From assembly GCA_964603925.1 (NCBI GenBank), contig CAZRWX010000001.1, positions 5,489-69,488 on the forward strand: a DNA stretch of 64,000 nucleotides, given 5' to 3'. A model generated the notes under the pieces. It searched no databases. It was not told where the DNA came from and worked only from the letters and a program-made list of their open reading frames with translations. Made by a program: the position numbers and the translations under genes. The DNA is from an uncultured Bifidobacteriales bacterium. Its GTDB lineage: Bacteria > Fibrobacterota > Fibrobacteria > UBA11236 > JADFYW01. The stretch's first letter is position 1; each line of letters opens with the position of its first letter. Positions 1 to 64,000 of this stretch are shown in pieces.

Positions 1-133
1 AAAACCGCAGATGCTCCTCCATGGTTTTACCGAGAATTTCCTCTTTGGCATTATAACACCTGAAAGCCAGGGGATTTTTTGACCCGGGCCCTTCATATTT
101 AATTTTTTCTATTCCGGGAAAATATTCTGACAT
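1..133 (-). CDS. xylA: Xylose isomerase, N-terminal fragment (gene continues beyond window start)
   Basis: My own reverse-complement translation from the ATG at 133..131 gives [44 protein letters not shown]. This matches the conserved XylA N-terminus (..KIKYEGP.S.NPLAF..YN..E.I.GK.M.EHLRF). It is not in the ORF track because under 60 aa fall inside the window. Confidence 0.8.
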
Positions 134-385
134 TTTAGCCTGCCTTGTATCTAAATGGTTAATCTATTTTGGACGAAAAATTAGAAAAGATTTTAAAAAA
201 GCATTATGTACCAGCAATCACTAGCGGCCGCATTTACCGAAAAGGCCATTTTTCGACATTTTGAGACAATTGCTCATATTTTAAACATCTATCAACATTT
301 GAACATTAAAAAAGTACAATCGTTCATTTATTGAGCGCCATAATATCAACTTTAGCTTAAATTTAGTATAGGGTTTAAAATATAT

Positions 386-2128
386 GTGACTATGGAAAAA
401 CCAGAAAAAATAGGTCAATATACCATACTGAAGTTCCTTGGTCAGGGTTCTGTTGCAACGGTTTTTGAGGCTGAGCATATCCTGGTAAAGCGCCGTGCGG
501 CTATAAAAGTGCTTAAACATGATACCCATCAAAATGATTTTTCTCAGGAAGATTTTGTAGAAGAGGCCCGCAAGCTCGCTCAGCTGGAGTCCCCCAATAT
601 TGTTAATATGTATGAGTTCGGGTTCCACGAAAACTCACCCTATTTTGCCATGGAGATTGTAGATGGCGGCGACCTTCACAGCCTGGTGGAGTCCCGGGGC
701 CGGCCCGATCAAACCATAGCCAGCCTAATCCTGGGCCAAATTCTGGAGGGCCTGCACAGCGCTCATCTCAAAAACATAATTCACCGGGATTTAAGCACCA
801 AAAATGTCCTTATCAATAAACAAGGCAACGTTAAAATTACAGATTTCGGCATTTCCATGGATGGGGGCCAGGTTAAAGGCAATCACACCAATAAGGGCAC
901 TATTCAGTTTCTTTCTCCTGAGCACCTTTCCACCTCTACGCCTACACCAGCATCAGATCTTTTTTCTCTTGGCTCCATTGCATATTATCTCTTTACCGGC
1001 AAATATCCCTTCCAGGGCAAAGACCGGGACGAAATTTTCCAGAATATATTAACTCGTTCATATGACTCTCTACACACTTTTAACAGCAGCCTTTCACCCG
1101 ATCTGGTGGATTTTTGCCACATATGCTTTGGTGAAAGCCTGGATGCACCTTCTTATCAAAAGCTCACAAATAAGCTTAAGTCCTTTTATAAGGAGTATAA
1201 TCTCACAATCTCAGAGGGGCCTTGGCTTATTTCCCAGACATTTTTCGCTCATTCCGGTGAGCGGGATTTTGCCAGGCAGATAATGGATGCCCTTAATAAA
1301 AATCAACGGCGGGTTGCTTTAAACATCTTAAATAATGCGCTTACACTGTTCCCTCAGAGCCCGGTATTGACAGATCTTATATCCCGTATTCAAACCATGC
1401 CCTCAGATGACCCGGGTAAGCTCCCCGAACAGGCCGCTGGTCCTAATACTGTGGGATTTACTCAGGACCTGATGACACGCCAGGTTAGGGTGCCAGCCTC
1501 AGCAGTCAAAAAAAAGTCCCTCTATTGGCCTATTCTGGCTCTGGTTATGGCAGTGCCCCTCATCATTGTCATGCCATCCCGATTAAAGCAGCAAATCCCG
1601 CCCGGACCTGAAAAAGAGGTAAGGCTGCTTAATGCCCTCCCCGACAGCACAGAGCTTACAATTGAAAATAAAATTATTAAAGACACCGACAGCTCCGTGA
1701 GCGCGGCCGCAAACCGGGTTATCAAAATGCCCTCTAAAATGCGCCCCCTTAAAAAGGTTCGGTCTCAAGACCAAAAATCAATTGTCAAAAATAAAGTTTC
1801 CACACCTGTAGATACAGCAGTAAAACCCAAACCCGTAACACCGGGCATACAATTTCCGCCAGGTTTAACAATAGGTGCCGACTCCGCCGCTCTGCAGATA
1901 GCCATTGCCAATGCCAGGGTAAACTTAAACGGCCATTTTTTGGGTTTTAACAAATTGCCTTCCCGCATTTACATAGTTAAAGCCAGGATATACAGTGTTA
2001 CTGTAGAAACCCCCGAATACAGTTTCCGCCGTGCCATACCTTTTAAGGCCGGCCGTTACTATTACTGGGACCCCCTTAATGATATTTTCCGGGAAAAGGA
2101 AGAGAAAAATAAAGAGGCTGTACGCTAA
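386..2128 (+). CDS. Serine/threonine protein kinase (Hanks-type) with C-terminal TM segment and extracytoplasmic tail
   Basis: Gly-rich loop LGQGSVATVFEA, VAIK-like AAIKVLK, catalytic loop HRDLSTKNVLI, DFG, and LSPE (APE-like). A hydrophobic segment LYWPILALVMAVPLIIV follows the kinase domain. The predicted start is GTG at 386; an in-frame ATG at 392 is equally plausible. Confidence 0.9.
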   Translation: MTMEKPEKIGQYTILKFLGQGSVATVFEAEHILVKRRAAIKVLKHDTHQNDFSQEDFVEEARKLAQLESPNIVNMYEFGFHENSPYFAMEIVDGGDLHSLVESRGRPDQTIASLILGQILEGLHSAHLKNIIHRDLSTKNVLINKQGNVKITDFGISMDGGQVKGNHTNKGTIQFLSPEHLSTSTPTPASDLFSLGSIAYYLFTGKYPFQGKDRDEIFQNILTRSYDSLHTFNSSLSPDLVDFCHICFGESLDAPSYQKLTNKLKSFYKEYNLTISEGPWLISQTFFAHSGERDFARQIMDALNKNQRRVALNILNNALTLFPQSPVLTDLISRIQTMPSDDPGKLPEQAAGPNTVGFTQDLMTRQVRVPASAVKKKSLYWPILALVMAVPLIIVMPSRLKQQIPPGPEKEVRLLNALPDSTELTIENKIIKDTDSSVSAAANRVIKMPSKMRPLKKVRSQDQKSIVKNKVSTPVDTAVKPKPVTPGIQFPPGLTIGADSAALQIAIANARVNLNGHFLGFNKLPSRIYIVKARIYSVTVETPEYSFRRAIPFKAGRYYYWDPLNDIFREKEEKNKEAVR

Positions 2129-2130
2129 AC

Positions 2131-2850
2131 ATGATTAAGATTATAATCAAGTTTGTCAGGGGTATGACTCTCCCGGTCTTTCTGGGATTAAACCCTGTGG
2201 TATGGTCTCAGAAGGCAAATACAACCTCCAGTCCTGTGGATTCCAGGCAGATATTGGAGGAGGGGGTTCAAGCCTATTTTCAGGGCTCTTACTCCAAAAG
2301 CTTGTACTTTCTTATTGAAGTATTAAAGGACACCGCCCTGGAACAGGAATACCAAATTATCCGCTGGGAGTACAGCGCTATATCGGCCGCCATGCTGGGG
2401 CGTGATTCTGTGTCAGCAGTGTATTTTCTTAATATACTCAATCTCAACCCCAACTGGACCCTGGCCAGTAACCAGAAGCACCCCAGCGTTGTAAGTAATT
2501 TTAATAAAGCCCGTTACCAGCTGGACAGCCAAAGGCTTAAAAGTCAGCTGGGTGTAATTGCCCCGCCGCTGCCTCAGCCTTTTAATTTTAAGCGCCTTAT
2601 GCCCCTGGGCATACCACAGTTTGATGACCGCAAGCCCCTGCCCGGCCGCATTCACCTTTTGACTCAGGTTTTAGGCAGTGCTATTGCCATTTACTCAAGT
2701 TACCAAATAACCCGTATACTTAACGGGCAAGACGAGATCACCATGTCCACCTCTAGACGGATAAAAAATTATCAGAACATCGGGCTTATTGGCATAAGCC
2801 TCAGCATTACCAGCTACGGGATATCTATCTGGCAAAGGAACACCAAATGA
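2131..2850 (+). CDS. Hypothetical membrane-associated protein (N-terminal signal/anchor, TPR-like helical region, C-terminal TM)
   Basis: The ORF sits 3 bp after the kinase stop and overlaps the next gene by 4 bp, consistent with translational coupling. N-terminal hydrophobic LPVFLGLNPVVWS; C-terminal IGLIGISLSITSYGISIW. No family recognised. Confidence 0.5.
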   Translation: MIKIIIKFVRGMTLPVFLGLNPVVWSQKANTTSSPVDSRQILEEGVQAYFQGSYSKSLYFLIEVLKDTALEQEYQIIRWEYSAISAAMLGRDSVSAVYFLNILNLNPNWTLASNQKHPSVVSNFNKARYQLDSQRLKSQLGVIAPPLPQPFNFKRLMPLGIPQFDDRKPLPGRIHLLTQVLGSAIAIYSSYQITRILNGQDEITMSTSRRIKNYQNIGLIGISLSITSYGISIWQRNTK

Positions 2851-4682
2851 ACGGTATTATACTGGCAGCATATCTGCAATTTAAAGAAAATAAGCAAAAG
2901 AAATTTCCTATTCAAAGGATGGTTACCACCATAGGCAGGGGCATGAGCAACGACCTGAGCCTGGAAGACCCTACTATATCCAGTTTACATGCCAATATCG
3001 TACAAAAAGAAAACACTCACGCAATTTTTGATATGGGCAGTCGTAATGGCTTAAGCGTCAATGGTAAAAAATGTAAAGAATGTGTTTTAAATCATGGTGA
3101 TGAAATACAGTTAGGCAGTATTTACCTGATTTATTATAACCAGCGGGTTCTCGATGACGGCGATACAGGCCTGGACAATCTGCTTACATCCATTCAAACT
3201 ATGGATTTCAACTCATCTAAAAAGGAGATCCTTCAAACTGTTACCAGCCTTAAAGAAAAAGAGGTCGGTTTTCAGTTCCTGCTCTCAGGTATAGCCGCCA
3301 TGGGTAAAAGTCTGAATATTAATGAACTTATCAATAACCTGCTGGGCCAGGTGTTGGACTTACCCGACATGGGCAATGCCTGGGTGTTGGAACATACCGG
3401 TAAAAAGTGGAATCTTATGGCGGGTAAAAAGGAGAGCGTGGATCTTCAGCCTCAGCTCTTTACCTATCTGAATACCCATGAGAAATGCACCTTCCAGTAT
3501 CAGGACAAAGCCTACGCTTCCTTCCCAATTAAGATACATGTAAATGGCTCCCTGGGGGCAGTACTTACAAACACTCAACCACGTAAATTCCCGTCTCAGC
3601 TCATTATGGGACTTTGCTTTTATGCAGCTCAGATGTGGCAAAACCTTATTCTTCAGGAAAAAACCACTAAAAAAATTGTTAAAGGGCTGGTGGACGAAAA
3701 TACCGCTCTCAAAAAAAGGCTTGAAGAGCACACCGATTGGGTGCCCATGGATGATGTCACGAAAAAAATTGCCCTGCAGGTGGAAAAAATGGCCCCATCA
3801 GAGCTGCCAATAATGATAACGGGGGAAACAGGAGTAGGCAAATCTTATGTAGCCCGCCATATACATAACATGAGTACCCGCAGGGGCAAAGCTTTCATCA
3901 CCATAGATTGCGCTACTATCCCAAAAGATCTTATTGAAAGTGAGCTCTTCGGCCATGAAAAAGGTGCCTTTACCAGCGCCGACAAGCTGAAAGCCGGAAA
4001 AGCCGAAGCCGCCCAGGGGGGCACCCTTTTTTTAGATGAAGTTGGAGAGCTCAAGCCGGATACTCAAGCCAAGCTACTGCGCCTGGTACAAGACAACGAA
4101 TATGAGAGAATAGGAGGCACAGAGCTGCTGGCTGCCAATGTGCGCATCCTGGCTGCCACCAACCGTGATTTGGAGACCCAGGTTAAATCCGGCAAATTCC
4201 GCAAAGACTTGTACTATCGGTTGTGTGTGCTCCATATACATTTACCCCCCTTAAAAGAGCGGAAAAATGAAATTGAATACCTGGCCAACTTCTTTATAAA
4301 ACGCGCAGCGCCTCAGGAGGATATCGTCATCCCTGGAGATGTCATGAAAATTATGAGATCCCACCCCTGGCCCGGCAATATACGTCAGCTGGAGAACGCG
4401 GTAAAAAGGGCCTGCGTATTAAATTCTGAGGGGGAAATAACCCTGGAGCACCTGGGGCTGAAGGAAGGTTATGAGGATGAAACCCGCAGCGGCAATACTG
4501 ACATCACCACCCTTAGCCTGGCAGATATAAGAGAGCGCAGCGAAAAGAGCGCCCTAAAAGAAATTCTCGCCAAAAACAAAGGCCACCTTTCAAAAACATC
4601 AACCCAGCTGGGTATCGCCCGCAATACTTTAACCGCTCTGCTTAAAAAATACAACCTGGACAAAGACACCATTACCGGCTGA
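2847..4682 (+). CDS. Sigma-54-dependent transcriptional activator with N-terminal FHA domain (FHA-GAF-like-AAA+-HTH)
   Basis: FHA signature (TIGRGMSNDLSLEDPTISSLHANI...GSRNGLSVNGKK). AAA+ sigma-54 interaction domain (Walker A GETGVGKS; ESELFGHEKGAFTSA, a GAFTGA variant; Walker B LFLDEVGEL). C-terminal Fis-type HTH (TSTQLGIARNTLTALLKKYNL). Confidence 0.9.
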   Translation: MNGIILAAYLQFKENKQKKFPIQRMVTTIGRGMSNDLSLEDPTISSLHANIVQKENTHAIFDMGSRNGLSVNGKKCKECVLNHGDEIQLGSIYLIYYNQRVLDDGDTGLDNLLTSIQTMDFNSSKKEILQTVTSLKEKEVGFQFLLSGIAAMGKSLNINELINNLLGQVLDLPDMGNAWVLEHTGKKWNLMAGKKESVDLQPQLFTYLNTHEKCTFQYQDKAYASFPIKIHVNGSLGAVLTNTQPRKFPSQLIMGLCFYAAQMWQNLILQEKTTKKIVKGLVDENTALKKRLEEHTDWVPMDDVTKKIALQVEKMAPSELPIMITGETGVGKSYVARHIHNMSTRRGKAFITIDCATIPKDLIESELFGHEKGAFTSADKLKAGKAEAAQGGTLFLDEVGELKPDTQAKLLRLVQDNEYERIGGTELLAANVRILAATNRDLETQVKSGKFRKDLYYRLCVLHIHLPPLKERKNEIEYLANFFIKRAAPQEDIVIPGDVMKIMRSHPWPGNIRQLENAVKRACVLNSEGEITLEHLGLKEGYEDETRSGNTDITTLSLADIRERSEKSALKEILAKNKGHLSKTSTQLGIARNTLTALLKKYNLDKDTITG

Positions 4683-4686
4683 CAAT

Positions 4687-6396
4687 ATGAGCATACAAAA
4701 GAATATTATTTACCTGACCCGGGTGCTTGTAGTTATGGGTCTTTTGTTTGTGCCGGGGTGCAACCTGTTTCAGAATATTGAGCCGGATACTGTGAACCCC
4801 GTAATACTTAAATTCACTGATGAACGCACCGAGATGCCCCTGACCGGCCGCAGCCTTATAATAAACAATACCACGGTAATTACACACGACAGCCTTGGCA
4901 CAGCCACCCTGGGCAAGTTCACCGCCGGGGCCCATACTTTTGTAATACAGGATAATGGCATATACACCGATTCGGCCTACTTCCCAAATACTGTCACCAT
5001 TAATATATCCGCCAAGTTCACCAGTTATACCATCAGGATGAAAAGGAACTATAGAACTTGGGGCTATGTGGCTTTCAATACAATTTACCCCCCACTCACT
5101 GTACCCAACACCCAGGAGCTTAATTTAAAAGGCAAAAAGGAGCTGGACCTGCTGCGGCCGGTATATTACTGGTACCTGAATGATTCTCTGATTGGCAAAA
5201 CCTACAACCCCGAACACAAGATATACCTGGCTGATTCACTGTCTCAATTTATATACAAAGTGGTTGTACTGACAGATGAAGTGGAAGCCGATAATCATGA
5301 CACCATAGGTACAGCCACCAGCAGCCTGCTGCCTAATCAATACCCCAGAAATAACAGGCAGCCAACTCTCTCTTTTTCAGGGTTTCAGCAACCGGGCTGC
5401 CAGCCCGGAAAGTTAGAGTTTGTAGTTCATGACCCCGATGGAGATCTTACTAACAATGCTATGGGAAGCCCTGGAATGGAAATCAGCATACCCGGGCGTC
5501 CCGGGCAGTGGAAGGTTAAATTCACCTATGTATCAAATGACTCCATAACGGGTTATTTTTCTCTGGGTTCACTGGATTACTCCCAGGACAGCACTGTGCA
5601 TATATATGCAGCCTATTTTGAAAAATATGACAGTTTGAGTAATTTTAAAGCCCGACGTTACCAGACAGACACTGTCTTTTCAATCAACCCCTATACTGTG
5701 CCCAATCTCGCTATCAGCGGGCTCAGTGGCACGCCATACTATTGGGGGGACACTATAAGGACTGTGCTCGAATCTAACACCCAGCTCATTTATAATAACC
5801 CAGGTACCGCGCGTCGTTTTTTCATGTACAACGACACCTCTATTATCAATCTAAGCCCCATGATACTTAGAAGTGAATCTTTAACTATGACTATACCGGA
5901 TAATTTTGATTTCCACAAGCTGACAATAACAGGCCGCGACACAAACACTCTTTATACCCGTTTTACCGCTTTGACTACATGCAACGATACAATAGAAGCC
6001 ATTGACAGTATCACCTTTATTAATCCGGGTATTGTCACTGACCAGGGGGATACAGTCAATATCCCCCTTATTAACACACCTGACACAGTAAGCGACACCC
6101 TGGGGTTCTCCATAACTAACAACCCCAACAAGGCCTTTCACTCATTTGTATTAAACTGGGGTGATGGTTCACTTGAAGAGATCCTGCCCAGCGACGGCAG
6201 CAACTACTACCGCCCAGGGCATAATTTCATTGTTAAAGACATTAAAAGGTATTATGAAACTATTGAAGGCAGCAGTTTTATATTTATACATGGCAAGTTG
6301 CGTATTACCGCCAGGAGAGACGTCGGCTACGCGGGTATTCAATCTCTGCTCACAGTTTCAGTAAAGTATCAGGTCCCCGATACTACTGGTAATTAG
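4687..6396 (+). CDS. Predicted lipoprotein with PKD-like domain, function unknown
   Basis: Signal peptide plus lipobox LLFVPGC. A C-terminal FVLNWGDGS motif resembles the PKD-domain WDFGDGS signature. Starts 5 bp after the activator gene's stop (4682), so probably in the same operon. Confidence 0.6.
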   Translation: MSIQKNIIYLTRVLVVMGLLFVPGCNLFQNIEPDTVNPVILKFTDERTEMPLTGRSLIINNTTVITHDSLGTATLGKFTAGAHTFVIQDNGIYTDSAYFPNTVTINISAKFTSYTIRMKRNYRTWGYVAFNTIYPPLTVPNTQELNLKGKKELDLLRPVYYWYLNDSLIGKTYNPEHKIYLADSLSQFIYKVVVLTDEVEADNHDTIGTATSSLLPNQYPRNNRQPTLSFSGFQQPGCQPGKLEFVVHDPDGDLTNNAMGSPGMEISIPGRPGQWKVKFTYVSNDSITGYFSLGSLDYSQDSTVHIYAAYFEKYDSLSNFKARRYQTDTVFSINPYTVPNLAISGLSGTPYYWGDTIRTVLESNTQLIYNNPGTARRFFMYNDTSIINLSPMILRSESLTMTIPDNFDFHKLTITGRDTNTLYTRFTALTTCNDTIEAIDSITFINPGIVTDQGDTVNIPLINTPDTVSDTLGFSITNNPNKAFHSFVLNWGDGSLEEILPSDGSNYYRPGHNFIVKDIKRYYETIEGSSFIFIHGKLRITARRDVGYAGIQSLLTVSVKYQVPDTTGN

Positions 6397-6523
6397 TAGT
6401 CTGTTTAAAATGCATTAATTTTAGACATTGCCCCTTCGACTATCCGTTCTTCGAACGGACGCTCAGGGTGACAGAGATAGCGGCCGTATTTTAGACAGAT
6501 ATAAGTAGCACACAGTCAGGGAC

Positions 6524-9112
6524 CTACAAACCACCAGCTCCATACTGCTGATAAACCCGCTCCAAATCTGCAAGACAAAAATGGCCGCCCTTTTTAATTG
6601 CCAGGCCCGCCTTTAAAAGAGTTACAGCCAGGTCATTGAAGCCTTTACCATGCCAGTACCCACCCAGATACTGCAGGGCTTTAATTTTAAGAAGATTGTA
6701 GTCGGCGGGAATAAAAGTCTGTTTTTCCTCAAAAGCCAGTAGTTTGGTATACCAGATGCAAGCCTCTTTGGGGCTTCCCGCCTTCTCTTCCAGCTGGGCT
6801 TGTAGAAGCACTGTCTCTGGATGAACCTCCACCTGGGTCAGGCCAATTTTCAAGGCATTGCGCGCCACGTCATATTGCCCCAGCTTCATAAGGGCATGGG
6901 CCGTTTTGGCCGGCCCTATCTGTATTATATGTGGATCAGTATTTGTTTTTTCGGCTAATTCCACTGCCTGCATAAAGTATTCAACAGCTTGGGCATTGTC
7001 ATCCAGATCCAGATAAGCATGCGCCAGCGTATACAATGTAACAGGCGTTATATTATTATCAGCCTTAATTTGCTGTTCCAGGAGATCACGGTTTCGAATT
7101 TGCTTTTTGCGCGAAACTTCTTCATTATGATAACCCGTATGGATAATTTTAATATCCGTATATTCTACAGGTATCCCCGCCCTCTCCAGGGAAGGCAGCA
7201 CCTGCTCATGAACCGGAGACTCAAAACGTACATCAGGACGATTGGGGAACAACCTTACCTGATTAAAAAGTGAGCCGGTATTACCCCCATCAGCACTGTT
7301 CTGGACCAAAAAACCATAAGCCTTTAGGCCTTTTACAGACTTCCAGTCAGGACCAAAGTCCCGGGCTAAAAGAGCGGGTATGGCTACTTTATCCTTCTCA
7401 AGCAAAATGTCATCGGCATCAAGCCACATTATCCAGTTCCTCCGGGCGCTATCCAGGCTCACATTACGGGCCTGGCTGAAGTCATTTTGCCAGGGGGAGT
7501 TTACCACTCTGGCCCCAAAGTGCCGGGCCACCTGGATAGTATTGTCTGCCGACCCGGTATCTACTACTATAATTTCATCAAAAAGCCCCTGGGCACTTTG
7601 CAGACATTTAGTCAAGTGCTCCTCCTCGTCTTTAGCGATAATGCAAAGACTTAAACCTGGGGTAAGCGCCCCTGTGCCGGCGGGGCCCGCTTCAGGGGTA
7701 CTTGCAGCAGCCTGGTAAGTGTTTGCTTCACCGGGCCACGGCATGTCGGGGAACTGCGACCTGGCCTGGGAAAGGTATTGATTTACCGCGGCAGTATCTC
7801 CTGACAGCCTGATAGCATGAATAACTTTCTGGTAAATGTGGGGATTGCGTGCGGGATTAATTTTTAAAGCCTCCCGGTAGGCTCCCAGAGCCTCATCACC
7901 CCGGCCTAATGCCTCAAAGCATTCGCCCAGACCCGTCCATAACTCCACTACCTCTTTGTAGTTGACTTTCATTTTTTCAAACCATTCCACCGCTTCAGCA
8001 AAATTACCCTGGGCAATGAGGATGCGTGTAAGGAAGTGATAGGCATAAATTTTAACGGTGTCATATTGATTGGCTGTGCTGGAGTGTCGCAGGGGCATCT
8101 CTATAACCTGGACGAATATATCCCGGGCTTCGTTTAGCCTGCCCTGCTCCTGCAGGGCCTCTGCTTTATGAAAAAGGGGCTCTAACTTATTTTTGTCCAG
8201 TTCCCGGGCTTTGTCAAGCCATTCAATAGAATCCTGATAACGTTTAAGTTTTAAATAACCCAAACCTATATATATTGGAATAGTGGCATATACATCGCGA
8301 TTAATTTCCAGCAAATCGGGTATGGCAAAAGCCTTTTTATAGGCGCTGATACCTTTTTCCCATTGTTCCAGAATAAAGTAAGAATCCCCGCAGCTCATGG
8401 TAAAGGTTGGGTCTTTGCCAAGAAGGTCCCCCTCCTCAGAGGCAACCAGCTCCAAATTGCGTCTGGCCTTTTTCTTTTTGGCTTCATCATTCTCATAACC
8501 GGTATGGTGTATGATAGTTTCAACATATTTACAGTGAACGCCCAGCCGCGCGGCGCTGTATACAAACTGCTCATGCACCTTGCGCTCAAAACGGATATCG
8601 GGATGATTGGGGAACATGCGCACCTGCATAAAGCGCGCCCCCCAGGCCTGACCAGCCTGGGTATTAATTACCTGAAAACCAAAAATTCGATCCAAAGGGG
8701 CGGTCTTAAGTTTTAAAAACGCTGCTACCTGATCGGGGGGAATACGGTCATCAGCGTCCAGCCACAGCACCCAGGAGCAATTGGCCTTCTCCAGACTCTG
8801 ATTGCGCGCCAGACTGAAGTCACCCTGCCATTGGGTTTGGAACCAGGTAACATCTAGACCATTGAGGATATCCTGGGTACCATCTACAGAACCGGTATCA
8901 TTGATTATAATTTCGTCCGCAAACGGCAGAAAAGACTGAACCGCCCCTTCAATATTTTTAGCTTCATCTTTAACAATCATTATAATGGAAAGAGTATTGG
9001 GCGGATAGGGGAGTTTAAAGGGGCTTTTTATGCGGCCAAAAGCCTTGTTAATGTCCTTGGGCAGGCCGTCCCTGCCAGCCATGGAGGATATTTTAGAGCT
9101 GTACTTTTTCAC
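6524..9112 (-). CDS. Dual-GT2 glycosyltransferase with TPR repeats (GT2-TPR-linker-GT2-TPR), SunS-like GT-A domains
   Basis: Two GT2 domains: SIIMIVKDEAKNIEG...IIINDTGSVDGT...QWQGDFSLARN...WVLWLDADD and LSLCIIAKDEEEHL...IIVVDTGSADNT...PWQNDFSQARN...WIMWLDADD. TPR-like helical repeats sit between and after them. A Pro/Gly/Ala-rich linker (ASTPEAGPAGTGALTPG) separates the halves. Confidence 0.85.
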   Translation of the reverse strand: MKKYSSKISSMAGRDGLPKDINKAFGRIKSPFKLPYPPNTLSIIMIVKDEAKNIEGAVQSFLPFADEIIINDTGSVDGTQDILNGLDVTWFQTQWQGDFSLARNQSLEKANCSWVLWLDADDRIPPDQVAAFLKLKTAPLDRIFGFQVINTQAGQAWGARFMQVRMFPNHPDIRFERKVHEQFVYSAARLGVHCKYVETIIHHTGYENDEAKKKKARRNLELVASEEGDLLGKDPTFTMSCGDSYFILEQWEKGISAYKKAFAIPDLLEINRDVYATIPIYIGLGYLKLKRYQDSIEWLDKARELDKNKLEPLFHKAEALQEQGRLNEARDIFVQVIEMPLRHSSTANQYDTVKIYAYHFLTRILIAQGNFAEAVEWFEKMKVNYKEVVELWTGLGECFEALGRGDEALGAYREALKINPARNPHIYQKVIHAIRLSGDTAAVNQYLSQARSQFPDMPWPGEANTYQAAASTPEAGPAGTGALTPGLSLCIIAKDEEEHLTKCLQSAQGLFDEIIVVDTGSADNTIQVARHFGARVVNSPWQNDFSQARNVSLDSARRNWIMWLDADDILLEKDKVAIPALLARDFGPDWKSVKGLKAYGFLVQNSADGGNTGSLFNQVRLFPNRPDVRFESPVHEQVLPSLERAGIPVEYTDIKIIHTGYHNEEVSRKKQIRNRDLLEQQIKADNNITPVTLYTLAHAYLDLDDNAQAVEYFMQAVELAEKTNTDPHIIQIGPAKTAHALMKLGQYDVARNALKIGLTQVEVHPETVLLQAQLEEKAGSPKEACIWYTKLLAFEEKQTFIPADYNLLKIKALQYLGGYWHGKGFNDLAVTLLKAGLAIKKGGHFCLADLERVYQQYGAGGL

Positions 9113-11820
9113 CCCCCCACTCCCCCATTGGATATTTTAGCCTTTAGCTGGGCCAGTAACTTACCCAAATCTGCTGAAGGCTGTTTTATATTCTGCAGGT
9201 CCCCGTAAGCCTTTGCCAAATCCCCATAGTCATTCATCCATTCAGTAAAGTATACCAAAAGTGTAGGGTCCCCCGAGTATGTATGCAGAGCCTCAATATA
9301 GATTTTGTAGGCTTCCTCTGAACCAGGCATAAGGGCATTAAGGCATTTACCCCTGAAGGCCTCTATAACACCTGAGGACATATGTATGTCCGGATTATTT
9401 TCAAAGGTCTCCAGCACCTCGGAATAACGCTCATTTATCATTAATTGTTCCAGATAATTTTCCCACATCACCATGTCATTATTAAAGCGGCTTAAATACA
9501 GCCTGAAATATTTTAGAAGATCTTCAAGGGCCCCCGCCTTCTCAAAAACCTCCACCGGAATTTTATAATCCAGGGGGAAGTTTTGAAGACCTCCGTCAAT
9601 AAGCTCCTTCAGGCACTCCAGAGACGGGTGCCCGGGTTTTAAAGCCCCGCCCCCTGACTGCTCAAGCAGTACCATATACCCCAGCACATTTCTGCGGATA
9701 GTGGTATTATCTGAAGCAAAACGGGATACTTGTATGGGTTTACTTTTTATAATTCTGAATAATTCCAATGCCTTTGGATAATCTTGAGCATCCAGGGCTT
9801 TTTTTGCCAGCCAGTACCAGGAGAAAAGCCCCCCGGGGTTCCAATGCCGGGCTACATCGTACCATTTCTGCGCCTGGGCACTCTCCCCCATTTTATCATA
9901 AGCATTAGCAATAAGCTCAGGAAAAATTTTCACATCTTCCTGCGCTGGTGTCACTTCCAGGTTACTCCAGACCCCCAGTTGCCGTAAAACACCTTTGTAA
10001 AACTCTATTGCCAGTTTATACTCCCCCCGCTGATAATGGCAATTTCCCATTTCCATATTTACCACAGGGTCTTTCGGATGCTCTTTTATCTCATCCTGCA
10101 TAAGAGTAAAATTTCTGTTCAACTTTTTTTCCCTGTTTTCAGACAGCTCATAACCAGTATGGATTATGGTTATATCTACATCCTCCACTGGTATATTTTT
10201 CTCTTTTAGTGAGGTACCCAGCTGTTCATGTACTTTACCCGTAAACTGTATACCCTTATTATTGGGAAACAGACGGATTTGACGAAAAGCCTCCCGCTCT
10301 CCAGTATCTCTGGGACTCTCCACAATAAAACGATAAGCACATGAACTATCTATATTCTGATTTTCCCTGCTATTTGTAATTTGCCTTACCTGCTCCCAGA
10401 ACCCATCAGGGAGCCTGTCATCAGCATCCAGCCATAACAGCCATGGTTTATCAGACTGGTTTAAAGAAAAATTACGCGCTGCGGAAAAATCATTATTCCA
10501 CTGATAGTGGTATGTATTGATATCATTTTCCTTTAAAAAGCTTAATGTTCCATCACTGGAACCGGTATCTACAACTATCAATTCCACCTGTTCGCCTGGA
10601 ATCTGGGCAGCAAGTTCTTTAAGGTTCTGTTCCTCATTTTTCACAATCATACACACAGACAGATTAGGGCCCGAACCACCTTCAGACACCGGCGCCCTGT
10701 GCTCATGACTCTGTTTGTGCAGATCCTGTTTCGGGATCTTCTGCTCCGGCAGTTTCTGCTCCGGCAGTTTCTGCTCCGGCAGTTTCTGCTCCGGCAGTTT
10801 CTGCTCCGGCAGTTTCTGCCGCACATGCCTCAATACTTCCCGTGCGCCATCGAGAATAGAATCCCAGTCTGTGGGAATTGTCCATGGCGGTATGGGAAGT
10901 GAAAGCGCACTTTCCAAACACTTAGCCGCATTGCGGAAATTACCCAGAACAAACTCAACCTTGCCGAACTCAAACATGTACTGAGGATTATGTGACCCTA
11001 AATCCAGATTTTTCTTAAAGAAAGTTACGGCTTCAACAGTATGCCCGGCCAGGGCCTTACACTGACCAAGGTAGATGTGGCTGGCAAGATAGACATCCTC
11101 CTGCTGATCACGGGAACCCGAAGTCTGGATTATACGCTCATAGAGATCATTGGCCCGGTCAACATCCCCCCTTACCTGAATAGTACGGGCCAGGGAAAAA
11201 AGAATTGAAGTAGGCGCTGCAGGCTGTGCTGCCAGCTGTGTCATTATATTCAAATTTCGTTCAATCTTTGTTGTTAGAGAGGCTTCATCGCTGTAACCTA
11301 CATGGAGTATTTCGCAAGGAGCCTTAATGCCCAATAATGCCTTTTGTTTAATAGAAAGAGACAGGGACTCGTGAATGGGATTAGTAAAAAACAGGCCCAA
11401 TCCGTTAGGTACCAGACGTATCTGGTCAAAACTGTTGGTACTGCCGTCAGCTTGAGGAGACTTAACTGAGAATAAATAAACATGGTGCCTGGACAGCGTG
11501 CTGACATTATTAATAAACCACTGGCTGGTATCCGGCAGGAGCCTGTCATCGGCATCCAGCCACAGCACCCACTGCCCCCCACACTGTTCCAGCCCGAAAT
11601 TACGCGCCTTGGAAAAATTATTATCCCACTGCCGTCTGAAAACCCTGGCCTGACGACCGGTAGCAATATCAATGCTATTATCGGTACTGCCTGTATCTAC
11701 CAGTACCACCTCAGTGGCCACCTTTGCCCGTAAGCTTTCCAGAGAGTCAAAAAAACCTGGAAGCCGGACTTCTTCATCCTTAACGATAATAGTGATTGAA
11801 AGAAGGGGGTTTGGTGTCAA
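9109..11820 (-). CDS. Dual-GT2 glycosyltransferase with TPR repeats and (KLPEQ)n linker, paralogue of the 6524..9112 gene
   Basis: Two GT2 domains: LSITIIVKDEEVRL...VVLVDTGSTDNS...RQWDNNFSKARN...WVLWLDADD and LSVCMIVKNEEQNL...LIVVDTGSSDGT...YQWNNDFSAARN...WLLWLDADD. TPR-like repeats are present. The interdomain linker reads KLPEQKLPEQKLPEQKLPEQKLPEQKIPKQ. Its 4-bp overlap with the downstream gene suggests translational coupling. Confidence 0.85.
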   Translation of the reverse strand: MTPNPLLSITIIVKDEEVRLPGFFDSLESLRAKVATEVVLVDTGSTDNSIDIATGRQARVFRRQWDNNFSKARNFGLEQCGGQWVLWLDADDRLLPDTSQWFINNVSTLSRHHVYLFSVKSPQADGSTNSFDQIRLVPNGLGLFFTNPIHESLSLSIKQKALLGIKAPCEILHVGYSDEASLTTKIERNLNIMTQLAAQPAAPTSILFSLARTIQVRGDVDRANDLYERIIQTSGSRDQQEDVYLASHIYLGQCKALAGHTVEAVTFFKKNLDLGSHNPQYMFEFGKVEFVLGNFRNAAKCLESALSLPIPPWTIPTDWDSILDGAREVLRHVRQKLPEQKLPEQKLPEQKLPEQKLPEQKIPKQDLHKQSHEHRAPVSEGGSGPNLSVCMIVKNEEQNLKELAAQIPGEQVELIVVDTGSSDGTLSFLKENDINTYHYQWNNDFSAARNFSLNQSDKPWLLWLDADDRLPDGFWEQVRQITNSRENQNIDSSCAYRFIVESPRDTGEREAFRQIRLFPNNKGIQFTGKVHEQLGTSLKEKNIPVEDVDITIIHTGYELSENREKKLNRNFTLMQDEIKEHPKDPVVNMEMGNCHYQRGEYKLAIEFYKGVLRQLGVWSNLEVTPAQEDVKIFPELIANAYDKMGESAQAQKWYDVARHWNPGGLFSWYWLAKKALDAQDYPKALELFRIIKSKPIQVSRFASDNTTIRRNVLGYMVLLEQSGGGALKPGHPSLECLKELIDGGLQNFPLDYKIPVEVFEKAGALEDLLKYFRLYLSRFNNDMVMWENYLEQLMINERYSEVLETFENNPDIHMSSGVIEAFRGKCLNALMPGSEEAYKIYIEALHTYSGDPTLLVYFTEWMNDYGDLAKAYGDLQNIKQPSADLGKLLAQLKAKISNGGVGG
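10726..10815 (-). repeat. Five perfect tandem copies of a 15-bp unit (ctgctccggcagttt) plus one degenerate flanking copy, in-frame inside a GT gene
   Basis: Direct reading shows copies at 10741-10755, 10756-10770, 10771-10785, 10786-10800 and 10801-10815. 10726-10740 (ctgtttcgggatctt) is a 10/15 degenerate copy. On the minus strand this encodes (QKLPE)5. Confidence 0.9.
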
Positions 11821-11872
11821 AATTATTTACGAATTATGAAAAACAGGCATTAGCCAGCTATAGAGTCCGTTC

Positions 11873-14800
11873 TCAGCCGTGAAATGAATCTACAATATTC
11901 TTAACCTGTTCCAAACCTGGATCTATCTGCAAAGCAGAACTGAGACGGTCTTTAACCTTGTCCTCCAGACCCAGGATTCTGGCATTTTCCCACAAATTAA
12001 GAAGACTGTCCTGGTCCAGCGGGTTAATTTCCACTGCTGTAGTAAACAGCCTGTGGGCATCCTGATACATGCTTTGCTTATGGGCAATAATACCCAGGCC
12101 ATTATAAGCGGCAAAGCAATCCACCCTTTGCTCTACCAAATCCAGGTATATAAGAATAGCGGGGCTTAATTCCCCTTTGTTTAAATGCTCTTCTGCTTTG
12201 GATAAAAGATCGTTAATATTGTCAATAGATTCAAAATTCTTAATGAGATAGATTTCTTCACCACGCGCCTTTATTTGATGTAGGATTTCGGTGGCCTCCC
12301 GGTTATGGGCGTCTGTACTAAGGAAACGGTCGAGAAAAGGCCGGAATTTATCGATAGATTTCAACTTAAGGGCTACATCAAAAGCATTTATGAGGGCATC
12401 AGTATAAATAGGGTGAATCTCCAGAGCTTTGGAAAAATAATCCCAGGCCCTGTCATAATCTCCCTCATACCAGGCTACCAGCCCCATATTATTAACGGCT
12501 CTGAAATTCTGCGGGTCCTCTTGCAGAATACTTTCAAAAACCTCCCGGGACTTCTGCATCATGCCTTCACGGATAAGGTTTTCTCCGGCAAGGTTTCTCT
12601 CCCGGCTGGATATTATCTTCTCCGGATCCCAGCTACCCTCCCGGGACTCAAGCTTGAGCTGATCGTAATAGTGCTTGATTTCTTGAAAATCTTTGCTTTT
12701 ACCGGGGTAGGAGAAAACCTTTTCCAGAGTACCCAGCACCTCACTTTTATTACCTAAAACTATGCCGGCATCGCAATAATTAATGAGAACATCCTCATCA
12801 AGCAGGTTCAATTCAACGGATTTCTTAAAATGATCCCACGCCATTTTAACATCACCGCATTCAAAGGCAATAATGCCCAGATAGTTATAACAAAAAGCCT
12901 GATGATGTCCGGAGTTCAGGATCTCTTCCAGAAGATCCAACGCTTCACCATAGCGCTTTTCAGAGATAAGATTTTCCACATGTACCCGCCAATGCTCTTC
13001 AGTATCAGCTTTAGGCGCTGTGCGTTTTTTCAGCTCTCCTAAAAAAACCGGATGAAAGGGGAATGTTACCAAAAAAGCATTTAAACATTTAGCTACCTGA
13101 TCCTGCGCACAGGCCTTTTCCAATACATCTATTATATTATTGGCAATATCGGTGTCTGTGGGGTTAAGCTCCAGAGCTTTGCGAAATAGCTGAAGGGCAT
13201 CTGTGTGATTATTATCATGAAAAGAGATTATACCCAGACCATTATATACCTCTGAAATAGAATCATCTAAACCCTGAGCTTTGAGGAATAGATTCCTGGC
13301 TGTATCGAAATCACCCTTTTCGTAGAAATCATTGGCCTCACTGACCAAGTCGCGCACATCAGGTTTTTCTTTTTCCGAAACAATATCGTTCAGAGCCGCA
13401 GCCCCATGGCTCCATTTTTCTTTAAACTTTACCATGTTTTCCTTCATCATCTGCTGCCAGTCTACGCTGTTGCTGCTGAAACTGGCACTGCCGAAATGAA
13501 ATACGAAAGAATCATGAGCAATAAGAAGGCGGTAACCCATATATTTGGCCCGAAGACAATAATCGTCATCCTCAAAATTGCCCTTGCCATAGCGCTCGTC
13601 AAAAAAGCCGATTCTATCAAAGGCCAGCTTGGGAATTAACATGCAAAAACCCGTTATACGCTCAAACTCCATAGCCTTTAAATCATTCTCTTTTTGCCAT
13701 TTGCTCCCAAAATCTTGAATCTCCAATTCAGTATTGAGTTTGGTATCGGGTATAACCTGAGGTCCGCTGATATTATTGGACCGGGGCCCTATTATGCCAA
13801 TCTGTGAACTGCACTCGGACAGGCGCACCATATTCTCCAGCCAGCCAGGCACAACAATGGTGTCGTTATTAAGTACCATGAGGTAATCACCCTGCGCAAC
13901 TTTCAGCCCCTGGTTCCAGCCCTTTGCCACACCCAGATTTTTCTCATTGATAATAACTTTTGCTCCCGGGATAGAATTAAAGTATTCGCCTGTGCCATCG
14001 CTGCTGCCATTATCTACCAATATCAGTTCAAAACTCTGACGGGTATAAGCGGTTATGGATTCAATACATTTTTTTGTAAGGGCCAATTGATTAAAACCAA
14101 GAATAACTATAGAGACACATTTCTTTAGACTATGATCTACATTGCGGTTGTAGCAAACTACCTGTAAACCCTGTTCTGTTCCAGCGCAGCCTTCCTGGGG
14201 CACGCCCGAATAATCTTCCACAGAATCTACAGCAAACCCCGCTTGCCAGCCAGCATTCATCAGAAGTGCTTTTAACTGCTCTGGTTTAATATCTTTACTT
14301 GTTTGCTTACCGTCCGCTGTTTGAGTAACATAAAGCAGTATGGCTTGTTTCAGGCCTGGCATTTTATTGCGCAGTAGCCCAACACGAAGACCTGCCTCCC
14401 CCAACTCGCCGGGAAAAACCCTTATAACCGCCATATCCTGGTCTTCAGCTTTGACCTCTTGCCCGGAAAGACTGAAGACTTTGTCATTTGCTAAATCAAT
14501 AAATACGGGGCTTTCGGCGTTTTTTAAGTGCCGGGCCAAACTCTGGGGAAAACCTGATAAGTCTACCCGGGTAGTACCTTGCTCCGGAACTGTAATTGAT
14601 ACGGCCCCATTATGCTCCAGAACGGGTATATCATCAGACTGGACCTGGTCTGTAAAACAGGTCGTAAATCTTTTTAACAGGCTGGGAATATCAATAGATT
14701 CTTTGAGTTGTTTCTCCAGCCATAACTTATCGCATATAAAACCTAAATTATTGAAACTTTGACAGGTATCTGAGTCTGTAGTGAGAGGAATGCGTGTACA

Positions 14801-16072
14801 CTGAATATGGTTGTCAGGAATGAACCGGTGGTAAGACTGCTGAAAGAAAGCCGAGATACTAACCCCCGCAGGTACAAAAAGAAGATTTTCCTGCTTTATA
14901 AAACTTATGGCCATCCCCAAGCCGTCTATCAAAGACTGCTCGGGTGATAAATCTACTTTTAAGCCCTTGAAATCGCCAACACCTGACGCCGCAAGACCTC
15001 TTTGAAAATTGATAATAAAAACCTGCCCGGCCTCTCGAGCAGGTATGGAAGCCAGAGTTTGCTGTAAAAGATTTTTTGCGTCCTTTAACTCTGCTCCTAC
15101 ATAAACAACCCACCCCAGAGAGACTTTTTTTAAATTTTTACTTTCAGCATTTTGCAAAGACAATTCCTCGATAATATTTTTTGAAGGCTGAAACCAGTTT
15201 ATGCCCCACATAACCTCAGGGCCTGGTATTTTATCATGGTTACCATAAAACTTAAATAATTTGCGGTAAAGGTTATCTGTTGATTCCTGCACCAAAGCAT
15301 TTACTTTTTGATTTGGTTCTGTTTTAAAACTTTTTTGGCCCTCATGATGAATAAAGGTATCTGTAGCCACAACCAGTTCATACCCCCGCTGCCGTAAACG
15401 CCAGCTTAATTCCAGGTCATCGTTACCAAGAAACAGGTTCTCATCCATACCCTCCAGAGAATCAAATACCCTTTTGCTTACCATCAAACAAAAACCGATG
15501 AGTAGTTTGGTAATCAGACCCTTGCCTTTATTTGCTGTCGTTAAAGACTGGGAAAGAGACTCAAATGTAACCCCCATGCCCAGACGTTCTGAGGTATGTA
15601 ATTCGTATTTTTGCAAACCTGCTACATAATCAGAAACCGGCCCAACGGCTCCCACTTTTGGGCTATCAAAAAATGCAGCCATTTTGGGAAGCCACCCCTG
15701 GGTGACAATAGTGTCAGGGTTAAGAAAAACCAAATACTGCCCATGGGCCCCTTTTGCTCCCAGGTTACATGCACGGGCAAAACCCAGATTTTCAGGGCTT
15801 AAGACAGATTTAAGCCCTTTTCCAGATTGTAAGGATTGTAAAAAAGCTGGAGTACCATCACTTGAATTATTATCTACAACAATAACTTCTAAACCCATGT
15901 TATCATCACTGACAGATTTTAAGCACAGCTTTAATGTTTGCAGACAATTGTAAGAAACAACAATAATGGAATATTTAACGGCCACAGCCCCTCTCCGACA
16001 GAGTTTAGTATCACCAAAGCTTTTAATTAAAGTAGAACTTTCCGGCCCGGAACTGCAAACTCCCTGTTCCAT
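11873..16072 (-). CDS. Giant multi-domain glycosyltransferase (GT2 - unknown middle domain - GT2 - C-terminal TPR array), 1399 aa
   Basis: N-terminal GT2 (KYSIIVVSYNCLQTL...VIVVDNNSSDGT...YLVFLNPDTIV). Second GT2 (VSIVILGFNQLALTKKCIESI...LILVDNGSSDGT...YLMVLNNDTIVVPGW). About 500 aa of C-terminal TPR repeats (e.g. AWDHFKKSVELNL, AWDYFSKALEIHP). The true start may lie downstream of the first Met. Confidence 0.85.
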   Translation of the reverse strand: MEQGVCSSGPESSTLIKSFGDTKLCRRGAVAVKYSIIVVSYNCLQTLKLCLKSVSDDNMGLEVIVVDNNSSDGTPAFLQSLQSGKGLKSVLSPENLGFARACNLGAKGAHGQYLVFLNPDTIVTQGWLPKMAAFFDSPKVGAVGPVSDYVAGLQKYELHTSERLGMGVTFESLSQSLTTANKGKGLITKLLIGFCLMVSKRVFDSLEGMDENLFLGNDDLELSWRLRQRGYELVVATDTFIHHEGQKSFKTEPNQKVNALVQESTDNLYRKLFKFYGNHDKIPGPEVMWGINWFQPSKNIIEELSLQNAESKNLKKVSLGWVVYVGAELKDAKNLLQQTLASIPAREAGQVFIINFQRGLAASGVGDFKGLKVDLSPEQSLIDGLGMAISFIKQENLLFVPAGVSISAFFQQSYHRFIPDNHIQCTRIPLTTDSDTCQSFNNLGFICDKLWLEKQLKESIDIPSLLKRFTTCFTDQVQSDDIPVLEHNGAVSITVPEQGTTRVDLSGFPQSLARHLKNAESPVFIDLANDKVFSLSGQEVKAEDQDMAVIRVFPGELGEAGLRVGLLRNKMPGLKQAILLYVTQTADGKQTSKDIKPEQLKALLMNAGWQAGFAVDSVEDYSGVPQEGCAGTEQGLQVVCYNRNVDHSLKKCVSIVILGFNQLALTKKCIESITAYTRQSFELILVDNGSSDGTGEYFNSIPGAKVIINEKNLGVAKGWNQGLKVAQGDYLMVLNNDTIVVPGWLENMVRLSECSSQIGIIGPRSNNISGPQVIPDTKLNTELEIQDFGSKWQKENDLKAMEFERITGFCMLIPKLAFDRIGFFDERYGKGNFEDDDYCLRAKYMGYRLLIAHDSFVFHFGSASFSSNSVDWQQMMKENMVKFKEKWSHGAAALNDIVSEKEKPDVRDLVSEANDFYEKGDFDTARNLFLKAQGLDDSISEVYNGLGIISFHDNNHTDALQLFRKALELNPTDTDIANNIIDVLEKACAQDQVAKCLNAFLVTFPFHPVFLGELKKRTAPKADTEEHWRVHVENLISEKRYGEALDLLEEILNSGHHQAFCYNYLGIIAFECGDVKMAWDHFKKSVELNLLDEDVLINYCDAGIVLGNKSEVLGTLEKVFSYPGKSKDFQEIKHYYDQLKLESREGSWDPEKIISSRERNLAGENLIREGMMQKSREVFESILQEDPQNFRAVNNMGLVAWYEGDYDRAWDYFSKALEIHPIYTDALINAFDVALKLKSIDKFRPFLDRFLSTDAHNREATEILHQIKARGEEIYLIKNFESIDNINDLLSKAEEHLNKGELSPAILIYLDLVEQRVDCFAAYNGLGIIAHKQSMYQDAHRLFTTAVEINPLDQDSLLNLWENARILGLEDKVKDRLSSALQIDPGLEQVKNIVDSFHG

Positions 16073-16114
16073 ATTTAAGTTTCCCTATATACTAAAAAGC
16101 TATAGAAAGCACAT

Positions 16115-16477
16115 TCAGCTGTTAAAAAGCTGTTCTTTCAGCAGATAAATTATTTTTTCCGCTGTTTCTTTGTCTATGCCGCTACTGGAGGAACCGATAT
16201 TGGACTGCCTGTTCTGATTGGCTAGCGCACGCCTGGCACCAGCGATAGAGTAGCCATCCTCTTTCAACATGGAGTATATCTTCTTAAGTCTTATTATTTG
16301 ATCAGTACCATAACGACGCTGTTTACCCATAGTACGGGGAGTATCAAGATATTGAGGGAATTCTTTTTCCCAATACCTGATAGTGTGGGTGGGGATGCCA
16401 ATTATTTTAGATACATCACCTATACTCACTAAAGCGTCATCTTGCTGTTGAATTTCTACGGCACCTTGCATTATCAT
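16115..16477 (-). CDS. MerR-family HTH transcriptional regulator (short form)
   Basis: IGDVSKIIGIPTHTIRYWEKEFPQYLDTPRTMGKQRRYGTDQIIRLKKIYSMLKEDGYSIAGARRAL matches the MerR HTH pattern (IgevAk..Gvs..TlRyYE..gLl.p.R...g.R.Y...d...l..I..l...G.sl.ei). It lies 42 bp upstream of, and on the same strand as, the 1399-aa GT gene. Confidence 0.75.
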   Translation of the reverse strand: MIMQGAVEIQQQDDALVSIGDVSKIIGIPTHTIRYWEKEFPQYLDTPRTMGKQRRYGTDQIIRLKKIYSMLKEDGYSIAGARRALANQNRQSNIGSSSSGIDKETAEKIIYLLKEQLFNS

Positions 16478-16706
16478 TGCGCCTCCATGGGTTAAATCAT
16501 AAATATTTAGAGCAAATATGATACCATCAATATTTATCCATTTTTTGTTAAAATTCCTAACTTTTTACTTTAATTTTGCCCTTTTTGAGGCAACATTTTC
16601 CTAAACAGAAGTGATGAAAGGAATTTTTTTCCACAAAATATTGAGTAGAGCGGCTTTCAAGTTAGCTGATGCATATTCTATGTAAATGTTATTATCTTTT
16701 CCTTTT

Positions 16707-16728
16707 CATCTCCTGAGTCCAGGAGATG
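16707..16728. promoter_or_regulatory. Perfect 9-bp inverted repeat (catctcctg-agtc-caggagatg) just upstream of a TATAAT box, in the MerR/DUF349 divergent intergenic region; candidate operator
   Basis: Seen directly: 16707-16715 catctcctg, 4-nt spacer, 16720-16728 caggagatg. TATAAT lies at 16733-16738 and the ATG of the + strand gene at 16766. Confidence 0.35.
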
Positions 16729-16765
16729 AGTTATATAATAGTTTGACTTAAATTTGGATGTATAA

Positions 16766-19700
16766 ATGAAGTTTGGTGATTTTTTTAAACCTCAATGGAA
16801 GCAGAGTGACCCCCGTATCAGAGCAGAAGCCATAAAAAGCCTTGATGAGGAGTTTCACCTTGATGATCTCACAACTATAGCAATTTCAGATGAACTGTTA
16901 GACAATAGCAGATTAGCTCTCAAAAAGATTAACAGTGAAACATCGCTAATTAAAATAGCTGAAAATGCCCAGGAAACGGCCATAAGGGAGAGTGCTCAAA
17001 AAAAGCTTAGTGAAATATGGACTGGTTTTATCAAATCCAATGATAATGCAAATGAGGCCATTTCATTAATTAAAAAAGTAAAAGATCTTAAATGTCTGGA
17101 GGATATAGCTCTAAACAGCAAGTCGCTGGATGTCCGTAAAGCCGGTTTGGATATGCTTGTACATGCCTCCTCAATTTTAAAAGTAGCCCTTAACGAAAAG
17201 GATGAAGAGCTGGCTTTTAAAGCCTTAAGCAAGATTTCCAAACCTGCTCAATTGGAGATTGTCAGCAAAAAAGCCCTTAACAAGTCCCTAAGACAGAAGG
17301 CTAAGGAGTTATTCGAAAGCCAGACCAATGCAGGCGAGTCTTTATCAGAGGAGCAGGTGCGATCTGCACAATTGGAGCTTCTCTGCCGCACAGTTGAGTC
17401 TCTTGAACAACCAACTAATTGGGAGGATGCCGCCCGCAAATTAAACGAAGCTAAAACAACCTGGGGCTCCCTGGTATCAGAGGCACAGGCAATTCCTGAA
17501 GCACTCAGCCAGCGTTTTGAAATAGCTCTGGAGCAATATAAATCTGCCGAGCTAAAGCATTTAGAAAAAGAGCAAATGCGTCAAAAAGACCGCGATTATC
17601 AGCTTAAGCTGGGGGAGAAGAGGTCCATCTGCAACAAAATAGATGAACTTCTAATTATCAAAAATAAAAGCGAACGTAATGAGCAAATCAGCACTCTGAT
17701 AGACAGGTGGCGTGCTCTAGGTGATCTTTCCGAGGAGGACGCTCAACTTTTAGATGCGCGTTTTAAAAAAGCCACCGAGACCTTTCAAGGGCAGCTCAAG
17801 GAGTTGTCTCAAAAAGAGACAAAAACAGATAATGTTCAAGCTCTTCTTGAGGATGCAAAACAGCTGGCAGAGCGACCGGTATCAGATGGCTGCCAAACCC
17901 AGATAAAAGACTTAAAGGCGGCCTTAAACCGTTTGCCCAGTGAAAACCAGACACCAGAAGTTACTCAAATTGAGGGCCTGATTTCTCAGATTGAAGATAC
18001 TATTCAAAAACATGATCAGCAGATAGTTGACGAGGAAGCTGCCAATTTTATTAAGCTGAAAGAAGTCATACCTCAAATTGAAACATTAGTTGACAATCCA
18101 GATCTCCTGGAATCCGAGAGGAAATTCCGAGATCTGATTCATCAATGGCGGGCTCTTCATCCCTTTAATCATCTCAATTCAGAGTCCCAGGCAGAATACG
18201 CTTCCCTCACTCAGGCTTTTGACAGCAATTGCGAAAGATACCGGGAAGCCCAGGAGTGGCTCAGGTGGTCTAATCTCAAGAAGAAGCAGGATATCTGCCA
18301 GCAGCTGGAGACATTCCTGGAGGCATCCGAGCCCAGAGAGCTCTATAAAAAGTTAAGAGAAATGCAATCAGAGTGGCGACAGGTAGGGCCGGTAAGCTGG
18401 GAGGCAAGCAAAGAAATATGGGATCAATATCGTAAACTAACAGACGAAATTTATGAAAAATGTCAGAGTTTCTTTAGCGAACTGGAGGAGGAGCGGAAAG
18501 CAAATCTTGAAGCTAAAAAAGAGCTTTGTACCCTGGTAGAAACCCAGATAGAGTCCACAAACTGGAAGGAATCAACCGAAATAATAAAAAAAGCCCAGGC
18601 ACAATGGAAGGACACTGGCCCTGTACCCAAAGAGCAGTCTGACTCAATTTGGGAGCAGTTCCGCAACTTGTGTGACAAATATTTTGACAAAAGGAAGCTA
18701 TACTTCGAAGAGCTGGAGTCTCAGAAGGACAGCAATTTTGGGAAGAAACTCGAACTTTGCAAATTAGTAGAAGACAATCAAGATTCAACTAATTGGCGTG
18801 AAACTGCTGAAATATTTAAAAAAGCCCAGGAGGACTGGAAACAAATAGGCCCTGTTCCTAAAGAAAGAATGGAGGAGATATGGGACCGTTTTCGCAAGGC
18901 GTGTGACCATTTTTTTAATGCCCGGGATATGTATTTTAAAACTCTGGATGCCAATAAAGACGAAAATCTTGCACAAAAAGAGGCTTTAATTGAACAGATA
19001 CTTAACCTGGAAAATATTGAGTCTGATCAGGAGAAATTCGATCTGATTAAAAAGGCCCAGGCTGAATGGAAGCTGATTGGCCCCGTAGAAAAAGATAAAG
19101 CTGACCTGATATGGGAAAGGTTTCGTAAACCAATAGATGATTTTTTTGATAAACGCAAATTAATAAATAAAGAGGAAAACCAGCATAGAGAGGAAAATCT
19201 GGGAAAAAAGGAGGAGCTGTGCCAGCAGGCAGAAACCCTCAGCGAGTCCAAAGATTGGAAAAAAACCTCTGAAGAGCTTAAAAAACTACAGGCATCCTGG
19301 AAACAAATAGGCCCAGCGGCCCGTGATAAGGATAAGGCTATCTGGATGCGTTTTCGCTCGGCATGCGATGCTTTCTTCAGCAATATGAAAGACCATTACC
19401 GTCAGTTGGATGAAAAAAGATCACTAAATTTAAATGTCAAAGAAGATCTCTGTTTTCAAGCAGAACGGTTAGCTGGTTTTGTAGAATTTAAAGACAATGA
19501 CACCGATTCAACTCAAGAAAATGGCAAAGACTGGCCTCTAGCCGCTCAAAGTGTTAAAGAGCTTCAAAAAAAATGGAAGGAAGTTGGGCCGGTCCCCAGG
19601 TCTCAGAGTGATGAGCTCTGGCAGCGCTTTCGTATGGCCTGTGACTTTATTTTCGATCAAATCCGGGCCGTAGATTCTGAAGAGTCTGTGAATGAAGAAG

Positions 19701-19912
19701 CCAATCTGGCAGCCCGAAGGGAGATCTGCGAAGAGGCAGACCGTATTTCCCACCAGGTGCATACTGATGCACAGCTTACTAAAATCAAAAACCTGCAAAA
19801 GGAATGGCGCAATCACGGTCCCATACCAAAAGAGGAATTCAAAGAGCTCTGGCTTAGTTTTAAAAAGTCCTGTGATATTGTGCTTGCGGGCGACGAGAGA
19901 CTAGGGGAATAA
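16766..19912 (+). CDS. DUF349 repeat protein, 1048 aa, highly charged, at least 9 tandem ~68-aa helical repeats
   Basis: Recurrent units of the form (N/D)W(K/R)E..E(I/L)(I/F)KKAQ..WK.(I/T)GPVPKE....IW.(R/Q)FR..CD.FF..R, e.g. NWKESTEIIKKAQAQWKDTGPVPKEQSDSIWEQFRNLCDKYFDKR. The N-terminus MKFGDFFKPQWKQSDPRIR also matches my recollection of the DUF349 (PF03993) family. Confidence 0.8.
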   Translation: MKFGDFFKPQWKQSDPRIRAEAIKSLDEEFHLDDLTTIAISDELLDNSRLALKKINSETSLIKIAENAQETAIRESAQKKLSEIWTGFIKSNDNANEAISLIKKVKDLKCLEDIALNSKSLDVRKAGLDMLVHASSILKVALNEKDEELAFKALSKISKPAQLEIVSKKALNKSLRQKAKELFESQTNAGESLSEEQVRSAQLELLCRTVESLEQPTNWEDAARKLNEAKTTWGSLVSEAQAIPEALSQRFEIALEQYKSAELKHLEKEQMRQKDRDYQLKLGEKRSICNKIDELLIIKNKSERNEQISTLIDRWRALGDLSEEDAQLLDARFKKATETFQGQLKELSQKETKTDNVQALLEDAKQLAERPVSDGCQTQIKDLKAALNRLPSENQTPEVTQIEGLISQIEDTIQKHDQQIVDEEAANFIKLKEVIPQIETLVDNPDLLESERKFRDLIHQWRALHPFNHLNSESQAEYASLTQAFDSNCERYREAQEWLRWSNLKKKQDICQQLETFLEASEPRELYKKLREMQSEWRQVGPVSWEASKEIWDQYRKLTDEIYEKCQSFFSELEEERKANLEAKKELCTLVETQIESTNWKESTEIIKKAQAQWKDTGPVPKEQSDSIWEQFRNLCDKYFDKRKLYFEELESQKDSNFGKKLELCKLVEDNQDSTNWRETAEIFKKAQEDWKQIGPVPKERMEEIWDRFRKACDHFFNARDMYFKTLDANKDENLAQKEALIEQILNLENIESDQEKFDLIKKAQAEWKLIGPVEKDKADLIWERFRKPIDDFFDKRKLINKEENQHREENLGKKEELCQQAETLSESKDWKKTSEELKKLQASWKQIGPAARDKDKAIWMRFRSACDAFFSNMKDHYRQLDEKRSLNLNVKEDLCFQAERLAGFVEFKDNDTDSTQENGKDWPLAAQSVKELQKKWKEVGPVPRSQSDELWQRFRMACDFIFDQIRAVDSEESVNEEANLAARREICEEADRISHQVHTDAQLTKIKNLQKEWRNHGPIPKEEFKELWLSFKKSCDIVLAGDERLGE

Positions 19913-19916
19913 AGCT

Positions 19917-20720
19917 TTATTGCTGGGTTTTTAAAAGTTCTTTTGCCCTGTGGGCTTCATTGGAACTGGGGCATTTTTCTAAAAGCATACCCCAGATTTC
20001 AGCCTTTTTAGTTTTATCACCTTTTTTATCATAGACAAGGCCCGATTTAAAAAGCGCAGAGCAAAATTTATTGCCATGGGGATAATCACTAGCGGCCTTC
20101 TGATAATACTCCAGAGCTTTATCGAGCTTATTGTCTTTATAATAACACTCCCCCATCCAATAGAGGGCATTGTCCTTAAAAGAGCCTGTCAAGTCTTTAT
20201 CAAACACATTGTTAAACCCTTTAAAAGCCAGCATATATTTACCGGTTATGTAATCTTCCCTGGCCTGGAGATAAAGTTTTTCTATGTCCAGACCACCTAC
20301 AACTTTTGCTTTGCCTTGAGAAGATAAGGATGTATCTGAATAAACCACGCTGGTATCGGAATTACCCGGAGTAAGAACAAGGCGCTGACCCAGTATCTTA
20401 TCCACCTTTTTCTCCAGCTCACGATACCGATGCTGAGACTCGTCCATCTCGGCATGGAGCCTGTCCAACTGGGACTCCAGCTGCTTGAGCAGTATAGTTA
20501 AGTCGGCCTTCATCTTATTGGTGACCCCGCCCTGACTCAGGATAAGATCGTCTACTGTTTTAATGAGCTCGCCCAGCCTGGCTTTTACCTCTTTAACATC
20601 TTCATTAGTTTGTTGAACGTTAGTCTCTATCATCTTCATGCGCGCACACCCGCTTAATGAAGCAAATACAGCCATAAGTAAAATCAGATAAACAGATACT
20701 GTAAATTTTAGCGCATTCAT
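19917..20720 (-). CDS. cpoB: Tol-Pal system protein CpoB/YbgF-like (lipoprotein; coiled-coil N-domain + C-terminal TPR)
   Basis: Lipobox ASLSGCA. A long coiled-coil region (LKQLESQLDRLHAEMDESQHRYRELEKKVD). C-terminal TPR motifs (ALYWMGECYYKDNKLDKALEYYQKAASDYP...). Last gene of the tol-pal cluster. Confidence 0.7.
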   Translation of the reverse strand: MNALKFTVSVYLILLMAVFASLSGCARMKMIETNVQQTNEDVKEVKARLGELIKTVDDLILSQGGVTNKMKADLTILLKQLESQLDRLHAEMDESQHRYRELEKKVDKILGQRLVLTPGNSDTSVVYSDTSLSSQGKAKVVGGLDIEKLYLQAREDYITGKYMLAFKGFNNVFDKDLTGSFKDNALYWMGECYYKDNKLDKALEYYQKAASDYPHGNKFCSALFKSGLVYDKKGDKTKKAEIWGMLLEKCPSSNEAHRAKELLKTQQ

Positions 20721-20739
20721 GAAATTATACCTGTGTTTC

Positions 20740-20780
20740 TCTTTTAAAAAATAAAGGCACAGTTAAAATCAACTGTGCCT
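20740..20780 (-). terminator. Rho-independent terminator-like hairpin downstream of pal (minus strand)
   Basis: Stem ggcacagtt(20756-20764) / aactgtgcc(20771-20779) with a 6-nt loop. On the minus strand it is followed by a T-tract (plus-strand aaaaaataaa at 20745-20754). Confidence 0.5.
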
Positions 20781-20804
20781 GAAAATTTAATAAAAAACTA
20801 AAAC

Positions 20805-21341
20805 TTACTGAATACTGGCGGTGGCCTTAAATTCAGCACGCCGATTTTGATTGCGGCTGGCATCGTCGGCGTTTTCGGCAGCCGGCTGCTCCTCCCCAAA
20901 GCTTACAACAGCAACACGGCCAGCCTGAACCCCATAGCTCTCTAAATACTCCATAACCGAACGAGCACGCCGCTCACCAAGAGCCATATTATACTCTGAG
21001 GTGCCAATATCGCAGGTATGACCCTCAATACGGACATTAATACGCCTACCGGCATTGCCATTTAGCAGTATACTGCCAACCTCGGAAAGGATTTCTTTAC
21101 CTTCGGGCTTAATTACATATCTATCAAAATCAAAATATATTTTGTTGCCCAGGATCTTATTGAGAAGCTCCTGTACCCTTTGAGCTAAAATGGCTGCTGA
21201 ATCAACCTCGGACTCGGGCTCAAGCTCGGGTGCAGCAATAGGCTCGGGCTCGGGAGGTGGTGGCGGCGGTGGTGGTGGCGGCTTGGCACAGCCGATAAAA
21301 AGAAACACCAGCCCCGTTATTAACATTATAGTCTTTTTCAT
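20805..21341 (-). CDS. pal: Peptidoglycan-associated lipoprotein Pal (OmpA-C domain)
   Basis: Lipobox LFIGCAK. A P10 run as linker. OmpA-like domain (IYFDFDRYVIKPEG...NVRIEGHTCDIGTSEYNMALGERRARSVMEYL). Confidence 0.85.
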   Translation of the reverse strand: MKKTIMLITGLVFLFIGCAKPPPPPPPPPPEPEPIAAPELEPESEVDSAAILAQRVQELLNKILGNKIYFDFDRYVIKPEGKEILSEVGSILLNGNAGRRINVRIEGHTCDIGTSEYNMALGERRARSVMEYLESYGVQAGRVAVVSFGEEQPAAENADDASRNQNRRAEFKATASIQ

Positions 21342-21427
21342 GGAATGCCCTCCTTTATCACGTGTATAAAAAATACATATTCAGGAATATTTTGCCACTG
21401 CTAAACCAAGTATTTTCACAAAAACAA

Positions 21428-22693
21428 CTATTCTTGTAGAAAATGAGACCATTGGGCAGTAGTATTGTTACCAAAGTGAGTCAATTGTCTCTGATTTGAG
21501 CCATCTTCACGCATAGTATAAAGTTCATTTCTACCTGAGCGGGTAGATGTAAAGACAATATGACGGCCATCGGGGCTCCAATTGGGGCTTTCATTGCTGC
21601 CGCTTTCAAATGTCAGCTGTGTCATAGGCCCGCCTTCAACCGAGATAGTATATATGTCATACTGACTGTTGGACTTCATGCTGCAGAAGGCAATTTTATC
21701 CCCCCTGGGTGACCAGCTGGGTGATTCATTAGCTTTGCCCTCATAGGTAAGGCGGCGTATATTTGAGCCATCCCTGTCAAAGACATAAAGCATCCGCCGG
21801 CCGCTCCTGTCGGAAATAAATACTATTTCATAACCATTTGGCGACCAGTTAGGGTCTGTGTCTATGGCCCTGGAAAATGTGAGCCTTACTGGGTTACCCT
21901 TGCTGTTTGATATACGAAAAATTTCAAAATTCCCATCCACTGACGAGGAATAAACTACTTCACCATCAATAGAATTGTAATCGGGCAGGTAATTCAGATA
22001 TTTAGAACGAAGAAATACAGACTCCCTGCCAGTAGGGATATCTTTAATAAAAAGCTGAGGAGTGCCTAGCTTATAGCTGGTGAACATTATAGAGGAATTA
22101 CCCCGCAGCCAGCAGGGGAAGAGGCTTTGGGTTTTATCATTGGTAAGCGGCTCGGAGTTAGCGCCGTCATAATCTATGCTGTAAATCTCCTTAGTGGAGC
22201 CCTGTTTATGGACGAATAAAATTTTTGTTTGAGCAATACCCTTTTCACCAAACAACTGATAAACAAGTTCATCCGAAAACTTGTGTGCCGCCAGCCGCAG
22301 CTGCGCCTGCCCGGCTACATAACGCTTCCCATATATAAGCTCCTGTGTTTCTACATCTCTTAAATAACATTGCAGAGTTATTTGTGTTCCAGAAAACTGA
22401 TAAGTACCATGTATATACGCATAAGCTTCATTGAGCATGAAATATGCTCTGGAAGCGCTGTCAAACTTAGGGGCCTCTACAATACGCACCCGCCCGCTGA
22501 ATTCCAAATCGTCTGCTATAACTTTGCCCACCCGGACCGGCAAGGGCCGAGAGCCCGGAGAGTCTGTGGTAAAACCTACGTAACCCAATGGGAGCCTGGT
22601 TTCCCCATGATCTGTAGCTCTTAAAACAGCATCCTGACAATAAATAGCCAAAGCAGATATGTGAATAAAAAGAAGAATGCTGAAAATTTTCAT
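21428..22693 (-). CDS. tolB: TolB periplasmic beta-propeller protein
   Basis: Signal peptide, TolB N-domain, and repeated WSPDG/PSWSP blades (PNWSPNGYEIVFIS, PSWSPRGDKIAF, PNWSPDGRHIVFTS). Confidence 0.9.
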   Translation of the reverse strand: MKIFSILLFIHISALAIYCQDAVLRATDHGETRLPLGYVGFTTDSPGSRPLPVRVGKVIADDLEFSGRVRIVEAPKFDSASRAYFMLNEAYAYIHGTYQFSGTQITLQCYLRDVETQELIYGKRYVAGQAQLRLAAHKFSDELVYQLFGEKGIAQTKILFVHKQGSTKEIYSIDYDGANSEPLTNDKTQSLFPCWLRGNSSIMFTSYKLGTPQLFIKDIPTGRESVFLRSKYLNYLPDYNSIDGEVVYSSSVDGNFEIFRISNSKGNPVRLTFSRAIDTDPNWSPNGYEIVFISDRSGRRMLYVFDRDGSNIRRLTYEGKANESPSWSPRGDKIAFCSMKSNSQYDIYTISVEGGPMTQLTFESGSNESPNWSPDGRHIVFTSTRSGRNELYTMREDGSNQRQLTHFGNNTTAQWSHFLQE

Positions 22694-23391
22694 TAATCGC
22701 CTGAATATGGAAATTGAAATCTTATGCTGAGAATATCTTTATCTCTGTAATTTAGAGGAATAGAAGGCAGATGGCCAACTCTTAGGATAGTATTTAAGGC
22801 TATATCATCCAAATCATTATTTCCAGATGACCCGCCGATTGCCACATCAGATATAACTCCAGAGCGATTAACTTTGAAATCTATCGAAGCCTCCTTGTAC
22901 CCAATAATGCCTATTCCGCCTGGAGGGTTCCAGCGTGTATCAATAATTTTTTTTACCCGCCTTAACCAGTTTTTTAAGCGGGGGTCACTCATTTCAGCCA
23001 TAAGCATTCGAGGTGTGGTCTCCTCGGGGACTTCCTCAACCACTTTATCTACTTTGTGGGTATCTGGTTTAGACTTAACCTCGACGGGTTTATCCGGGAT
23101 AAGGGCCTTCTCAGGATTGCGTGTAAGCCTGGGTGCCGCCCGTTTTGGAGAAGGCTTTTGTCTGGGCTTAACTACAGGCTTAACCTTTGGCTTAAGCAGC
23201 CTTACCTTGGGTTTTTGCAGACTGACCACCTCAAAGACGGGGATACTTCTTATTACGGGTTTATGGAATATTGGATAAATTAGCAAAGCGGCCGCCAGCA
23301 CCGCGTGAAGCCCCACAGACAACCAGATAGTGCGGGAGAGACTGCCCGAGGTAAGAGAGTCTATGGGCTGCCAGCCTTGGGGTGACATCAT
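22693..23391 (-). CDS. tolA: TolA-position protein of TonB family (N-terminal anchor, Pro/Lys-rich spacer, TonB-C domain)
   Basis: TM anchor IWLSVGLHAVLAAALLIY; KPKVKPVVKPRQKPSPK spacer; C-terminal TonB-like domain. Position between tolR and tolB. Confidence 0.7.
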   Translation of the reverse strand: MMSPQGWQPIDSLTSGSLSRTIWLSVGLHAVLAAALLIYPIFHKPVIRSIPVFEVVSLQKPKVRLLKPKVKPVVKPRQKPSPKRAAPRLTRNPEKALIPDKPVEVKSKPDTHKVDKVVEEVPEETTPRMLMAEMSDPRLKNWLRRVKKIIDTRWNPPGGIGIIGYKEASIDFKVNRSGVISDVAIGGSSGNNDLDDIALNTILRVGHLPSIPLNYRDKDILSIRFQFPYSGD

Positions 23392-23813
23392 CTTACTTTT
23401 TTAAACTTTCTCAAATTAACAGAAGGATCGGTTAGAAAACCCAACCTCTTAGCCCCCTCCTTCTGAGCATCAGCAACAATGCTCATTACAAACCCGTAAG
23501 GTATGGCCTGATCAGCATTAATGACAACAACCGTATTAGGGTCTCCCAACCATACCTTACGAAAATCACTTCTGAAATCCATTTGATTTGTAGGCAAGTC
23601 ATCTATGATAACTTCTCTGCCTTTGGTGATAGTGATGTTAACAGACTTCTTTTCGTCCAGGGAAGCAGCCTGGACTTTGGGCAAATCAACCTTTATACCC
23701 TGACTCATCAAGGGTGCCGTAATCATAAAAACTACCAGGATAGAAAATATGACATCTATCATATTTGTCATATTAAGATCAGGATTAAGGTTAAGGCTTT
23801 TTCTTCTTCTCAC
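23388..23813 (-). CDS. tolR: TolR/ExbD biopolymer transport protein
   Basis: MTNMIDVIFSILVVFMITAPL is a typical ExbD/TolR N-terminus. 141 aa. 4-bp overlap with the tolA start. Confidence 0.85.
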   Translation of the reverse strand: MRRRKSLNLNPDLNMTNMIDVIFSILVVFMITAPLMSQGIKVDLPKVQAASLDEKKSVNITITKGREVIIDDLPTNQMDFRSDFRKVWLGDPNTVVVINADQAIPYGFVMSIVADAQKEGAKRLGFLTDPSVNLRKFKKVR

Positions 23814-23822
23814 AAAAACTCC

Positions 23823-24521
23823 TCAGGCTGCGGCATTTGCTTTTTCCAGGGCTTTTAAATCTCCCCGTTTAAACAAACTCATTAACTCTGAGCCAAAGTC
23901 ATCAAGATAGGCCTCTGTTTTGCGGTTATAAGACACAAAAAAATTGTATGCCGCAGAAGCTGGAATTGCCACAGACAAACCAATTATTGTGGTTACCAGA
24001 GCCTCGGCAATGCCAGGAGCAACTACAGTAATATTCGCTGAACCCTGATTACCTATATCCAGAAACGAATGCATAATGCCCCACACTGTCCCAAAAAGCC
24101 CTAAAAATGGAGACACCCCACTGCATAATGCCAGGAAACCCAGCAAGCGGTCATTTATATTAATTTCCCGATTAAGGGCCCTTTCGACAGCCTCTGCCAC
24201 TAACTGCGCACGAGCCTCCAGTGAGTCAAAAGATACATAGGGAGCTAGGCCCTCCATTTCGGCAATAGCGGCCCGGGAAACTCTGCCCAGGCTGGTATCA
24301 GGCATTTCCTGATATAATTGCTGGATAGTTTCAAAATCCCGATGAGCTCTGAGATGGGAAAACCACTTTTTAAAAAACACCTGCTTCTTCCTATTACTTA
24401 AAGCTTTTAATACAATAATGGCCCACACACCTACGGAAAGTACAGCCAGAATAAGTAGAATAAAGAGGGCTAAAGGCCCGGATTTGCCTATTAATGCAAA
24501 AATGGGGACTTGATTGGCCAT
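23823..24521 (-). CDS. tolQ: TolQ/ExbB (MotA/TolQ/ExbB proton channel family)
   Basis: Three TM helices and the conserved SGVSPFLGLFGTVWGIMHSF region. First gene of the cluster. Confidence 0.85.
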   Translation of the reverse strand: MANQVPIFALIGKSGPLALFILLILAVLSVGVWAIIVLKALSNRKKQVFFKKWFSHLRAHRDFETIQQLYQEMPDTSLGRVSRAAIAEMEGLAPYVSFDSLEARAQLVAEAVERALNREININDRLLGFLALCSGVSPFLGLFGTVWGIMHSFLDIGNQGSANITVVAPGIAEALVTTIIGLSVAIPASAAYNFFVSYNRKTEAYLDDFGSELMSLFKRGDLKALEKANAAA

Positions 24522-24990
24522 TGAACACCTGCATGGTTAAAAAAACTGTACCCGCACCAGAGATACGACTAAATACATTAGGAAACTAAAAATCTGACAC
24601 TGTCATAGCCAGCGAGTGTTTCAAGTAAATGCTATTTTTTTAAAAAAGGATGATAATTACAGGCAGTTTCCAGCAAAGTACATTTAAAGCCTACTAATTA
24701 TTTTTAGGCTTGGATGAGCTTATCCAAAGCAATAAAAACCAAAAGTTCCTAAAACTTTCCTAAATTTTAACCCATGTCTAAAATTCTAATTCTAATTGCC
24801 CTATTTTATCTGGGTCACATTTTATTCAGAAAATTTATGTTGCCACCTAAAGTTACCCAGGTCAAAAACCCCAGTCGCTTCGCCGGCAAGAGTAAGCATG
24901 TTCAAGCCTCCGATGGGGAGTTTAAAGACATAAAATAATTGTATAACATATGCCCCACAGGTATTTATTAAACCATAACAGGAATTCGGT

Positions 24991-26079
24991 ATGACTGCGG
25001 ATAAATTCAATCAACCTATTAAATTCCAACCTCTTTTATTGGACAAGATCTGGGGGGGGGCCAAGCTTTACAATCTTCTTAACAAAGGGGAGGCCACCAA
25101 CTCCAGCATTGGTGAATCCTGGGAGGTATCCGATAATGACACAGCCCAGAGCCTTGTAGAAGGCGGCCCTTTTCATGGCCAGAGTTTCCGCAACCTGTTC
25201 CAGTCAAACAAAGAGGCCATTTTAGGCCGCCATGTCACAGTCAATTTTCCCAGGTTTCCTTTGTTGTATAAGTTTATAGACGCAACAGACGATCTTTCTG
25301 TACAAGTACACCCCGGTGAGGGTTCTCCATTAGGCGATTCAAAAACTGAGACATGGGTAGTTGTAGATGCCGAAAAAGACTCAAAAATTATTGTAGGGAT
25401 ATCCTCCCATAAAGATTCCAGGGATATCCTGGAAGACCTAAAAACCCCCAGGGCGCGCAGTGTTCTAAATCAGATACCTGTTAAAGCCGGCGATGTACTT
25501 TTTATCCCGGCGGGCACTGTGCATGCCATTACCAAGGGCCTGGTTATCTATGAAGTGCAGCAAAATTCCGATACCACTTTCAGGCTCTATGACTGGGATC
25601 GCCAGGACAACAACGGCAACCCCAGGCAGCTTCATATTAATGAAGCCGCCCAGGTAATAGACTATACCGTACATGACAATCATAAAATCCAGCCTTTGAC
25701 CATTCACAGCGATCAGTGCGAAATATCTTACCTGGTGGCCTGCAAACATTTTCTGTTGCAGACCTATACCTGTTTTGAAGCCCCCATTATGCTGCCTGAC
25801 AGGGGTAGCTTTACAGTCCTTACCTGTATGAATGGCAATTTTTCGCTTAGGAATAAAGACAGTGATGTATCCGTAAACCATGGCGAAAGTGTGCTGATAC
25901 CAGCCGTGTGCCAGGAGTTATGTCTGGAGGCATCAAGCTATGACACAAGCATTATCGCCAGCTTTATCCCGGATATTAACAAAGACATCATAATGCCTTT
26001 AAAGCAGGCCGGGTACTCAGGCGAGGACATCAATAAACTTGGAGGGAGAACGGGGCTTTATGGTCATGATAATAAATGA
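24991..26079 (+). CDS. manA: Mannose-6-phosphate isomerase, class I (cupin, Bacillus-type)
   Basis: DKIWGG, SVQVHPGEG, ETWVVVDAEKDSKIIVG, and GDVLFIPAGTVHAITKGLVIYEVQQNSDTTFRLYDWDR, the last closely resembling B. subtilis ManA. Confidence 0.85.
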   Translation: MTADKFNQPIKFQPLLLDKIWGGAKLYNLLNKGEATNSSIGESWEVSDNDTAQSLVEGGPFHGQSFRNLFQSNKEAILGRHVTVNFPRFPLLYKFIDATDDLSVQVHPGEGSPLGDSKTETWVVVDAEKDSKIIVGISSHKDSRDILEDLKTPRARSVLNQIPVKAGDVLFIPAGTVHAITKGLVIYEVQQNSDTTFRLYDWDRQDNNGNPRQLHINEAAQVIDYTVHDNHKIQPLTIHSDQCEISYLVACKHFLLQTYTCFEAPIMLPDRGSFTVLTCMNGNFSLRNKDSDVSVNHGESVLIPAVCQELCLEASSYDTSIIASFIPDINKDIIMPLKQAGYSGEDINKLGGRTGLYGHDNK

Positions 26080-26422
26080 TCCGGATTTTACACTGGAAAC
26101 ACATGACCGCTTAACCTATTTCCTGGTTAAAATAAGCGGCAAATTTACAGTAAAAAACCTTTTCGAGGTAAAAAAGGCCATCACCAACATTATGGAGATG
26201 TCAATTAAAAATATTGTTGTCGACCTTGAGCACTGCAGTGAGATGGATTCTTCCTCACTGGGCCTGCTTAGCAATGTACTAAAAAAGCTAAAGCAAAGAA
26301 ATGGCATTCTAGGCCTGATGAACCCCGGAGGTGATATTCTTAATCTTCTTCAAGAAACAGGCCTCACATCAATCGCACCTTTATACACCAGTATTGAGGA
26401 TCTGGATTTAGAGTTTGAGTAA
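26060..26422 (+). CDS. STAS-domain protein (anti-sigma-factor antagonist / SpoIIAA-like)
   Basis: IVVDLEHCSEMDSSSLGLLSNVLKKLKQRNGILGLMNPGGDILNLLQETGL is a STAS fold signature. The ORF-track start at 26039 overlaps manA; the internal ATG at 26060 (MVMIIN...) is the more likely start. Confidence 0.7.
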   Translation: MVMIINDPDFTLETHDRLTYFLVKISGKFTVKNLFEVKKAITNIMEMSIKNIVVDLEHCSEMDSSSLGLLSNVLKKLKQRNGILGLMNPGGDILNLLQETGLTSIAPLYTSIEDLDLEFE

Positions 26423-26786
26423 CCCGCTTTCAGCAGCAGTTACTTCTTACAGAGACTGAGAACGCATTGTATAGGGTTTGTTTTATAATTTCAGGTATGG
26501 GCGGTCCTAAAATGCTTCCCAGTTGTTTACAACTAACAACCGGGATGACATGATAAGGTGAATTACGTCGAAAAAGCACAACGCCAAGCTGAATTTTTGG
26601 AGCCCGGCGCAGCTCAAATGCTGAATCCGACAGACTCCTGGATGTTCTTATTTACTAAACCAATCCCAGATACAATGTTGTCGGCGTTTTACAAAAGCCT
26701 TTTACATTTGAGGAATTGCGGGAACAAATCCACAAATTATCAAATTATCAACCGAAAAGCTGAAAGAGCCCGTAGCCCTGTAACAA

Positions 26787-27158
26787 TTAAACTGCAACGC
26801 GAAGCTTACGCTTTTGCATACGTATAAAATTAGCGCGGCGAAAATCATTGCGATGCTCCATGCAGTACCTTGGATAAACAAACTGCTTGGGAAAAACCTT
26901 TACATAATACCGGCTCTCGCAGCCGGGAAGACAGCAACGGAATTCTAAGTCTATAACCTCTGTATAATTATGGGTAAAGACCATATTCTTGACTTCAACC
27001 CTCTCGAATTCCTTTTTGTGCTTGGCCCTTTGTTTAATATCACGGTGTAATTCGCAATACTTGGCTATAGGATGCCCCCAAAACTCCCGCCCGCAACCGG
27101 GCTCCTGGCAAACTTTAAGTTTAATTCTTTTCTTCTTTTTGTACTTGGGGAGCTGCAT
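26787..27158 (-). CDS. Hypothetical basic Cys-rich protein with two C-x4-C...C-x2-H zinc-ribbon-like motifs
   Basis: CQEPGCGREFWGHPIAKYCELH and CCLPGCESRYYVKVFPKQFVYPRYCMEHR. Lys/Arg rich. The ORF track gives 27218 as start, but the Met at 27158 (MQLPKYKKKKR) looks more plausible. Confidence 0.45.
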   Translation of the reverse strand: MQLPKYKKKKRIKLKVCQEPGCGREFWGHPIAKYCELHRDIKQRAKHKKEFERVEVKNMVFTHNYTEVIDLEFRCCLPGCESRYYVKVFPKQFVYPRYCMEHRNDFRRANFIRMQKRKLRVAV

Positions 27159-27267
27159 AAATGACCCTTTTGCGCTAAATGCGGTAAAGTAGACCACAAT
27201 ATAGTAAGAAATGTCCATTTTTGCAATAAAAAAGGCACTCCCCTGACAAAGAGAAAAGATTCAGGGC

Positions 27268-27639
27268 TTAATTACCCGCCGCAGACAGCTGCTCCTGGAA
27301 CGTATCCCGGGTGAGGTTACCATGACTGTCATGCCATATACATTTCCCGGCTTTAATAATAAGCGCTTGCGGAGATTGATGAGTAACCCCCGTTTTTTCG
27401 GCTATTTCCCGTGAAACAGGCCTGGAATTTACTACATCTACTAAATAAGCTTTGAGATTTGCCGGCGCATTCTCTAAAAAAAGAGTGTATTGACTGTAGG
27501 CATAGTTACTAATAGGACACACCGGGCTGTGTTTAAGCAAAATTACAGGAGATTGTTTGCTGACCTCCAGCAATGATTTAAAATCCTCCGTATTTTGTAT
27601 TTGAGTAAGGTTTTTAGCCTCCTGGTAATCCTGATTCAT
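27268..27639 (-). CDS. ytxJ: Thioredoxin-fold protein of the YtxJ (bacillithiol-system) family
   Basis: ILLKHSPVCPISNYAY carries the family's T/S-C-P-I-S monothiol motif. 123 aa. Confidence 0.6.
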   Translation of the reverse strand: MNQDYQEAKNLTQIQNTEDFKSLLEVSKQSPVILLKHSPVCPISNYAYSQYTLFLENAPANLKAYLVDVVNSRPVSREIAEKTGVTHQSPQALIIKAGKCIWHDSHGNLTRDTFQEQLSAAGN

Positions 27640-27781
27640 TTAAAACTCCTTATTAAGCCATTATTTTGTTACGCCCGGACCGGGAACATTACTAAAATAC
27701 AAAAGTGACTGCGATTTTTAATATTATTGATATACCGGTTTGTGTTCCCGTTCACATTTATGAGCAGGGGTAAGTTTTTCT

Positions 27782-29284
27782 ATGGCAAAATCAATCATTA
27801 AACAATCTGGCTGTATACTCAAGCTTACGCTCCTGTCAGTTGCTGTGTTCTCGCTTAGCGGCTGCATTTTTTCTTCCCTGGGGCAGAGCACCAACGATAC
27901 CCTGGGGCAGAGCACCAACGATATTCACCGTACCGTTCATATTCATATACCCTTCCCGGACACAAACAATCAAGGCATATGGTCTGGTAAAGACAGCAAG
28001 CCGTTTACATTGAATTCAGGTATTACACATGAGGGTGGACAAAATGTGCAATATATTGTTACCGGTCAGTATTTCGGCAACTGGGATCAGTCAATTGAGT
28101 TTAAATACAACCTATTTCTTCTCCAGTCTTATTATTTCTTTCCTGAACAGCTGCAATTTGTTGATACTGCCAACTGGGTCATAGACAGCCTTTTCGGGTT
28201 GACAGACGATTGGACTGTCTATTGGGACAGTACACTGGCTGAAACTCGCACCCAGGAGCTTATGACCACCCACAGCAATGGAGCGGTGGGTATACGGCTG
28301 GAGTACACCGCCTCCGGTGACACTCTGACTATTATGCAGGTTGCCCCAAATTCTCCGGCTCAAAGGGCAGGGCTCCAACCAGGCATGCGCATTATAAAGG
28401 TAAACGACAGTCTGGTTGCTGGTGACACACTCTGGAAAGCTTTTCATAATCTGACATTGGGTGACTCCGGCACAGCCCTTGAGCTCACACTCCTGCAAGG
28501 TGATTCCCTGTTTACGGTACCTTTAATAAAAGATGTTGTTGAATTCCCCTCTATCCTGACGGACACTCTGGAGGGGTTTGGATATATTCGGATTTTTTCT
28601 TTTACCTCATCCACCTATGATGGTAAATCCACCGCTGACGAGTTTAAAGAGGCTATCATTTCAACAAAGGGGCTTCCTGTTACACTTTTAGATTTAAGAA
28701 GTAATGGTGGTGGTTCACTGCAAGAGGTTATTGAGATGTGTGACGAAATACTTACCGGTGGTAATATAATTGTGCAGCAAGTGCGCAACCTTAACGAAAA
28801 CTGGATTCCCACAATAGAAACTCAGCCCATTACCGCGAGTCCTTCAGGGGAGGGGGTTGGCGGCCGATACATTCTGCTGGCTAACCGTGAGTCTGCCAGC
28901 TCTTCAGAAATTTTTATATCCGCTCTAATGGAGGGGGCCGGTATCGAACTTGTGGGAGACACCACTTTCGGCAAGGGAGTGGGCCAGAGCCTTTTCGACA
29001 CACCAGCCAAGGGGATGGCTAAAATCACCATGCTTTCTCTAAAAACCAGGAACGGCCGTGATTATAACGGGAGAGGCCTTAACCCGGATTACCCCGCCCA
29101 GGATGCCCTGGCAAAAGCTCTGGAAGTGGCTCGTCAAATGACGGGACAACTGGCAAAGGTATCGGCTATACAAAGACAGCGCAGTCTTTACCTTCTGGAG
29201 CTTAACTCCCGGGAACACATAAAATCCGCGGTCCAGGATATACTCATTGAGAAAACTCCGGGGGATCCAGGAAGAAATCCATAG
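27782..29284 (+). CDS. S41 family C-terminal processing peptidase (PDZ + S41) lipoprotein
   Basis: Lipobox SLSGCI. PDZ (IMQVAPNSPAQRAGLQPGMRIIKVND). S41 catalytic region (ILLANRESASSSEIFISALME; GDTTFGKGVGQ). Confidence 0.85.
   Translation: MAKSIIKQSGCILKLTLLSVAVFSLSGCIFSSLGQSTNDTLGQSTNDIHRTVHIHIPFPDTNNQGIWSGKDSKPFTLNSGITHEGGQNVQYIVTGQYFGNWDQSIEFKYNLFLLQSYYFFPEQLQFVDTANWVIDSLFGLTDDWTVYWDSTLAETRTQELMTTHSNGAVGIRLEYTASGDTLTIMQVAPNSPAQRAGLQPGMRIIKVNDSLVAGDTLWKAFHNLTLGDSGTALELTLLQGDSLFTVPLIKDVVEFPSILTDTLEGFGYIRIFSFTSSTYDGKSTADEFKEAIISTKGLPVTLLDLRSNGGGSLQEVIEMCDEILTGGNIIVQQVRNLNENWIPTIETQPITASPSGEGVGGRYILLANRESASSSEIFISALMEGAGIELVGDTTFGKGVGQSLFDTPAKGMAKITMLSLKTRNGRDYNGRGLNPDYPAQDALAKALEVARQMTGQLAKVSAIQRQRSLYLLELNSREHIKSAVQDILIEKTPGDPGRNP
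27876..27923 (+). repeat. Perfect 24-bp tandem duplication (ccctggggcagagcaccaacgata x2) inside the S41 peptidase gene (LGQSTNDT x2)
   Basis: Seen directly: 27876-27899 is identical to 27900-27923. Confidence 0.9.
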
Positions 29285-30137
29285 GGTTGAGTTTTTCCCC
29301 ATTCACTAATACCTCAAAATGAAGATGAGAACTGGTAGTAAAACCCGTTTGCCCAATTTTACCTATTTCATCACCCCTTTTAACACTCTGCCCTGCGCTT
29401 ACCCGGTAAGAGTCAAGATGAGCATAAAAAGTTTCAATATGACGGCTATGATGAATGCGGACATATTTACCATAGAAGACATCCGTACCCGCATCTTTTA
29501 CTAAACCACTGCCGGCGGCCAGAACCCAGTCATCCTGTTTACCAGAGAAGTCAACTCCCGGGTGCAGCGCCCATCGGTTAGTAAAAGGATTCAGCATCCT
29601 GCCAAATTGACGCGTAATGCGGCTGTCTACAGAAACCGGTCTGGTGGTAGGCAAATACGATATACCCTCAGGATTACTCTCCAGCTGTACAAGGAAACTG
29701 TCCAGCTTTGTGGAAAGTTGTAAGGCCTTTGCCAGAAGATATACAACTTCATGATTGGCCGGGTGATATGAAGGATAGAATGATTGAATACTCCCCTCCT
29801 CAATACCGGCAAACTCATTGCGTTTATCCAAAGCATATTTTGCTGTCTTATCTTTTTCATTATGCAGCTGAGTCAGGTTAAGTTTAATCTCTCTTTGAGC
29901 CTGCCCCAGAGAAATAAGCTTACGGGTGAGTTTAAGATTCTCCTGTGAAACTTTAGAGCGATATAGCTTGTGCTCAGTTTTTTCCCATAATACCCCCGAA
30001 AAAAATAAATAATAGCCGATGGCGCTAATAAGGGGGAAGAACAGAATAATGACTATGAAAAGCCTTTTGGTAATAACGAGCTTCCACTCCTCCCCCCCCT
30101 GAGACGAAAAAATATTAATATGAAAGTATTTGCTCAT
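29244..30137 (-). CDS. M23 family metallopeptidase (LytM/NlpD-like) with N-terminal TM anchor
   Basis: HPGVDFSG...YGKYVRIHH...YAHL...GQTGFTTSSHLHFEV (the HxxxD ... HxH M23 motifs). Confidence 0.85.
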   Translation of the reverse strand: MSKYFHINIFSSQGGEEWKLVITKRLFIVIILFFPLISAIGYYLFFSGVLWEKTEHKLYRSKVSQENLKLTRKLISLGQAQREIKLNLTQLHNEKDKTAKYALDKRNEFAGIEEGSIQSFYPSYHPANHEVVYLLAKALQLSTKLDSFLVQLESNPEGISYLPTTRPVSVDSRITRQFGRMLNPFTNRWALHPGVDFSGKQDDWVLAAGSGLVKDAGTDVFYGKYVRIHHSRHIETFYAHLDSYRVSAGQSVKRGDEIGKIGQTGFTTSSHLHFEVLVNGEKLNPMDFFLDPPEFSQ

Positions 30138-30162
30138 AACCCTGATGTATGCTGTTCAGCCC

Positions 30163-30384
30163 TTATTCTTTTGATTCGTCCCAGGGTTCTGGATCATCTT
30201 CTTCATCAATTTCAGTGGTGATAGTTTCCTCAATAATGTTGTTGTAGTTATCCTCAATAAACTGACAGACATCATCCTCTGCGAGTTGGTCATCATCATG
30301 GGCCATCTCCAGAATGCAGAGAGCGGTCGATATCATAATTTCTTTGACCAGCTCTTCTTCATATAATTTACGATGTTCCTCCAA
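30163..30384 (-). CDS. Small acidic hypothetical protein (73 aa)
   Basis: ORF only. Very acidic (DEEDDPEPWDESKE). May be spurious. Confidence 0.3.
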   Translation of the reverse strand: MEEHRKLYEEELVKEIMISTALCILEMAHDDDQLAEDDVCQFIEDNYNNIIEETITTEIDEEDDPEPWDESKE

Positions 30385-30544
30385 AACCGCCCCCGGACCT
30401 AAAATATGCTCCTAATTTAGCCATTGATGGGCCAAGAAGGTACCCCTTAAGGTTTATGGAGTAATACAGCACCTTTAGGTGACGTTAAATTTACAGGTTT
30501 TTATCTTAATCCACATTAATATAAATCCCAGGTAACCCATCTAT

Positions 30545-31843
30545 ATGTCAATAAATACCCCCAATAAAATTGTTCCTGCCGGTGCCATAAGGGTTGCGGC
30601 CATTATATCAAAAGAGGTTATAATCCCCATAGCAATGGCCTTAATTGTTATTCAGTTTGTTATCCAGGCTTTTAAAATACCAACTGGTTCCATGGAGAAT
30701 TCTCTTCTGGAGGGTGACTTTCTTCTGGGTCTTAAGTTTATTTATGGCTCTCCGGTTCCGTTTACCCATAAAAAGTTGCCCGCTCTCGCGCAACCTCAAC
30801 CAGGTGATGTACTTATTTTTAAATACCCCGGAGACCCAGAATACCCTGATTACAATCCCAGCCGGTACAAATTTCTGGCCAATCTTTTTTTGTTCGGCAA
30901 CCTTTACTGGGATAAGCAGCCCCAACCAGGCCAAAACCACCTTGTATGGTACGCACCCAAAGATTTCATTAAAAGATGTGTAGCCAAAAGCGGACAAACA
31001 GTTAAAGTCCGGAGAAAAACCCTTAGTCTCGATGGTAAAAAGGTTCCGCTTCCCCCAAAAGGCAAGTATATGAGCGGTATGGCGTTTTCACCTATCCGTG
31101 ATTCCCTGGATTTCCTATTGCCCACTCCAGGTACACAATACAAGATGGACACTCTTACTCTTACCCAGGCGGCCTGGATTCGCAGCCTGGCACTGCAGGA
31201 GAACCCGGACAAAAAAGTCGGCCTTCATATAGATCTTTACATAAACGACACATTATCCAATCAGGAGGTATTCTCCGAGGTACTGCTTCCTTATACAATG
31301 GATAATCGCAATATTTTCTACTTCCTGGGTAAAAAAGGCTGGATAAGCAATCGCGGCAATAAAGTTTATTATCAAACCCGGGACATCTCTTTTAAAGAAA
31401 TCCAAACCGTAGCTAAAACCGGTTTTATGGATTTAGAAAATATGCTGCAGCCCCTGTCACATCAAAAAGGCACTAAAAGGGTCATGAGCTATGAGTATTT
31501 CTTCGGCAAATACCTCGAAGAGCTGCTGTCCCATATTCAACTTTATTATGAGGGCATGGGCCAGCATATCGCCTTTGTCCCCTCACTTGTTATTGACGGT
31601 AAAAAGCAAACTGAATATACAACCCGGTATAACTGCTACTTGATGATGGGGGACAACCGGGACAATTCCTCAGATGGCAGGTACTGGGGTTTACTGTCAG
31701 AACAAAACGTCAAAGCCAAAGCTTTTATTACCTATTTATCCCTGGAAAACAGCGATAACACTTTAAAATTTTCCAATCCATTTTCCTGGCTTCTGCTACC
31801 ATTTAAAATTCGTTGGTCCCGTATCGGCAAGTTAATTGAGTAA
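30545..31843 (+). CDS. lepB: Signal peptidase I (S26), unusually long (432 aa)
   Basis: N-terminal TM segment. Ser box GSMENSLLEGDFLL (GDSMxPTL-like). Box E YLMMGDNRDNSSDGRYWG. A roughly 200-aa insertion lies between the boxes. Confidence 0.85.
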   Translation: MSINTPNKIVPAGAIRVAAIISKEVIIPIAMALIVIQFVIQAFKIPTGSMENSLLEGDFLLGLKFIYGSPVPFTHKKLPALAQPQPGDVLIFKYPGDPEYPDYNPSRYKFLANLFLFGNLYWDKQPQPGQNHLVWYAPKDFIKRCVAKSGQTVKVRRKTLSLDGKKVPLPPKGKYMSGMAFSPIRDSLDFLLPTPGTQYKMDTLTLTQAAWIRSLALQENPDKKVGLHIDLYINDTLSNQEVFSEVLLPYTMDNRNIFYFLGKKGWISNRGNKVYYQTRDISFKEIQTVAKTGFMDLENMLQPLSHQKGTKRVMSYEYFFGKYLEELLSHIQLYYEGMGQHIAFVPSLVIDGKKQTEYTTRYNCYLMMGDNRDNSSDGRYWGLLSEQNVKAKAFITYLSLENSDNTLKFSNPFSWLLLPFKIRWSRIGKLIE

Positions 31844-33743
31844 TATTACAACCAAATCCCCCACGGTTTTGACATTTTTCAGGGGGCCTGATATATATAT
31901 AAAATTCAGGTTATGGGCACGCATCGCCCGCCTGGCAGCCGTCGTATTACTCACAAATCATTGTGCCTATATGGAGCCACCTCCAGGCGGACCGGAGGAC
32001 AAGACACCGCCATACTTAAAAGCCCTAAAGCCCGCACCTGGGGCCTTGAACCAACCCCTGAACATGGACATTGAATTTCACTTCTCAGAATGGGTTCAAA
32101 AAGACATCCAGCGCAATAAAATAATCATTTCCCCTCTATTACCTATAAGGCCCAGCATCAAGGTCTCAGGGGACATAGTTAAAATCGAGTGCGATAAACC
32201 ACTATCAATAAATACAACGTACATCGTTTCTCTTTTACCAACCATTCAAGATTTACATCAAACACAGCTGGTGCAGCCATTTACTTTAATGTTTTCCACA
32301 GGCCCGTCCTTGGATACCGGTCATGTCACTACCCGGGCCTGGGAGAAGGATAACCTCACACCTTCTTATTTATTGGGCCTGTACCCCCTGGAGGGCCGCA
32401 GCAGGTGGAGCCACATTACTGACACTACCCATGCGCTTCCACATCCCGCTACCGAACGGCCCCTTTATCTGGCCCCATCAGACACTCTGGGCAATGCAGA
32501 CTTAAATGGTATAATTCAAGGTCCTTATCGCTTGCTTGCCTTTCAGGACATTAATGGCAATTTTAAACCTGATATCGGTACAGAAAAAATAGCCATTGGC
32601 CCTGAGCTGCACTGCCACCGCGATACCAAACCTCTGGGTTTGTTCCTGGGGGATTACGATACTTTAAAACTTAAGCTGTTATCGGCAAACTTTCAGGGTG
32701 ATACCGTTATCAGCAAGGGTCAAAAGTCTCAAGTCCGGGGGGTGGTTTCTTTAAAATTTTCTTCAGATATAATATTACCCGAATCAAACCCGCAAAACCT
32801 ATTCAAGGTAATCAGCGCAGACAGCGTAGACACCATACCCATAATAAGCTTTGCCGCCCTACCTGCAAACAGGGAGATTGAACTGGCTCTTGGGGCCCTC
32901 AATATTGACAGTACTTATCTGGTATACTCTCTGGGGGGGCGGGACAAATACCAGAATTCCATGGACACGGTCCGATTCTGGGCACCCTTTAAGGCTCAGA
33001 GGAATATTGACTCCCTGCCCGGGCGCTACATGTCCATAAACTATAAAAGCGGAGATTCTGGCGTTTTTCTACGACATCGCCTAAAATTTTCATCAAGTAA
33101 AACACTGATACCATTAAGCGTAAAAACCCTGCAAAAGCAAATAACCTGTACCCTGGACGACTCCATTCTCCCCATAAATGTTGAAGTTTTAAATCATCGG
33201 TACTTCGTCGCTCATCTGCCCTCTCTGCCCTACAAGGGCCAGCGTTTAGCAATAAAGCAAAATATCCCTGCCGCCGTCGATACATCTGCCCGCCAGGACA
33301 GCACAGATATCAAAACGGACAGCCTGAAACCCGAAGCAGTAAATAAAGACTCATACCGCATGCTGCTATCTCTGAAGCTGGCAAGAGGTAGCGCACTTAC
33401 ACGTTGTGAAATAGTACAACCCGATAAAGTCAATCAATGGACAGTGACTATGACCCACATTACTTCAAAACATGAGTTCGAAAAAAAGTGCCTTCGACGT
33501 GGTCAGGACGTCATTGACAGCCTGCCCCCCGGCGCATATACCCTTAAGTATTATCTGGATAAAAATAATAACGGGAGATGGGATGCCGGCCGTATTAAGC
33601 CCTGGGTTCCTCAGGAGGCATTTGGCACTTTTTCGGATACTCTCACTCTGGATAGCTCTAAAACAGGCAGGGCTGTTTTATCATGGCCTGTGGTTACATC
33701 TAAAAACCCTATTCACACTACAACTTCAGATAAAGTAAATTAA
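31836..33743 (+). CDS. Hypothetical lipoprotein with Ig-like (SbsA/Big-type) regions
   Basis: Lipobox-like LLTNHCAY. Beta-rich sequence. 8-bp overlap with the lepB stop. No confident family assignment. Confidence 0.5.
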   Translation: MSNITTKSPTVLTFFRGPDIYIKFRLWARIARLAAVVLLTNHCAYMEPPPGGPEDKTPPYLKALKPAPGALNQPLNMDIEFHFSEWVQKDIQRNKIIISPLLPIRPSIKVSGDIVKIECDKPLSINTTYIVSLLPTIQDLHQTQLVQPFTLMFSTGPSLDTGHVTTRAWEKDNLTPSYLLGLYPLEGRSRWSHITDTTHALPHPATERPLYLAPSDTLGNADLNGIIQGPYRLLAFQDINGNFKPDIGTEKIAIGPELHCHRDTKPLGLFLGDYDTLKLKLLSANFQGDTVISKGQKSQVRGVVSLKFSSDIILPESNPQNLFKVISADSVDTIPIISFAALPANREIELALGALNIDSTYLVYSLGGRDKYQNSMDTVRFWAPFKAQRNIDSLPGRYMSINYKSGDSGVFLRHRLKFSSSKTLIPLSVKTLQKQITCTLDDSILPINVEVLNHRYFVAHLPSLPYKGQRLAIKQNIPAAVDTSARQDSTDIKTDSLKPEAVNKDSYRMLLSLKLARGSALTRCEIVQPDKVNQWTVTMTHITSKHEFEKKCLRRGQDVIDSLPPGAYTLKYYLDKNNNGRWDAGRIKPWVPQEAFGTFSDTLTLDSSKTGRAVLSWPVVTSKNPIHTTTSDKVN

Positions 33744-33750
33744 GGTTTTT

Positions 33751-36405
33751 ATGCAGCATCCCTTCAAACAATTTATTGCCTTTGACCTAGAGACCACTGG
33801 GCTTGATCCTGACAAAGACACCATTATTGAAATTGGTGCCGTAAAATTTGAAGATTCCAGACCTGTCGACACCTTTTCTACAAAGGTTAGACTGAATGGT
33901 GAATTGAATTATTTTATTGAGCAGCTGACTGGTATTCACAGCACCGACCTTACAAAGGCACCTTCCTGTGAAGAGGCCCTGTTGCAGTTCCGCTCATTTA
34001 TCGGCCACCTACCTCTGGTGGCCCATAACAGCGATGTGGATGAAAAGTTCATAAATATTGCCATAAGTAATCATAATCTACCCACCCTGACAAACCCCAT
34101 ATATGACAATTTGTTATTCAGCCGTATCTGCTGGCCATCGGCACCAAATCACCGACTGGGAACACTTATTAAGTATCTTAATATTGATATAAAGGGCTCG
34201 CACAGGGCCTCTATAGATGCTGAAGCCTGTGGTAAAATTTTTATCATGGCTATGGCGGGCATAGAGTCATTTTCCCCGCAGACACTCGGTGAATGCCATT
34301 ATCTTACAAAAGGTACTACCCTAAATATTCATGGTTTTTTTGACTATGCCTGCCGGTACATTAATAATGATGTGCAAAATATACTGCCAGAAACAGACAG
34401 CGTCCCCATCCCGCAAATAGTCTCTACCAGTACCCGAAAGGTCTCCTGCTCAGACTCTAATCCACCGAATTCTGCCTTTCATCAAATCTTTAAAAAGGCC
34501 TCTTACAGCTATGTGGAGATTTCCAGCGAAAAAAGCAGCCGGGAACTGCTTGAAGCAGCTTGCTCTTATATAATAGAGGAAGGTAAAAATATTGCCTGGC
34601 TGATAAATAGCCACAGCCTGGGCAGCAGTGTCTACCATAACTGGTTAAATCACTACAAAGGGAAGTTCCCCGGTATAATATGTCAGTGCTGGGGGGCTCA
34701 TGACAGGTTTTTAGATAAAAAGAACTGGCAAATGGTATTAGACCACAAAGCAGACCTGCTCTCTATTGAAGAAACTAAGGAATCACTGCTCCTGTGTTCG
34801 TGGTTAGCTCAAAAAGGGCACAGAGACATCGGCGCATGTAAGGGTTTCAGCCGGTATAAAAACGAAACACTATGGGAAAAACTAAAAAAAACCAGACGTA
34901 ATGCTTCCATAGGAGCTGATTTTTCTACTGCAATCTCTTCCCGGCAGGACGGGAGCGGCCAACTTCTGGCTATTGTAGATGAAGAATACTTTATTGAGGA
35001 TTTACACCTGGATTTAGCCCAGCTTTCCCAGTTTGATTTTCTCATAATTGAGGATACAGACAATTTTTTAAATAGCATCAGTAAGATTCAGAAAACCAGT
35101 CTCAGCTTTTTTGGTTTTAAACGCATCCTGCAAAATCTTTTTAATCCCCGGCAGGGGAGCACCGGCATATTGCCAGCTCTCAAGGCCTCAGAATTCCTAT
35201 CCTCAGATGCAGGCATTTTAATTGACAAATGTATCGACAGCATAAATATCTCAGACAAATACTTTCATCGGTTTCTTTTGAAAATAGGCGCCTTCTGCAA
35301 GAAAAAGAGAGAAAGCCTGAGCCATAAAATCCGGCTGACACAGCCAGTGGCACTTACATTTAATTCCGACCCTCTAAAATTTAAAAATTCCCTGATAGAG
35401 CTGACTGGTTTTCTGGAAGCGCTTATAAATAGCTTTGATGGATCCGGCTCAGAACAGGCATTTTCAACCTGGGCACACCATCACCTGGTAAATGCTCTGG
35501 AAAAAATCAATTCGTTTTCATTTTCATTTGATGAAATCATCAATGTAACTAACCCGGAGAAGGCATATTGGATTGAATCACCGGGCAATCCTCATAAAAT
35601 TATTCTTTCCAGTCAGACAATTAACTTATCTGTATTTCTCCAACAAAAGTTCCTCCCCTTAAATATTCCCGTCCTTTTTGGTTCTCCCCATGCTGCAATT
35701 CAACAAACATTTATTAGCAAAAGCCTGGGTTTAAAACCTAAAGATCTGTTTATATTACCCCCTGCACCGCATACACAATTCACCAGCAGGATTTTGCTGC
35801 CAAAATGGAAAAGCGATAATGAAGCCAGTAAAGATATCGAGCAGCTGGTTTTTACAAACCTAAGCCAGCTGAACACCATATCAATAGTATTCTTTTCCAG
35901 TAACAGCCACTTGATCCGCGCTTACACAAAAGCAGTCCCCATTTTTAAAAAAGCCGGCCGGCATCTGCTTGCCCATGGGCCAGATGGCTCCAAAGAAAAC
36001 CTGAAGGCCCTTTTGCCCAGGTTCCCCCATGCATGTATACTGGCCACATACTCAATAGGGGATTTAAGAAGTTTTGTGCCTATAGATTTAGCTGTAATTC
36101 TGCGCCTGCCCTTTCCTTCTTCAAAAGACCCTTATTCAGAGGCCTGCATTGAATATTTACAGGAAAAAGGGAAAAACGCCTTTAAAGATCATATACTGCC
36201 AGAAGCTATAAACACCATGGCAAGGGTCAAAAGCGCATTTGGGGATAAGGAAACTGGAAAATCCGCGCTTTGGTTAATGGACGAACGTATAAGCCAAAAA
36301 ACCTATGGTAATTCGTTATTAAAATCATTGGGGGGCTCCATTATCCACAGCCAGACGCCTGCTGACATGCTGGACGCTACCCGCAAATTTCTGGATTTAA
36401 ACTAA
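33751..36405 (+). CDS. DEDDh 3'-5' exonuclease (DnaQ-like) fused to DinG/Rad3-like helicase-C domain lacking a Walker A motif
   Basis: Exo motifs I FIAFDLETTGL, II HNSDVDEKFI, III HRASIDAEA. The C-terminal 250 aa match DinG helicase_C_2 (ILATYSIGDLRSF...VILRLPFPSSKDPY...FGDKETGKSALWLMDERI). No GxGKT/S anywhere. The DEAH box position reads IIEDTD. Confidence 0.75.
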   Translation: MQHPFKQFIAFDLETTGLDPDKDTIIEIGAVKFEDSRPVDTFSTKVRLNGELNYFIEQLTGIHSTDLTKAPSCEEALLQFRSFIGHLPLVAHNSDVDEKFINIAISNHNLPTLTNPIYDNLLFSRICWPSAPNHRLGTLIKYLNIDIKGSHRASIDAEACGKIFIMAMAGIESFSPQTLGECHYLTKGTTLNIHGFFDYACRYINNDVQNILPETDSVPIPQIVSTSTRKVSCSDSNPPNSAFHQIFKKASYSYVEISSEKSSRELLEAACSYIIEEGKNIAWLINSHSLGSSVYHNWLNHYKGKFPGIICQCWGAHDRFLDKKNWQMVLDHKADLLSIEETKESLLLCSWLAQKGHRDIGACKGFSRYKNETLWEKLKKTRRNASIGADFSTAISSRQDGSGQLLAIVDEEYFIEDLHLDLAQLSQFDFLIIEDTDNFLNSISKIQKTSLSFFGFKRILQNLFNPRQGSTGILPALKASEFLSSDAGILIDKCIDSINISDKYFHRFLLKIGAFCKKKRESLSHKIRLTQPVALTFNSDPLKFKNSLIELTGFLEALINSFDGSGSEQAFSTWAHHHLVNALEKINSFSFSFDEIINVTNPEKAYWIESPGNPHKIILSSQTINLSVFLQQKFLPLNIPVLFGSPHAAIQQTFISKSLGLKPKDLFILPPAPHTQFTSRILLPKWKSDNEASKDIEQLVFTNLSQLNTISIVFFSSNSHLIRAYTKAVPIFKKAGRHLLAHGPDGSKENLKALLPRFPHACILATYSIGDLRSFVPIDLAVILRLPFPSSKDPYSEACIEYLQEKGKNAFKDHILPEAINTMARVKSAFGDKETGKSALWLMDERISQKTYGNSLLKSLGGSIIHSQTPADMLDATRKFLDLN

Positions 36406-36529
36406 AGCCATTTAACCCTAAAAGGAACTACCTATTTATTAACAGGCCTATTTTATACTTTGAGGGCTTTAATGGCTTACCAGGGAGAAAATATGACAAA
36501 TGCTCCCTATTTAAATACATATTTTTATT

Positions 36530-37054
36530 ATGACCTTTTGGACCCACATCCTTAAATATTGCAGGTTTTACCGGATCTGGCTTGTTATCCCGGGGATTAT
36601 GGTATTATGGTCATTTCCAGGGTGTTATACATTTTCAGGCACAACACTCCCGGGCCACCTTAAAACTATTCAAATTAATCCGGCCATCAACCAGACCTTG
36701 GACCCCGCCCTGGCAGAGCGGCTTACTCAGGCTGTAATTCGCGGATTTGAGAACCGCAGTTCACTGCGTGCCGTCAATGAAAACGGCCATTGTGAACTCA
36801 AGCTTGTACTGAGCACATACAGCCACACCCCTTATAATACAAGCGGCAGCGATGTAACAGACTATCGCATAGACCTGTCGGTAGCTGTGCAGTTTTATGA
36901 TCATATCAAAGATAAAATCCTGTTTGAGGAGAAATCTCTCCCGGGGTTTGCCACCTACTCAATAGTTAAAGCGCAAACAGAGTTGGATGGCCAGAAGTTA
37001 GCTATCGATAATATCGTTGAGTTAATTTTAGACAACACTATATCGGGGTGGTGA
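36530..37054 (+). CDS. Hypothetical lipoprotein, possibly LptE-like
   Basis: Lipobox SFPGCYTF followed by a beta-rich region. Size (174 aa) and position resemble LptE. Weak. Confidence 0.4.
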   Translation: MTFWTHILKYCRFYRIWLVIPGIMVLWSFPGCYTFSGTTLPGHLKTIQINPAINQTLDPALAERLTQAVIRGFENRSSLRAVNENGHCELKLVLSTYSHTPYNTSGSDVTDYRIDLSVAVQFYDHIKDKILFEEKSLPGFATYSIVKAQTELDGQKLAIDNIVELILDNTISGW

Positions 37055-37888
37055 ATGAAGTTCATCAAAATGCACGGCATTGGTAATGATTATGTTTTTG
37101 TAGACTGTTTTAAGGAAGATGTGGCTAATCCAGCCCAGGTTGCCCGTGATATCAGCCACAGGCATTTTGGCGTAGGCAGCGACGGTCTTATACTCATTAA
37201 ACCATGGTCTGACGGGGACGGCGAAATGGAGATGTACAACGCAGACGGCAGTCGTGCAGAAATGTGCGGCAACGGGCTGCGGTGCGTGGCAAAGTACATT
37301 TACGATCATCACAACCCGGGCAAAAACAAGCTTAATCTCCTTACCGGCAGGGGGCCGCTTTTGGCAATTGTACATACTGATAACCATGGTTTGGCCGACT
37401 CTGTAACCATTGATATGGATAAGCCCATATTCCCAGGGTCCCTGGTTCCTGTTAATATCGACAAGGAGAGAGTCATAGGCGAGCACCTCAGCATCGGCAG
37501 CCAAACATTTACTTTCTCCAGCATAAGTATGGGTAATCCCCATTGCGTTATTTTTGTTGATGACGTTGAGTCCTTTCCAGTTACCTCTATCGGCCCCAAA
37601 ATTGAAACCCACCCGTTGTTCCCAGCCAGGGTAAATGTGGAGTTTGTACAAAAGGTGTCCTCTAGAGAGTTTATCCAGCGCACCTGGGAAAGAGGTTCAG
37701 GGGAAACATGGGCCTGTGGGACTGGCGCTTCAGCAGTAGCTGTAGTGGCCGTACTCCAGGGTATGGCAGAGAGCTCCATCACCATTCATCTCAAGGGTGG
37801 CGACCTCAAGCTGGAATATCAGGAGGGAGACAGCGTTAAGCTGACAGGCCCGGCTGTAGAGGCCTTCCAGGGGGAGTGGCCGCTGTAA
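37055..37888 (+). CDS. dapF: Diaminopimelate epimerase
   Basis: FIKMHGIGNDYVFVD, MCGNGLRCVAKY, and ACGTGASAV (the two catalytic Cys motifs). Confidence 0.9.
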   Translation: MKFIKMHGIGNDYVFVDCFKEDVANPAQVARDISHRHFGVGSDGLILIKPWSDGDGEMEMYNADGSRAEMCGNGLRCVAKYIYDHHNPGKNKLNLLTGRGPLLAIVHTDNHGLADSVTIDMDKPIFPGSLVPVNIDKERVIGEHLSIGSQTFTFSSISMGNPHCVIFVDDVESFPVTSIGPKIETHPLFPARVNVEFVQKVSSREFIQRTWERGSGETWACGTGASAVAVVAVLQGMAESSITIHLKGGDLKLEYQEGDSVKLTGPAVEAFQGEWPL

Positions 37889-37890
37889 GC

Positions 37891-38499
37891 TTACTCCATC
37901 ACCACAAAACCCTGAAGCCCCAATTCAGTAACATCCATCAGAGCCTCCTGGGCTTGCCGTTTAGTGGTAAAGGCCCCAAAGCGGAGCTTATAAAAAGGTG
38001 CGTCAAACAGCACTTCTACACTTTTACCCAGGATCCTGGAAAAAGAATCTTTTTTATCCTGAGCTGCTTCAAAATCGGCTACCGTTAACAGCTGAATGCG
38101 AAACAGACCGCCTGCCAGCTTATCGCCTGCCTGACCAGGAGACCGGGCAAGGGCAGACAGTGGTAATAAGGTTTGGGATTTTGGCTTAATTTGTGAGAAA
38201 AACAAAGGAGACTTATTAAGGACACTGTCTAACGGTAAAGCCGGAGAAAACGATTTCTGTTCTGGCTTATTTTCTGGGTTGCTTATGGCAATATGCTCCT
38301 TAGACTTCTCAGTGGTTTTGGGAAGTGCAACAGGGGCAGGTATAGGCGCTTCCTGCCCAGTGGGTGGCCGTAAAGGAGGCTGAGTTTGCTTTTCCGGCAA
38401 AATAACCTGGCTGGTACAAGCTAACAACCATAACATAACCAACCCAGACAGCAGTAAATTTTTATTTTTATAGATAAGATGAAAATTAGTCATAGGCAT
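37891..38499 (-). CDS. SPOR-domain (peptidoglycan-binding) protein with Pro-rich linker
   Basis: N-terminal TM, a Pro-rich middle, and a C-terminal SPOR-like fold (FRIQLLTVADFEAAQD...YKLRFGAFTTKRQAQEA). Confidence 0.6.
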   Translation of the reverse strand: MPMTNFHLIYKNKNLLLSGLVMLWLLACTSQVILPEKQTQPPLRPPTGQEAPIPAPVALPKTTEKSKEHIAISNPENKPEQKSFSPALPLDSVLNKSPLFFSQIKPKSQTLLPLSALARSPGQAGDKLAGGLFRIQLLTVADFEAAQDKKDSFSRILGKSVEVLFDAPFYKLRFGAFTTKRQAQEALMDVTELGLQGFVVME

Positions 38500-38612
38500 T
38501 TATTATAAAAAATAATTACGACCACCACTTTGAAAAAATCAGGAAAGAATCCTCAGCGCTTAAAAAAGCGCTTAACAGGTCACTTTTCAAGGGTTTTTTA
38601 TTTCTAACTCTT

Positions 38613-39326
38613 GTGGGCGCATTAACCTATTATGGTAAATTTCACCATATTAATACAGAACCTATTAAAAGACACAACCTGCTGGGGTGGGTTTTTAAGA
38701 CTTATTCAAATCTATCCACCCTCATAATCTTTCCCAACGACGGCAACCCCGACAATAACTCAAACACTGGAACCAGAATATTTATTAACCCTGTTCTTGT
38801 GCCTGGCAGGCTGGATTCCAACTTTATCTCCTACCAGAAAGGTGATCTATACCTGCTTGGCACACTCAGCCCAGAGCATATTAAAAGATATTGCACAGAG
38901 GTTGATGAAAACGCCCGGCTTTATTACCAGGCGGATTCAAATTGGGATTTTTTATGTACAAAAGCTCAACGTATTCGCGGTTCAGCTAATCCGCTTACAG
39001 GTGATTGGGGGCTCCCAGCACAATACACTTATCTCAACGGCTCCTTATCTCTAGTGCTTACCCACCAATACCAAAAAATATTAATAGCCGACTCAAACTT
39101 TATCAGTAGCCCGGATTCCAGCATCCTCCTTGAGATTCGCCTGTCACCAGTCAGCTATGCTCCTGCTCTTTCCAGGATATTTATCAGCCCCCGTTTATCT
39201 GCCCGGGAGGGAGTATCCGATTCCTCACTAATTTTGCGGGATGCCGGGCACGCACTAGCATTCCGCCTGGAGGATGACGGGCGGTTTTATATAAAGCAGA
39301 TAGTACTTAAGCACCCTATGGAGTAG
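38613..39326 (+). CDS. Hypothetical protein
   Basis: ORF only. The start is uncertain: upstream in-frame residues look signal-peptide-like. Confidence 0.35.
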   Translation: MGALTYYGKFHHINTEPIKRHNLLGWVFKTYSNLSTLIIFPNDGNPDNNSNTGTRIFINPVLVPGRLDSNFISYQKGDLYLLGTLSPEHIKRYCTEVDENARLYYQADSNWDFLCTKAQRIRGSANPLTGDWGLPAQYTYLNGSLSLVLTHQYQKILIADSNFISSPDSSILLEIRLSPVSYAPALSRIFISPRLSAREGVSDSSLILRDAGHALAFRLEDDGRFYIKQIVLKHPME

Positions 39327-39354
39327 CTGGTATTAGAATCGGTAACCTAATATT

Positions 39355-39795
39355 ATGGATTATGAAAATGAAATTTGCCAGGCCATAGACTTAATGGCCG
39401 ATGACCGCCACCAGGAGTCATGCCGTCTTCTGGAATCTTGCATCAATCGTATAAAAAAGCAGCTCCAGGCCGGTAAAAGCCAATGTGAAAATTATTATTA
39501 CTGGGGTATGTGTCTCTCAATAATGGACGAACACCAACAGGCTCTACTTAAATTTGAAAGCGCTGTCAGGCTTAATCCTAACCACCAGGCCTCATTATGG
39601 CAAATAGCAGGTATACTTTTATATACGCTGGACAAGCCCAAGAGCGCCCTGCGGATACTGGAGGACGCTCTCCTGCCCCTGGTACCCGAAAATAAAGAAT
39701 ATCAGCGGGCTTTAAGTGATGCCAAAAGTATGATACGTATAATGCGTGACCCCCCGCCGCACGAGAGGCCCCCGTTAAACGGTAAAAAATCATAA
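39355..39795 (+). CDS. Hypothetical TPR-like helical protein
   Basis: ORF with TPR-like helices (YYYWGMCLSIMDEHQQALLKFESAVRLNPNH). Confidence 0.4.
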   Translation: MDYENEICQAIDLMADDRHQESCRLLESCINRIKKQLQAGKSQCENYYYWGMCLSIMDEHQQALLKFESAVRLNPNHQASLWQIAGILLYTLDKPKSALRILEDALLPLVPENKEYQRALSDAKSMIRIMRDPPPHERPPLNGKKS

Positions 39796-39828
39796 CCAGT
39801 AACTAACTGGTTCAGGTTTTATTTATTC

Positions 39829-39860
39829 ATAAAAAGCAAAAGGGGCCGCAAGGCCCCTTA
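39829..39860 (-). terminator. Rho-independent terminator downstream of rpsD
   Basis: GC stem aggggcc-gcaa-ggcccct (39841-39858). On the minus strand it is followed by a T-rich run (plus aaaaagcaaaa at 39830-39840). Confidence 0.6.
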
Positions 39861-39881
39861 AAAAACTTAATAAGGCGATGC

Positions 39882-40484
39882 CTACCTGGAGTAGAACTCT
39901 ACCACCAACTGCTCATTAATAGTACAGGGTATTTGCTCCCGTAAAGGCATGGAAAGAAGTTTACCCTCCATTTTAACTTTATTGATCTCATAATACTCGG
40001 GAACTTGAACATTTTGAGAATGAGTAAGGGCATCCATGATTTGAACATGCGTTTTTGACTTGTCCCTGACAGTAATGACACTACCAGGAGCCAGCCGCTG
40101 ACTGGGTGTGAGGGTACGGCGGCCATTTACAGCAAAATGCCCATGAGTAACATATTGCCGTGCCGCATAAATGGTTTTGGCGAAACCCATACGGAATATA
40201 GCAGCATCCACACGAACCTCAAGGGTGCGCAGGAGTACTTCACCGGTATTTTCCTTGGAGTGGGAGGCCTCCCCATAATACTTGCGAAGCTGCTTTTCTG
40301 AAACATCATAAGTGGCCTTAAGCCTCTGCTTTTCGATGAGCTGAGTTTTAAATACTGAAGGGCTCTTTTTGCGACCCAGGCCGTGCTGACCGGGGGTAAA
40401 AGAGCGCTTTTCCATAATGTGCGCTGCTTTAGGTGTAAGTGCTACGCCTAATGCTCTGGATACTTTAACTTTTGGACCTCTCAT
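39882..40484 (-). CDS. rpsD: 30S ribosomal protein S4
   Basis: MRGPKVKVSRALGV N-terminus. S4 RNA-binding domain (LEVRVDAAIFRMGFAKTIYAARQYVTHGHFAVNGRRTLTPSQRLAPGSVI). 200 aa. Confidence 0.85.
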   Translation of the reverse strand: MRGPKVKVSRALGVALTPKAAHIMEKRSFTPGQHGLGRKKSPSVFKTQLIEKQRLKATYDVSEKQLRKYYGEASHSKENTGEVLLRTLEVRVDAAIFRMGFAKTIYAARQYVTHGHFAVNGRRTLTPSQRLAPGSVITVRDKSKTHVQIMDALTHSQNVQVPEYYEINKVKMEGKLLSMPLREQIPCTINEQLVVEFYSR

Positions 40485-40645
40485 GCCTTCCTCTGTTTGT
40501 TCCTAAAAAAAAATTATAATCAGGTGGGCAAAGCTAAAATTATACCGGCATTTTTTCAATTTTCTTTGCCTGATATTGTTGATTTAAGGTATAATCCTCA
40601 TATTATACCCTTCGCAGCTATTGGAAAACAGTAATTAGTAAACTG

Positions 40646-41434
40646 CTAAAAGGTTAAATAAGCCCCCGCACCCCTGCCCAATGTATAAAAACCTAACCTA
40701 TCTGAGCCTTTATAAAGATGTAACCGGGGAATTAAAAAACCAAACAGACTGCCCGCCACAGCGCCTGCTGCAACATCGCTTACATAGTGTTTACCCGCTG
40801 CCACCCGTAAACCACCTACCAGGGCGGCCCCAGATAAAGTAGTGTACCAGACAGCGGCCCTGTAAGGGGAATGGGGATTTCTTACGCCATAACAATAGCT
40901 GGCAAAGACAGCGGTCAAAAAGGCCGCTGAAGTATGTCCGGAATAAAATGACCCGGAAGCCTCTGCCTTATTTCGCTCGGACACCGGCACAGATTCATTA
41001 TAAACCAGAGGCCGGGGATGATATACCTGAGAGCGAACAAATAAATTAAGGCCTGAGGAAAAAGCCAGGGCTTCAGAATACATGATAAAGTCTGTTAAAA
41101 GCACATTACCACCCTGCCCCCTGCTCAATTTACTTATGCCGGTAATAAATGGCACAACAACCCCCGCAGTCAGAATATCACTATAAAAGTCTGCATTAGT
41201 TGAATAAAAACCCTGTGCCCATCGATCATAATAAGCAATATCATCTTCCTCTAAAGTGGATAGATCTGTTGGTTTCATATGATGATAAGCGTACTGACCA
41301 CCGGTCGCCACGATAATAGAAGATACCGCCAGGGGAATATCCAGAGAAGGACGGCACGTAAAAGTACCAGAACCGCCAAATGCCGGTATATTAACCAGCA
41401 CCAGCGCCCATTTCCATATTAGCCTAGTCATCAT
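40646..41434 (-). CDS. PAP2-family phosphatase (membrane)
   Basis: PAP2 motifs KxxxxxxRP-like, SFYSGHTSAAF, HYVSDVAAGAVAG. Confidence 0.8.
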   Translation of the reverse strand: MMTRLIWKWALVLVNIPAFGGSGTFTCRPSLDIPLAVSSIIVATGGQYAYHHMKPTDLSTLEEDDIAYYDRWAQGFYSTNADFYSDILTAGVVVPFITGISKLSRGQGGNVLLTDFIMYSEALAFSSGLNLFVRSQVYHPRPLVYNESVPVSERNKAEASGSFYSGHTSAAFLTAVFASYCYGVRNPHSPYRAAVWYTTLSGAALVGGLRVAAGKHYVSDVAAGAVAGSLFGFLIPRLHLYKGSDRLGFYTLGRGAGAYLTF

Positions 41435-41472
41435 TGCCTCATTTTAATTTTATATACTAAATTACCCCTGAG

Positions 41473-42372
41473 GTGTTAAGCATGGCCCAGTCCTGTTCTT
41501 TACAACGAAAACCCCCATGGCTGCGCCGCAAGGTGCCCGGTGGCGATCTTTATTCCAAAACACTAAGCCTTATCCGCTCTCATAATGTACACACAGTGTG
41601 TGAAAGCGCCTCCTGCCCCAATTTGGGGGAATGCTGGGCCCATAATACGGCCACCCTTATGATACTCGGAGATAAATGTACACGGAACTGCGGTTTCTGC
41701 GGAGTTACCAGCGGTCATCCCGAGGGTATAGACAGGGATGAACCAGCCAGAGTAGGTCAGGTAATCCAGGAACTTAAGCTTAAGCACGCAGTAATTACAT
41801 CGGTAACACGCGATGACCTTATAGACAAAGGAGCGGTAATATGGGCACAAACAATTAAAAGTATCAAACAGGCGGCCCCTCTTTGCAGCATTGAAGTGCT
41901 GATACCGGATATGTCAGGAACAGAAACTTTATTAGACATAATTCTTGATGCAGGTCCCCATATCCTGGGCCATAACCTGGAAACTGTACCCCGTCTTCAG
42001 TCAGAGATTAGGAAACAGGCTTGTTTCGAACATAGCATTGGCGTTCTCCGCTATGCTAAATCCCGGGGTTTCATCACAAAAACAGGCCTTATGGCTGGCC
42101 TTGGGGAGAGCGACAGGGAGATAAAAAGCACTATAAAAATGTGCGGGAGTTCAGGCATAGATATCCTCACAATCGGCCAGTATTTGCAGCCTTCAATCTC
42201 CAGCCTTCCAGTTAAAAGGTTTGTGAGTCCTGAGGGTTTTAAACAATATGAAAAATATGCTTTAAAACAGGGGATTAAAGTGTGTGAGTCGGCACCCCTG
42301 GTAAGGAGCTCATACCGGGCCCAGGCAGCTTTGACCCAGTTACACCGCTCCGGGGATCACAATGAAGGCTAA
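41473..42372 (+). CDS. lipA: Lipoyl synthase
   Basis: CESASCPNLGECW (auxiliary cluster) and CTRNCGFCGV (radical-SAM CxxxCxxC). Confidence 0.9.
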   Translation: MLSMAQSCSLQRKPPWLRRKVPGGDLYSKTLSLIRSHNVHTVCESASCPNLGECWAHNTATLMILGDKCTRNCGFCGVTSGHPEGIDRDEPARVGQVIQELKLKHAVITSVTRDDLIDKGAVIWAQTIKSIKQAAPLCSIEVLIPDMSGTETLLDIILDAGPHILGHNLETVPRLQSEIRKQACFEHSIGVLRYAKSRGFITKTGLMAGLGESDREIKSTIKMCGSSGIDILTIGQYLQPSISSLPVKRFVSPEGFKQYEKYALKQGIKVCESAPLVRSSYRAQAALTQLHRSGDHNEG

Positions 42373-42790
42373 GCAGTCAATAGTTCTTAATTCAACCATA
42401 AACCAGGTCTGGGATACATTATATAAAGTCGGACAATATGAAAAATGGCACCCTTTTATTAAAAAATTTCCCGGAGAACTGCAGCTGGATTCACCATATA
42501 CCATTCACATACTTGGCACTAATCAGAGAATAAAGGCTGTTAATTGCCTGGTTACCGGTTTAGTGCCCGGCAAATATTTTAGTTTCTCCTTTAAATCAAA
42601 ACTTGGTGCCTGGTGGCAGGAGACCGAGTTTATTTTTCGTTTAAGTCAAATAGACACAGCTACATTAACATTTTACACTGAGATATTTACCTATGGTCTG
42701 GGACCCAGGCTGGTAAAAGGCAAAAACCAAAGTGACCTCAACTTAAAAGCCCGCCAGATGTGTGCTAACCTTAAGCATATGTTCGGATAA
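42362..42790 (+). CDS. SRPBCC (Bet v1/START-like) domain hypothetical protein
   Basis: Size and pattern (SIVLNSTINQVWDTLYKVGQYEKWHPFIKK...) fit polyketide-cyclase/SRPBCC-like proteins. 11-bp overlap with lipA. Confidence 0.5.
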   Translation: MKAKQSIVLNSTINQVWDTLYKVGQYEKWHPFIKKFPGELQLDSPYTIHILGTNQRIKAVNCLVTGLVPGKYFSFSFKSKLGAWWQETEFIFRLSQIDTATLTFYTEIFTYGLGPRLVKGKNQSDLNLKARQMCANLKHMFG

Positions 42791-42802
42791 CTGCCTGGAG
42801 AG

Positions 42803-44065
42803 CTATACACCCTGAACGCGGCGCAACGCTGACACTCTTTCATACAAAGTAGGGTGAGAGTAATGATAAGCGCTATACCAGCGGTGAGGAGTAATATTGG
42901 TCAAATTCTTACGGGCTAAATTAAACAGGCTTGTCTCCATGGAGGCCTTTACCGTATTATGCTGCAGGGCAAAGGCATCTGCTTCGTACTCATATTGACG
43001 AGACTTGAAATTAAATAAAGGCGCCAGTAAAAATGAAAATGTAGAGAAAACGGTAAGGAATAGAAAAAGACCGGCATGTACAAGGTTTGAGGGCGAACCA
43101 TAAAGACCGAATGCCTGATAGAGAGGCGGCCAGGTAATTGCCCGGGACAAGATAAACAATACCAGCCCGGTAATAACAGTATTAACCAAAAGCATTTTAT
43201 ATATATGACCATTTTTATAATGCCCTATTTCATGATATACAATACTCTCCATTTCATCTATACTCATTTGCTCAACCAGGGTATCAAATACTACTATACG
43301 CCGCAGCTTGCCAAAACCGGTAAAATAGGCATTTGAATGAGTGCTGCGGCGGCTACCGTCCATTATATATATACCTTCAACAGGAAAATCGGCTTTACGG
43401 GCACAGTCAAGCAGTTTAGCTTTCAGAGGGCCCTCATCCAGCGCTTTGAATTTATTAAAAAGCGGCGCGATGAAGGCGGGATAGAGAACCAGCATGAGAA
43501 CTTGAAATACGGTTATAAAAGCGTAAGCCCACAACCACCATGCACTCCCGCTGTAATGCATGAACCAGAGTACCACATAAAGAAACGGAACCCCAATTAT
43601 TATAGAAAGAGCCAGCGATTTAAGGGTATCAAGCATGTAAAGTCCAAGTGTGGTTTTATTAAAGCCGAAACGAGCCTCTATTTTAAAAGTTTCATACAGG
43701 CCTATGGGATATTTTAAAATACCAAGAAGCCCAAAGAGGATAAAAAAGAAAAGCACACCCCTTGTTAAAACACCAGTTCCAGCCTTCTGCAGCAAGGTGT
43801 CCAACCAGGATAAGAGACCGGAAAAAAGAAGCGCCAGAGTAATGCTACTGGAAAACAAAAGTTGCCAGCGCTCATATTTAAGTTTAATAAGGGTATATTG
43901 ACGGCTCTTTTGGTATGAGAGTTCCTCCACACGGCCCTTAAAAAAAACCGGGATACTTTTATTCTGGTGTGCTGCTTTTTCATTTAGCATACACAACACC
44001 CAGTTCAATAAGAATTCAGCTAAAAAAAAACTTAAAAATAATATGAGGAATACGTTTGTTGTCAT
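42803..44065 (-). CDS. M48 family zinc metalloprotease (Ste24/HtpX-like), multi-TM
   Basis: HEXXH (VYHEIGHYKNGH). An N-terminal cluster of TM helices. C-terminal EYEADAFA-type third zinc ligand region. Confidence 0.8.
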   Translation of the reverse strand: MTTNVFLILFLSFFLAEFLLNWVLCMLNEKAAHQNKSIPVFFKGRVEELSYQKSRQYTLIKLKYERWQLLFSSSITLALLFSGLLSWLDTLLQKAGTGVLTRGVLFFFILFGLLGILKYPIGLYETFKIEARFGFNKTTLGLYMLDTLKSLALSIIIGVPFLYVVLWFMHYSGSAWWLWAYAFITVFQVLMLVLYPAFIAPLFNKFKALDEGPLKAKLLDCARKADFPVEGIYIMDGSRRSTHSNAYFTGFGKLRRIVVFDTLVEQMSIDEMESIVYHEIGHYKNGHIYKMLLVNTVITGLVLFILSRAITWPPLYQAFGLYGSPSNLVHAGLFLFLTVFSTFSFLLAPLFNFKSRQYEYEADAFALQHNTVKASMETSLFNLARKNLTNITPHRWYSAYHYSHPTLYERVSALRRVQGV

Positions 44066-44081
44066 TGGCCCTCAAAGCTGG

Positions 44082-45581
44082 TTAAACTCTGTCCTGGTTT
44101 GTACCCTTGGTGCCCCAGCGGCCGGACAGCCTGGATTTAACCTGAAGCAAAACCCTCAGTAATATGAAGACATCCAATAGTACACTTTGATTATGGATGT
44201 AATATATATTCAAGTCTTTATCCTTGAAGATGGAAAACTCATCATTGGGAGCCATTTGCCACAACCCAGTAAGGCCCGGTTTCACATTGTATTTTTGACG
44301 AGCAACCTCATTGGCATCTTCATAGTCGCCAGGCAGACTGATTTGAGGACCCACCATGCTCATTTCTCCAGTAAGTACATTCCATAACTGCGGATAGTAT
44401 GACAGGCCCGCAGCATCCAGGAACGCAACAATACCCCCCCTTGCCGAATAATCCAATATAGCGCCCTGGGGCCGCAGCAGGTATGAGCCCGTAAAATAAT
44501 TAAGGTAAAAGGGGTGCCCCTGCTCTCCTGCGACCTCCAGACTTTCAAATACATGCCTCTGCCCTGAAAGCTTAAGAATGAAGAAAAAAGCTATTATAAT
44601 GGGTGCCAGCAAAACCAGGAATATAAAGCTCAAACAGATGTCAAAACAACGCTTGGCCAGCTTCCTGCCCCCGGTCAACTTAGGCTCCTGAATGCCCACA
44701 AGAGGGATACCCTCAAACTCATCAAGTTTAACTTTTTGTAGTATGCTCTCATAAATGGAAGGTACAATCTGAAATTTGCAGCCTGTAGAACGACAGATAT
44801 TAAGTATAGAGATAACCTTTTCTGATGAAAGCTGTGGCAGAGCAATAAAGAGCTTCTCGGCACCGGTTTGATTGAGCACATCCTTAAGCGTGCCAAGCCC
44901 CCCCAGAACAGGTGTACCCATAATTATTTGGGAAGAGGGCGCATCGTCTACAAAGCCAGCTGCATAATATCCAAGTTTTGGAGACTGGTTGAATTTATGA
45001 AGCAACTGTTGGGCTACAGAGCCAGTCCCATAAATAATTATGGTAGTTTGGGCTATGCCGCATGATCGAAGCCAGCTGCTAAACTTAAAAAACGCGTAAC
45101 GCTCCAGGAAAAGAAAAACCAGCAGCGTTATCCACGTTATCACAAAAATACCCCTGTTAAAATACAACTCATCAGCCATGAACAGGATAACCAGAGTAAT
45201 AGCACAGGCCAGAAGCCATGTTTTTAATAAGAGCTGGAACTCGCGAATATTAAAAATACTGCGTTGGGGACGGTATAAATCATTAACCTCAAACCCTATA
45301 ATCAGAGTTAAAAAAGCCACTCCAAATAGAAGCGAGTATCGGCTGAAAGCCAGCTTTTCGTACATATCTATAGCCAAAATTGGTCCCAATATAAGCCAGA
45401 GGTTGTAGGCGGTTATAAAACTGAAAATCAATGCGGTAATATCCACAAAAACCAACAAATAAAAGAGAAAACGCCCAAAATGTTTAAACTTCTTGAGCTT
45501 GTGAGGCTTGTGATAAACCCCCTGCCCCACGGGGCCTGGAACCTCGCAATAATTTCTACTAAGATCCTTGTCAGAAGTCAT
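44082..45581 (-). CDS. Polyprenyl-phosphate hexose-1-phosphate transferase (WbaP/bacterial sugar transferase family)
   Basis: N-terminal TM helices and a C-terminal Bac_transf domain (KRCFDICLSFIFLVLLAPIIIAF...KPGLTGLWQ). Confidence 0.85.
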   Translation of the reverse strand: MTSDKDLSRNYCEVPGPVGQGVYHKPHKLKKFKHFGRFLFYLLVFVDITALIFSFITAYNLWLILGPILAIDMYEKLAFSRYSLLFGVAFLTLIIGFEVNDLYRPQRSIFNIREFQLLLKTWLLACAITLVILFMADELYFNRGIFVITWITLLVFLFLERYAFFKFSSWLRSCGIAQTTIIIYGTGSVAQQLLHKFNQSPKLGYYAAGFVDDAPSSQIIMGTPVLGGLGTLKDVLNQTGAEKLFIALPQLSSEKVISILNICRSTGCKFQIVPSIYESILQKVKLDEFEGIPLVGIQEPKLTGGRKLAKRCFDICLSFIFLVLLAPIIIAFFFILKLSGQRHVFESLEVAGEQGHPFYLNYFTGSYLLRPQGAILDYSARGGIVAFLDAAGLSYYPQLWNVLTGEMSMVGPQISLPGDYEDANEVARQKYNVKPGLTGLWQMAPNDEFSIFKDKDLNIYYIHNQSVLLDVFILLRVLLQVKSRLSGRWGTKGTNQDRV

Positions 45582-45777
45582 AAGATTAGCCCAAATTTAA
45601 CATATCTAAGACTTTTAACCGAAGAGTGTGGTTTAAAATAATTTAAGAATTTTAAGAATTTGAGTTAAAAAGCCAAAAAACCGGTTGCGTTATGCCAAAA
45701 TTGTAATAGTATTATATTCTGTATAGCATTTAGCAGGTTATTAGGGTACTATATTAGTAGGATTGTGGCTTTAAACA

Positions 45778-46287
45778 TTGAACCGGACATGCTTTATGAA
45801 AGCTGAGTTAAAATTGTATCCAGTGCTGGGTATTTTCCTGGCCTGTTTATTATCCTATGCCCCCGCCCTGCAGGCTAAGCAAAAAATTCTTTTCTACTTC
45901 AAGGAGCCACTTTCGGAAGAAAAGCTCAGTATTTTCCTCAACAGCACATACCGGAGCGCTAACAGCTCCAATACAGAGGCCCCCCTCGCCACACCTCCAA
46001 TTGCTCTTTCAAACGGTGCATTCTCCTTAAATTTTAAAGATGCGGCAAAAGGCCTTCAAGATTTACTTGAGGTCACTATTCCCAGGGAGGGCCACGTAAA
46101 AATCCAGGTTTTAGATCTCTACGGCAAATACCTGGGCACCCTTTACGACGACAGGCTTGATGAGGGCTCCCATATTATTGGGCCAAGCAGCCATTGGCAG
46201 GCTTTCAGCTCATTTCATGGTATTTGTTTTTCCACACTAAGCGTTGACGGTATTATGGTACTTAAAAAAATCATAGTCAGGATGTAA
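45778..46287 (+). CDS. Small secreted protein with T9SS-type C-terminal sorting domain (Por_Secre_tail / FlgD-Ig-like)
   Basis: Signal peptide (LGIFLACLLSYAPALQA). C-terminus GHVKIQVLDLYGKYLGTLYDDRLDEGSHII...DGIMVLKKIIVRM fits the CTD pattern (vkl.iyd..Gr.v..l.d..l..G.h.......G.y.....v..KK). Ends 8 bp before the next gene. Confidence 0.55.
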   Translation: MNRTCFMKAELKLYPVLGIFLACLLSYAPALQAKQKILFYFKEPLSEEKLSIFLNSTYRSANSSNTEAPLATPPIALSNGAFSLNFKDAAKGLQDLLEVTIPREGHVKIQVLDLYGKYLGTLYDDRLDEGSHIIGPSSHWQAFSSFHGICFSTLSVDGIMVLKKIIVRM

Positions 46288-46294
46288 TAATATT

Positions 46295-48823
46295 TTGCGT
46301 ATTTTCATCCTCTTTGCACTTTTAGCCTTGCCGCATACCCTTATGGGTAATGAGGGTGTTCTCGTAACGCCGTCAAATCCAGGCAGCCGCTTGCTCAGTG
46401 TTTCCATACCAGACACTCTTAAGCTGCCGGACCTCAGTAAAATCTCCATCGAAGGTCACGAAATAGAAAATATTATCGTTGTCCAGGAGAATGATTCGCG
46501 TCTGCGGACTATTTTAGCAGACAACGTTATAGACATCTCCGATACATCAAAATTCCGTATCATCAATTATGTAGTATCTGATAGCACCCTGATTGTGGAG
46601 TGCCCGTCCTATTACACCTGGGAGAGGGGCTATATAGTTATCGACACATCTTTCGGGGGGCTGGCCCAAAGAGTTGTCTACGCCAACCTGCAAAAAAACC
46701 TTCCCACCAATTCAGTATGGGAGCTCAAGCTGACAAAGGTATCTATGCTGGACATTATCGCTCAATGCGACATAAGTTTTATAAGCCGCCTGTCTCTTTC
46801 GGTAGATCTTTCCGACACTGTATGGTCAGACACCCTCACAGGCCGTGGTATTGACAGCACAGTTCCAGGTAGGGTAACTACTCGTTATAACGCCTATTTT
46901 CACTCTTTCAGAGCTAATTTAACTCCCATTATTGAGGGGCGGTTGCGTATTGAGGGCGGGCATATAGTACTTAATCAATTCAAGCTGAAAGGTTCCTGCA
47001 ATCTTACCGGCCAGGTAGTTGTGCAAATGCAGCAACCAGGTACATTTTCCCTGCACCGCTCTGTAAGCCCGTCCCGGTCCTTCGTTATCCCTTTAGCCAA
47101 GGGTATATTCATTAAAAGCTCCATATCGTTTGATTTGAATCTAACAATGGCCGCCAGCCAGCCAGCCTACATAGCCAGCATAGACATTAATCACACCCAG
47201 GAATTGGATGCCCATTTCATTAATAAATCTCAAGACTGGCTGTTACTGCAGTCCGGTATGCATATGGTTGAAGGTAACCGTCTGTTAAATGTCAGCGCTG
47301 ACAAGCCCACCCCCGGGTCTTTTTCCCTTGGGTTTAAATCCACCATTAAAGAGCAGTGGCTTGGCATGCAGGGTTTGGGCTTATTTCTTTTATCAGGGGG
47401 TCATATTAAAGGGGTTACAGCTGCCGATTCAATCAGTCTTAACAGTACTCTTGCCTGGCATACATCAGCGAGTTATCTGGGCTTGCCTCATAATACCCGT
47501 CACGGGCAGCAGCCAGTCCTTATGGAGCAAATCAATCGGGTGATATCAACCCCCCCGCGCATTATTCCAAGGCTGGAGATATTAAAAAAAGACACCGCCA
47601 ATATCACCCTCAGCTGGCTTCACTTACCTGAGACCAAAGGTTACACTATTTATGTCGACTCAGACAGTTTAAGTGATACTCTAGCAGCTATCGAGCTGCC
47701 CCCGTTCATAATTACCAGGCTCAAACCCAATACAGCCTATAACATCAGTATTAAGCCTTATAATATTATGGGTTCAGGCCCTGCTGTTTCTATTTCCTGT
47801 ACCACAAACGCTATCAATCTCCCCCCCTCCGCTCCCCGTTATCTGTCACCAGAGGTCAATTCCATAACTAAAGACTCCACCCTCAATATCTCCTGGTCAT
47901 CTTCTGATCCGGACTCCCTGGATACCCTGAGGTACACACTGTTATTGGACACCCTCAACCCTCCCAGACGTCAATACCTTTATCAAAGCACTCGCAACAC
48001 CTTTATTTTTCGCCCGGAAGAGGGCGGTCACACATACTACTGGTGTGTAACCGTAACCGACGGTCTAAACCAGGTATCAGGTAGTGTGTGGAGTTTTCAT
48101 ATTTTCAAAGCTGATAACCAAATCACTCTGGCACCCAGGGTTCTGTTCTGCCTTAAAGATGTCACATTCATTCCTGCTGGTATTTTTGTCCGGGAGGACA
48201 ACCAAAAAGTAAAAATTCAATCATTTTATATAAACCGTTACGAGGTTACCCAAAATTCATTTGTATCCATATTAAGCATTAACCCCTCTTACCGCAAGGG
48301 TAACAATCTTCCTGTGGAAAACGTCAGCTGGAGTCAGGCCAGCAATTACTGCCGCGAAATTAACGGCCGCCTGCCCACAGAAGCCGAGTGGGAGTACGCA
48401 GCCCGGGCGGGCACACAGTCCAACTACTATTGGCAGGGTGAACCCGTAAATGCCTATGCCTGGTATTACAAGAATTCCCTGAATCAAACCCACCCTGTAG
48501 GCCAAAAGCTGCCCAACAACTGGGGGTTATACGACATGAGTGGGAATGTTTTTGAATGGGTACAAGACTGGTACGGCAATTATTCCCCTTATCAGCTTTT
48601 AAACCCCCAGGGTCCACAGGCAGGTAACAGCCGCGTTACCCGCGGGGGAAGCTGGTTCAGCGATATCAGCAGTCTCAAATCCAGTTCCCGCTTTAAGAAC
48701 CGCCCTGCATTTACAAGCTACAAACTGGGCTTTCGTTGCGCGTTTTCGGCAGATCAGCTACCCAAAGAAGTTAAAGAGAAGGCGCGTCAATATTACCTTG
48801 AAGCAACTCCGGATCAAAAGTAG
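46295..48823 (+). CDS. Secreted multidomain protein: N-terminal unknown region, fibronectin-III domains, C-terminal formylglycine-generating-enzyme (FGE/SUMF1) domain
   Basis: Signal peptide. FN3 region (TIYVDSD...YNISIKPYN). FGE domain (NRYEVTQNSF...NVSWSQASNYCR...RLPTEAEWEYAARAG...GLYDMSGNVFEWVQDWY...RVTRGGSW...GFRCA). Confidence 0.8.
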   Translation: MRIFILFALLALPHTLMGNEGVLVTPSNPGSRLLSVSIPDTLKLPDLSKISIEGHEIENIIVVQENDSRLRTILADNVIDISDTSKFRIINYVVSDSTLIVECPSYYTWERGYIVIDTSFGGLAQRVVYANLQKNLPTNSVWELKLTKVSMLDIIAQCDISFISRLSLSVDLSDTVWSDTLTGRGIDSTVPGRVTTRYNAYFHSFRANLTPIIEGRLRIEGGHIVLNQFKLKGSCNLTGQVVVQMQQPGTFSLHRSVSPSRSFVIPLAKGIFIKSSISFDLNLTMAASQPAYIASIDINHTQELDAHFINKSQDWLLLQSGMHMVEGNRLLNVSADKPTPGSFSLGFKSTIKEQWLGMQGLGLFLLSGGHIKGVTAADSISLNSTLAWHTSASYLGLPHNTRHGQQPVLMEQINRVISTPPRIIPRLEILKKDTANITLSWLHLPETKGYTIYVDSDSLSDTLAAIELPPFIITRLKPNTAYNISIKPYNIMGSGPAVSISCTTNAINLPPSAPRYLSPEVNSITKDSTLNISWSSSDPDSLDTLRYTLLLDTLNPPRRQYLYQSTRNTFIFRPEEGGHTYYWCVTVTDGLNQVSGSVWSFHIFKADNQITLAPRVLFCLKDVTFIPAGIFVREDNQKVKIQSFYINRYEVTQNSFVSILSINPSYRKGNNLPVENVSWSQASNYCREINGRLPTEAEWEYAARAGTQSNYYWQGEPVNAYAWYYKNSLNQTHPVGQKLPNNWGLYDMSGNVFEWVQDWYGNYSPYQLLNPQGPQAGNSRVTRGGSWFSDISSLKSSSRFKNRPAFTSYKLGFRCAFSADQLPKEVKEKARQYYLEATPDQK

Positions 48824-48872
48824 CCGCCCACTACACAGCAATAATACTGTTAACAGCGGGTAAGTGCCCCAA

Positions 48873-49574
48873 TCAACCCATCAGGTCGAGAATTTCGCCG
48901 AGCATTTTATCTTTAGTTTTAATAGCACTGACATTGGCTGCCAGGCTTTTTTCATCTGTAATCTGACCCGTTATCTGCTCGGCTAAGTCAACATTAGCAC
49001 CCTCCGCATAACCCTGCCTTATAGAGGTAGAGCTTGCGCTAACCGGTGACCCGGCCTGAGCGGTAGCAGAATAAATCCCATTACCGGTATGATTTAAGGC
49101 CTGAGGATTGTTAAACTGCACAGTGAGGAGTTGACCAATTTTAATGGGGTTTTTACTGGAAACCTGAGAGAATACACCACCATCCTGCTCTACAATTATT
49201 CGGGCAGAAGGGGCAACGGTTGTATTTACACCTGCCAGAGCGTTGCCCTTGCCGTCTACCAGACGGCCATTCTCATTAGTGGTGATACGCAGACTTCTGC
49301 GGTAAAGGCTCTCACCCTGTGGACCGGTTACCTCAAAATAACCGGCACCCTCAAGAGCCAGATCCAGCATATCGCCTGAACTTTGCAAGGCACCCTGGCT
49401 CATGTCGGTTTTAACTGAGGAAACTCTTGAACCGCCAGTAATGGATTCTGACTGTACTGGGCTTTTTGATTTATAGCCGGGGGTATTAATATTGGCAATA
49501 TTATTGGAACGAACATTGTTAGCGTTTAGTGCGCTATTAATGCCGTTCACAGATGACGAAAAACCTATACTCAT
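48873..49574 (-). CDS. Flagellar basal-body rod protein homologue (FlgF/FlgG-like)
   Basis: N-terminal rod motif NNIANINTPGYK. C-terminal rod motif QGYAEGANVDLAEQITGQITDEKSLAANVSAIKTKDKMLGEILDL. GAGG-like RBS (gaggt) upstream. Confidence 0.75.
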   Translation of the reverse strand: MSIGFSSSVNGINSALNANNVRSNNIANINTPGYKSKSPVQSESITGGSRVSSVKTDMSQGALQSSGDMLDLALEGAGYFEVTGPQGESLYRRSLRITTNENGRLVDGKGNALAGVNTTVAPSARIIVEQDGGVFSQVSSKNPIKIGQLLTVQFNNPQALNHTGNGIYSATAQAGSPVSASSTSIRQGYAEGANVDLAEQITGQITDEKSLAANVSAIKTKDKMLGEILDLMG

Positions 49575-49669
49575 AATACCAACCTCTGTTACTATGCTAA
49601 CATTATTTTAGTGAATACGCAAACAGCAACTTCACCACATTCTATAAATTCTAAAATTTCTAAAGTGAA

Positions 49670-50746
49670 TTAACTACCTACATATTGCCTAATAAGCGAT
49701 AAAATTGCCTGAATACTGTCTATGGAAGCCTCCCGCTTAATTTTAGCTTGAGTATATTCCCTCTTTTTATAGGCTATTGCCAAAAGTCTGGTAAGGTTCT
49801 GAGGATTTAAATCCTCCTCTTGAAGGACACTGCAAAGCCCCCTTTTACTAAAAGACTCAGCGTTTTTTATCTGATCACCTCGGCTTGCCCGCATAGAAAG
49901 CGGAATCAGCAGACTAATTTTACCCAGGGCCATAAGCTCAAACAGGGCATTGGCACCAGCTCGGGATATCACCATATCCGCTGCAGCAAGTATATCGGGT
50001 AATTGACTGGATATATACTCAAATTGCCTGTACCCAGGCTGGTTATTTAAATCTTTATCAGTTTTACCCTTACCACAAATATGGGCAACCTGGAAAACTT
50101 CAAGAATACTGCTCAGACACTGACGTACAGCCTTGTTGATAATAGTAGAACCCAGACTCCCGCCCATAATTAAAAGCATGGGCCGCTCTGTGCTAAAACC
50201 GCACAACTCCAGACCCCTTTGCCTGTTGCCCGATAACAGCTCCTGGCGGACCGGCAGGCCGGTTAAGGAGGCCTTACCGGCAGGAAAGAGCTGCAATGTC
50301 TCTGGAAAAGACACACAAATATGAACAGCAAAAGGTGCAGTCAGACGATTAGCCAACCCGGGTGTGATATCAGCTTCGTGGATAATAACAGGGACACCGC
50401 GTGCCCAGGCCGCAATAGCCACCGGCACACTCACAAAACCGCCTTTAGAAAAAACTAACCGGGGCTTAATACGCCTGATGCAGAAATAAGCCTGAACAAG
50501 ACCTTTGAAAATCCTGAAAATATCCGTAAAATTCTGCCATGACAAATAACGCCTCAGCTTGCCTGTCGAAATAGGGTGATAGGATATATTAACCAGTTCC
50601 CGCTCTATGCCACCGAAGGACCCCATATACTCTACATCATAACCCTGCTCTTTGAGAAAGGGCAGCAGGGCTAAATTAGGAGTAACATGCCCGGCAGACC
50701 CCCCGCCAGTCAATAAAATTTTCTTCCCTTTCTTTACATCTGCCAT
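49670..50746 (-). CDS. murG: GT28 glycosyltransferase, MurG-like
   Basis: KILLTGGGSAGHVTPNLAL (MurG GGTGGHVFPALA-like). C-terminal LIMGGSLGS...HICGKG. Not located in a dcw cluster, so assignment as bona fide MurG rather than a glycolipid GT28 is tentative. Confidence 0.65.
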   Translation of the reverse strand: MADVKKGKKILLTGGGSAGHVTPNLALLPFLKEQGYDVEYMGSFGGIERELVNISYHPISTGKLRRYLSWQNFTDIFRIFKGLVQAYFCIRRIKPRLVFSKGGFVSVPVAIAAWARGVPVIIHEADITPGLANRLTAPFAVHICVSFPETLQLFPAGKASLTGLPVRQELLSGNRQRGLELCGFSTERPMLLIMGGSLGSTIINKAVRQCLSSILEVFQVAHICGKGKTDKDLNNQPGYRQFEYISSQLPDILAAADMVISRAGANALFELMALGKISLLIPLSMRASRGDQIKNAESFSKRGLCSVLQEEDLNPQNLTRLLAIAYKKREYTQAKIKREASIDSIQAILSLIRQYVGS

Positions 50747-51167
50747 GATTTCTCCTGCAAAAAAGATACAAAGAAGTCCAGACGCATTCTTCTAATGCCA
50801 AAAAAGTGGCTTTTAAAGCAAAAAAGATAACTGGACATTTTGACAATTAAAAATGTTTAAATCAATGACTTTTTTCAGGTCAAGTACTTGCAATCCAGAA
50901 AATATATCGGTATAATAATAGTACCGGAAGTTTTTCTTTACTCCTTTCTCTTCTGGTGTTATTGGCTTATGTTTCTGAGAAGGCCTCCCGCCAGGGGGGC
51001 CTTTTCTTTTTTTCCAGAAATAATATTCCTCATAAAAAATTGGTAAAATATAGATTAGAACGAAAGGCAGAGCTTTAAGTTCTGACAAGGCGCTGGAGCG
51101 AGTCCGCCTGAGGCGGATCGTTCAGCGCACATTACCGGTTAGGGGTTTTATTCATGCACAGGCCGTT

Positions 51168-52436
51168 ATGCTGAACAGTTTTTCCAAAGCTAAATATCTC
51201 TTCGAGCAAAACCGCATAAAGGAGTCTTTGCAGGAGCTGGAGAAGGCCCTGGTCATAGAGCCTGAAAACCCCAGTCTTCTAGCCTTCCACGCTCTCTGCC
51301 TGTTAAAAACAGACAAAATTACCCCAGCCGAGGCCACTCTTAAAAAGGCCCTTGAATTAAATCCCAATTATGATTTTACTTACTATGTATATGCCAGCCT
51401 GGAGATGGAATCAGGTCGATACAAGCAGGCTGAAGCCAGAATAAGGTCCGCCATAGATATCAACCCCATTAACGGTGAATATTATGCACTGCTTGCCCTA
51501 TGCATGTATAACGGCCACAAGAATTACAGCGCCATCCAAATGGCGGCCAAATCAGGTCTTTCTTTTGACCCGGAAAATAATGTATGTAAAAATGTACTGG
51601 CCATGATTGAGCTTCGCCGGGGCCGCAAAGAGGTCGCCACAAAAATCATGGATTTGCATCTGGAGGATGACCCCGAAAACGCACTTTCACTGGCTAACCA
51701 GGGGTGGAATTATCTCCATCAGGGTAATTTTAAAAAAGCTGAGGATTTTTTTGATAAGGCCCTTATTAAAAACCCCGACAGTCAGTGGGCGGCCATGGGG
51801 CAAAGACAGGTCATCAAATCAGGATTCCCCATTTACCGCTGGCTCCTCTGGTATTTTCTAAAGCTGTCACGAGTTCCTATCTCCCGGCGGTTCACAATAG
51901 TTTTTGGCATATATGCCCTTCTAATGTTTATATCCTTTATGGATATTTTCCTCAGCCCTTTTGCCATGGGCGCCGCATTCCTGTATGCGGGTTTTATTTA
52001 TACGCTGTGGCTGGGTGAGACCATGGCGAATTTCGCCTTAATGTTTACCCCAAAGGGTAAGAGCATGCTCAAACCCAGGGAAAAACGCTACTACGTTATT
52101 GTGCTGGCTCTGCTATTAAATGCAGGCATACATGGCCTCTGGTTTATTATTACCCGCGCGCACACACCTCTCCTGGTTTCACTGGGCTCCCTGCTTTTTG
52201 CCATACCAGTCAGCATTATTTACCAGGAGCCTGAATCCTGGCGGCGAAAGACAGCCAGCATACTCTTCCTGATAATAACCTTCGGCCTGGCAGCCCTGGG
52301 GGCCTTTAACCTAATACTTCCGGGGGCTTACTGGCTTAACATTATTATAATCCTGACTGGTGTATGCGCCTGCTCGGGGGCAGCCCTGTGGCTGGTCAGC
52401 TGGCTATTACGGAAAACCAATGATTTTCCCCGGTAG
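51168..52436 (+). CDS. TPR-repeat protein with C-terminal polytopic membrane domain
   Basis: N-terminal TPRs (ATLKKALELNPNYDF...). The C-terminal 200 aa carry 5-6 hydrophobic helices. Confidence 0.6.
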   Translation: MLNSFSKAKYLFEQNRIKESLQELEKALVIEPENPSLLAFHALCLLKTDKITPAEATLKKALELNPNYDFTYYVYASLEMESGRYKQAEARIRSAIDINPINGEYYALLALCMYNGHKNYSAIQMAAKSGLSFDPENNVCKNVLAMIELRRGRKEVATKIMDLHLEDDPENALSLANQGWNYLHQGNFKKAEDFFDKALIKNPDSQWAAMGQRQVIKSGFPIYRWLLWYFLKLSRVPISRRFTIVFGIYALLMFISFMDIFLSPFAMGAAFLYAGFIYTLWLGETMANFALMFTPKGKSMLKPREKRYYVIVLALLLNAGIHGLWFIITRAHTPLLVSLGSLLFAIPVSIIYQEPESWRRKTASILFLIITFGLAALGAFNLILPGAYWLNIIIILTGVCACSGAALWLVSWLLRKTNDFPR

Positions 52437-52498
52437 AGGCGTGGTTTATCGCGCCTCTACCGGGGTGGTTAATTGCGCTTTTGCTGGGGTGATTCCAT

Positions 52499-54271
52499 TT
52501 AAGCCTGAAGGATTTCATCATAGGCCTGGATAATGTGCTGATATTTGATAAGACCTAAAACTACTCCTTCATTGTTAAGCACGGGTAGTTCGCTGTGATT
52601 AGAGCGCAGAAAAACCTGAGAGGCACTGTGTAAATCCATTTCCCTTTTAAGAGAGTATACGTCTGTCATCAAATCTTCCGCAATAACCAGATTATTTGCT
52701 GAAGTCTCCAGTATAACTTTACGAAGCTGATTAATGCTTAAAAGCCCAGTCAGGTCCTGATTTTCGTTAACCACAGGAAAAACCTCAAATTCTGTCTCTT
52801 CCAGGAACCGTCTTAAATCGTTTAGATTGTCATTCTGATTTACAAACAACACTTTACCCACAGGCTTAAAAACAAAGCCCACAGAAATGGACCTTAAAAT
52901 ATCTGTATTGAGCTCATCACGATGGGCGGGTGATTCAAACTTGTTTTGCTTTTGATTGCGGTAAATGCTCCAGCGGCGGGAGAGGAGAATATGAAAAACG
53001 CTGGCCAGCATAAGGGGTGCCAGCAGATTATAATTACCGGTAATTTCGCAAACCATAATGATAGAGGCAATAGGTGCGTTGGCAGCACCTGCAAAGAACG
53101 CGCCCATGCCTACCAGTATATATGATGAGGGGTTGTCTATAAGACCGGGTGCAATCTGCTCTATCCCAAAACCCACAAACCCGCCCAGCATACCGCCTAT
53201 AAAAAGAGAAGGCCCAAACACACCGCCCGACCCACCTGAGCCAACAGTAAGAGAGGTGGTGATAATTTTAAAAGCTGCGATTAAAAGCAGAGCGCGGATA
53301 GCGAGCTGACCATTAATGGCCTCCTGCAGGAACTCCCACCCGCCGCCAAGGGCCCGGGGACAAACATAGGCGATTAAGCCAACACCCAGACCCCCAATTG
53401 CGGGTTTAAAATGGTTGGGTATACGCAGCTTTTTGAAAGAATCCACAGAAAAATAAAAACTGCGGATATAAAGCCAGGAAACAGGCGCGCACAGTATGCC
53501 CAGCATGGCATAAAATACAAGCTCTCCGGGGTTACGAAACTCAAATGGAGGTATTTTAAAGAGCGGACCTGTAACATGGGTAACCTGCGAATAAGTAGCA
53601 TAAGCAACAACTGAAGCTACGATAGAAGGTAGAAATGCCTCTGATTCAAAATCTTCCTTATATATGATTTCCACAGAAGTAAGAGCACCCCCAAGGGGGG
53701 CCCGAAAGATAGCGCCCAGCCCGGCGGCTGTGCCAGCCAAAACAAGAAGACGGCTCATTTTCTCCGGCACTCCGAAAATTTTAGAGAATATAGAACCCAA
53801 CCCTGAGCCTATCTGGGCGATAGGCCCCTCATAGCCCGCGCTGCCACCTGTACCAATAGTAACAATGGATGAAATAGCTTTTACAAAAGGCACACGCGCC
53901 CGCACCCTGCCGCCCTTATTATGGAAGGCGTCTATCATGGCATCAGTGCCGTGACCCTCTGCCTCAGGGGCAAAAGTGTATACAATAATACCCGATACAA
54001 GCCCACCCAGTGTGGGGATTATAAAAAACAACCAGGTGGGGAGCTTGGAATCAACCGCCTGCCCATAAAGATTGCTGAAACCACCAATATCTCCCAAAAT
54101 CAGCTTTTTGGTAACCTCCAGCACCCAATGAAAACCCGCAGCCCCAAGACCGCCGAAAATACCTATGGCAATGGCAATAAGCAGCAGTTTGCCTGAGCTG
54201 CGAAATAGATGCGAATTATTCCACCGCCGTTTGAATATTTTATAACGGGTGTGGAGGGTGGTTTTTGTCAT
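52499..54271 (-). CDS. ClC-family voltage-gated chloride channel / H+-Cl- antiporter with C-terminal CBS pair
   Basis: ClC selectivity motifs GSGIP-like (GTGGSAGYEGPIAQIGS), GSGGVFGPSLF and GAFFAGA. The C-terminal 150 aa are CBS-like. Confidence 0.9.
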   Translation of the reverse strand: MTKTTLHTRYKIFKRRWNNSHLFRSSGKLLLIAIAIGIFGGLGAAGFHWVLEVTKKLILGDIGGFSNLYGQAVDSKLPTWLFFIIPTLGGLVSGIIVYTFAPEAEGHGTDAMIDAFHNKGGRVRARVPFVKAISSIVTIGTGGSAGYEGPIAQIGSGLGSIFSKIFGVPEKMSRLLVLAGTAAGLGAIFRAPLGGALTSVEIIYKEDFESEAFLPSIVASVVAYATYSQVTHVTGPLFKIPPFEFRNPGELVFYAMLGILCAPVSWLYIRSFYFSVDSFKKLRIPNHFKPAIGGLGVGLIAYVCPRALGGGWEFLQEAINGQLAIRALLLIAAFKIITTSLTVGSGGSGGVFGPSLFIGGMLGGFVGFGIEQIAPGLIDNPSSYILVGMGAFFAGAANAPIASIIMVCEITGNYNLLAPLMLASVFHILLSRRWSIYRNQKQNKFESPAHRDELNTDILRSISVGFVFKPVGKVLFVNQNDNLNDLRRFLEETEFEVFPVVNENQDLTGLLSINQLRKVILETSANNLVIAEDLMTDVYSLKREMDLHSASQVFLRSNHSELPVLNNEGVVLGLIKYQHIIQAYDEILQA

Positions 54272-54486
54272 ATGCGAGTATTGAAAAAATAGAATTTAGA
54301 AAATGTGAAATCAAAACCCCGGCCTTTGTCAAACTTGCATGAGAGAGTGTATTGTACGCAACCGGTGTAGTTCTAAGCTCACGGTTAACTTCGAGGCCTT
54401 ATGCATAAAGACTTCCCAATTACCGAACTGCCACCGCCTCCAGTGATTACTAAATTAAGTTTCATTATTACCAAGGAGACACTGCC

Positions 54487-55920
54487 ATGAGCACCGAATA
54501 TAAAAACCCTTTAATTGAACGTTACGCCTCCAAAGCCATGAGCAGGCTGTTCTCCCCCCAGTATAAATTCCAAACCTGGCGCAAGCTCTGGATTATGCTG
54601 GCAGAGTCCCAAAAAGAGCTGGGGCTTCCTATAACCCAGGAGCAGATTGACGAACTCAAAGGCTTTGAAACAAATATTAATTTTGATGAAGCAAAAAAGC
54701 GCGAAAAAGAGGTACGCCACGATGTTATGGCCCATGTTCACGCTTATGGCTTGCAGTGCCCCAAAGCCGCTGGCATTATTCATCTGGGGGCCACATCCTG
54801 CTATGTAGGTGATAATACCGATCTTATCCAAATGCGGGAGGCTCTGCGCCTGGTGCAGTGTCGCCTTTATTTATTTATGGACAAGCTCAGCAGTTTTGCC
54901 CTGGAATATAAGGATATGCCTACACTGGGTTTTACCCATTATCAGCCCGCTCAGCTCACAACCGTAGGCAAAAGGGCGTGCCTCTGGCTGCAGGAGTTCC
55001 TGCTGGACTGTGAGGAGCTGGAGTTCATTATCAACACCCTGCCCTTCAGGGGTGTTAAAGGTACTACCGGCACACAGGCCAGCTTCCTGGCTCTCTTTGA
55101 TGGGGACAATGACAAAGTAGTAGCTCTGGATATGGCCGTTACCGCCAAGGCGGGCTTTAAGCGCAACCTTACTATTACCGGCCAGACATACACCCGTAAA
55201 ATCGATGCCCGCATAATGGGGGCCTTATCCAGTATTTCTCAGTCTCTGGCTAAGTTTTCCACTGACATCCGCCTGCTGCAAAACTTAAAAGAAATCGAGG
55301 AGCCCTTCGAAAAATCACAAATAGGCTCCTCCGCCATGGCTTATAAAAGGAACCCCATGCGCTCTGAGCGTATCGGGTCCTTAAGCCGCTTTGTCCAGGG
55401 GCTTGTTTCCAGCACTGTGTTCACCGCCTCCACCCAGTGGTTTGAGCGTACACTGGACGACTCCGCCAACAAGCGCCTGGCGGTGCCACAGGCCTTCCTG
55501 GCCACAGACGCCATGCTGATACTGGCAGCCAATATATCTTCGGGCCTTGTAGTATACCCCAAAATGATAGAGCGCCGTGTAGCCAGTGAGCTGCCCTTTA
55601 TGGCAACCGAAAACATTATGATGGCGTGCGTCAAAAAAGGCGGAGACCGCCAGCAGCTGCACGAGGCCATACGTGAACACTCCATGGAGGCAGGTAAAAG
55701 GGTTAAGCTGGAGGGCGGCGACAACGACCTTCTGACCCGCATCGCCGGTGACAGTGCCTTCTCTCTCAGTAAAAACGAAATCGATAATATCGTAGACTCA
55801 AAAAAATTCACCGGCCGGGCCGCCCGGCAGTGTGAAACCTTTATCAATAATGAAGTAAAACCCATGCTGGCCGCCAACGACAGCTGGAAAAAGCTGGAAG
55901 CCGAAGAGGTAAGGGTTTGA
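54487..55920 (+). CDS. purB: Adenylosuccinate lyase
   Basis: Fumarate-lyase family signature SSAMAYKRNP. PurB N-terminus (LIERYASKAMSRLFSPQYKFQTWRKLW). 477 aa. Confidence 0.9.
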   Translation: MSTEYKNPLIERYASKAMSRLFSPQYKFQTWRKLWIMLAESQKELGLPITQEQIDELKGFETNINFDEAKKREKEVRHDVMAHVHAYGLQCPKAAGIIHLGATSCYVGDNTDLIQMREALRLVQCRLYLFMDKLSSFALEYKDMPTLGFTHYQPAQLTTVGKRACLWLQEFLLDCEELEFIINTLPFRGVKGTTGTQASFLALFDGDNDKVVALDMAVTAKAGFKRNLTITGQTYTRKIDARIMGALSSISQSLAKFSTDIRLLQNLKEIEEPFEKSQIGSSAMAYKRNPMRSERIGSLSRFVQGLVSSTVFTASTQWFERTLDDSANKRLAVPQAFLATDAMLILAANISSGLVVYPKMIERRVASELPFMATENIMMACVKKGGDRQQLHEAIREHSMEAGKRVKLEGGDNDLLTRIAGDSAFSLSKNEIDNIVDSKKFTGRAARQCETFINNEVKPMLAANDSWKKLEAEEVRV

Positions 55921-55938
55921 ACTGCAGAAATCTAAATT

Positions 55939-56010
55939 AGTGAAAAGTAAAAAGTGAAAAGTGACAAGCTAAATCAAATTGTTATCGCTTTTCACTTTTC
56001 ACTTTTCGCT
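55939..56010. terminator. Imperfect ~16-bp inverted repeat built from GTGAAAA heptad-like units, between convergent purB and ptsP-like genes; probable bidirectional terminator
   Basis: gtgaaaagtgacaagc (55953-55968) pairs with gcttttcacttttcac (55987-56002) with 1 mismatch across a 17-nt loop. The flanks are A/T-rich repeats of gtgaaaa / ttttcac. Confidence 0.45.
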
Positions 56011-56042
56011 TAGGCCTGTTCCACAACTCAAGTGCCAACTAA

Positions 56043-58781
56043 TCAGTCTATTTCCAAAAGCTTGGGATCTATAATCTGCAATATATCGTTGAGATATTGT
56101 TCAATATTCTGCGGACGCTTTTCCATAAGAATACGTGACTTGATCGCGGGAAGTTCTTTTAGATCCAGCTTTTCGAAAAGGTAGCGGATAACGGGTATAC
56201 GCGCGGGTAAAACACTTAAGTTAAAGCAGCCCAGAGCCGCCAGGGCCAGCGCGCCGGCAGGGTTACCAGCCATCTCCCCGCATACAGACACCTCCAGACC
56301 CAGCCTGCCGCACTTTTCAAAAATGCTGGCAAGTACACGAATGATGGCCGGATGCAGTTCTGAGTATAAGTGACCTACAATACTGGAATTCCTGTCTACG
56401 GCCAGGGTGTATTGAACCAGGTCATTTGTGCCTACAGCCACAAAGTCAATATACTTCTTAAAATCTTCCAGCTGATACATCACTGCCGGGACCTCCATCA
56501 TAATACCCAGCTTGGGGCACTTCTCAGGGGCTATATCCAGATCCTGGCTTATTTGGGACATAACTTCTCTGGCGGTTTCCACCTCCCAGAGGTGGCTGAC
56601 CATGGGTAAAAGTATGCGGAAATTACACCCCTTACGCACTGCGAGCAATATGGCCCGCAGTTGATCCCGAAAATAGTCCAGGTATTCCATGGAAAAGCGG
56701 ATGGACCTTAAACCCAACAGGGGATTATCTTCTGGTGGGAACTTAAAATAGGGCAGTAATTTGTCCGCACCTATATCCAGTGTGCGGATGGTAATATAGC
56801 CGGGGAACTTCCTGGCGACATTTTCATAGACCCAGAACTGCTCCAATATTGTTGGCCAGCGCTCATATTGCATAAAGGCCAGCTCGGTGCGGTAAAGGCC
56901 CACATCCTTAACATTGTATTTGCCTGCTATATCCAGGTCTGCGGGCAGCCCTATGTTAGCGTTAATTTTAGCTGGTGACCTGGCCGGATCTTGAGTTTTA
57001 ACGCTCTTTTCTATGGACGCCCTTAAGCGGATTTGTTTTTTGGAGTTTTTTTCATACTCCCGCAGCAGGCTGTCATCAGGATTTACAAACACAAAACCAG
57101 AGCGGCCATCCACCAGCATACGCTCGTTCTGGTGAATTTGGGCGCAAATACCCTCAATACCCGAAACCGCCGGAATACCCAGAGATTTAGCCAGGATGGC
57201 TGTGTGAGAGGTAGCGCCGCCGCGCTCGGTGACAATAGCAGCCACCTTGCCGCTGCTGAAACTTGGTAACAGCGCCGGCCCAATATCGTGAGAAACTACA
57301 ATAAGACCTTCCAGAGATATTTTGGAATCTACACCCTCACCCCTCTGCTCTAATAATACCTGTAAAAGACGCTCGCCAATGTCGCGGAAATCCAGGGCGC
57401 GCTCCTGGAGATAGCGGTCCTTTTGATCCTCAAACTGGCTGGCAACCGATTCAAAGCCTTGAACCACTGCTTGTTCAGCCGAAACTTTGTTTTCCTCAAT
57501 TTGCCGGAAAATCATGGCTAATGTAGCCTGATCCCGTAAAATCATATGATGGGCTTTAAAAATTTTAAGCTCTTCCACTGAAATAGCATCATGTTTACCG
57601 AATTCGGCAATGAGCTCTTTTTGGGCTTTTTCTACCTCTTGAAAAGCCTCATTTGCGCGCTTGATTTCGTTTTTTTCCCCCTCAAAAGGGAGGTGCTCAT
57701 AAGAGGCCTCCCTGAACAGGCCTTTTAACACATAGACCTGACCCGAAGCAAAACCCGCTGACACACCCTTACCCTGGAACACACGGGAGGCATGACGTTT
57801 GGGGCCAGGGTCTTTAATCCTGGCAACTTTGCCTGCTAAATCGAGCAAACCCGCCAGGCGGGAATTAATGATTTGAAACAGGGTGGCCTCAGCTGTGGCA
57901 ATGGATTTATTCTCCTTCATTTGAGCAGCCAGAACGCCCAGGGTTTTATTTTTAAATAAAATAGGCACACCGATGAAGTTCTCAAATTCGTCTTCACCAA
58001 TCTCCGGGAATGGTTTGAAACTGGGGTGTTTTGAGGCAGGATAAGTAATAAGAGGTTTGCGGCTGGTGTAAACAAAACCAATAAGCCCCTCGTCGGCCTT
58101 TAACTGAACAAGATCCTTTTTACTAAGAGTAAAACCCTGGTTAGCACGCAGCACCAGCTTTTTTTTGCGCTCCTCCCATAAATAAATGGAGATGACATCA
58201 TAATTAAGGGCTTTACCCAGTATTTGAATTGTTTGAGGCAGGATATATTCCAGATCTTCTGACTGATTAAACAGGTCTGTAATATCTCTGATAATCTGCA
58301 GATGGAAATCCGGCCGCTCTATAATGGGCCGCTCCCGTGACATACGCCGCTGTTGCCACAGCTCTATACCCTCGCTGACAATAGTGCGGATTTCGGTACT
58401 GTCCAAAGGCTGAGTAAGGCACTTCCATACCTCACCCTGATTAATGGCCTCTATTATAATGTTTGTCTCCACAGTGCAGGCTGTGAGTACACGGGTAGTG
58501 TCCGGTGAGATCTCCTTAATGCGGCTGATTATGTCATTACCCTTAGAGGAGCCCCCGCTGGGAGCCAGACTGCAAATGGCTACTGCCACCGGCCTGGTCA
58601 TGACAGTATTAAGACCCTGCTCAATATCTGCTGTGGAAATAACCTCCGCATGAATACCCGCCAGGCTGTGCTTGATCATGAGGAGGTTTTCTTCATCATC
58701 GTCTACACACAAAATAATAGGCATCTCCCGCAGGCGTATACCTTCTCTTTTTTGGAAAGTGGATTTTAAAGCATTAACCAT
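56043..58781 (-). CDS. ptsP: PtsP-like phosphoenolpyruvate-protein phosphotransferase (EI) with N-terminal receiver-like + GAF domains
   Basis: EI phospho-His region GGATSHTAILAKSLGIPAVSG. PEP-utilizers C-terminal domain (MMEVPA...CGEMAG). The GAF region precedes it. The N-terminal 140 aa have receiver-like topology (IILCVDDDEENL...), but the phospho-acceptor position reads ICSLAPSG, with no Asp. Confidence 0.85.
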   Translation of the reverse strand: MVNALKSTFQKREGIRLREMPIILCVDDDEENLLMIKHSLAGIHAEVISTADIEQGLNTVMTRPVAVAICSLAPSGGSSKGNDIISRIKEISPDTTRVLTACTVETNIIIEAINQGEVWKCLTQPLDSTEIRTIVSEGIELWQQRRMSRERPIIERPDFHLQIIRDITDLFNQSEDLEYILPQTIQILGKALNYDVISIYLWEERKKKLVLRANQGFTLSKKDLVQLKADEGLIGFVYTSRKPLITYPASKHPSFKPFPEIGEDEFENFIGVPILFKNKTLGVLAAQMKENKSIATAEATLFQIINSRLAGLLDLAGKVARIKDPGPKRHASRVFQGKGVSAGFASGQVYVLKGLFREASYEHLPFEGEKNEIKRANEAFQEVEKAQKELIAEFGKHDAISVEELKIFKAHHMILRDQATLAMIFRQIEENKVSAEQAVVQGFESVASQFEDQKDRYLQERALDFRDIGERLLQVLLEQRGEGVDSKISLEGLIVVSHDIGPALLPSFSSGKVAAIVTERGGATSHTAILAKSLGIPAVSGIEGICAQIHQNERMLVDGRSGFVFVNPDDSLLREYEKNSKKQIRLRASIEKSVKTQDPARSPAKINANIGLPADLDIAGKYNVKDVGLYRTELAFMQYERWPTILEQFWVYENVARKFPGYITIRTLDIGADKLLPYFKFPPEDNPLLGLRSIRFSMEYLDYFRDQLRAILLAVRKGCNFRILLPMVSHLWEVETAREVMSQISQDLDIAPEKCPKLGIMMEVPAVMYQLEDFKKYIDFVAVGTNDLVQYTLAVDRNSSIVGHLYSELHPAIIRVLASIFEKCGRLGLEVSVCGEMAGNPAGALALAALGCFNLSVLPARIPVIRYLFEKLDLKELPAIKSRILMEKRPQNIEQYLNDILQIIDPKLLEID

Positions 58782-59230
58782 GAATAAACTGAAATAATAA
58801 AATTAAACCGAAAAATATGTTAGGAAGGCTCCCAGAGACCATTTTTTCCAGCTAATATACCCTCGCGACGGTAGTATTTTACCAGATTCTCAATTATCCC
58901 CTTTTTTAAACGTGATTTCCAGTAATAATTTATTTAGTGCGGGTCCAAGATTATGCTTTTCAACGTACTACGTCTCTCCGGCCTCAGAGCCGGAGTGACA
59001 GTGATTAGCAAACAGTTAATTTTGAACAACAACGAAGTAATATCTGTTCAGCTGCCAAAAGTAGGGTTGACAATTATTGCCAGAAAGAGATTGATATATG
59101 AAAGCGGGAGGGACTGCACCAAGGGTGCAGGATTCCCAATACAGGCTTTCACTAATATGAAACACTCCATTGCTCATGGTGTTATTTTTTTTTAAATATA
59201 GCACCGTAACTTTACACCTAAGGGATTTAC

Positions 59231-60535
59231 ATGAAGCTATTGAGTTTTCGGGGCGGCATTCACCCTCCGGAGCAAAAATTAACCGCTGAAAAGGCCATTG
59301 AGCCTATCCCACTTCCCACAGAGCTCGTTATACCGCTTCGTCAACATATTGGCGCGGAGTGTAAGTGCCTGGTCAACAAAAAGGACGAGGTTATAATTGG
59401 CCAGCCCCTTACCCAGGCAGAGGGCTTTGTGGCAGCACCCGTTCACTCCCCAGTCTGCGGGGTAGTTAAGGACATTAAACTATGCCCCACACTTATGGGT
59501 CAGGTGGCCATGTGCGTCATTATCACACCCAGCCAGGCCCAGGACAAGGTTCAGCTTACTGGCCAGGGCCCTATGGCGCTTATTAAAGAGGCCGGCATTA
59601 TCGGTATGGGGGGGGCGGCATTCCCAACCCACGTCAAGCTTTCTCCCCCAAAAGACAAACCCATCACCGCCCTTTTAATTAATGGCGCTGAGTGCGAGCC
59701 CTACCTTACATGTGACTACCGCCTCATGTTAGAGCATACCGAGCAGGTCTTAAGCGGTATAGATATCGTCATGGGTATTTTGGGTATAAAGAGCGCCACT
59801 ATCGGCATCGAGGCCAACAAGCCCAAAGCCATCAGTTTATTTCAGGAGCAAATCAAGTCAACCTCCCGCTCAGGTATCACAGTTCAGGGTCTCAAGTGTA
59901 AATATCCCCAGGGGTTCGAAAAGTCCCTCATCAAGGCTATCACAGGCAGAAATGTACCCGCCGGCGGCCTTCCCATGGATGTAGGCGCTCTTTGCATAAA
60001 TATCGGCACCCTGGTCTCCATACACGAGGCCGTACACAACAAAATGCCCCCCGCCCAAAGGGTGGTTACGGTTACGGGTGATGTAGTTAAACCCGGCAAC
60101 TACCTGGTACCCATAGGCACCAGGCTCTCCGACCTTATCTCCCATGCAGGCGGTTTTAAGGGTGAGCCCAGGCGCATTATTGCCGGCGGCCCCATGATGG
60201 GTTTTGCCCAGCACAGTCTGGAGGCCCCCATTGTCAAGGCCTCGGGCGGTGTACTGGTGCTGGCCTCCAGTTTAAAGTCGGCAAGCGACCCCTGCCTTCG
60301 CTGCGGGCGTTGTGTTAATGCGTGTGTCATGCAGCTCAACCCGGTTCTCATCAACGATTTTGCTTCCAAAAACCAGTGGGAGCAGTGCGACAAGCTGGGC
60401 ACCTTAAACTGTTGCGAGTGCGGCAGCTGCACCTATGTATGCCCCAGCAAAATACCCTTAGTACAAATGTTTAAACTGGCCAAGGCCGGTATCATGACCG
60501 AGCGCGCTAAAGCTAAAGCCGCTCAACCAGCCTAA
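59231..60535 (+). CDS. rnfC: Rnf electron-transport complex subunit C
   Basis: GMGGAAFPTHVKL (NADH/FMN site) and two 4Fe-4S motifs (CLRCGRCVNAC, CCECGSCTYVCP). Confidence 0.9.
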   Translation: MKLLSFRGGIHPPEQKLTAEKAIEPIPLPTELVIPLRQHIGAECKCLVNKKDEVIIGQPLTQAEGFVAAPVHSPVCGVVKDIKLCPTLMGQVAMCVIITPSQAQDKVQLTGQGPMALIKEAGIIGMGGAAFPTHVKLSPPKDKPITALLINGAECEPYLTCDYRLMLEHTEQVLSGIDIVMGILGIKSATIGIEANKPKAISLFQEQIKSTSRSGITVQGLKCKYPQGFEKSLIKAITGRNVPAGGLPMDVGALCINIGTLVSIHEAVHNKMPPAQRVVTVTGDVVKPGNYLVPIGTRLSDLISHAGGFKGEPRRIIAGGPMMGFAQHSLEAPIVKASGGVLVLASSLKSASDPCLRCGRCVNACVMQLNPVLINDFASKNQWEQCDKLGTLNCCECGSCTYVCPSKIPLVQMFKLAKAGIMTERAKAKAAQPA

Positions 60536-60553
60536 CGCGGGAGTACGATATAA

Positions 60554-61567
60554 ATGTCTGACCCTATTACATTAGAACCCGGCTCTTTAGAAGTTCAGGT
60601 ATCCCCCCATATCCGCCATACGGGCAACACCGTATCTAAGGTTATGTGGACAGTGGTAGCCAGCCTGCTGCCTGCCACCCTGGCCGCTGTGTATTTTTTT
60701 GGTTTAAGAGCCCTTATCTTAATAGCACTGGCCATAGTCAGCGCCGTTGCCACTGAGGCCCTGTGTCAAAAACTTATGGGCCGCCCGGTACGCATTGCAG
60801 ACGGCAGTGCCGTTATCACCGGCCTTTTACTGGCCCTCATGCTGCCGGTCAGCGTGCCCTGGTACATACCGGTACTGGGTTCAGTGTTTGCCATCGGCAT
60901 TGCCAAGCAGGCCTTTGGCGGCCTGGGCATGAACATCTACAACCCCGCCCTTATCAGCCGCACCTTTTTACTTATATCCTTCCCCGTTATCATGACCCGC
61001 TGGTCACTGCCCCGGGTGTGGGATAAGGCCATAGACGGCCTTACCTGTGCCAGCCCTTTAGGCCAGTACAAGCTCCTGGGCTTTGATATTGACAAGGTTA
61101 TCTCCATGTTCCATTTTGACAGCCGCAGCGACATGTACTGGCATCTGTTTACCGGCAACATCTCAGGCAGCATCGGTGAGACAAGCGCTATCGCCCTTTT
61201 GCTGGGCGCGGCCGTTCTCTTTTTCAAAAAAGCCGCCGACTGGCGGGTGCCTCTTGCTTACTTTGTTGTATACACCCTCTCCTGCCTGGTTATTGGCCAG
61301 GACCCGGCTTTTCATATTCTCTCAGGCGGCCTTCTGCTGGCAGTGCTTTTCATGGCCACAGACCCAGTCACCAGCCCTGTTACCAAGCGAGGCCGCTGGC
61401 TCTTCGGTGCCTTCTGCGGCATCTTAAGCGTACTCTTCCGGGTATTGGGCGGCAACCCCGAGGGCGTCAGCTACGCCATACTCCTTATGAACACACTCAC
61501 ACCACTTATAGACAGATACACTACCGGCCGCGCATTCGGCGAGCTTAAAGCCAGGAGCGCATCATGA
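60554..61567 (+). CDS. rnfD: Rnf complex subunit D
   Basis: Polytopic NqrB/RnfD family with a conserved FMN-attachment region (GGLLLAVLFMATDPVTSP). Confidence 0.9.
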   Translation: MSDPITLEPGSLEVQVSPHIRHTGNTVSKVMWTVVASLLPATLAAVYFFGLRALILIALAIVSAVATEALCQKLMGRPVRIADGSAVITGLLLALMLPVSVPWYIPVLGSVFAIGIAKQAFGGLGMNIYNPALISRTFLLISFPVIMTRWSLPRVWDKAIDGLTCASPLGQYKLLGFDIDKVISMFHFDSRSDMYWHLFTGNISGSIGETSAIALLLGAAVLFFKKAADWRVPLAYFVVYTLSCLVIGQDPAFHILSGGLLLAVLFMATDPVTSPVTKRGRWLFGAFCGILSVLFRVLGGNPEGVSYAILLMNTLTPLIDRYTTGRAFGELKARSAS

Positions 61568-62106
61568 GAAACTTTACCCAGGCAGTAATGCCTGCTTTTA
61601 TCCTTACAATTATCACCACCTTCTCGGCGCTGGCTCTTTCCTTTACCTTCAATAAGGTCCAGCCCATTATCATAGCCCAGGAGGCCAAAAAGCTTCGCGA
61701 TGCCTTAACCTATGTAATGCCATCCGGAGAAAAGTTCGAGAAGATAACAGACGAATACTACAAGGTATACGCTGGAGGTCAGCTCATCGGCTATACAGTT
61801 ACAGCCTATGGTAGCGGCTATTCCTCCAACATCAAAACTCTGGTGGGGGTAGATACCGCCTGGCAACTCAAAGGGATTAAGGTCTTATATCAGCTGGAGA
61901 CCCCCGGTTTGGGAACCAAAATCAATTCCGTTAAACCCGGTGAAACCAGGCCCTGGTTCCAGGCCCAGTTCACCGGCTTGAGTATACCCAAACTCAACCT
62001 TAAGCGTGACGGCGGTCCTATAGATCAAATTACCGGGGCCACTATTTCCAGCCGTGCGGTTGTTAAATCTGTCAGAGAGGCCGTCCAGGCTCTGGAGGGC
62101 AAATAA
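61564..62106 (+). CDS. rnfG: Rnf complex subunit G (FMN-binding)
   Basis: N-terminal TM. FMN_bind motif GATISSRAV. 4-bp overlap with rnfD. Confidence 0.85.
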   Translation: MRNFTQAVMPAFILTIITTFSALALSFTFNKVQPIIIAQEAKKLRDALTYVMPSGEKFEKITDEYYKVYAGGQLIGYTVTAYGSGYSSNIKTLVGVDTAWQLKGIKVLYQLETPGLGTKINSVKPGETRPWFQAQFTGLSIPKLNLKRDGGPIDQITGATISSRAVVKSVREAVQALEGK

Positions 62107-62108
62107 TC

Positions 62109-62720
62109 ATGAATATGTTTAAAGAATTCTGGAAGGGCATTAAGGACGAGAACCCCATTTTTAAGCTTGCCCTTGGTCTGTGCCCCACTCTGGCTGTTAC
62201 ATCAAGCATAGAGAACGCCGTGGGTATGGGGGCTGCCACCTCCTTTGTGCTTATATGCTCCAACATAATTATTTCCATTTTCCGCAATGTTATACCAGAT
62301 AAGGTGCGCATCCCTGCCTTTATCGTTATCATCGCCACTTTCGTTACTCTGGTAGACCTTGTTATGAAGGGCTACCTGCCCGCCCTCAGCGAGCGTCTCA
62401 GTATTTTTATCCCCCTTATTGTAGTCAACTGTATAATACTTGGCAGGGCAGAGGTCTTTGCCTCCAAAGAGCCAATACTCGGCTCCCTTTTTGATGCCCT
62501 GGGTATGGGTGCGGGTTTCACCCTCTCTCTTGTACTCATTGGCGGTATCCGCGAGCTCCTGGGCAACGGCGAGATTGTTTTTGCCGGTACCAGGCTGGTG
62601 GCCACAGGTGCCGAGCCCATTATCACCATGATCCTGGCTCCCGGGGCTTTTCTTACGGCGGGTCTTTTAATGGCACTGTTTAATTATCTGGGCCAAATGC
62701 GTAAAGGGGAAAGTGCATGA
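62109..62720 (+). CDS. rnfE: Rnf complex subunit E
   Basis: RnfE/NqrD family pattern (LCPTLAVTSS...). 203 aa. Position after rnfG. Confidence 0.85.
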   Translation: MNMFKEFWKGIKDENPIFKLALGLCPTLAVTSSIENAVGMGAATSFVLICSNIIISIFRNVIPDKVRIPAFIVIIATFVTLVDLVMKGYLPALSERLSIFIPLIVVNCIILGRAEVFASKEPILGSLFDALGMGAGFTLSLVLIGGIRELLGNGEIVFAGTRLVATGAEPIITMILAPGAFLTAGLLMALFNYLGQMRKGESA

Positions 62721-63295
62721 ATCATTATCTCACTCTTGTAATTGGCGCCATCTTTGTAAATAATATTGTTCTGGCAAAGTTTCTGGGTCTGTGCCCCTTC
62801 TTCGGTGTCAGCAAAAAAACCAGCTCCGCCATCAGCATGGGTATAGCGGTCACCTTTGTGATGACGGCCGCCTGCATAGTAACCTGGGTTGTAGATCGGC
62901 TTATACTCCAGCGCTTTGGTCTGGAGTACCTGCAGACCATCAGTTTTATTTTAGTAATAGCTTCTTTTGTACAACTGGTAGAGCTCTTTATGCGCAAGCA
63001 GCTGCCGGCTCTTCACAAAACTCTTGGCATATTCCTGCCCCTTATTACCACCAACTGCGCCATACTTGGTACCGCCCTTATTAATATTCAGGAAAAATTC
63101 AACATTGTCGAGTCTGTGCTTTTCGCCATCGCCACCGGCCTGGGGTTTACCCTGGCCCTGCTTTTAATGAGCGGCATACGCGAGCGGCTGGCGTTGGCAA
63201 ATATTCCAAAGTCCATGCAGGGGCTGCCTATCGCCTTTATCACAGGCGGGCTTATGGCTCTGGTTTTCTTAGGTTTTAGCGGGATGATTAAATAA
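62717..63295 (+). CDS. rnfA: Rnf complex subunit A
   Basis: RnfA/NqrE family (FVNNIVLAKFLGLCPFFGVSKK...). 192 aa. 4-bp overlap with rnfE. Confidence 0.85.
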   Translation: MNHYLTLVIGAIFVNNIVLAKFLGLCPFFGVSKKTSSAISMGIAVTFVMTAACIVTWVVDRLILQRFGLEYLQTISFILVIASFVQLVELFMRKQLPALHKTLGIFLPLITTNCAILGTALINIQEKFNIVESVLFAIATGLGFTLALLLMSGIRERLALANIPKSMQGLPIAFITGGLMALVFLGFSGMIK

Positions 63296-64000
63296 TGTTA
63301 GCAGCCGTAATTACATTAGGTGTTCTGGGCCTCTCCTTTGGTGCCCTTTTAGTATATGCCAGTAAAAAATTCGCAGTCTATGTAGACCCAAGAGAGCTGG
63401 CGGTGGAGGCCGCTCTGCCTGGCGTTAACTGCGGCAGCTGCGGTGAGGCAGGCTGTAGCTCCTTTGCCCACAGCCTAGTTACCGGTAAAATAGCCGCCAG
63501 CGCCTGTACAGTGGCCAATGCCGAGACTAAAGAAAAACTCGGCGGCATCATGGGTGTAAGCGTAGATACCAGCGATATTAAATCCGCCATGGTGTTGTGC
63601 TATGCCACACCCGATGACAGTGCCAACATGTACAACTACAGCGGCATAGAGACTTGTAAAGCAGTATCCATGGTTGCCGGCGGTAACAAAAAATGTTCCT
63701 TTGGCTGCCTTGGTTTAGGCGACTGTGAGCGTGTGTGCCCCTCCGGCGCTATCGTAATTAAAAACGACCTGGCCTGGATAAATGAGTCTAAATGTATCAG
63801 CTGCGAACTTTGCGTAAAAGAGTGCCCCCGCCATATCATAGCCATGGTGCCTATTGCTAAAAAGATCCACGTGATGTGTTCTTCCTGTGATGATGTTAAA
63901 ACCACCAAAGTTAATTGTAATATTGGCTGCAACGCCTGTAAAATTTGCGAGAAAAAGTGCGAAGACGACGCTATCCATGTAATAAACAACCATGCTATTA
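63296..64000 (+). CDS. rnfB: Rnf complex subunit B (Fe-S), 3'-truncated by window end
   Basis: My own translation from the ATG at 63296 gives MLAAVITLGVLGLSFGALLVYASKKF...CGSCGEAGCSSFA...CISCELCVKECP...CNIGCNACKICEKKC. That is an N-terminal TM plus several ferredoxin-type Cys clusters. No stop codon before position 64000. Confidence 0.85.

What the first reader, a model, noticed from the sequence alone, without database searches (positions are those of the whole stretch)
386..6396. Ser/Thr kinase - membrane protein - FHA-domain sigma-54 activator - PKD lipoprotein operon (phosphothreonine-to-sigma54 signalling module)
Four tightly linked genes (3-bp gap, 4-bp overlap, 5-bp gap) encode a Hanks-type membrane STPK with an extracytoplasmic tail and a small TPR-like membrane protein. 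The third gene encodes an NtrC-class enhancer-binding protein whose usual receiver domain is replaced by an FHA (phosphothreonine-binding) domain. The fourth encodes a PKD-domain lipoprotein. The arrangement predicts that the kinase controls sigma-54-dependent transcription through phospho-Thr recognition rather than a His-Asp phosphorelay. The sigma-54 contact loop is GAFTSA rather than the canonical GAFTGA, which may modulate or abolish sigma-54 engagement. The module sits immediately next to the unusual glycosyltransferase locus, so it could regulate it or be its target (substrate of glycosylation or regulator).
Basis: partly seen in the sequence, partly recalled or inferred. Interest (0 to 1): 0.6.

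Follow-up and report, generated by a model that had tools for sequence, protein, structure and literature searches.

The report
Thr-kinase / FHA sigma-54 activator cassette
Four tightly packed genes encode a membrane Ser/Thr kinase, a periplasmic helper protein, a sigma-54 transcription activator that carries a phosphothreonine-reading FHA domain in place of a receiver domain, and a lipoprotein; it is a diverged copy of a cassette also found in other bacterial lineages, of an already known kind.

Summary
The four + strand genes exist as described (392-2128, 2131-2850, 2847-4682, 4687-6396; spacers 2 nt, 4-nt overlap, 4 nt). Three calls hold: a Hanks-type kinase with one TM helix and an outside PEGA-like tail; a signal-peptide/TPR-like/two-TM protein; and an FHA + sigma-54 AAA+ + HTH_8 activator. 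No HMM supports the PKD call. Gene 4 is a near-orphan probable lipoprotein with a weak CarboxypepD_reg-like N-terminus.

The same cassette recurs in at least four other lineages (L093, L094, L007, L004-6/L001-2). In L093 and L094, consensus sigma-54 promoters lie just downstream of it. This supports kinase -> phospho-Thr -> FHA activator -> sigma-54 signalling.

GAFTSA is a rare natural variant (4/120 and 1/80). All other AAA+ motifs are intact, so it is probably functional.

A link to the glycosyltransferase locus is only suggestive. The best intergenic sigma-54-like site in the window (16526-16511) precedes a MerR gene heading that operon (66/2000 shuffles).

FHA activators have been known in Myxococcus since 2005, so this is a new member of a known kind. 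Interest is moderate.

The parts
134..391 (+). Upstream intergenic region of the cassette. It is divergent from a - strand gene that starts near 133.
   Evidence: Sequence read. Sigma-70-like hexamer pairs lie at 253-282 and 292-320. No sigma-54-like site scores well here, so the cassette itself is probably not sigma-54-dependent.
392..2128 (+). Gene 1: a membrane Hanks-type Ser/Thr kinase of 578 aa from the ATG. It has a kinase domain, a helical juxtamembrane part, one TM helix and an extracytoplasmic PEGA-like tail.
   Evidence: Pkinase E 2.6e-49 over residues 12-248. It aligns to StkP and PknA. The TM helix is at 376-394. The PEGA match is 19.7-21.4 bits against a cutoff of 20.8. It is 26-33% identical to the cassette kinases of L004 and L093. 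The juxtamembrane Thr motifs TQDL and TRQV were found.
782..805 (+). Atypical catalytic loop HRDLSTKN. The Lys two residues after the catalytic Asp is replaced by Ser, and a Lys sits four residues after it.
   Evidence: Translation. The cassette kinases of L004 and L093 keep HRDVKPxN.
2131..2850 (+). Gene 2: a 239-aa accessory protein with a signal peptide, a TPR-like helical domain, an NF-x-P-x-G-x-x-QF motif and two moderately hydrophobic C-terminal helices.
   Evidence: BLASTP to L007:468-1142 gives E 2e-13. A profile built from the four other cassettes' second genes hits it at E 5.7e-12. Alignments are A2/A3. Hydrophobic segments are conserved in all five homologues. There is no Pfam hit. 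The TssQ_fam match is sub-threshold.
2847..4682 (+). Gene 3: a 611-aa FHA / GAF-like / sigma-54 AAA+ / HTH_8 enhancer-binding protein.
   Evidence: Pfam results and NCBIfam results. The alignment to 25 homologues is A1. The AlphaFold2 model has pLDDT 78. Foldseek matches the core to NtrC1, FlrC and ZraR at TM 0.84-0.91 normalised to the target.
2925..3116 (+). FHA domain (residues 27-90) with canonical phospho-Thr-binding residues: G30-R31, S45..H48 and S65-x-N67-G68.
   Evidence: PF00498 E 2.8e-16. phmmer to GarA/Rv1827 and OdhI gives E 1e-10 to 3e-11 with these residues aligned.
3219..3731 (+). Diverged GAF-like middle domain plus a long signalling helix (residues ~125-295).
   Evidence: It occupies the position of the GAF domain in homologues. 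The model shows an alpha-alpha-beta-beta-alpha-beta-beta-beta-alpha order, pLDDT 57-87. There is no Pfam GAF hit and no BLAST similarity to the homologues' GAF domains.
3963..3980 (+). Sigma-54 contact loop GAFTSA, a variant of GAFTGA.
   Evidence: Translation. Frequencies: 4 of the 120 best homologues and 1 of 80 arbitrary activators.
4687..6396 (+). Gene 4: a 569-aa probable lipoprotein. It has a CarboxypepD_reg-like N-terminal beta-sandwich and a WGDGS motif at residues 490-495; the rest is of unknown fold.
   Evidence: Only itself was found among 5.8 billion proteins. Full HMMER found one short repeat match. A profile of the fourth genes of L007, L093 and L094 hits residues 21-108 at E 1.4e-5, and aligns 476-495 with their DWGDES motif (BLASTP). 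The N-terminal hydrophobic segment ends in FVPGC. The AlphaFold2 single-sequence model is unusable, pLDDT 31.7.
16511..16526 (-). Candidate sigma-54 (-24/-12) promoter TGGTATcatatTTGCT. It is a possible target of the activator; the link is unproven.
   Evidence: It is the second-best PSSM score in the whole window and the only intergenic site among the top 17. It lies 34 nt upstream of the ATG of the MerR gene. In 66 of 2000 shuffles of the promoter windows a site reaches its score.
16115..16477 (-). MerR_1-family regulator gene at the head of the GT2-TPR operon.
   Evidence: ORF. PF13411 E 1.8e-18.
6524..16072 (-). Three giant GT2-TPR glycosyltransferase genes, convergent with the cassette. 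They are neighbours and possible, unproven targets.
   Evidence: ORFs. Glycos_transf_2 plus TPR families.

Best explanation
This is a diverged copy of a conserved four-gene envelope-signalling cassette.

Shown from sequence:
- A membrane Ser/Thr kinase has its kinase domain in the cytoplasm and a PEGA-like domain outside.
- Its gene sits next to the gene for a secreted, membrane-anchored TPR-like protein.
- Next comes a sigma-54 activator whose regulatory module is a canonical FHA domain plus a small GAF-like domain, in place of a receiver domain.
- Last comes a lipoprotein with a beta-sandwich N-terminus.

Inferred mechanism:
- The kinase, probably modulated outside the membrane by the TPR-like partner, autophosphorylates on Thr. 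Candidate sites are TQDL and TRQV in its juxtamembrane segment. It may also phosphorylate the activator's FHA-GAF linker.
- The FHA domain reads that phospho-Thr.
- This relieves or imposes control on assembly of the AAA+ ring.
- The ring then uses ATP and its GAFTSA loop to open sigma-54 promoters.

In related cassettes the targets appear to be the adjacent genes for secreted LRR and CarboxypepD_reg proteins. In this genome the target is unknown. The best candidate is the MerR-headed GT2-TPR operon next door.
For: - Gene order and tight coupling.
- Domain calls.
- FHA phospho-Thr-binding residues aligned to GarA.
- Every invariant AAA+ column of 26 homologues is kept except the loop Gly.
- The AAA+ core superposes on NtrC1 and FlrC.
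- The cassette recurs in L093, L094 (source name Chitinispirillaceae), L007, L004-6 and L001-2.
- Gene 2 is homologous across cassettes (E 2e-13 and 5.7e-12). Gene 4 is weakly homologous (E 1.4e-5).
- A PEGA tail is present in the L007 and L093 kinases.
- Of 10 FHA-activator loci inspected, 7 have a Pkinase gene within two genes.
- One genome even encodes a Pkinase-GAF-Sigma54_activat fusion (L004).
- Consensus sigma-54 promoters are conserved at the same two positions just downstream of the cassette. L093 has TGGCACGGCTCTTGCA at 19.1 bits and L094 has TGGCACTATTCTTGCA at 16.7 bits. Both also carry an AGGAACGG-N4-TTGC site.
- GAFTSA recurs in three other FHA activators. Two of them have sigma-54-like sites beside the gene (L008, L003).
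Against: - There is no experimental or structural evidence for kinase-FHA contact, and no multimer model could be run.
- The kinase lacks the catalytic-loop Lys (HRDLSTKN), so it may be weakened or atypical.
- No phosphatase gene lies in the cassette or the window.
- rpoN is not in the window, and the rest of the genome could not be examined.
- The window has no strong sigma-54 promoter. Sites with up to 2 mismatches number 31, against 39 expected.
- The best site is a 2-mismatch match 10 kb away, with shuffle support of only about 0.03.
- Myxococcota-type cassette activators have lost the FHA phospho-Thr-binding residues. The FHA domain may therefore work without phospho-Thr in some members.
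- My sigma-54 PSSM was built from remembered consensus frequencies, not from a curated matrix.
Confidence: 0.6

Rival explanations
1. The activator is controlled mainly through its GAF-like domain by a small ligand. The FHA domain then serves only as a phospho-independent protein-protein or oligomerisation module. The neighbouring kinase acts on other substrates, such as envelope proteins or gene 2 and gene 4 products.
For: Nearly all homologues combine FHA with GAF. The Myxococcota cassette activators have lost the GR, SxxH and NG residues yet keep the kinase neighbour. The window kinase has an atypical catalytic loop.
Against: The window's FHA domain keeps every phospho-Thr-binding residue, as do those of L093 and L094. 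The window's middle domain is so diverged that neither Pfam nor BLAST recognises a GAF domain, which argues against a conserved ligand pocket. Synteny with a kinase is conserved.
Confidence: 0.2
2. The GAFTSA substitution uncouples the protein from sigma-54. It then acts as a sigma-54-independent DNA-binding regulator or repressor that still binds ATP.
For: GAFTGA is the sigma-54 contact loop, and exact GAFTGA holds in 106 of the 120 best homologues. The window has no strong sigma-54 promoter. The PexR abstract describes a Myxococcus enhancer-binding protein with non-canonical behaviour (PMC12754779).
Against: Phe and Thr of the loop are kept. GAFTSA recurs in other FHA activators. Position-5 variants GAFTDA and GAFTHA belong to D. 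vulgaris activators with reconstructed sigma-54 regulons, and are stated there to retain activation (PMC4641369). GAFTDA occurs in 4 of 80 arbitrary activators. All ATPase motifs are intact.
Confidence: 0.1
3. The four genes are neighbours without a shared pathway, so the operon-like packing is incidental.
For: Genes 2 and 4 have no close homologues in 5.8 billion proteins, so they tell us nothing about function on their own.
Against: The same four-gene order recurs in lineages that share only 21-33% identity. The 4-nt overlap and 2-4-nt spacers imply co-transcription and translational coupling.
Confidence: 0.05

Closest known systems
FHA-domain sigma-54 enhancer-binding proteins of Myxococcus xanthus (Jelsbak, Givskov & Kaiser 2005 PNAS; known here only from its title in the reference list of PMC12288465, and from my own knowledge)
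   Same: An N-terminal FHA domain replaces the receiver domain of an NtrC-class activator, with Ser/Thr kinases as the presumed input. Many database homologues are FHA-GAF-AAA+-HTH proteins from Myxococcota, Planctomycetota and Acidobacteriota.
   Different: This copy has a GAFTSA loop and a middle domain no longer recognisable as GAF. It sits in a fixed four-gene cassette with a PEGA-tailed kinase, a TPR-like partner and a lipoprotein. To my knowledge no kinase/FHA-activator pair has been demonstrated biochemically.
PknH-EmbR of Mycobacterium tuberculosis (an adjacent Ser/Thr kinase and FHA-containing transcription factor; from my own knowledge; the EmbR FHA domain appears)
   Same: A membrane Hanks kinase is encoded beside a transcription regulator whose FHA domain docks on the phosphorylated kinase.
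   Different: EmbR is a SARP/OmpR-type activator of sigma-70-type promoters with a C-terminal FHA domain. Here the output is an AAA+ sigma-54 remodelling motor.
PpkA-Fha1-TagQRST threonine phosphorylation pathway of the Pseudomonas aeruginosa H1 type VI secretion system (own knowledge; reviews PMC10482370 and PMC9993120 were listed but not read)
   Same: A membrane Ser/Thr kinase, periplasmic or lipoprotein accessory factors, and an FHA reader. Gene 2 gives a sub-threshold TssQ_fam match.
   Different: No type VI secretion genes are in the window. The FHA reader there is a scaffold, not a transcription factor. A PppA phosphatase is present there and absent here.
Classical NtrB-NtrC two-component sigma-54 activation
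   Same: The same AAA+ core, lid and Fis-type HTH. Phosphorylation-controlled ring assembly is the expected logic.
   Different: There is no receiver domain and no histidine kinase. The input is predicted to be phospho-Thr recognition rather than Asp phosphorylation.

Membership tests
Bacterial enhancer-binding protein (sigma-54 activator, PF00158) | AAA+ core with Walker A, Walker B, arginine fingers and sensor II | tested here: met
   GETGVGKS, LFLDEVGE, the RxDLYYRL arginines and PWPGNIRQLEN fall in invariant columns of A1. PF00158 E 6.2e-64. Foldseek TM 0.84-0.91 to NtrC1 and FlrC, normalised to the target.
Bacterial enhancer-binding protein (sigma-54 activator, PF00158) | GAFTGA sigma-54 contact loop | tested here: inconclusive
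   The loop reads GAFTSA. Phe and Thr are kept and the second Gly is replaced by Ser. It is a natural but rare variant. Position-5 variants are reported as functional in PMC4641369. GAFTSA itself was not found in any paper.
Bacterial enhancer-binding protein (sigma-54 activator, PF00158) | C-terminal Fis-type HTH for enhancer binding | tested here: met
   HTH_8 E 2.5e-6 over residues 562-602.
Bacterial enhancer-binding protein (sigma-54 activator, PF00158) | rpoN and cognate -24/-12 promoters in the genome | not testable with these tools
   rpoN is not in the 64-kb window. The source genome was not found. There is one candidate promoter at 16526-16511.
FHA domain (PF00498) | Beta-sandwich with conserved Gly-Arg, Ser-x-x-His and Asn-Gly phospho-Thr-binding loops | tested here: met
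   PF00498 E 2.8e-16. G30-R31, S45..H48 and N67-G68 align to GarA and OdhI. The modelled beta-sandwich spans residues 17-96, pLDDT 80-88.
Hanks-type Ser/Thr protein kinase (PF00069) | Gly-rich loop, VAIK Lys, alpha-C Glu, HRD Asp, catalytic-loop Asn, DFG and APE | tested here: met
   GQGSVATV, AAIKVL, EEAR, HRD, N, DFG and SPE are present in the alignment to StkP. Pkinase E 2.6e-49.
Hanks-type Ser/Thr protein kinase (PF00069) | Catalytic-loop Lys two residues after the HRD Asp (HRDxKxxN) | tested here: not met
   HRDLSTKN: Ser at +2 and Lys at +4. The +4 basic residue recalls tyrosine-kinase HRDLAARN, which I cite from my own knowledge. Activity cannot be judged from sequence.
PKD domain (PF00801 / PF18911) | A significant match to the PKD profile | tested here: not met
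   No PKD family appeared at E <= 10 for the whole protein or for residues 455-569 alone. Only a WGDGS motif is present, shared with DWGDES in the L093 and L094 homologues.
GAF domain (PF01590 / PF13185) | A profile match or GAF fold between FHA and AAA+ | tested here: inconclusive
   No Pfam hit and no BLAST similarity. The position matches the homologues' GAF domain, and the modelled secondary-structure order is GAF-like. No domain-level fold search was possible.
PEGA domain (PF08308) | A profile match at or above the gathering score | tested here: inconclusive
   19.7 bits for the whole protein and 21.4 bits for the tail alone, against a cutoff of 20.8. The equivalent tail in L007 scores 25 bits.
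Conserved cassette Pkinase-PEGA / TPR-like PxGxxQF protein / FHA-GAF activator / CarboxypepD_reg lipoprotein (defined here) | The same four-gene order with homologous products at each position | tested here: met
   Position 1. Position 2. Position 3. Position 4 is weak: E 1.4e-5.
Bacterial lipoprotein (gene 4) | Lipobox [LVI][ASTVI][GAS]C at the end of a signal peptide | tested here: inconclusive
   LLFVPGC has Pro at -2, which the usual rule (my own knowledge) does not allow. The L093 homologue has a regular MVSC. No predictor was available.

The most novel reading that the evidence does not exclude
The cassette (PEGA-tailed kinase, PxGxxQF TPR-like partner, FHA-GAF sigma-54 activator, beta-sandwich lipoprotein) could be an undescribed, phylogenetically widespread envelope-sensing pathway. 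In it, phospho-Thr would replace the His-Asp relay as the input to sigma-54. In this genome it would have been rewired, through a sigma-54 promoter and a MerR regulator, to drive the giant GT2-TPR glycosylation operon next door.
Probability: 0.2. Interest if true: 0.6.

Novelty: new member of a known kind. Interest (0 to 1): 0.4.

Why it matters
Sigma-54 activators are the textbook output of His-Asp two-component systems. A compact operon in which a Ser/Thr kinase and an FHA reader take that place would give a minimal system for showing how phospho-Thr recognition gates an AAA+ transcription motor. To my knowledge, that step has been assumed since 2005 but not demonstrated.

The relatives found here make the test concrete. 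L093 and L094 carry consensus sigma-54 promoters right beside the cassette, so kinase, reader and target promoter are all available on one 8-kb fragment.

For this window itself the practical value is mainly annotation. Gene 4 is not a PKD protein. The activator has an extra GAF-like domain. GAFTSA is probably benign.

Tried and rejected
- Identifying the source organism failed. The exact-protein contig look-up found nothing. Cluster look-ups gave no names. Rfam found no RNA genes.
- Word-indexed homologue searches for genes 2 and 4 returned only the query itself. A full HMMER search of 1.84 billion representatives for gene 4 gave one short match to a repeat protein, which is uninformative.
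- AlphaFold2 on gene 4 without an alignment was unusable, pLDDT 31.7. No fold search was run on it.
- Foldseek on the activator model returned only AAA+ cores and could not address the GAF-like domain.
- A type VI secretion reading, prompted by the TssQ_fam hit, was rejected. The hit is 24 bits against a cutoff of 65, and no type VI genes are in the window.
- The simple TGGCAC-N5-TTGCW count is at chance level: 31 sites against 39 expected.
- The unique 24-nt palindrome at 16706-16729 could not be assigned to the activator, to MerR or to the DUF349 gene.
- The literature search for 'GAFTSA' found 0 papers. The Jelsbak 2005 paper is not held in the library.

Full report
**Observation.** Four + strand ORFs occupy 386/392-2128, 2131-2850, 2847-4682 and 4687-6396. 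The start on record for gene 1 is the ATG at 392. Upstream lies a 250-nt AT-rich region, divergent from a - strand gene. It contains sigma-70-like hexamers and no sigma-54-like element. Downstream, three giant GT2-TPR genes converge on the cassette (6524-16072). The rest of the window is ordinary chromosome: Tol-Pal, LptE, DapF, ribosomal protein S4, MurG, a flagellar rod protein, a GAF-EI (PtsP-like) enzyme and Rnf. There is no rpoN and no second activator.

**Gene 1, the kinase.**
- It matches Pkinase at E 2.6e-49.
- It has one TM helix at residues 376-394.
- Its 184-residue C-terminal tail gives a borderline PEGA match.
- Aligned to StkP, it keeps the Gly-rich loop, the VAIK Lys, the alpha-C Glu, the HRD Asp, the catalytic-loop Asn, DFG and (S)PE.
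- The catalytic loop, however, reads HRDLSTKN instead of HRDLKPxN. The Lys two residues after the Asp is missing, and a Lys sits at +4. From my own knowledge this recalls the tyrosine-kinase loop HRDLAARN. I cannot judge activity from sequence.
- The cassette kinases of L004 and L093 have the canonical loop.

**Gene 2, the accessory protein.** It has no Pfam hit and only a sub-threshold TssQ_fam match. It is nonetheless clearly a member of a small family that always sits between the kinase and the activator.
- BLASTP gives E 2e-13 to the L007 protein.
- The L007 protein matches L004's at E 7e-10, and L093's matches L004's at E 2e-5.
- A profile built without the window sequence scores it at E 5.7e-12.
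- All members share an N-terminal signal-like segment, a TPR-like helical region, an invariant NF-x-P-x-G-x-x-QF motif and two moderately hydrophobic C-terminal helices. L093's copy gives weak TPR hits.

**Gene 3, the activator.**
- It carries FHA, Sigma54_activat, AAA_lid_14 and HTH_8.
- The FHA domain aligns to GarA and OdhI with the Gly-Arg, Ser-x-x-His and Asn-Gly phospho-Thr-binding residues in place.
- In an alignment with 25 homologues, every invariant AAA+ column is kept except the second Gly of GAFTGA.
- The AlphaFold2 model (pLDDT 78) superposes on NtrC1, FlrC, ZraR and LuxO cores.
- Between FHA and AAA+ the homologues have a GAF domain. The window protein has a shorter segment there with GAF-like secondary-structure order, but no detectable sequence similarity.

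**The GAFTSA loop.** It occurs in 4 of the 120 best homologues, all of them FHA activators, and in 1 of 80 arbitrary activators. Position-5 variants GAFTDA and GAFTHA belong to D. vulgaris activators with reconstructed sigma-54 regulons, and are stated there to retain function (PMC4641369). Similar tolerance is reported for Clostridiales (PMC6615313). I therefore judge GAFTSA to be probably functional. This is an inference.

**Gene 4.**
- It has no homologue in a 5.8-billion-protein index. A full HMMER search gave only one short repeat match.
- No PKD profile matches it.
- A profile of the fourth genes of L007, L093 and L094 aligns its residues 21-108 to their CarboxypepD_reg domain (E 1.4e-5). 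It also aligns its ...FVLNWGDGS to their ...TIDWGDES.
- It is therefore best read as a fast-evolving positional homologue: a probable lipoprotein with a beta-sandwich N-terminus. The lipobox FVPGC is atypical.
- The single-sequence structure prediction failed.

**Conservation of the cassette.** The order kinase / ~220-310-aa PxGxxQF protein / FHA-GAF activator / secreted beta-sandwich protein recurs in several places:
- L093 and L094 (53-54% G+C). The source name for the L094 activator is Chitinispirillaceae.
- L007 (52% G+C).
- L004-6 and L001-2 (74-76% G+C). A close homologue is named Myxococcales.

Of 10 FHA-activator loci inspected, 7 have a Pkinase gene within two genes. One genome encodes a Pkinase-GAF-Sigma54_activat-HTH fusion. 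This argues for a functional kinase-activator link.

The Myxococcota copies have lost the FHA phospho-Thr-binding residues. The FHA mechanism may therefore not be uniform across the cassette.

**Targets.** I built an approximate sigma-54 matrix from remembered consensus frequencies.
- L093 has a perfect TGGCACGGCTCTTGCA 26 nt before a CarboxypepD_reg/BsuPI gene, and AGGAACGGAATTTGCA before an LRR gene. Both lie immediately downstream of the cassette.
- L094, about 50-56% identical at the protein level, has TGGCACTATTCTTGCA and AGGAACGGCAATTGCT at the same two positions.
- This conservation is the strongest evidence here that the cassette's activator drives sigma-54 promoters next to it.
- In the window those downstream genes are absent.
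- The best correctly placed site in the window is TGGTATcatatTTGCT at 16526-16511 (-). It lies 34 nt before a MerR_1 gene (16115-16477) that heads the GT2-TPR operon.
- It is the second-best score in the window and the only intergenic site among the top 17. Even so, 66 of 2000 shuffles of the promoter windows reach it, and plain consensus counts are at chance.
- The link to the glycosyltransferase locus is thus a lead, not a finding.

**Mechanism.**
- Shown: the domain content, the topology signals, intact FHA and AAA+ residues, conserved synteny, and sigma-54 promoters beside related cassettes.
- Inferred: the kinase's outside PEGA tail and the gene 2 protein form the sensor. The kinase autophosphorylates on juxtamembrane Thr (TQDL and TRQV fit the usual FHA preference for a hydrophobic residue at +3; and my own knowledge) or phosphorylates the activator's linker. 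FHA binding then switches ring assembly and sigma-54 activation.

**Comparison and novelty.** FHA-bearing sigma-54 activators have been known in Myxococcus xanthus since 2005 (title in PMC12288465). They are abundant in databases. PknH-EmbR and PpkA-Fha1 are precedents for the kinase-to-FHA logic (my own knowledge). This locus is a new, diverged member of that kind. I have not seen the fixed four-gene cassette and its adjacent sigma-54 promoters described, but my literature access was limited.

**Verdict.** Interest is moderate at 0.4.

Noticed in passing
L093 11351-11366 and 9402-9417; L094 12076-12091 and 10416-10431: Near-consensus sigma-54 promoters are conserved at the same two positions in two related genomes. 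They lie immediately downstream of the kinase/FHA-activator cassette, ahead of an LRR protein gene and a CarboxypepD_reg/BsuPI protein gene. L093 also has AACCGGTT-core palindromes 25-45 nt upstream of both.
   Followed up: partly
L004 16600-17815 (gene runs off the locus): A 1614-aa predicted protein fuses Pkinase, GAF, Sigma54_activat and HTH_8. It is a direct kinase/sigma-54-activator fusion, in the same genome that carries the cassette.
   Followed up: no
window 16706-16729: A perfect 10+10 palindrome, TCATCTCCTG-agtc-CAGGAGATGA, is unique in the window. It lies 37 nt upstream of the DUF349 gene and about 190 nt upstream of the sigma-54-like site. It could be an operator or an enhancer.
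   Followed up: partly
window 16115-16477 (-): A 120-aa MerR_1-family gene not mentioned in the finding heads the GT2-TPR operon. It is preceded by a GGAGG ribosome-binding site and by the sigma-54-like -24/-12 element.
   Followed up: partly
P0005, P0006, P0009, P0018, P0020, P0022, P0025, P0028 (L001, L002, L004-6): The high-G+C (Myxococcota-type) cassette activators have FHA domains that lack the Gly-Arg, Ser-x-x-His and Asn-Gly phospho-Thr-binding residues, although the kinase gene is retained.
   Followed up: no
window 9109-11820 (-), around 10730-10830: The second GT2-TPR protein contains a tandem peptide repeat, (KLPEQ)x5, between its two glycosyltransferase-TPR halves.
   Followed up: no
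window 56043-58781 (-): A 912-aa GAF + PEP-utilising enzyme (PtsP / EI-Ntr-like). From my own knowledge, such enzymes usually accompany the rpoN-linked nitrogen PTS, which hints that the genome uses sigma-54.
   Followed up: no
window 46295-48823 (+) and L007 3170-4351: FGE-sulfatase-domain proteins appear twice. One is elsewhere in the window (842 aa). The other is the fourth gene of the L007 cassette, fused to CarboxypepD_reg.
   Followed up: no
L004 7100-7978 and L001 516-1451: The gene 2 homologues of the high-G+C cassettes carry a Pro-rich C-terminal extension ending in ...LRFQF or ...LSWEF. This resembles an outer-membrane-protein C-terminal signature.
   Followed up: no
L008 6664-6679; L003 17148-17133: The two other GAFTSA-type FHA-FHA activators (P0004, P0039) have sigma-54-like sites in the intergenic region beside them. 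In L003 the site precedes a polysaccharide (epimerase / Wzy_C-TPR) operon, and a Pkinase gene lies two genes away.
   Followed up: no

Follow-up and report, generated by a model that had tools for sequence, protein, structure and literature searches.

To our knowledge, work on flagellin glycosylation has centred almost exclusively on Proteobacteria, Campylobacterota and Bacillota, and the known glycocins all come from Bacillota. Genes for sugar biosynthesis are a usual component of flagellar glycosylation islands. GmaR is a flagellin O-GlcNAc transferase with an N-terminal GT2 domain and a TPR domain directly after it (PMC9638930). For Clostridium, flagellin glycosyltransferases in flagellar glycosylation islands were predicted by the combination of GT2 and TPR (PMC13317340), and in FlmG and Maf-1 the binding of flagellin depends on the TPR domains (bioRxiv 10.1101/2023.12.03.569772). 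All known glycocin clusters are defined by a precursor peptide, a C39-peptidase ABC transporter (PCAT) and thiol-disulfide oxidoreductases (PMC12457901). In this study, a cassette of one MerR-like gene and three giant glycosyltransferase genes in a Fibrobacterota bacterium was compared with these systems.

Organization and conservation of the cassette

The window, i.e., the whole 64-kb stretch of DNA that was analysed, comes from a Fibrobacterota bacterium with an outer membrane and a Tol-Pal system. On the minus strand lie the genes of a 120-aa MerR protein (16115-16477) and of glycosyltransferases of 1399 aa (11873-16072), 903 aa (9109-11820, TTG start) and 862 aa (6524-9112, GTG start). These ORFs and their spacing reproduce those given in the initial annotation, with gaps of 42 bp between the MerR and 1399-aa genes and 52 bp between the 1399- and 903-aa genes, and a 4-bp overlap (GTGA) between the last two. 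All four are co-oriented and make up a single unit preceded by a sigma-54 promoter. The flanks are likewise as first described, a Ser/Thr-kinase/FHA-sigma54-activator operon and a DUF349 protein; the FHA-sigma54 activator gene (2847-4682) does not keep its adjacency to the cassette in relatives. Wzx/Wzy, ABC exporter and nucleotide-sugar genes, reported as absent, were not found within ~8 kb of the operon. Rfam and tRNA scans of the 64-kb window returned no matches.

The synteny comparison proposed at the outset showed that the cassette is conserved across Fibrobacterota, with a flagellar context in relatives. Orthologues of the 862-aa protein are 35-59% identical throughout the phylum. MerR homologues are 42-75% identical and confined to Fibrobacterota-type and Raymondbacteria-type records; giant glycosyltransferase genes stand immediately 3' of the MerR homologue in every context examined.

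All three large proteins are soluble. Neither a transmembrane segment (maximum 19-residue hydropathy <=1.47) nor a Q/RxxRW motif was found in any of them, and each contains two Glycos_transf_2 stretches and many TPR families in Pfam.

Tandem GT2-TPR enzymes

The 903- and 862-aa proteins each consist of two GmaR/SunS-like GT-A plus TPR modules in tandem, all on the minus strand. In the 903-aa protein the GT-A domains cover residues 1-200 (11221-11820) and ~385-590 (10051-10668), and the inter-module linker carries a (KLPEQ)5 repeat encoded by a perfect 15-bp x 5.4 tandem repeat (10739-10819). The 862-aa protein comprises a GT-A domain (residues ~38-207, 8492-9001), a TPR region (~209-453, 7754-8488), a disordered linker (462-484), a second GT-A domain (~485-660, 7133-7660) and a second TPR region (~664-856, 6545-7123). 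Its AlphaFold model (pLDDT 87.3) places helical repeats behind each GT-A domain, so that, as in the Foldseek matches below, GT-A is followed by a helical domain of the substrate-binding kind; Pfam also puts TPRs directly after the GT domain. The motifs KxEE, DTGSxD, WxxDFSxARN, WLDADD and HxGY occur once per GT-A domain in all four domains, which bears out the shared motif set noted initially; the narrower pattern W.N(D/N)FS ascribed to all four fails in the first domain of the 862-aa protein, which reads WQGDFS. Pairwise identity among the four modules is 25-34%.

In the PDB sequence search, GmaR (22ao) was the best match of all four domains, with 72-94 bits and 28-33% identity over ~190-208 residues, as close as the modules are to one another. 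For the 903-aa protein, GmaR and SunS scored 78 versus 37 bits in domain 1 and 91 versus 65 in domain 2; for the 862-aa protein, 72 versus 58 and 94 versus 78. The matched GmaR chain is a GT-domain chain of 204 residues only, and a counterpart of the C-terminal MogR-binding anti-repressor domain of GmaR was not found. The regulator linked to the cassette is of the MerR type, and a MogR-like gene was not observed. SunS and ThuS came second to GmaR by sequence, yet they were the best full-module structural matches: Foldseek ranked SunS (7msn/7msp, E 1e-14, target TM 0.57-0.74) first for the 862-aa model, and also returned ThuS (7msk). The SunS family model TIGR04195 was the top NCBIfam match, with 107.2 bits (903-aa) and 145.6 bits (862-aa) against a cutoff of 350 bits. 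The initial annotation had called these domains SunS-like. Alignment did recover SunS (37-78 bits), and a relationship is clear; membership of the proteins in the SunS/glycocin family is nevertheless not supported, and GmaR is the nearer relative of every domain. The four catalytic domains fall within the GmaR/SunS branch of GT2, and they retain the UDP-sugar and metal-binding motifs.

The 1399-aa glycosyltransferase

The 1399-aa protein is built differently: it pairs two GT2 domains of the ordinary, non-processive type with a degenerate GT-A domain and TPRs over ~500 aa. From the N-terminus, and again on the minus strand, it contains a classical GT2 domain (residues ~33-290, 15203-15976), a degenerate GT-A-like domain without a DxD motif (~319-487, 14612-15118), an alpha/beta subdomain (~510-642, 14147-14545), a second classical GT2 domain (~650-880, 13433-14125) and the TPR region (~890-1399, 11876-13405). 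Part of what had been left as an unassigned middle domain of ~350 aa is thus a degenerate GT-A-like fold, and the alpha/beta subdomain remains of it. Therefore, the count of six glycosyltransferase domains in the operon becomes six apparently intact domains plus one degenerate. None of the five motifs of the tandem enzymes occurs in this protein. Its GT2 domains resemble exopolysaccharide (EPS), rhamnosyl and teichuronic-acid transferases, all under the NCBIfam family cutoffs.

Promoter architecture and the MerR-like protein

A sigma-54 type -24/-12 element, TGGTATCATATTTGCT (16511-16526, minus strand), ends 33 nt upstream of the MerR start codon. It has GG at -24, GC at -12 and the exact spacing of TGGCAC-N5-TTGCW, and is the sole consensus match on both strands of the 64-kb window. 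A single match in the window is not significant by itself; its conservation across loci is. TTGG(C/T)A(C/T)-N5-TTGCTTT lies upstream of the MerR gene in all 18 distinct loci, and also in L084 and L085 (20/20 in total). A MerR-type sigma-70 promoter was considered as well; a generic promoter scan was uninformative, and the cross-locus comparison yielded the sigma-54 promoter rather than a sigma-70 promoter with a 19-20 bp spacer. The operon is hence MerR-led, as first described, in that the MerR gene comes first, but its promoter is not of the MerR type. No sigma-28 promoter was found in the 64-kb window.

Two palindromic copies (span 16589..16632, minus strand) precede this promoter, GGAAAAAAATTCC (16632-16620) and GGAAAATGTTGCC (16601-16589), 106 and 75 nt upstream of the -24 element, respectively. 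They are candidate sites for an enhancer-binding protein or for the MerR-like protein as its operator. With a match defined as at least 7 of 8 fixed bases (background in the window, 86 hits per 128 kb), GGNAA-N3-TTNCC was present 57-110 nt upstream of the sigma-54 element in 16/18 MerR promoters and 3/3 flagellin promoters of relatives. Those flagellin genes, in L012, L044 and L053, have sigma-54 promoters as well. Perfect copies of the palindrome are nearly unique in these three relatives and are sited at the MerR and flagellin promoters; upstream of the sigma-54 promoter of the L012 hook operon the palindrome is absent. In these comparisons, the palindrome is common specifically to cassette and flagellin promoters.

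The MerR protein exceeds the Pfam cutoffs of MerR_1 PF13411 (66.8 versus 21.6 bits) and PF00376 (34.4 versus 28.2 bits). It consists of an N-terminal winged HTH and a short helix, with no C-terminal effector-binding domain, no Cys and one His, and falls far under every cutoff of the NCBIfam equivalogs, effector-specific models included. The public annotation starts it two codons downstream, giving 118 aa. A literature search on MerR regulators in flagellar clusters found no relevant paper. The small protein may serve the cassette as its own regulator or as a partner.

Flagellar linkage

In three relatives (L012, L044 and L053), the cassette lies inside a flagellar cluster directly after flagellin-FliW-CsrA. 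The order in L002/L012 is FlgK-FlgL-flagellin-FliW-CsrA-MerR-GT1371-unk342-GT885-FlgM-FliK-FlgD-FlgE-MotAB-FliLMN, and L044 and L053, two Chitinivibrionales MAGs, show FlgK-FlgL-flagellin-FliW-CsrA-MerR-GT. A flgM-like gene stands directly 3' of the last glycosyltransferase gene in ten further Fibrobacteria loci, so that flgM is downstream in eleven overall. These ten genes each follow a sigma-28-type promoter, TTAAAGT-N14-(G/C)(T/C)CGATA; of five flgM-like proteins scanned, four scored under the Pfam cutoff (17.6-23.4 bits versus 25) and the fifth had no FlgM match. Outside the phylum, flagellin is found <=10 kb from a homologous glycosyltransferase in six loci (L040, L045, L046, L057, L059 and L072); in one of them, a Hungatella MAG (L040), tandem GT2-TPR genes adjoin flagellin genes.

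Flagellar genes, flagellin and flgM among them, are missing from the immediate surroundings of the cassette in the window, and tblastn found no flgM-like gene in the 64 kb. The nearest flagellar gene, 32 kb away, is a rod gene (48873-49574; TIGR03506, FlgE/F/G, 135.6 bits versus a cutoff of 70.25). No flagellar genes lie within 10 kb of the Fibromonadales orthologues or of most homologues in other phyla; at L083 there is only a FapA-domain gene, 5 kb away. Flagella are regarded as ancestral in the phylum, with loss confined to Fibrobacteraceae (PMC4704652). One locus with the cassette (L014) bears the label of that family, reported to be flagella-less, the label being a MAG taxonomy label; no record of the genus Fibrobacter was among the best homologues. 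The recurrent functional neighbours of the cassette are flagellar genes only. Neither a pilin nor another candidate substrate gene is conserved beside it in the relatives' loci, and no sugar-biosynthesis genes are linked to it.

Discussion

The post-translational protein glycosylation suggested at first is the best reading of the cassette, in agreement with the soluble proteins, the missing QxxRW motif and the GmaR/SunS branch of the catalytic domains. The target, then left unspecified, can be narrowed: synteny in relatives and the shared promoter architecture point to flagellin, the most probable substrate of a cassette that looks like part of the flagellar regulon. We therefore favour cytoplasmic flagellin O-glycosylation (probability about 0.6), in which a glycan would be started by the GmaR-like modules and lengthened by the 1399-aa protein through its classical GT2 domains. 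The operon would be induced together with flagellin, both promoter types having a sigma-54 -24/-12 element with GGNAA-N3-TTNCC upstream. Before export, flagellin in an unfolded or chaperoned state may be captured by the TPR arrays, a role that TPRs play in FlmG and Maf-1 and that has been proposed for GmaR. Initial glycosylation of Ser/Thr would then fall to the four GmaR-like domains, which may act on one flagellin, on several or at different sites, and the two classical GT2 domains would lengthen the first sugar to a short glycan. Because sugar-synthesis genes are not linked, the donors are presumably housekeeping nucleotide sugars. Several observations count against flagellin: flagellar neighbours are missing in the window, around the Fibromonadales orthologues and around most homologues in other phyla; L083 has only the FapA-domain gene; L014 bears the label of a family reported to be flagella-less; the flgM-like proteins stay under the Pfam cutoff; the sugar-biosynthesis genes usual in flagellar glycosylation islands are not linked; and sigma-54 promoters control many non-flagellar functions. 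Since the cassette most likely glycosylates flagellin, it would be a variant of a known system and not a new peptide-glycosylation system.

The same modules could instead glycosylate one or more other proteins under TPR guidance, such as a type IV pilin, a protein with a surface or adhesion role, or targets in the cytoplasm, the flagellar linkage reflecting co-regulation or history. The window locus and many homologous loci are without flagellar neighbours; the GmaR/SunS branch includes enzymes with other substrates, e.g., SunS and ThuS; and four divergent TPR modules could recognise several proteins. In a cyanobacterium, the modification of a pilin by a glycosyltransferase homologue with TPRs, Ogt, has been reported (PMC9306852). 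This reading is nevertheless rather unlikely, given that the sole recurrent neighbours are flagellar (flagellin/FliW/CsrA in three genomes, flgM in eleven), that the palindrome is shared specifically with flagellin promoters, and that no candidate substrate gene, pilin included, is conserved beside the cassette.

Two further readings have less in their favour. The sub-cutoff resemblance of the 1399-aa GT2 domains to EPS, rhamnosyl and teichuronic-acid transferases, a chondroitin polymerase among the weak PDB matches and a WbaP-type priming transferase gene in the window (44082-45581) would suit a cytoplasmic assembly line in which an oligo- or polysaccharide, soluble or lipid-linked, is the product of the three proteins and no protein is modified. 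We judge this very unlikely: the WbaP-type gene is 28 kb off and outside the conserved set, the four signature domains are nearest to protein-modifying enzymes, the extensive TPR arrays favour protein substrates, and no flippase, polymerase or exporter is nearby in the window or in syntenic loci. A polysaccharide synthase proper is rejected for the lack of transmembrane segments, QxxRW and an exporter; the syntenic exporter that the initial annotation had named as evidence against its own proposal did not appear. A glycocin-type RiPP, with SunS-like enzymes S- or O-glycosylating a small secreted antimicrobial peptide, would explain why TIGR04195 and the SunS and ThuS structures rank at the top, but it is highly improbable in view of scores of 107 and 146 bits against 350, the nearer relationship to GmaR and the outer membrane and Tol-Pal system of the host. 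Neither the window nor ~35 related Fibrobacterota loci yielded a precursor peptide, a C39-peptidase ABC transporter or a thioredoxin gene (ORFs >=150 aa of the window, small ORFs of the promoter region and related loci). A mechanically called 25-aa ORF with three Cys (16557-16634) overlaps the promoter elements, and the upstream regions of relatives share only those elements.

Within the favoured reading of flagellin O-glycosylation, the MerR-like protein and the TPR glycosyltransferases might form a checkpoint analogous to MogR/GmaR from unrelated parts. The palindrome would be the MerR-like operator, and TPR modules lacking substrate would bind or release the MerR-like protein. We regard this idea as speculative and quite unlikely. 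If true, sigma-54 flagellin transcription would be coupled to the capacity to glycosylate flagellin, and a MerR-family protein would act at sigma-54 promoters in a second, independently invented flagellar switch controlled by a glycosyltransferase.

If flagellin is the target, the GmaR-type (GT2+TPR) mechanism would extend to Fibrobacterota, a poorly studied group of mostly uncultured polymer degraders, in an unusual build with tandem two-module enzymes, a 1399-aa extender enzyme, a dedicated MerR-like gene and sigma-54 control. The predicted regulon signature, a sigma-54 promoter plus GGNAA-N3-TTNCC, is concrete and testable, and ties flagellin to its modification genes. For annotation, motif similarity alone is insufficient to call GT2+TPR proteins SunS-like glycocin enzymes.

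Comparison with known systems

GmaR (Lmo0688) of Listeria monocytogenes is both a flagellin O-GlcNAc transferase and the MogR anti-repressor. The cassette enzymes share with it a GT-A domain of ~180-200 aa followed directly by TPRs, the KNEE, DTGSTD, WxNDFSxARN, DAD and HxGY motifs and a soluble cytoplasmic nature; GmaR is also genetically tied to flagellar genes, a tie seen for the cassette in relatives but not in the window. In contrast to GmaR, each of the two paralogues combines two modules in tandem, they are always accompanied by a 1399-aa partner bearing two classical GT2 domains, and the regulator is MerR-type rather than MogR, with a sigma-54 promoter; the similarity found by sequence search is confined to the GT domain. 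SunS and ThuS (7MSN, 7MSP and 7MSK; TIGR04195) likewise have a GT-A core followed by a helical, TPR-like substrate-binding domain, whereas the cassette enzymes are tandem, far under the family cutoff and without precursor peptide, PCAT or thioredoxin genes, in a diderm Fibrobacterota host and with a flagellar context in relatives. The Clostridium island glycosyltransferases follow the same GT2 plus TPR domain logic (PMC13317340), but as single-module proteins of ~450-650 aa in islands with sugar-biosynthesis genes, of which the cassette has none; the cassette additionally includes a MerR gene and a giant glycosyltransferase as putative extender. FlmG of Caulobacter, whose flagellins are sigma-54 dependent, is a GT-B enzyme, and Maf-1 of Shewanella has a MAF_flag10 domain; both use nonulosonic acids (Pse or Leg), and no sequence relationship of the cassette to either was detected. 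What the cassette would have in common with them is the cytoplasmic, TPR-guided recognition of flagellin before export.

Results

Organization and conservation of the operon

The operon consists of four co-oriented ORFs on the minus strand, encoding a MerR-type protein of 120 aa (16115-16477; Pfam MerR_1), a giant glycosyltransferase (GT) of 1399 aa (11873-16072), and two-module GTs of 903 aa (9109-11820, TTG start) and 862 aa (6524-9112, GTG start). Gaps of 42 and 52 bp separate the first three genes, and the 903- and 862-aa genes share a 4-bp overlap (GTGA). Each of the three GTs showed two Glycos_transf_2 stretches and many TPR families in the Pfam scan. The MerR-type protein is minimal, with neither an effector domain nor a cysteine. 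No membrane-helix-compatible hydrophobic segment and no QxxRW motif was found in any of the four proteins. The flanks described in the initial annotation, a Ser/Thr-kinase operon and a DUF349 protein, agree with the Pfam scan of the surrounding ORFs. An operon for a PEGA-domain Ser/Thr kinase, a protein of 239 aa (weak TssQ-like lipoprotein match), an enhancer-binding protein of the FHA-sigma54 type and a protein of 569 aa (386-6396, +) converges on the 3' end of the GT operon. A 1048-aa protein with eight DUF349 repeats (16766-19912, +) is encoded divergently from the MerR gene, a pairing also present in the related locus L004 (43% identity). Next beyond it lies a complete Tol-Pal cluster (CpoB, Pal, TolB, TolA, probable TolR and TolQ; 19917-24521, -), and part of an Rnf complex operon is found at 59231-63295 (+); these housekeeping genes confirm the host as a diderm anaerobe. 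Exporter-type Pfam families (ABC transporter, Wzx, Wzy) were absent among the ORFs of at least 150 aa in the whole 64 kb, and sugar-related genes in the window were limited to one for a phosphomannose isomerase, at a distance of 8 kb, and one for a WbaP-type priming transferase, at 28 kb.

Homologs of the 862-aa protein (35-59% identity over the full length) occur in Fibrobacterota MAGs, including Fibrobacteria, Fibrobacterales, Fibromonadales and Chitinivibrionales, and orthologs of the 1399-aa protein are spread through the phylum just as widely. MerR homologs (42-75% identity) are restricted to the Fibrobacterota group and Raymondbacteria-type records. Wherever its context was examined, the MerR homolog is directly followed by genes for a giant GT2-TPR protein and a GmaR/SunS-like GT; thus, the MerR gene, the giant GT and the GmaR-like GT form a conserved cassette. 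The 903-aa paralog is an addition found in a subset of genomes, and in two genomes a single larger protein of 1237-1259 aa stands in for the GmaR-like enzymes. In one sub-lineage (L002/L012, 8965-9993; L010, L014 and L083), a conserved protein of 333-379 aa that belongs to no Pfam family is encoded between the giant and the two-module GT, a position taken by the 903-aa paralog in the window. Multi-GT2/TPR homologs from other phyla reach 4216 aa in L034 (Thermodesulfovibrionales), 2971 aa in L037 and 2592 aa in L049; the protein search also gave forms of 1157-2439 aa that include a fused methyltransferase, GT4, radical SAM or sulfotransferase domain. Judged by sequence, these homologs are a large class of predicted giant soluble glycosyltransferases.

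Catalytic domains

The signature motifs listed by the initial annotation were largely borne out. Each of the four signature domains, the two GT-A domains of the 903-aa and of the 862-aa protein, has a single copy of KxEE, DTGSxD, WxxDFSxARN, WLDADD and HxGY; the one departure from the listed motifs is in domain 1 of the 862-aa protein, which reads WQGDFS in place of W.N(D/N)FS. Pairwise identity among the four GT-A+TPR modules is 25-34%. As modelled by AlphaFold (pLDDT 87.3), the 862-aa protein has two such modules joined by a disordered linker (residues 462-484). The inter-module linker of the 903-aa protein contains (KLPEQ)5, encoded by a perfect 15-bp tandem repeat of 5.4 units (10739-10819; 100% matches), and the perfect identity of the units suggests a recent expansion or a linker of variable length. 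The motif set is missing from the 1399-aa protein, which has two GT2 domains carrying the donor motifs NPD and NND, a third GT-A domain that is degenerate, and TPRs that extend over about 500 aa. Its GT2 domains resemble ordinary non-processive transferases; their best NCBIfam matches (MftF-like, EpsD and rhamnosyltransferase) are all below cutoff.

In the sequence search of all PDB entries, each signature domain matched the catalytic domain of GmaR (22ao/22ap) first, SunS (7msp/7msn) second and ThuS (7msk) third. The scores for GmaR and SunS were 94 and 78 bits (862-aa domain 2), 91 and 65 bits (903-aa domain 2), 78 and 37 bits (903-aa domain 1), and 72 and 58 bits (862-aa domain 1). The four domains are 28-33% identical to GmaR across about 190-208 residues, which equals the closeness among the four modules themselves. 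GmaR of Listeria is a flagellin O-GlcNAc transferase in which a GT domain of about 180 aa is followed by TPR, linker and anti-repressor domains (PMC9638930). The best PDB structural matches of the 862-aa model were SunS and ThuS (E 1e-14; target-normalised TM 0.57-0.74), and the top NCBIfam family of the 903- and 862-aa proteins was the SunS family TIGR04195, at 107 and 146 bits against an equivalog cutoff of 350 bits. Based on the PDB ranking, the structural matches and the sub-cutoff scores, the four domains fall within the GmaR/SunS branch of GT2, whose members modify proteins, and lie outside the SunS equivalog. The earlier description of them as SunS-like is therefore right about the branch, but by sequence their closest relative of known structure is GmaR.

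Flagellar linkage and promoters

In one Fibrobacteres MAG (L002/L012), the cassette sits within a flagellar cluster with the order FlgK-FlgL-flagellin-FliW-CsrA-MerR-GT1371-342-aa protein-GT885-FlgM-FliK-FlgD-FlgE-MotA-MotB-FliL-FliM-FliN. Two Chitinivibrionales MAGs (L044 and L053) have FlgK-FlgL-flagellin-FliW-CsrA-MerR-GT. Their flagellin 5' leaders (L044 ~7580-7620; L053 ~3800-3850) have in common CAAGGACGCT...GGTCAGGATGAC and repeated GGA motifs, which look like candidate CsrA binding sites and would fit the neighboring fliW-csrA genes. At ten further Fibrobacteria loci (L001/L009, L005, L006, L007, L008, L011, L019, L022, L026 and L042), a flgM-like gene of about 100 aa directly follows the last GT. 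Its products score weakly against Pfam FlgM (of five scanned, four reached 17.6-23.4 bits, under the cutoff of 25), and are homologous to FlgM of the L012 flagellar cluster. A sigma-28-type promoter, TTAAAGT-N14-(G/C)(T/C)CGATA(A/T), precedes every one of these genes, as it does in L012 (12644-12790). In other bacteria, flgM is expressed from a promoter of this type, and the pattern offers a possible means of mapping the FliA regulon across Fibrobacterota. In other phyla, 6 of about 44 loci have a flagellin gene no more than 10 kb from a homologous GT (Hungatella, Deferribacteres, Desulfobacterales, two Desulfacinum and Desulfosoma).

Neither a flagellin nor a flgM-like gene was found in the 64-kb window. 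A flagellar rod gene of the FlgF/G type (48873-49574, -) passes TIGR03506 (135.6 bits versus a cutoff of 70.25), which was taken as evidence that the host is flagellated; it lies directly downstream of murG, with no further flagellar genes nearby. According to a phylogenomic study, flagella are ancestral in Fibrobacterota and were lost solely in Fibrobacteraceae (PMC4704652). Consistent with this loss, no record of the genus Fibrobacter appeared among the best 120 protein matches or the best 80 genome loci.

A sigma-54-type -24/-12 element, TTGG(C/T)A(C/T)-N5-TTGCTTT, was found 44-84 nt before the MerR start codon at all 18 distinct loci in a comparison of the 269-nt regions that precede the gene; the more distant loci L084 and L085 also carry it. 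In the window it reads TGGTATCATATTTGCT (16511-16526), the sole match on both strands of the 64 kb. A lone match of this kind has no significance (reached in 38 of 100 shuffles), and the element counts because of its position and its conservation amid otherwise unalignable intergenic regions. Canonical sigma-54 promoters also precede the flagellin genes of L012, L044 and L053. A palindrome, GG(A/C/T)AA-N3-TT(G/T)CC, is located upstream of the -24 element, at a distance of 57-110 nt, in 16 of the 18 MerR promoters and in all three flagellin promoters; the window has two copies (16632-16620 and 16601-16589). Perfect copies are nearly unique in L012, L044 and L053, located exactly at the MerR and flagellin promoters, and no match was found upstream of the L012 hook-operon sigma-54 promoter. 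From these common promoter features, we infer that a single DNA-binding factor, working at sigma-54 promoters, co-activates flagellin and the cassette. Candidates for this factor are an enhancer-binding protein and the MerR-like protein. The FHA-sigma54 activator could in principle serve the cassette promoter; its gene is beside the cassette in the window and is not conserved there in relatives.

Discussion

The established facts are that the enzymes are soluble and contain TPR arrays, that the GmaR/SunS-branch domains have kept their motifs, that a sigma-54 promoter precedes the operon, and that relatives show flagellar linkage. Together with the structural model, they suggest, with a probability of roughly 0.6, that the cassette is a cytoplasmic flagellin O-glycosylation system. 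The TPR arrays would capture flagellin in the cytoplasm before export, as the TPR domains of FlmG and Maf-1 have been shown to do (bioRxiv 10.1101/2023.12.03.569772) and as is proposed for GmaR (PMC9638930). The four GmaR-like domains may then place the first sugar on Ser/Thr, possibly at different flagellins or sites, and the 1399-aa protein may lengthen the glycan through its classical GT2 domains. Housekeeping nucleotide sugars would be the donors.

Flagellar neighbors are absent from the window and from many homologous loci, as would be expected if the substrate were a protein other than flagellin; given the linkage in relatives, this reading is considered unlikely, though it is the strongest of the alternatives. 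The classical GT2 domains of the 1399-aa protein would also suit a glycan assembly line, an improbable function that is at odds with the solubility of the enzymes, their TPRs and the absence of export genes. A glycocin system, as the kinship with SunS might imply, is very unlikely, since the proteins fall below the TIGR04195 cutoff and none of the genes that mark glycocin clusters (precursor peptide, C39-peptidase ABC transporter, thioredoxin; PMC12457901) turned up in the window or in about 35 related Fibrobacterota loci.

In Clostridium, the combination of GT2 and TPR already serves as a criterion for predicted flagellin glycosyltransferases (PMC13317340); no description of flagellar glycosylation in Fibrobacterota was found in the literature searched. 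The cassette enzymes would work in the same way as GmaR and these clostridial transferases. They differ, however, in being tandem two-module enzymes with an obligatory 1399-aa partner, and sugar-synthesis genes are not linked to them. The Fibrobacterota cassette further differs in its dedicated minimal MerR-type gene and in its sigma-54 control, with a palindrome common to the flagellin promoters.

Follow-up and report, generated by a model that had tools for sequence, protein, structure and literature searches.

Does a short repeat between the two modules of a glycosyltransferase measure out the distance between them, as a spacer whose length could change by gain or loss of units, or has it simply grown where extra residues are tolerated? 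The question is raised by a gene in the 64-kb stretch of DNA analysed here (the window), from an uncultured member of the Fibrobacterota. Five perfect 15-nt units, CAGAAACTGCCGGAG, lie head to tail at 10744..10818 on the minus strand and encode (QKLPE)x5, aa 335-359 of the product. They form the strongest tandem repeat that TRF detects in the window (10739..10819, period 15, 5.4 copies, 100% matches, 0 indels, score 162), and perfect lag-15 periodicity spans the whole 81 nt of 10739..10819. The array's perfect lag-15 self-match is 66 nt; the longest lag-15 runs in 20 Markov-simulated windows were 10-14 nt and the analytic expectation for a 66-nt run is ~1e-33. Chance cannot account for 81 nt of perfect periodicity. 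Nor is such an arrangement common among relatives: across 960 kb of related loci TRF found no perfect array with at least 4 copies and a period divisible by 3, and five perfect copies are a rarity in this setting. A donor copy elsewhere, e.g. in a mobile element or as a source of gene conversion from within the window, was considered and discarded, since no further match to the 15-mer exists in the window, even when 2 mismatches are allowed (0.09 expected).

The array is in frame with a 903-aa ORF (9109..11820, minus strand), which reads QKLPE five times and then QKIPK. The five identical in-frame 15-mers of the original prediction are thus corroborated by TRF, exact 15-mer matching and translation (its 10726..10815 covers the same array, taken in the KLPEQ register, together with the KIPKQ unit). 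Its point that a unit length divisible by 3 avoids a frameshift also stands, the frame being preserved at any copy number, and by the same token on/off phase variation is dismissed for this 15-nt coding unit.

The host gene encodes two GmaR/SunS-like GT2+TPR modules. Its ORF can be aligned over the full length with 27 orthologues, and the TTG start at 11820 is backed by invariant orthologue residues upstream of a shorter database start. Module 1 (10813..11820, minus strand; aa 1-336 from Pfam, alignment and AlphaFold2) consists of a GT2 domain, placed by Pfam at aa 8-116 with an invariant DADD at 89-92, and a TPR/helical domain whose last helix is modelled by AlphaFold2 at 319-336. Module 2 (9109..10662, minus strand, stop codon included; aa 387-903) comprises a GT2 domain that begins at strand 387 in the AlphaFold2 model and a long TPR/helical domain, and it resembles the GmaR GT domain and SunS/ThuS. 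PF00535 matches the protein in two stretches (E = 1.2e-36), and D89, A90, D91 and D92 in one module and D465, D467 and D468 in the other, giving both a DxD-type motif, are invariant across 28 sequences. Pfam TPR families likewise match both halves, with helical repeats modelled at 179-336 and 560-897. The best sequence match in the PDB is the GT domain of GmaR (E = 8.6e-24), SunS also being matched (E = 1.8e-16), and the top Foldseek matches are SunS/ThuS (E ~1e-13); this similarity suggests a protein- or peptide-directed glycosyltransferase. The protein has no signal peptide in its sequence and is cytoplasmic.

Joining the modules is a linker (10663..10812, minus strand; aa 337-386, from AlphaFold2 and orthologue comparison). 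The array had been described as sitting exactly between two catalytic halves; it does belong to the inter-module linker, but the TPR domain of module 1 intervenes and the catalytic domains are not its direct neighbours. With a 28-sequence alignment as input, AlphaFold2 gives a pLDDT of ~90 in both modules and of 34-37 across about aa 340-382, a segment that includes most of the array and, at <50 throughout, is modelled with no secondary structure. The linker is accordingly predicted to be intrinsically disordered. Among the 27 orthologues (37-46% identity) the linker is anywhere between 9 and 106 aa long, with a median of 34 and no periodicity in length, and its sequence is not conserved, Pro, Arg and Gly being abundant. 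The linker in the window is 56 aa long, 31 aa when the five units are subtracted, and without them would appear to be of typical length for the family. KLPEQ itself is absent from all 27 orthologues, a comparison that had been proposed with the original prediction, and from an 862-aa paralogue; at the DNA level the genes of the closest orthologues are free of tandem repeats. The linker of one orthologue, P0021, contains a tandem duplication of its own, independent and 14 aa in length. Some relatives in the Fibrobacteria have the C-terminal module alone in the same operon slot, the N-terminal module being dispensable there. Given the predicted disorder, the 9-106 aa range and the solo C-terminal module, inter-module distance seems to be unconstrained.

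A proline-containing peptide present in several copies could conceivably act as a multivalent short linear motif, docking in a TPR groove or recruiting a partner, and so serve as pseudo-substrate, autoinhibitor or scaffold. TPR domains bind extended peptides, and in the AlphaFold2 model the array begins right after the last helix of the module 1 TPR domain. The same model nonetheless leaves the array undocked, at pLDDT <50, and the pentapeptide is missing from the orthologues and the paralogue, as noted above. A selected motif, moreover, would not normally have nucleotide-identical copies, and the odds of a docking role are slim indeed (the TPR region of GmaR has been discussed as a protein-interaction scaffold; PMC9638930).

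At the nucleotide level the unit has features that would favour slippage. CAGAA microhomology is present at both of its edges, self-complementary CTGC/GCAG tetramers lie within it, and as single-stranded DNA the array folds at -24.8 kcal/mol versus -15.1 +/- 2.3 for shuffles (z = -4.3); all three lend weight to the earlier suggestion that a perfect repeat of this kind is slippage-prone. The sense-strand RNA across the array also folds well (-45.6 kcal/mol, z = -4.7), and an 89-aa ORF on the plus strand (10715..10984), reading (FCSGS)n in its repeat part, crosses the array. Either could be taken to mean that the signal derives from the antisense ORF, or from a structured RNA or regulatory element in the glycosyltransferase mRNA. 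Yet the ORF has a TTG start, lies wholly within a well-supported gene and is served by no promoter-like site (0 against 1.2 expected); with the array missing from the orthologues, conservation of the ORF's repeat part is impossible. The ORF was rejected as a candidate on these grounds. An Rfam scan across the gene gave a best E of 0.24, far below gathering score, and the RNA folds strongly because a self-complementary unit is repeated. An antisense or RNA origin has a negligible claim.

Evidence of history comes from the sequence alongside. On the C-terminal (3') side of the array three degenerate units continue in register (10699..10743, minus strand), QKIPK, QDLHK and QSHEH, with 10/15, 9/15 and 7/15 identity to the 15-nt unit, so that in-register identity along the array and its flank runs 15,15,15,15,15,10,9,7,4. 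Together the three have 26 of 45 positions identical; the maximum for such a sum at 3066 codon-aligned control positions in three GT2-TPR genes was 24. Where a single degenerate sixth unit had been reported, the degenerate flank is real, and what needs amending is the count, to about three units in register. To judge from this alignment they are older, decayed copies, and three of them in register mean that the array expanded in more than one episode. The proposal of a recent expansion is in keeping with the perfect copies and the gradient of decayed units beside them.

The array is, we consider, quite probably a young, lineage-specific coding minisatellite that arose by replication slippage in a disordered, length-tolerant tether and is close to neutral in effect. 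Its 5.4 copies at 100% identity, with a 15-nt unit in a supported 903-aa frame, are what an in-frame coding minisatellite should have. Replication slippage would have duplicated 15 nt of linker-coding sequence, in an event likely seeded by the 5-nt CAGAA direct repeat flanking one unit and assisted by small CTGC/GCAG hairpins. Growth of the array to its five identical copies would have followed, and the decayed copies alongside were presumably left by a previous round of slippage. A unit of 15 nt would keep the reading frame, and the added 20-25 residues would be tolerated because a disordered tether is free to vary in length and in sequence. For the protein the result would be a longer, charged, Pro-punctuated flexible tether joining two independently folding modules, and selection for a longer linker may have played a part.

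No second sequence of the locus, from a strain or a close species, was present in the protein, genome or metagenome collections searched. Metagenome DNA scans with the flank plus one unit, a query meant to pick up alleles of one copy or more, and with two units gave 0 matches each. In the genome collection, which holds species representatives, a single-protein scan returned no relative; a scan with an alignment returned 78 loci, none above 45% identity. The only entry for the same gene in the protein database is P0001, which likewise has five copies; it sits on a 72,014-nt NCBI contig and is probably from the same assembly as the window. The contig index has no exact-protein record for the 903-aa product or for P0001 (a linker-centred 148-aa protein query gave no scored match, missing P0001 itself too).

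The copy number of five rests on a single assembly, and this bears on whether collapse or expansion in a de Bruijn graph has distorted the number or the perfection of copies in a repeat that does exist. The k-mers common in metagenome assembly are shorter than the 81 nt of the perfect array, and perfect arrays longer than the k-mer may be miscounted; having P0001 as sole record, and that probably from the same assembly, is compatible with such an error. Distortion is nevertheless unlikely. At 81 nt the array fits within a typical read of 100-150 nt and so can be spanned by reads, the frame is kept and decayed copies flank the array in register, as in a real locus, and the surrounding gene is intact along the whole of its orthologue alignment.

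The notion that the linker works as a spacer 'ruler', as originally predicted, has its model in type IC HsdS, for which Price et al. in 1989, a study cited in PMC12707154, reportedly described two versus three 12-bp in-frame repeats, in EcoR124 and EcoR124/3 respectively, as changing the spacer of the DNA target. There, as here, a short in-frame tandem repeat separates the two functional halves of a single polypeptide, and in HsdS its copy number sets the spacing of the halves. The HsdS repeat, however, is a structured helical spacer whose halves must fit a fixed DNA geometry, whereas the present array is predicted to be disordered, is punctuated by proline and varies without constraint in length among orthologues. 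Judged against an EcoR124-type ruler, neither a rigid structured spacer (pLDDT 34-37, Pro every fifth residue) nor a constrained or quantised spacer length among the 27 orthologues was found. Being predicted to be disordered, with Pro at every fifth residue, the array would not be able to set a fixed distance. The ruler is further contradicted by the lack of conservation of orthologue linkers and by the missing N-terminal module in some relatives. The original prediction had allowed that a similar low-complexity linker in orthologues would argue for a simple structural linker, and Pro/Arg/Gly-rich linkers are what the 27 orthologues have.

As an evolvability locus the ruler would be an adaptive length-variable tether, with frequent slippage altering module reach and cooperation on the substrate, so that the glycan or glycoprotein produced would vary in a heritable but reversible way. 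The hairpin-forming unit, a multiple of 3 in perfect slippage-prone copies, would suit it, as would repeated expansion episodes at one spot, the independent linker duplication in a second family member and the HsdS precedent. But predicted disorder and the regular prolines exclude a rigid helix, orthologue linkers of 9-106 aa are unconserved, some relatives lack the N-terminal module altogether and no variant allele was present in the collections searched. The protein is also cytoplasmic, unlike the surface proteins in which coding VNTRs usually face diversifying selection. Overall an adaptive tether is decidedly unlikely, and its most specific version, a selected hypermutable 'tether-length dial' by which unit gain or loss changes which or how many substrate sites the two GT2-TPR modules modify, is very improbable. 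If copy number did vary and alter the enzyme, a cytoplasmic glycosyltransferase would have an unusual contingency mechanism that preserves the frame, operating via linker length and not on/off.

A young coding minisatellite, by comparison, has ready parallels. Neisseria Lip/H.8 has AAEAP pentapeptide repeats, and here too the unit is a pentapeptide. More generally the array resembles coding VNTRs in having short head-to-tail units, a multiple of 3, within a low-complexity or disordered segment, of the kind that slipped-strand mispairing generates and resizes with the frame intact (the Ser-Asp repeat regions of staphylococci are also in-frame coding repeats in disordered protein segments; PMC3324548). 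The known coding VNTRs are mostly in proteins that are secreted or at the cell surface; their copy-number polymorphism is documented and they often matter for immunity or adhesion, whereas the host here is a cytoplasmic enzyme, with only five copies known from one assembly. The array is of little importance in itself, and a 'ruler' or contingency function is unsupported. Its value is as a clean, datable example of disordered linker growth by slippage, a young perfect array beside its own decayed predecessors, and given more genomes or reads it could become a VNTR strain-typing marker for an uncultured Fibrobacterota lineage.

The host family is arguably of more interest than the repeat, being made up of GmaR/SunS-like GT2-TPR enzymes with two modules, encoded in a multi-gene cluster that is conserved in Fibrobacterota; the literature search returned nothing specific on this family in Fibrobacteres or on in-frame linker repeats. 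Each module shares with GmaR, the Listeria flagellin O-GlcNAc transferase, and with the glycocin S-glycosyltransferases SunS/ThuS the order of a GT2 (GT-A) domain followed by a TPR/helical domain. Unlike them, the host has two tandem modules on a disordered tether and is without the antirepressor domain; identity in fold alignments is 17-22%, and no flagellin, glycocin or other recognisable acceptor gene lies near the host gene. E. coli K4CP (the K4 chondroitin polymerase) and Pasteurella PmHS2 (a heparosan synthase), at ranks 7-15 of the fold matches, likewise have two GT2 domains in one chain, and with that arrangement the geometry between domains could matter. Their domains, however, pack together without a long disordered tether or TPR, and the TM-scores here are 0.17-0.29 (query-normalised).

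Neighbouring genes include those for a Ser/Thr kinase, an FHA-sigma54 activator and a DUF349 protein, as well as Tol-Pal genes. Upstream is a 1399-aa GT2-GT2-TPR gene (11873..16072, minus strand), the first of an apparent three-gene operon, and downstream the two-module GT2-TPR paralogue of 862 aa (6524..9112, minus strand), whose start has 4 nt in common with the 903-aa gene. As had been remarked of this paralogue, its linker at the equivalent place is non-repetitive and composed of Pro/Gly/Ala. The pair of the 903-aa gene and its paralogue is kept in two related loci, L001 and L002, and the three-gene order recurs in a third, L005.

A tandem repeat, visible directly in the plus-strand sequence of 10726..10819, constitutes an in-frame minisatellite, a familiar type of feature of which this is a fresh example. 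It lies in the predicted disordered linker between the two GmaR/SunS-like modules of a GT2-TPR glycosyltransferase encoded by an uncultured Fibrobacterota bacterium. Read on the minus strand, which is the coding one, the unit CAGAAACTGCCGGAG stands in five head-to-tail copies at 10744..10818, and no further occurrence, with up to 2 mismatches allowed, is found elsewhere in the window (0.09 expected). TRF ranks the array top among the window's tandem repeats (10739..10819, period 15, 5.4 copies, 100% matches, no indels, score 162), and its perfect self-match at lag 15 runs for 66 nt, against an analytic expectation of ~1e-33 and a maximum of 10-14 nt in simulated windows (n=20). The perfect five-copy 15-bp repeat of the original prediction is borne out by these measures; the array is real and chance is ruled out. 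The copy number of five is that of one assembly only, and a perfect array of 81 nt is open to miscounting if the assembler's k-mers were shorter than the array, a length that single reads can span.

The array lies inside a minus-strand ORF of 903 aa with a TTG start (9109..11820), and encodes five copies of QKLPE (aa 335-359) followed by QKIPK, the same array, in the same frame, as that earlier described in the KLPEQ register. On/off phase variation is ruled out because the unit is 15 nt. An antisense ORF across the array was also considered and rejected: it has no promoter-like site, a supported gene encloses it, and conservation of its repeat portion is impossible given that orthologues lack the array. 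No Rfam family matched; the strong RNA fold of the array (z = -4.7) follows automatically from repetition of a self-complementary unit. The sole near-identical protein entry (P0001, a single-member cluster from a 72-kb NCBI contig) is the same gene with the same five copies and a shorter called start. The start of that 866-aa record falls within the first GT2 domain, 37 codons after the TTG at 11820 (the difference being 11710..11820 (-)). The record is probably too short, the 903-aa form being correct, because I12, E16, L20, P21, S26 and L27, all upstream of its start, are invariant in 28 orthologues.

Pfam places two GT2 domains in the protein, at aa 8-116 and ~390-500, each followed by TPR repeats, and the layout is therefore (GT2-TPR)-linker-(GT2-TPR). 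The placement of the repeat 'between the two catalytic halves' accordingly holds for the modules but not for the catalytic domains themselves, between which TPR repeats also intervene. The two halves are homologous (31% identity, E = 9e-37) and both keep the invariant DADD motif. The closest solved structure by sequence is the Listeria GmaR GT domain (E = 8.6e-24), with SunS second, and by fold the top matches are SunS and ThuS, which are glycocin S-glycosyltransferases (E ~1e-13). Both modules are thus similar to GT2-TPR enzymes directed at proteins or peptides. In an AlphaFold2 model from a 28-sequence alignment (mean pLDDT 88.5, both modules ~90 or above), the last helix of the N-terminal module spans 319-336 and the first strand of the C-terminal module starts at 387, with aa 340-382 below 50 (block means 34-37) and devoid of secondary structure, so that the array, minus its first unit (aa 335-339), and the decayed copies beyond it fall within a predicted disordered tether. 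Proline at every fifth residue is incompatible with a rigid helix.

The next relatives, from Fibrobacterota MAGs or SAGs, are 45%, 43% and 41% identical, and all lack KLPEQ; the motif, raised earlier as one that orthologues might carry, is absent from all of the relatives. That it might be a linear motif for docking to the TPRs is unlikely both on this account and because the AlphaFold2 model leaves the array undocked. Nearest orthologue genes have no DNA-level tandem repeats, and in the 960 kb of 84 related loci TRF detects no perfect array that has at least 4 copies and a period divisible by 3. As to the variation in copy number between cells or strains that was central to the earlier idea, two exact-pattern scans of a metagenome collection, one of them designed so that an allele carrying even a single unit would match, gave zero matches, the source species is absent from the genome collection scanned, exact-protein look-ups matched no contig, and a linker-centred protein search did not retrieve even P0001.

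Immediately after the perfect units, and in register, come three 15-mers encoding QKIPK, QDLHK and QSHEH that are identical to the unit at 10/15, 9/15 and 7/15 positions, beyond which identity is at background (~4/15). Among 3100 codon-aligned control 15-mers from three GT2-TPR genes, 0.2% reach 10/15 and 1.1% reach 9/15, and the sum of 26/45 for the three exceeds the control maximum of 24 (3066 positions), which argues that the perfect array adjoins its own decayed predecessors and so for more than one round of expansion here. The young copies are on the N-terminal side. With identical copies beside decayed ones and KLPEQ absent from orthologues, the array is lineage-specific and probably recent, as had been proposed. 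A 5-nt direct repeat, CAGAA, flanks a single unit and would be microhomology of the type that seeds a first slippage duplication; the unit also contains self-complementary CTGC/GCAG tetramers, and the single-stranded DNA fold of the array is -24.8 kcal/mol vs -15.1 +/- 2.3 for shuffles (z = -4.3). Origin by replication slippage, near-neutral in effect, is most likely.

Between anchor columns L330 and L387 the linkers of 27 full-length orthologues are 9-106 aa (median 34), Pro-, Arg- and Gly-rich and unconserved; that of the window is 56 aa (31 minus the five units), within the family's usual range, and that of one orthologue, P0021, carries an independent 14-aa tandem duplication. Several Fibrobacteria have a 506-520-aa protein corresponding to the C-terminal module alone and starting exactly at the linker end, in the slot orthologous to the two-module gene (L003 4001..5563; L005 4001..5521); at the L005 locus it stands between a 1309-aa protein and a 780-aa two-module paralogue. 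The N-terminal module is thus facultative, having been lost or gained in evolution. Together with predicted disorder, the range of linker lengths, the lack of conservation and the free-standing C-terminal module indicate a passive, length-tolerant tether and tell against the spacer 'ruler' originally envisaged. An adaptive dial, with the array as a selected variable of tether length, is unlikely and has no positive support.

The gene is the middle one of three consecutive large GT2-TPR genes (6524..16072 (-); 1399, 903 and 862 aa) in an apparent operon, and distant Fibrobacterota genomes (L001, L002, L005) have either a pair of the 903/862 type or all three genes. No flagellin or glycocin gene is among those annotated within ~13 kb. 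Divergent genes adjoin the cluster at 386..6396 (+); besides proteins of 239 and 569 aa with no Pfam match, they encode a Ser/Thr protein kinase (386..2128) and an FHA-sigma54 activator (2847..4682). At L002 a kinase and a PP2C phosphatase (12632..14981) are inserted between the two GT2-TPR paralogues, which hints at a recurring tie of Ser/Thr phosphosignalling with these enzymes. Further along, a 1048-aa protein with seven DUF349 repeats (16766..19912 (+); E = 8e-142) adjoins a Tol-Pal cluster (19917..24521 (-)) of TPR, OmpA-family, PD40 beta-propeller, TonB_2 C-terminal-domain and MotA/TolQ/ExbB-family proteins, possibly CpoB/YbgF-like, Pal, TolB, TolA and TolQ respectively; the OmpA-family gene of this cluster contains a short repeat of GGTGGTGGCGGC (21256..21281, by TRF).

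L001, from the nearest relative (Fibrobacterota SAG AM-315-M03), has several arrays of 8-nt units, TGGAGTAA and CCAATACT, at 6447..6595 and 20137..21427, by coordinate outside called genes; the window has nothing like them. Its own second perfect in-frame tandem repeat (27876..27923 (+); 24 nt, 2.0 copies, 100% identity) encodes LGQSTNDT/LGQSTNDI just past an LSGC that resembles a lipobox, in the N-terminal part of a PDZ and S41 (C-terminal processing) peptidase (27782..29284), and is another recent duplication, probably in a flexible N-terminal tether.
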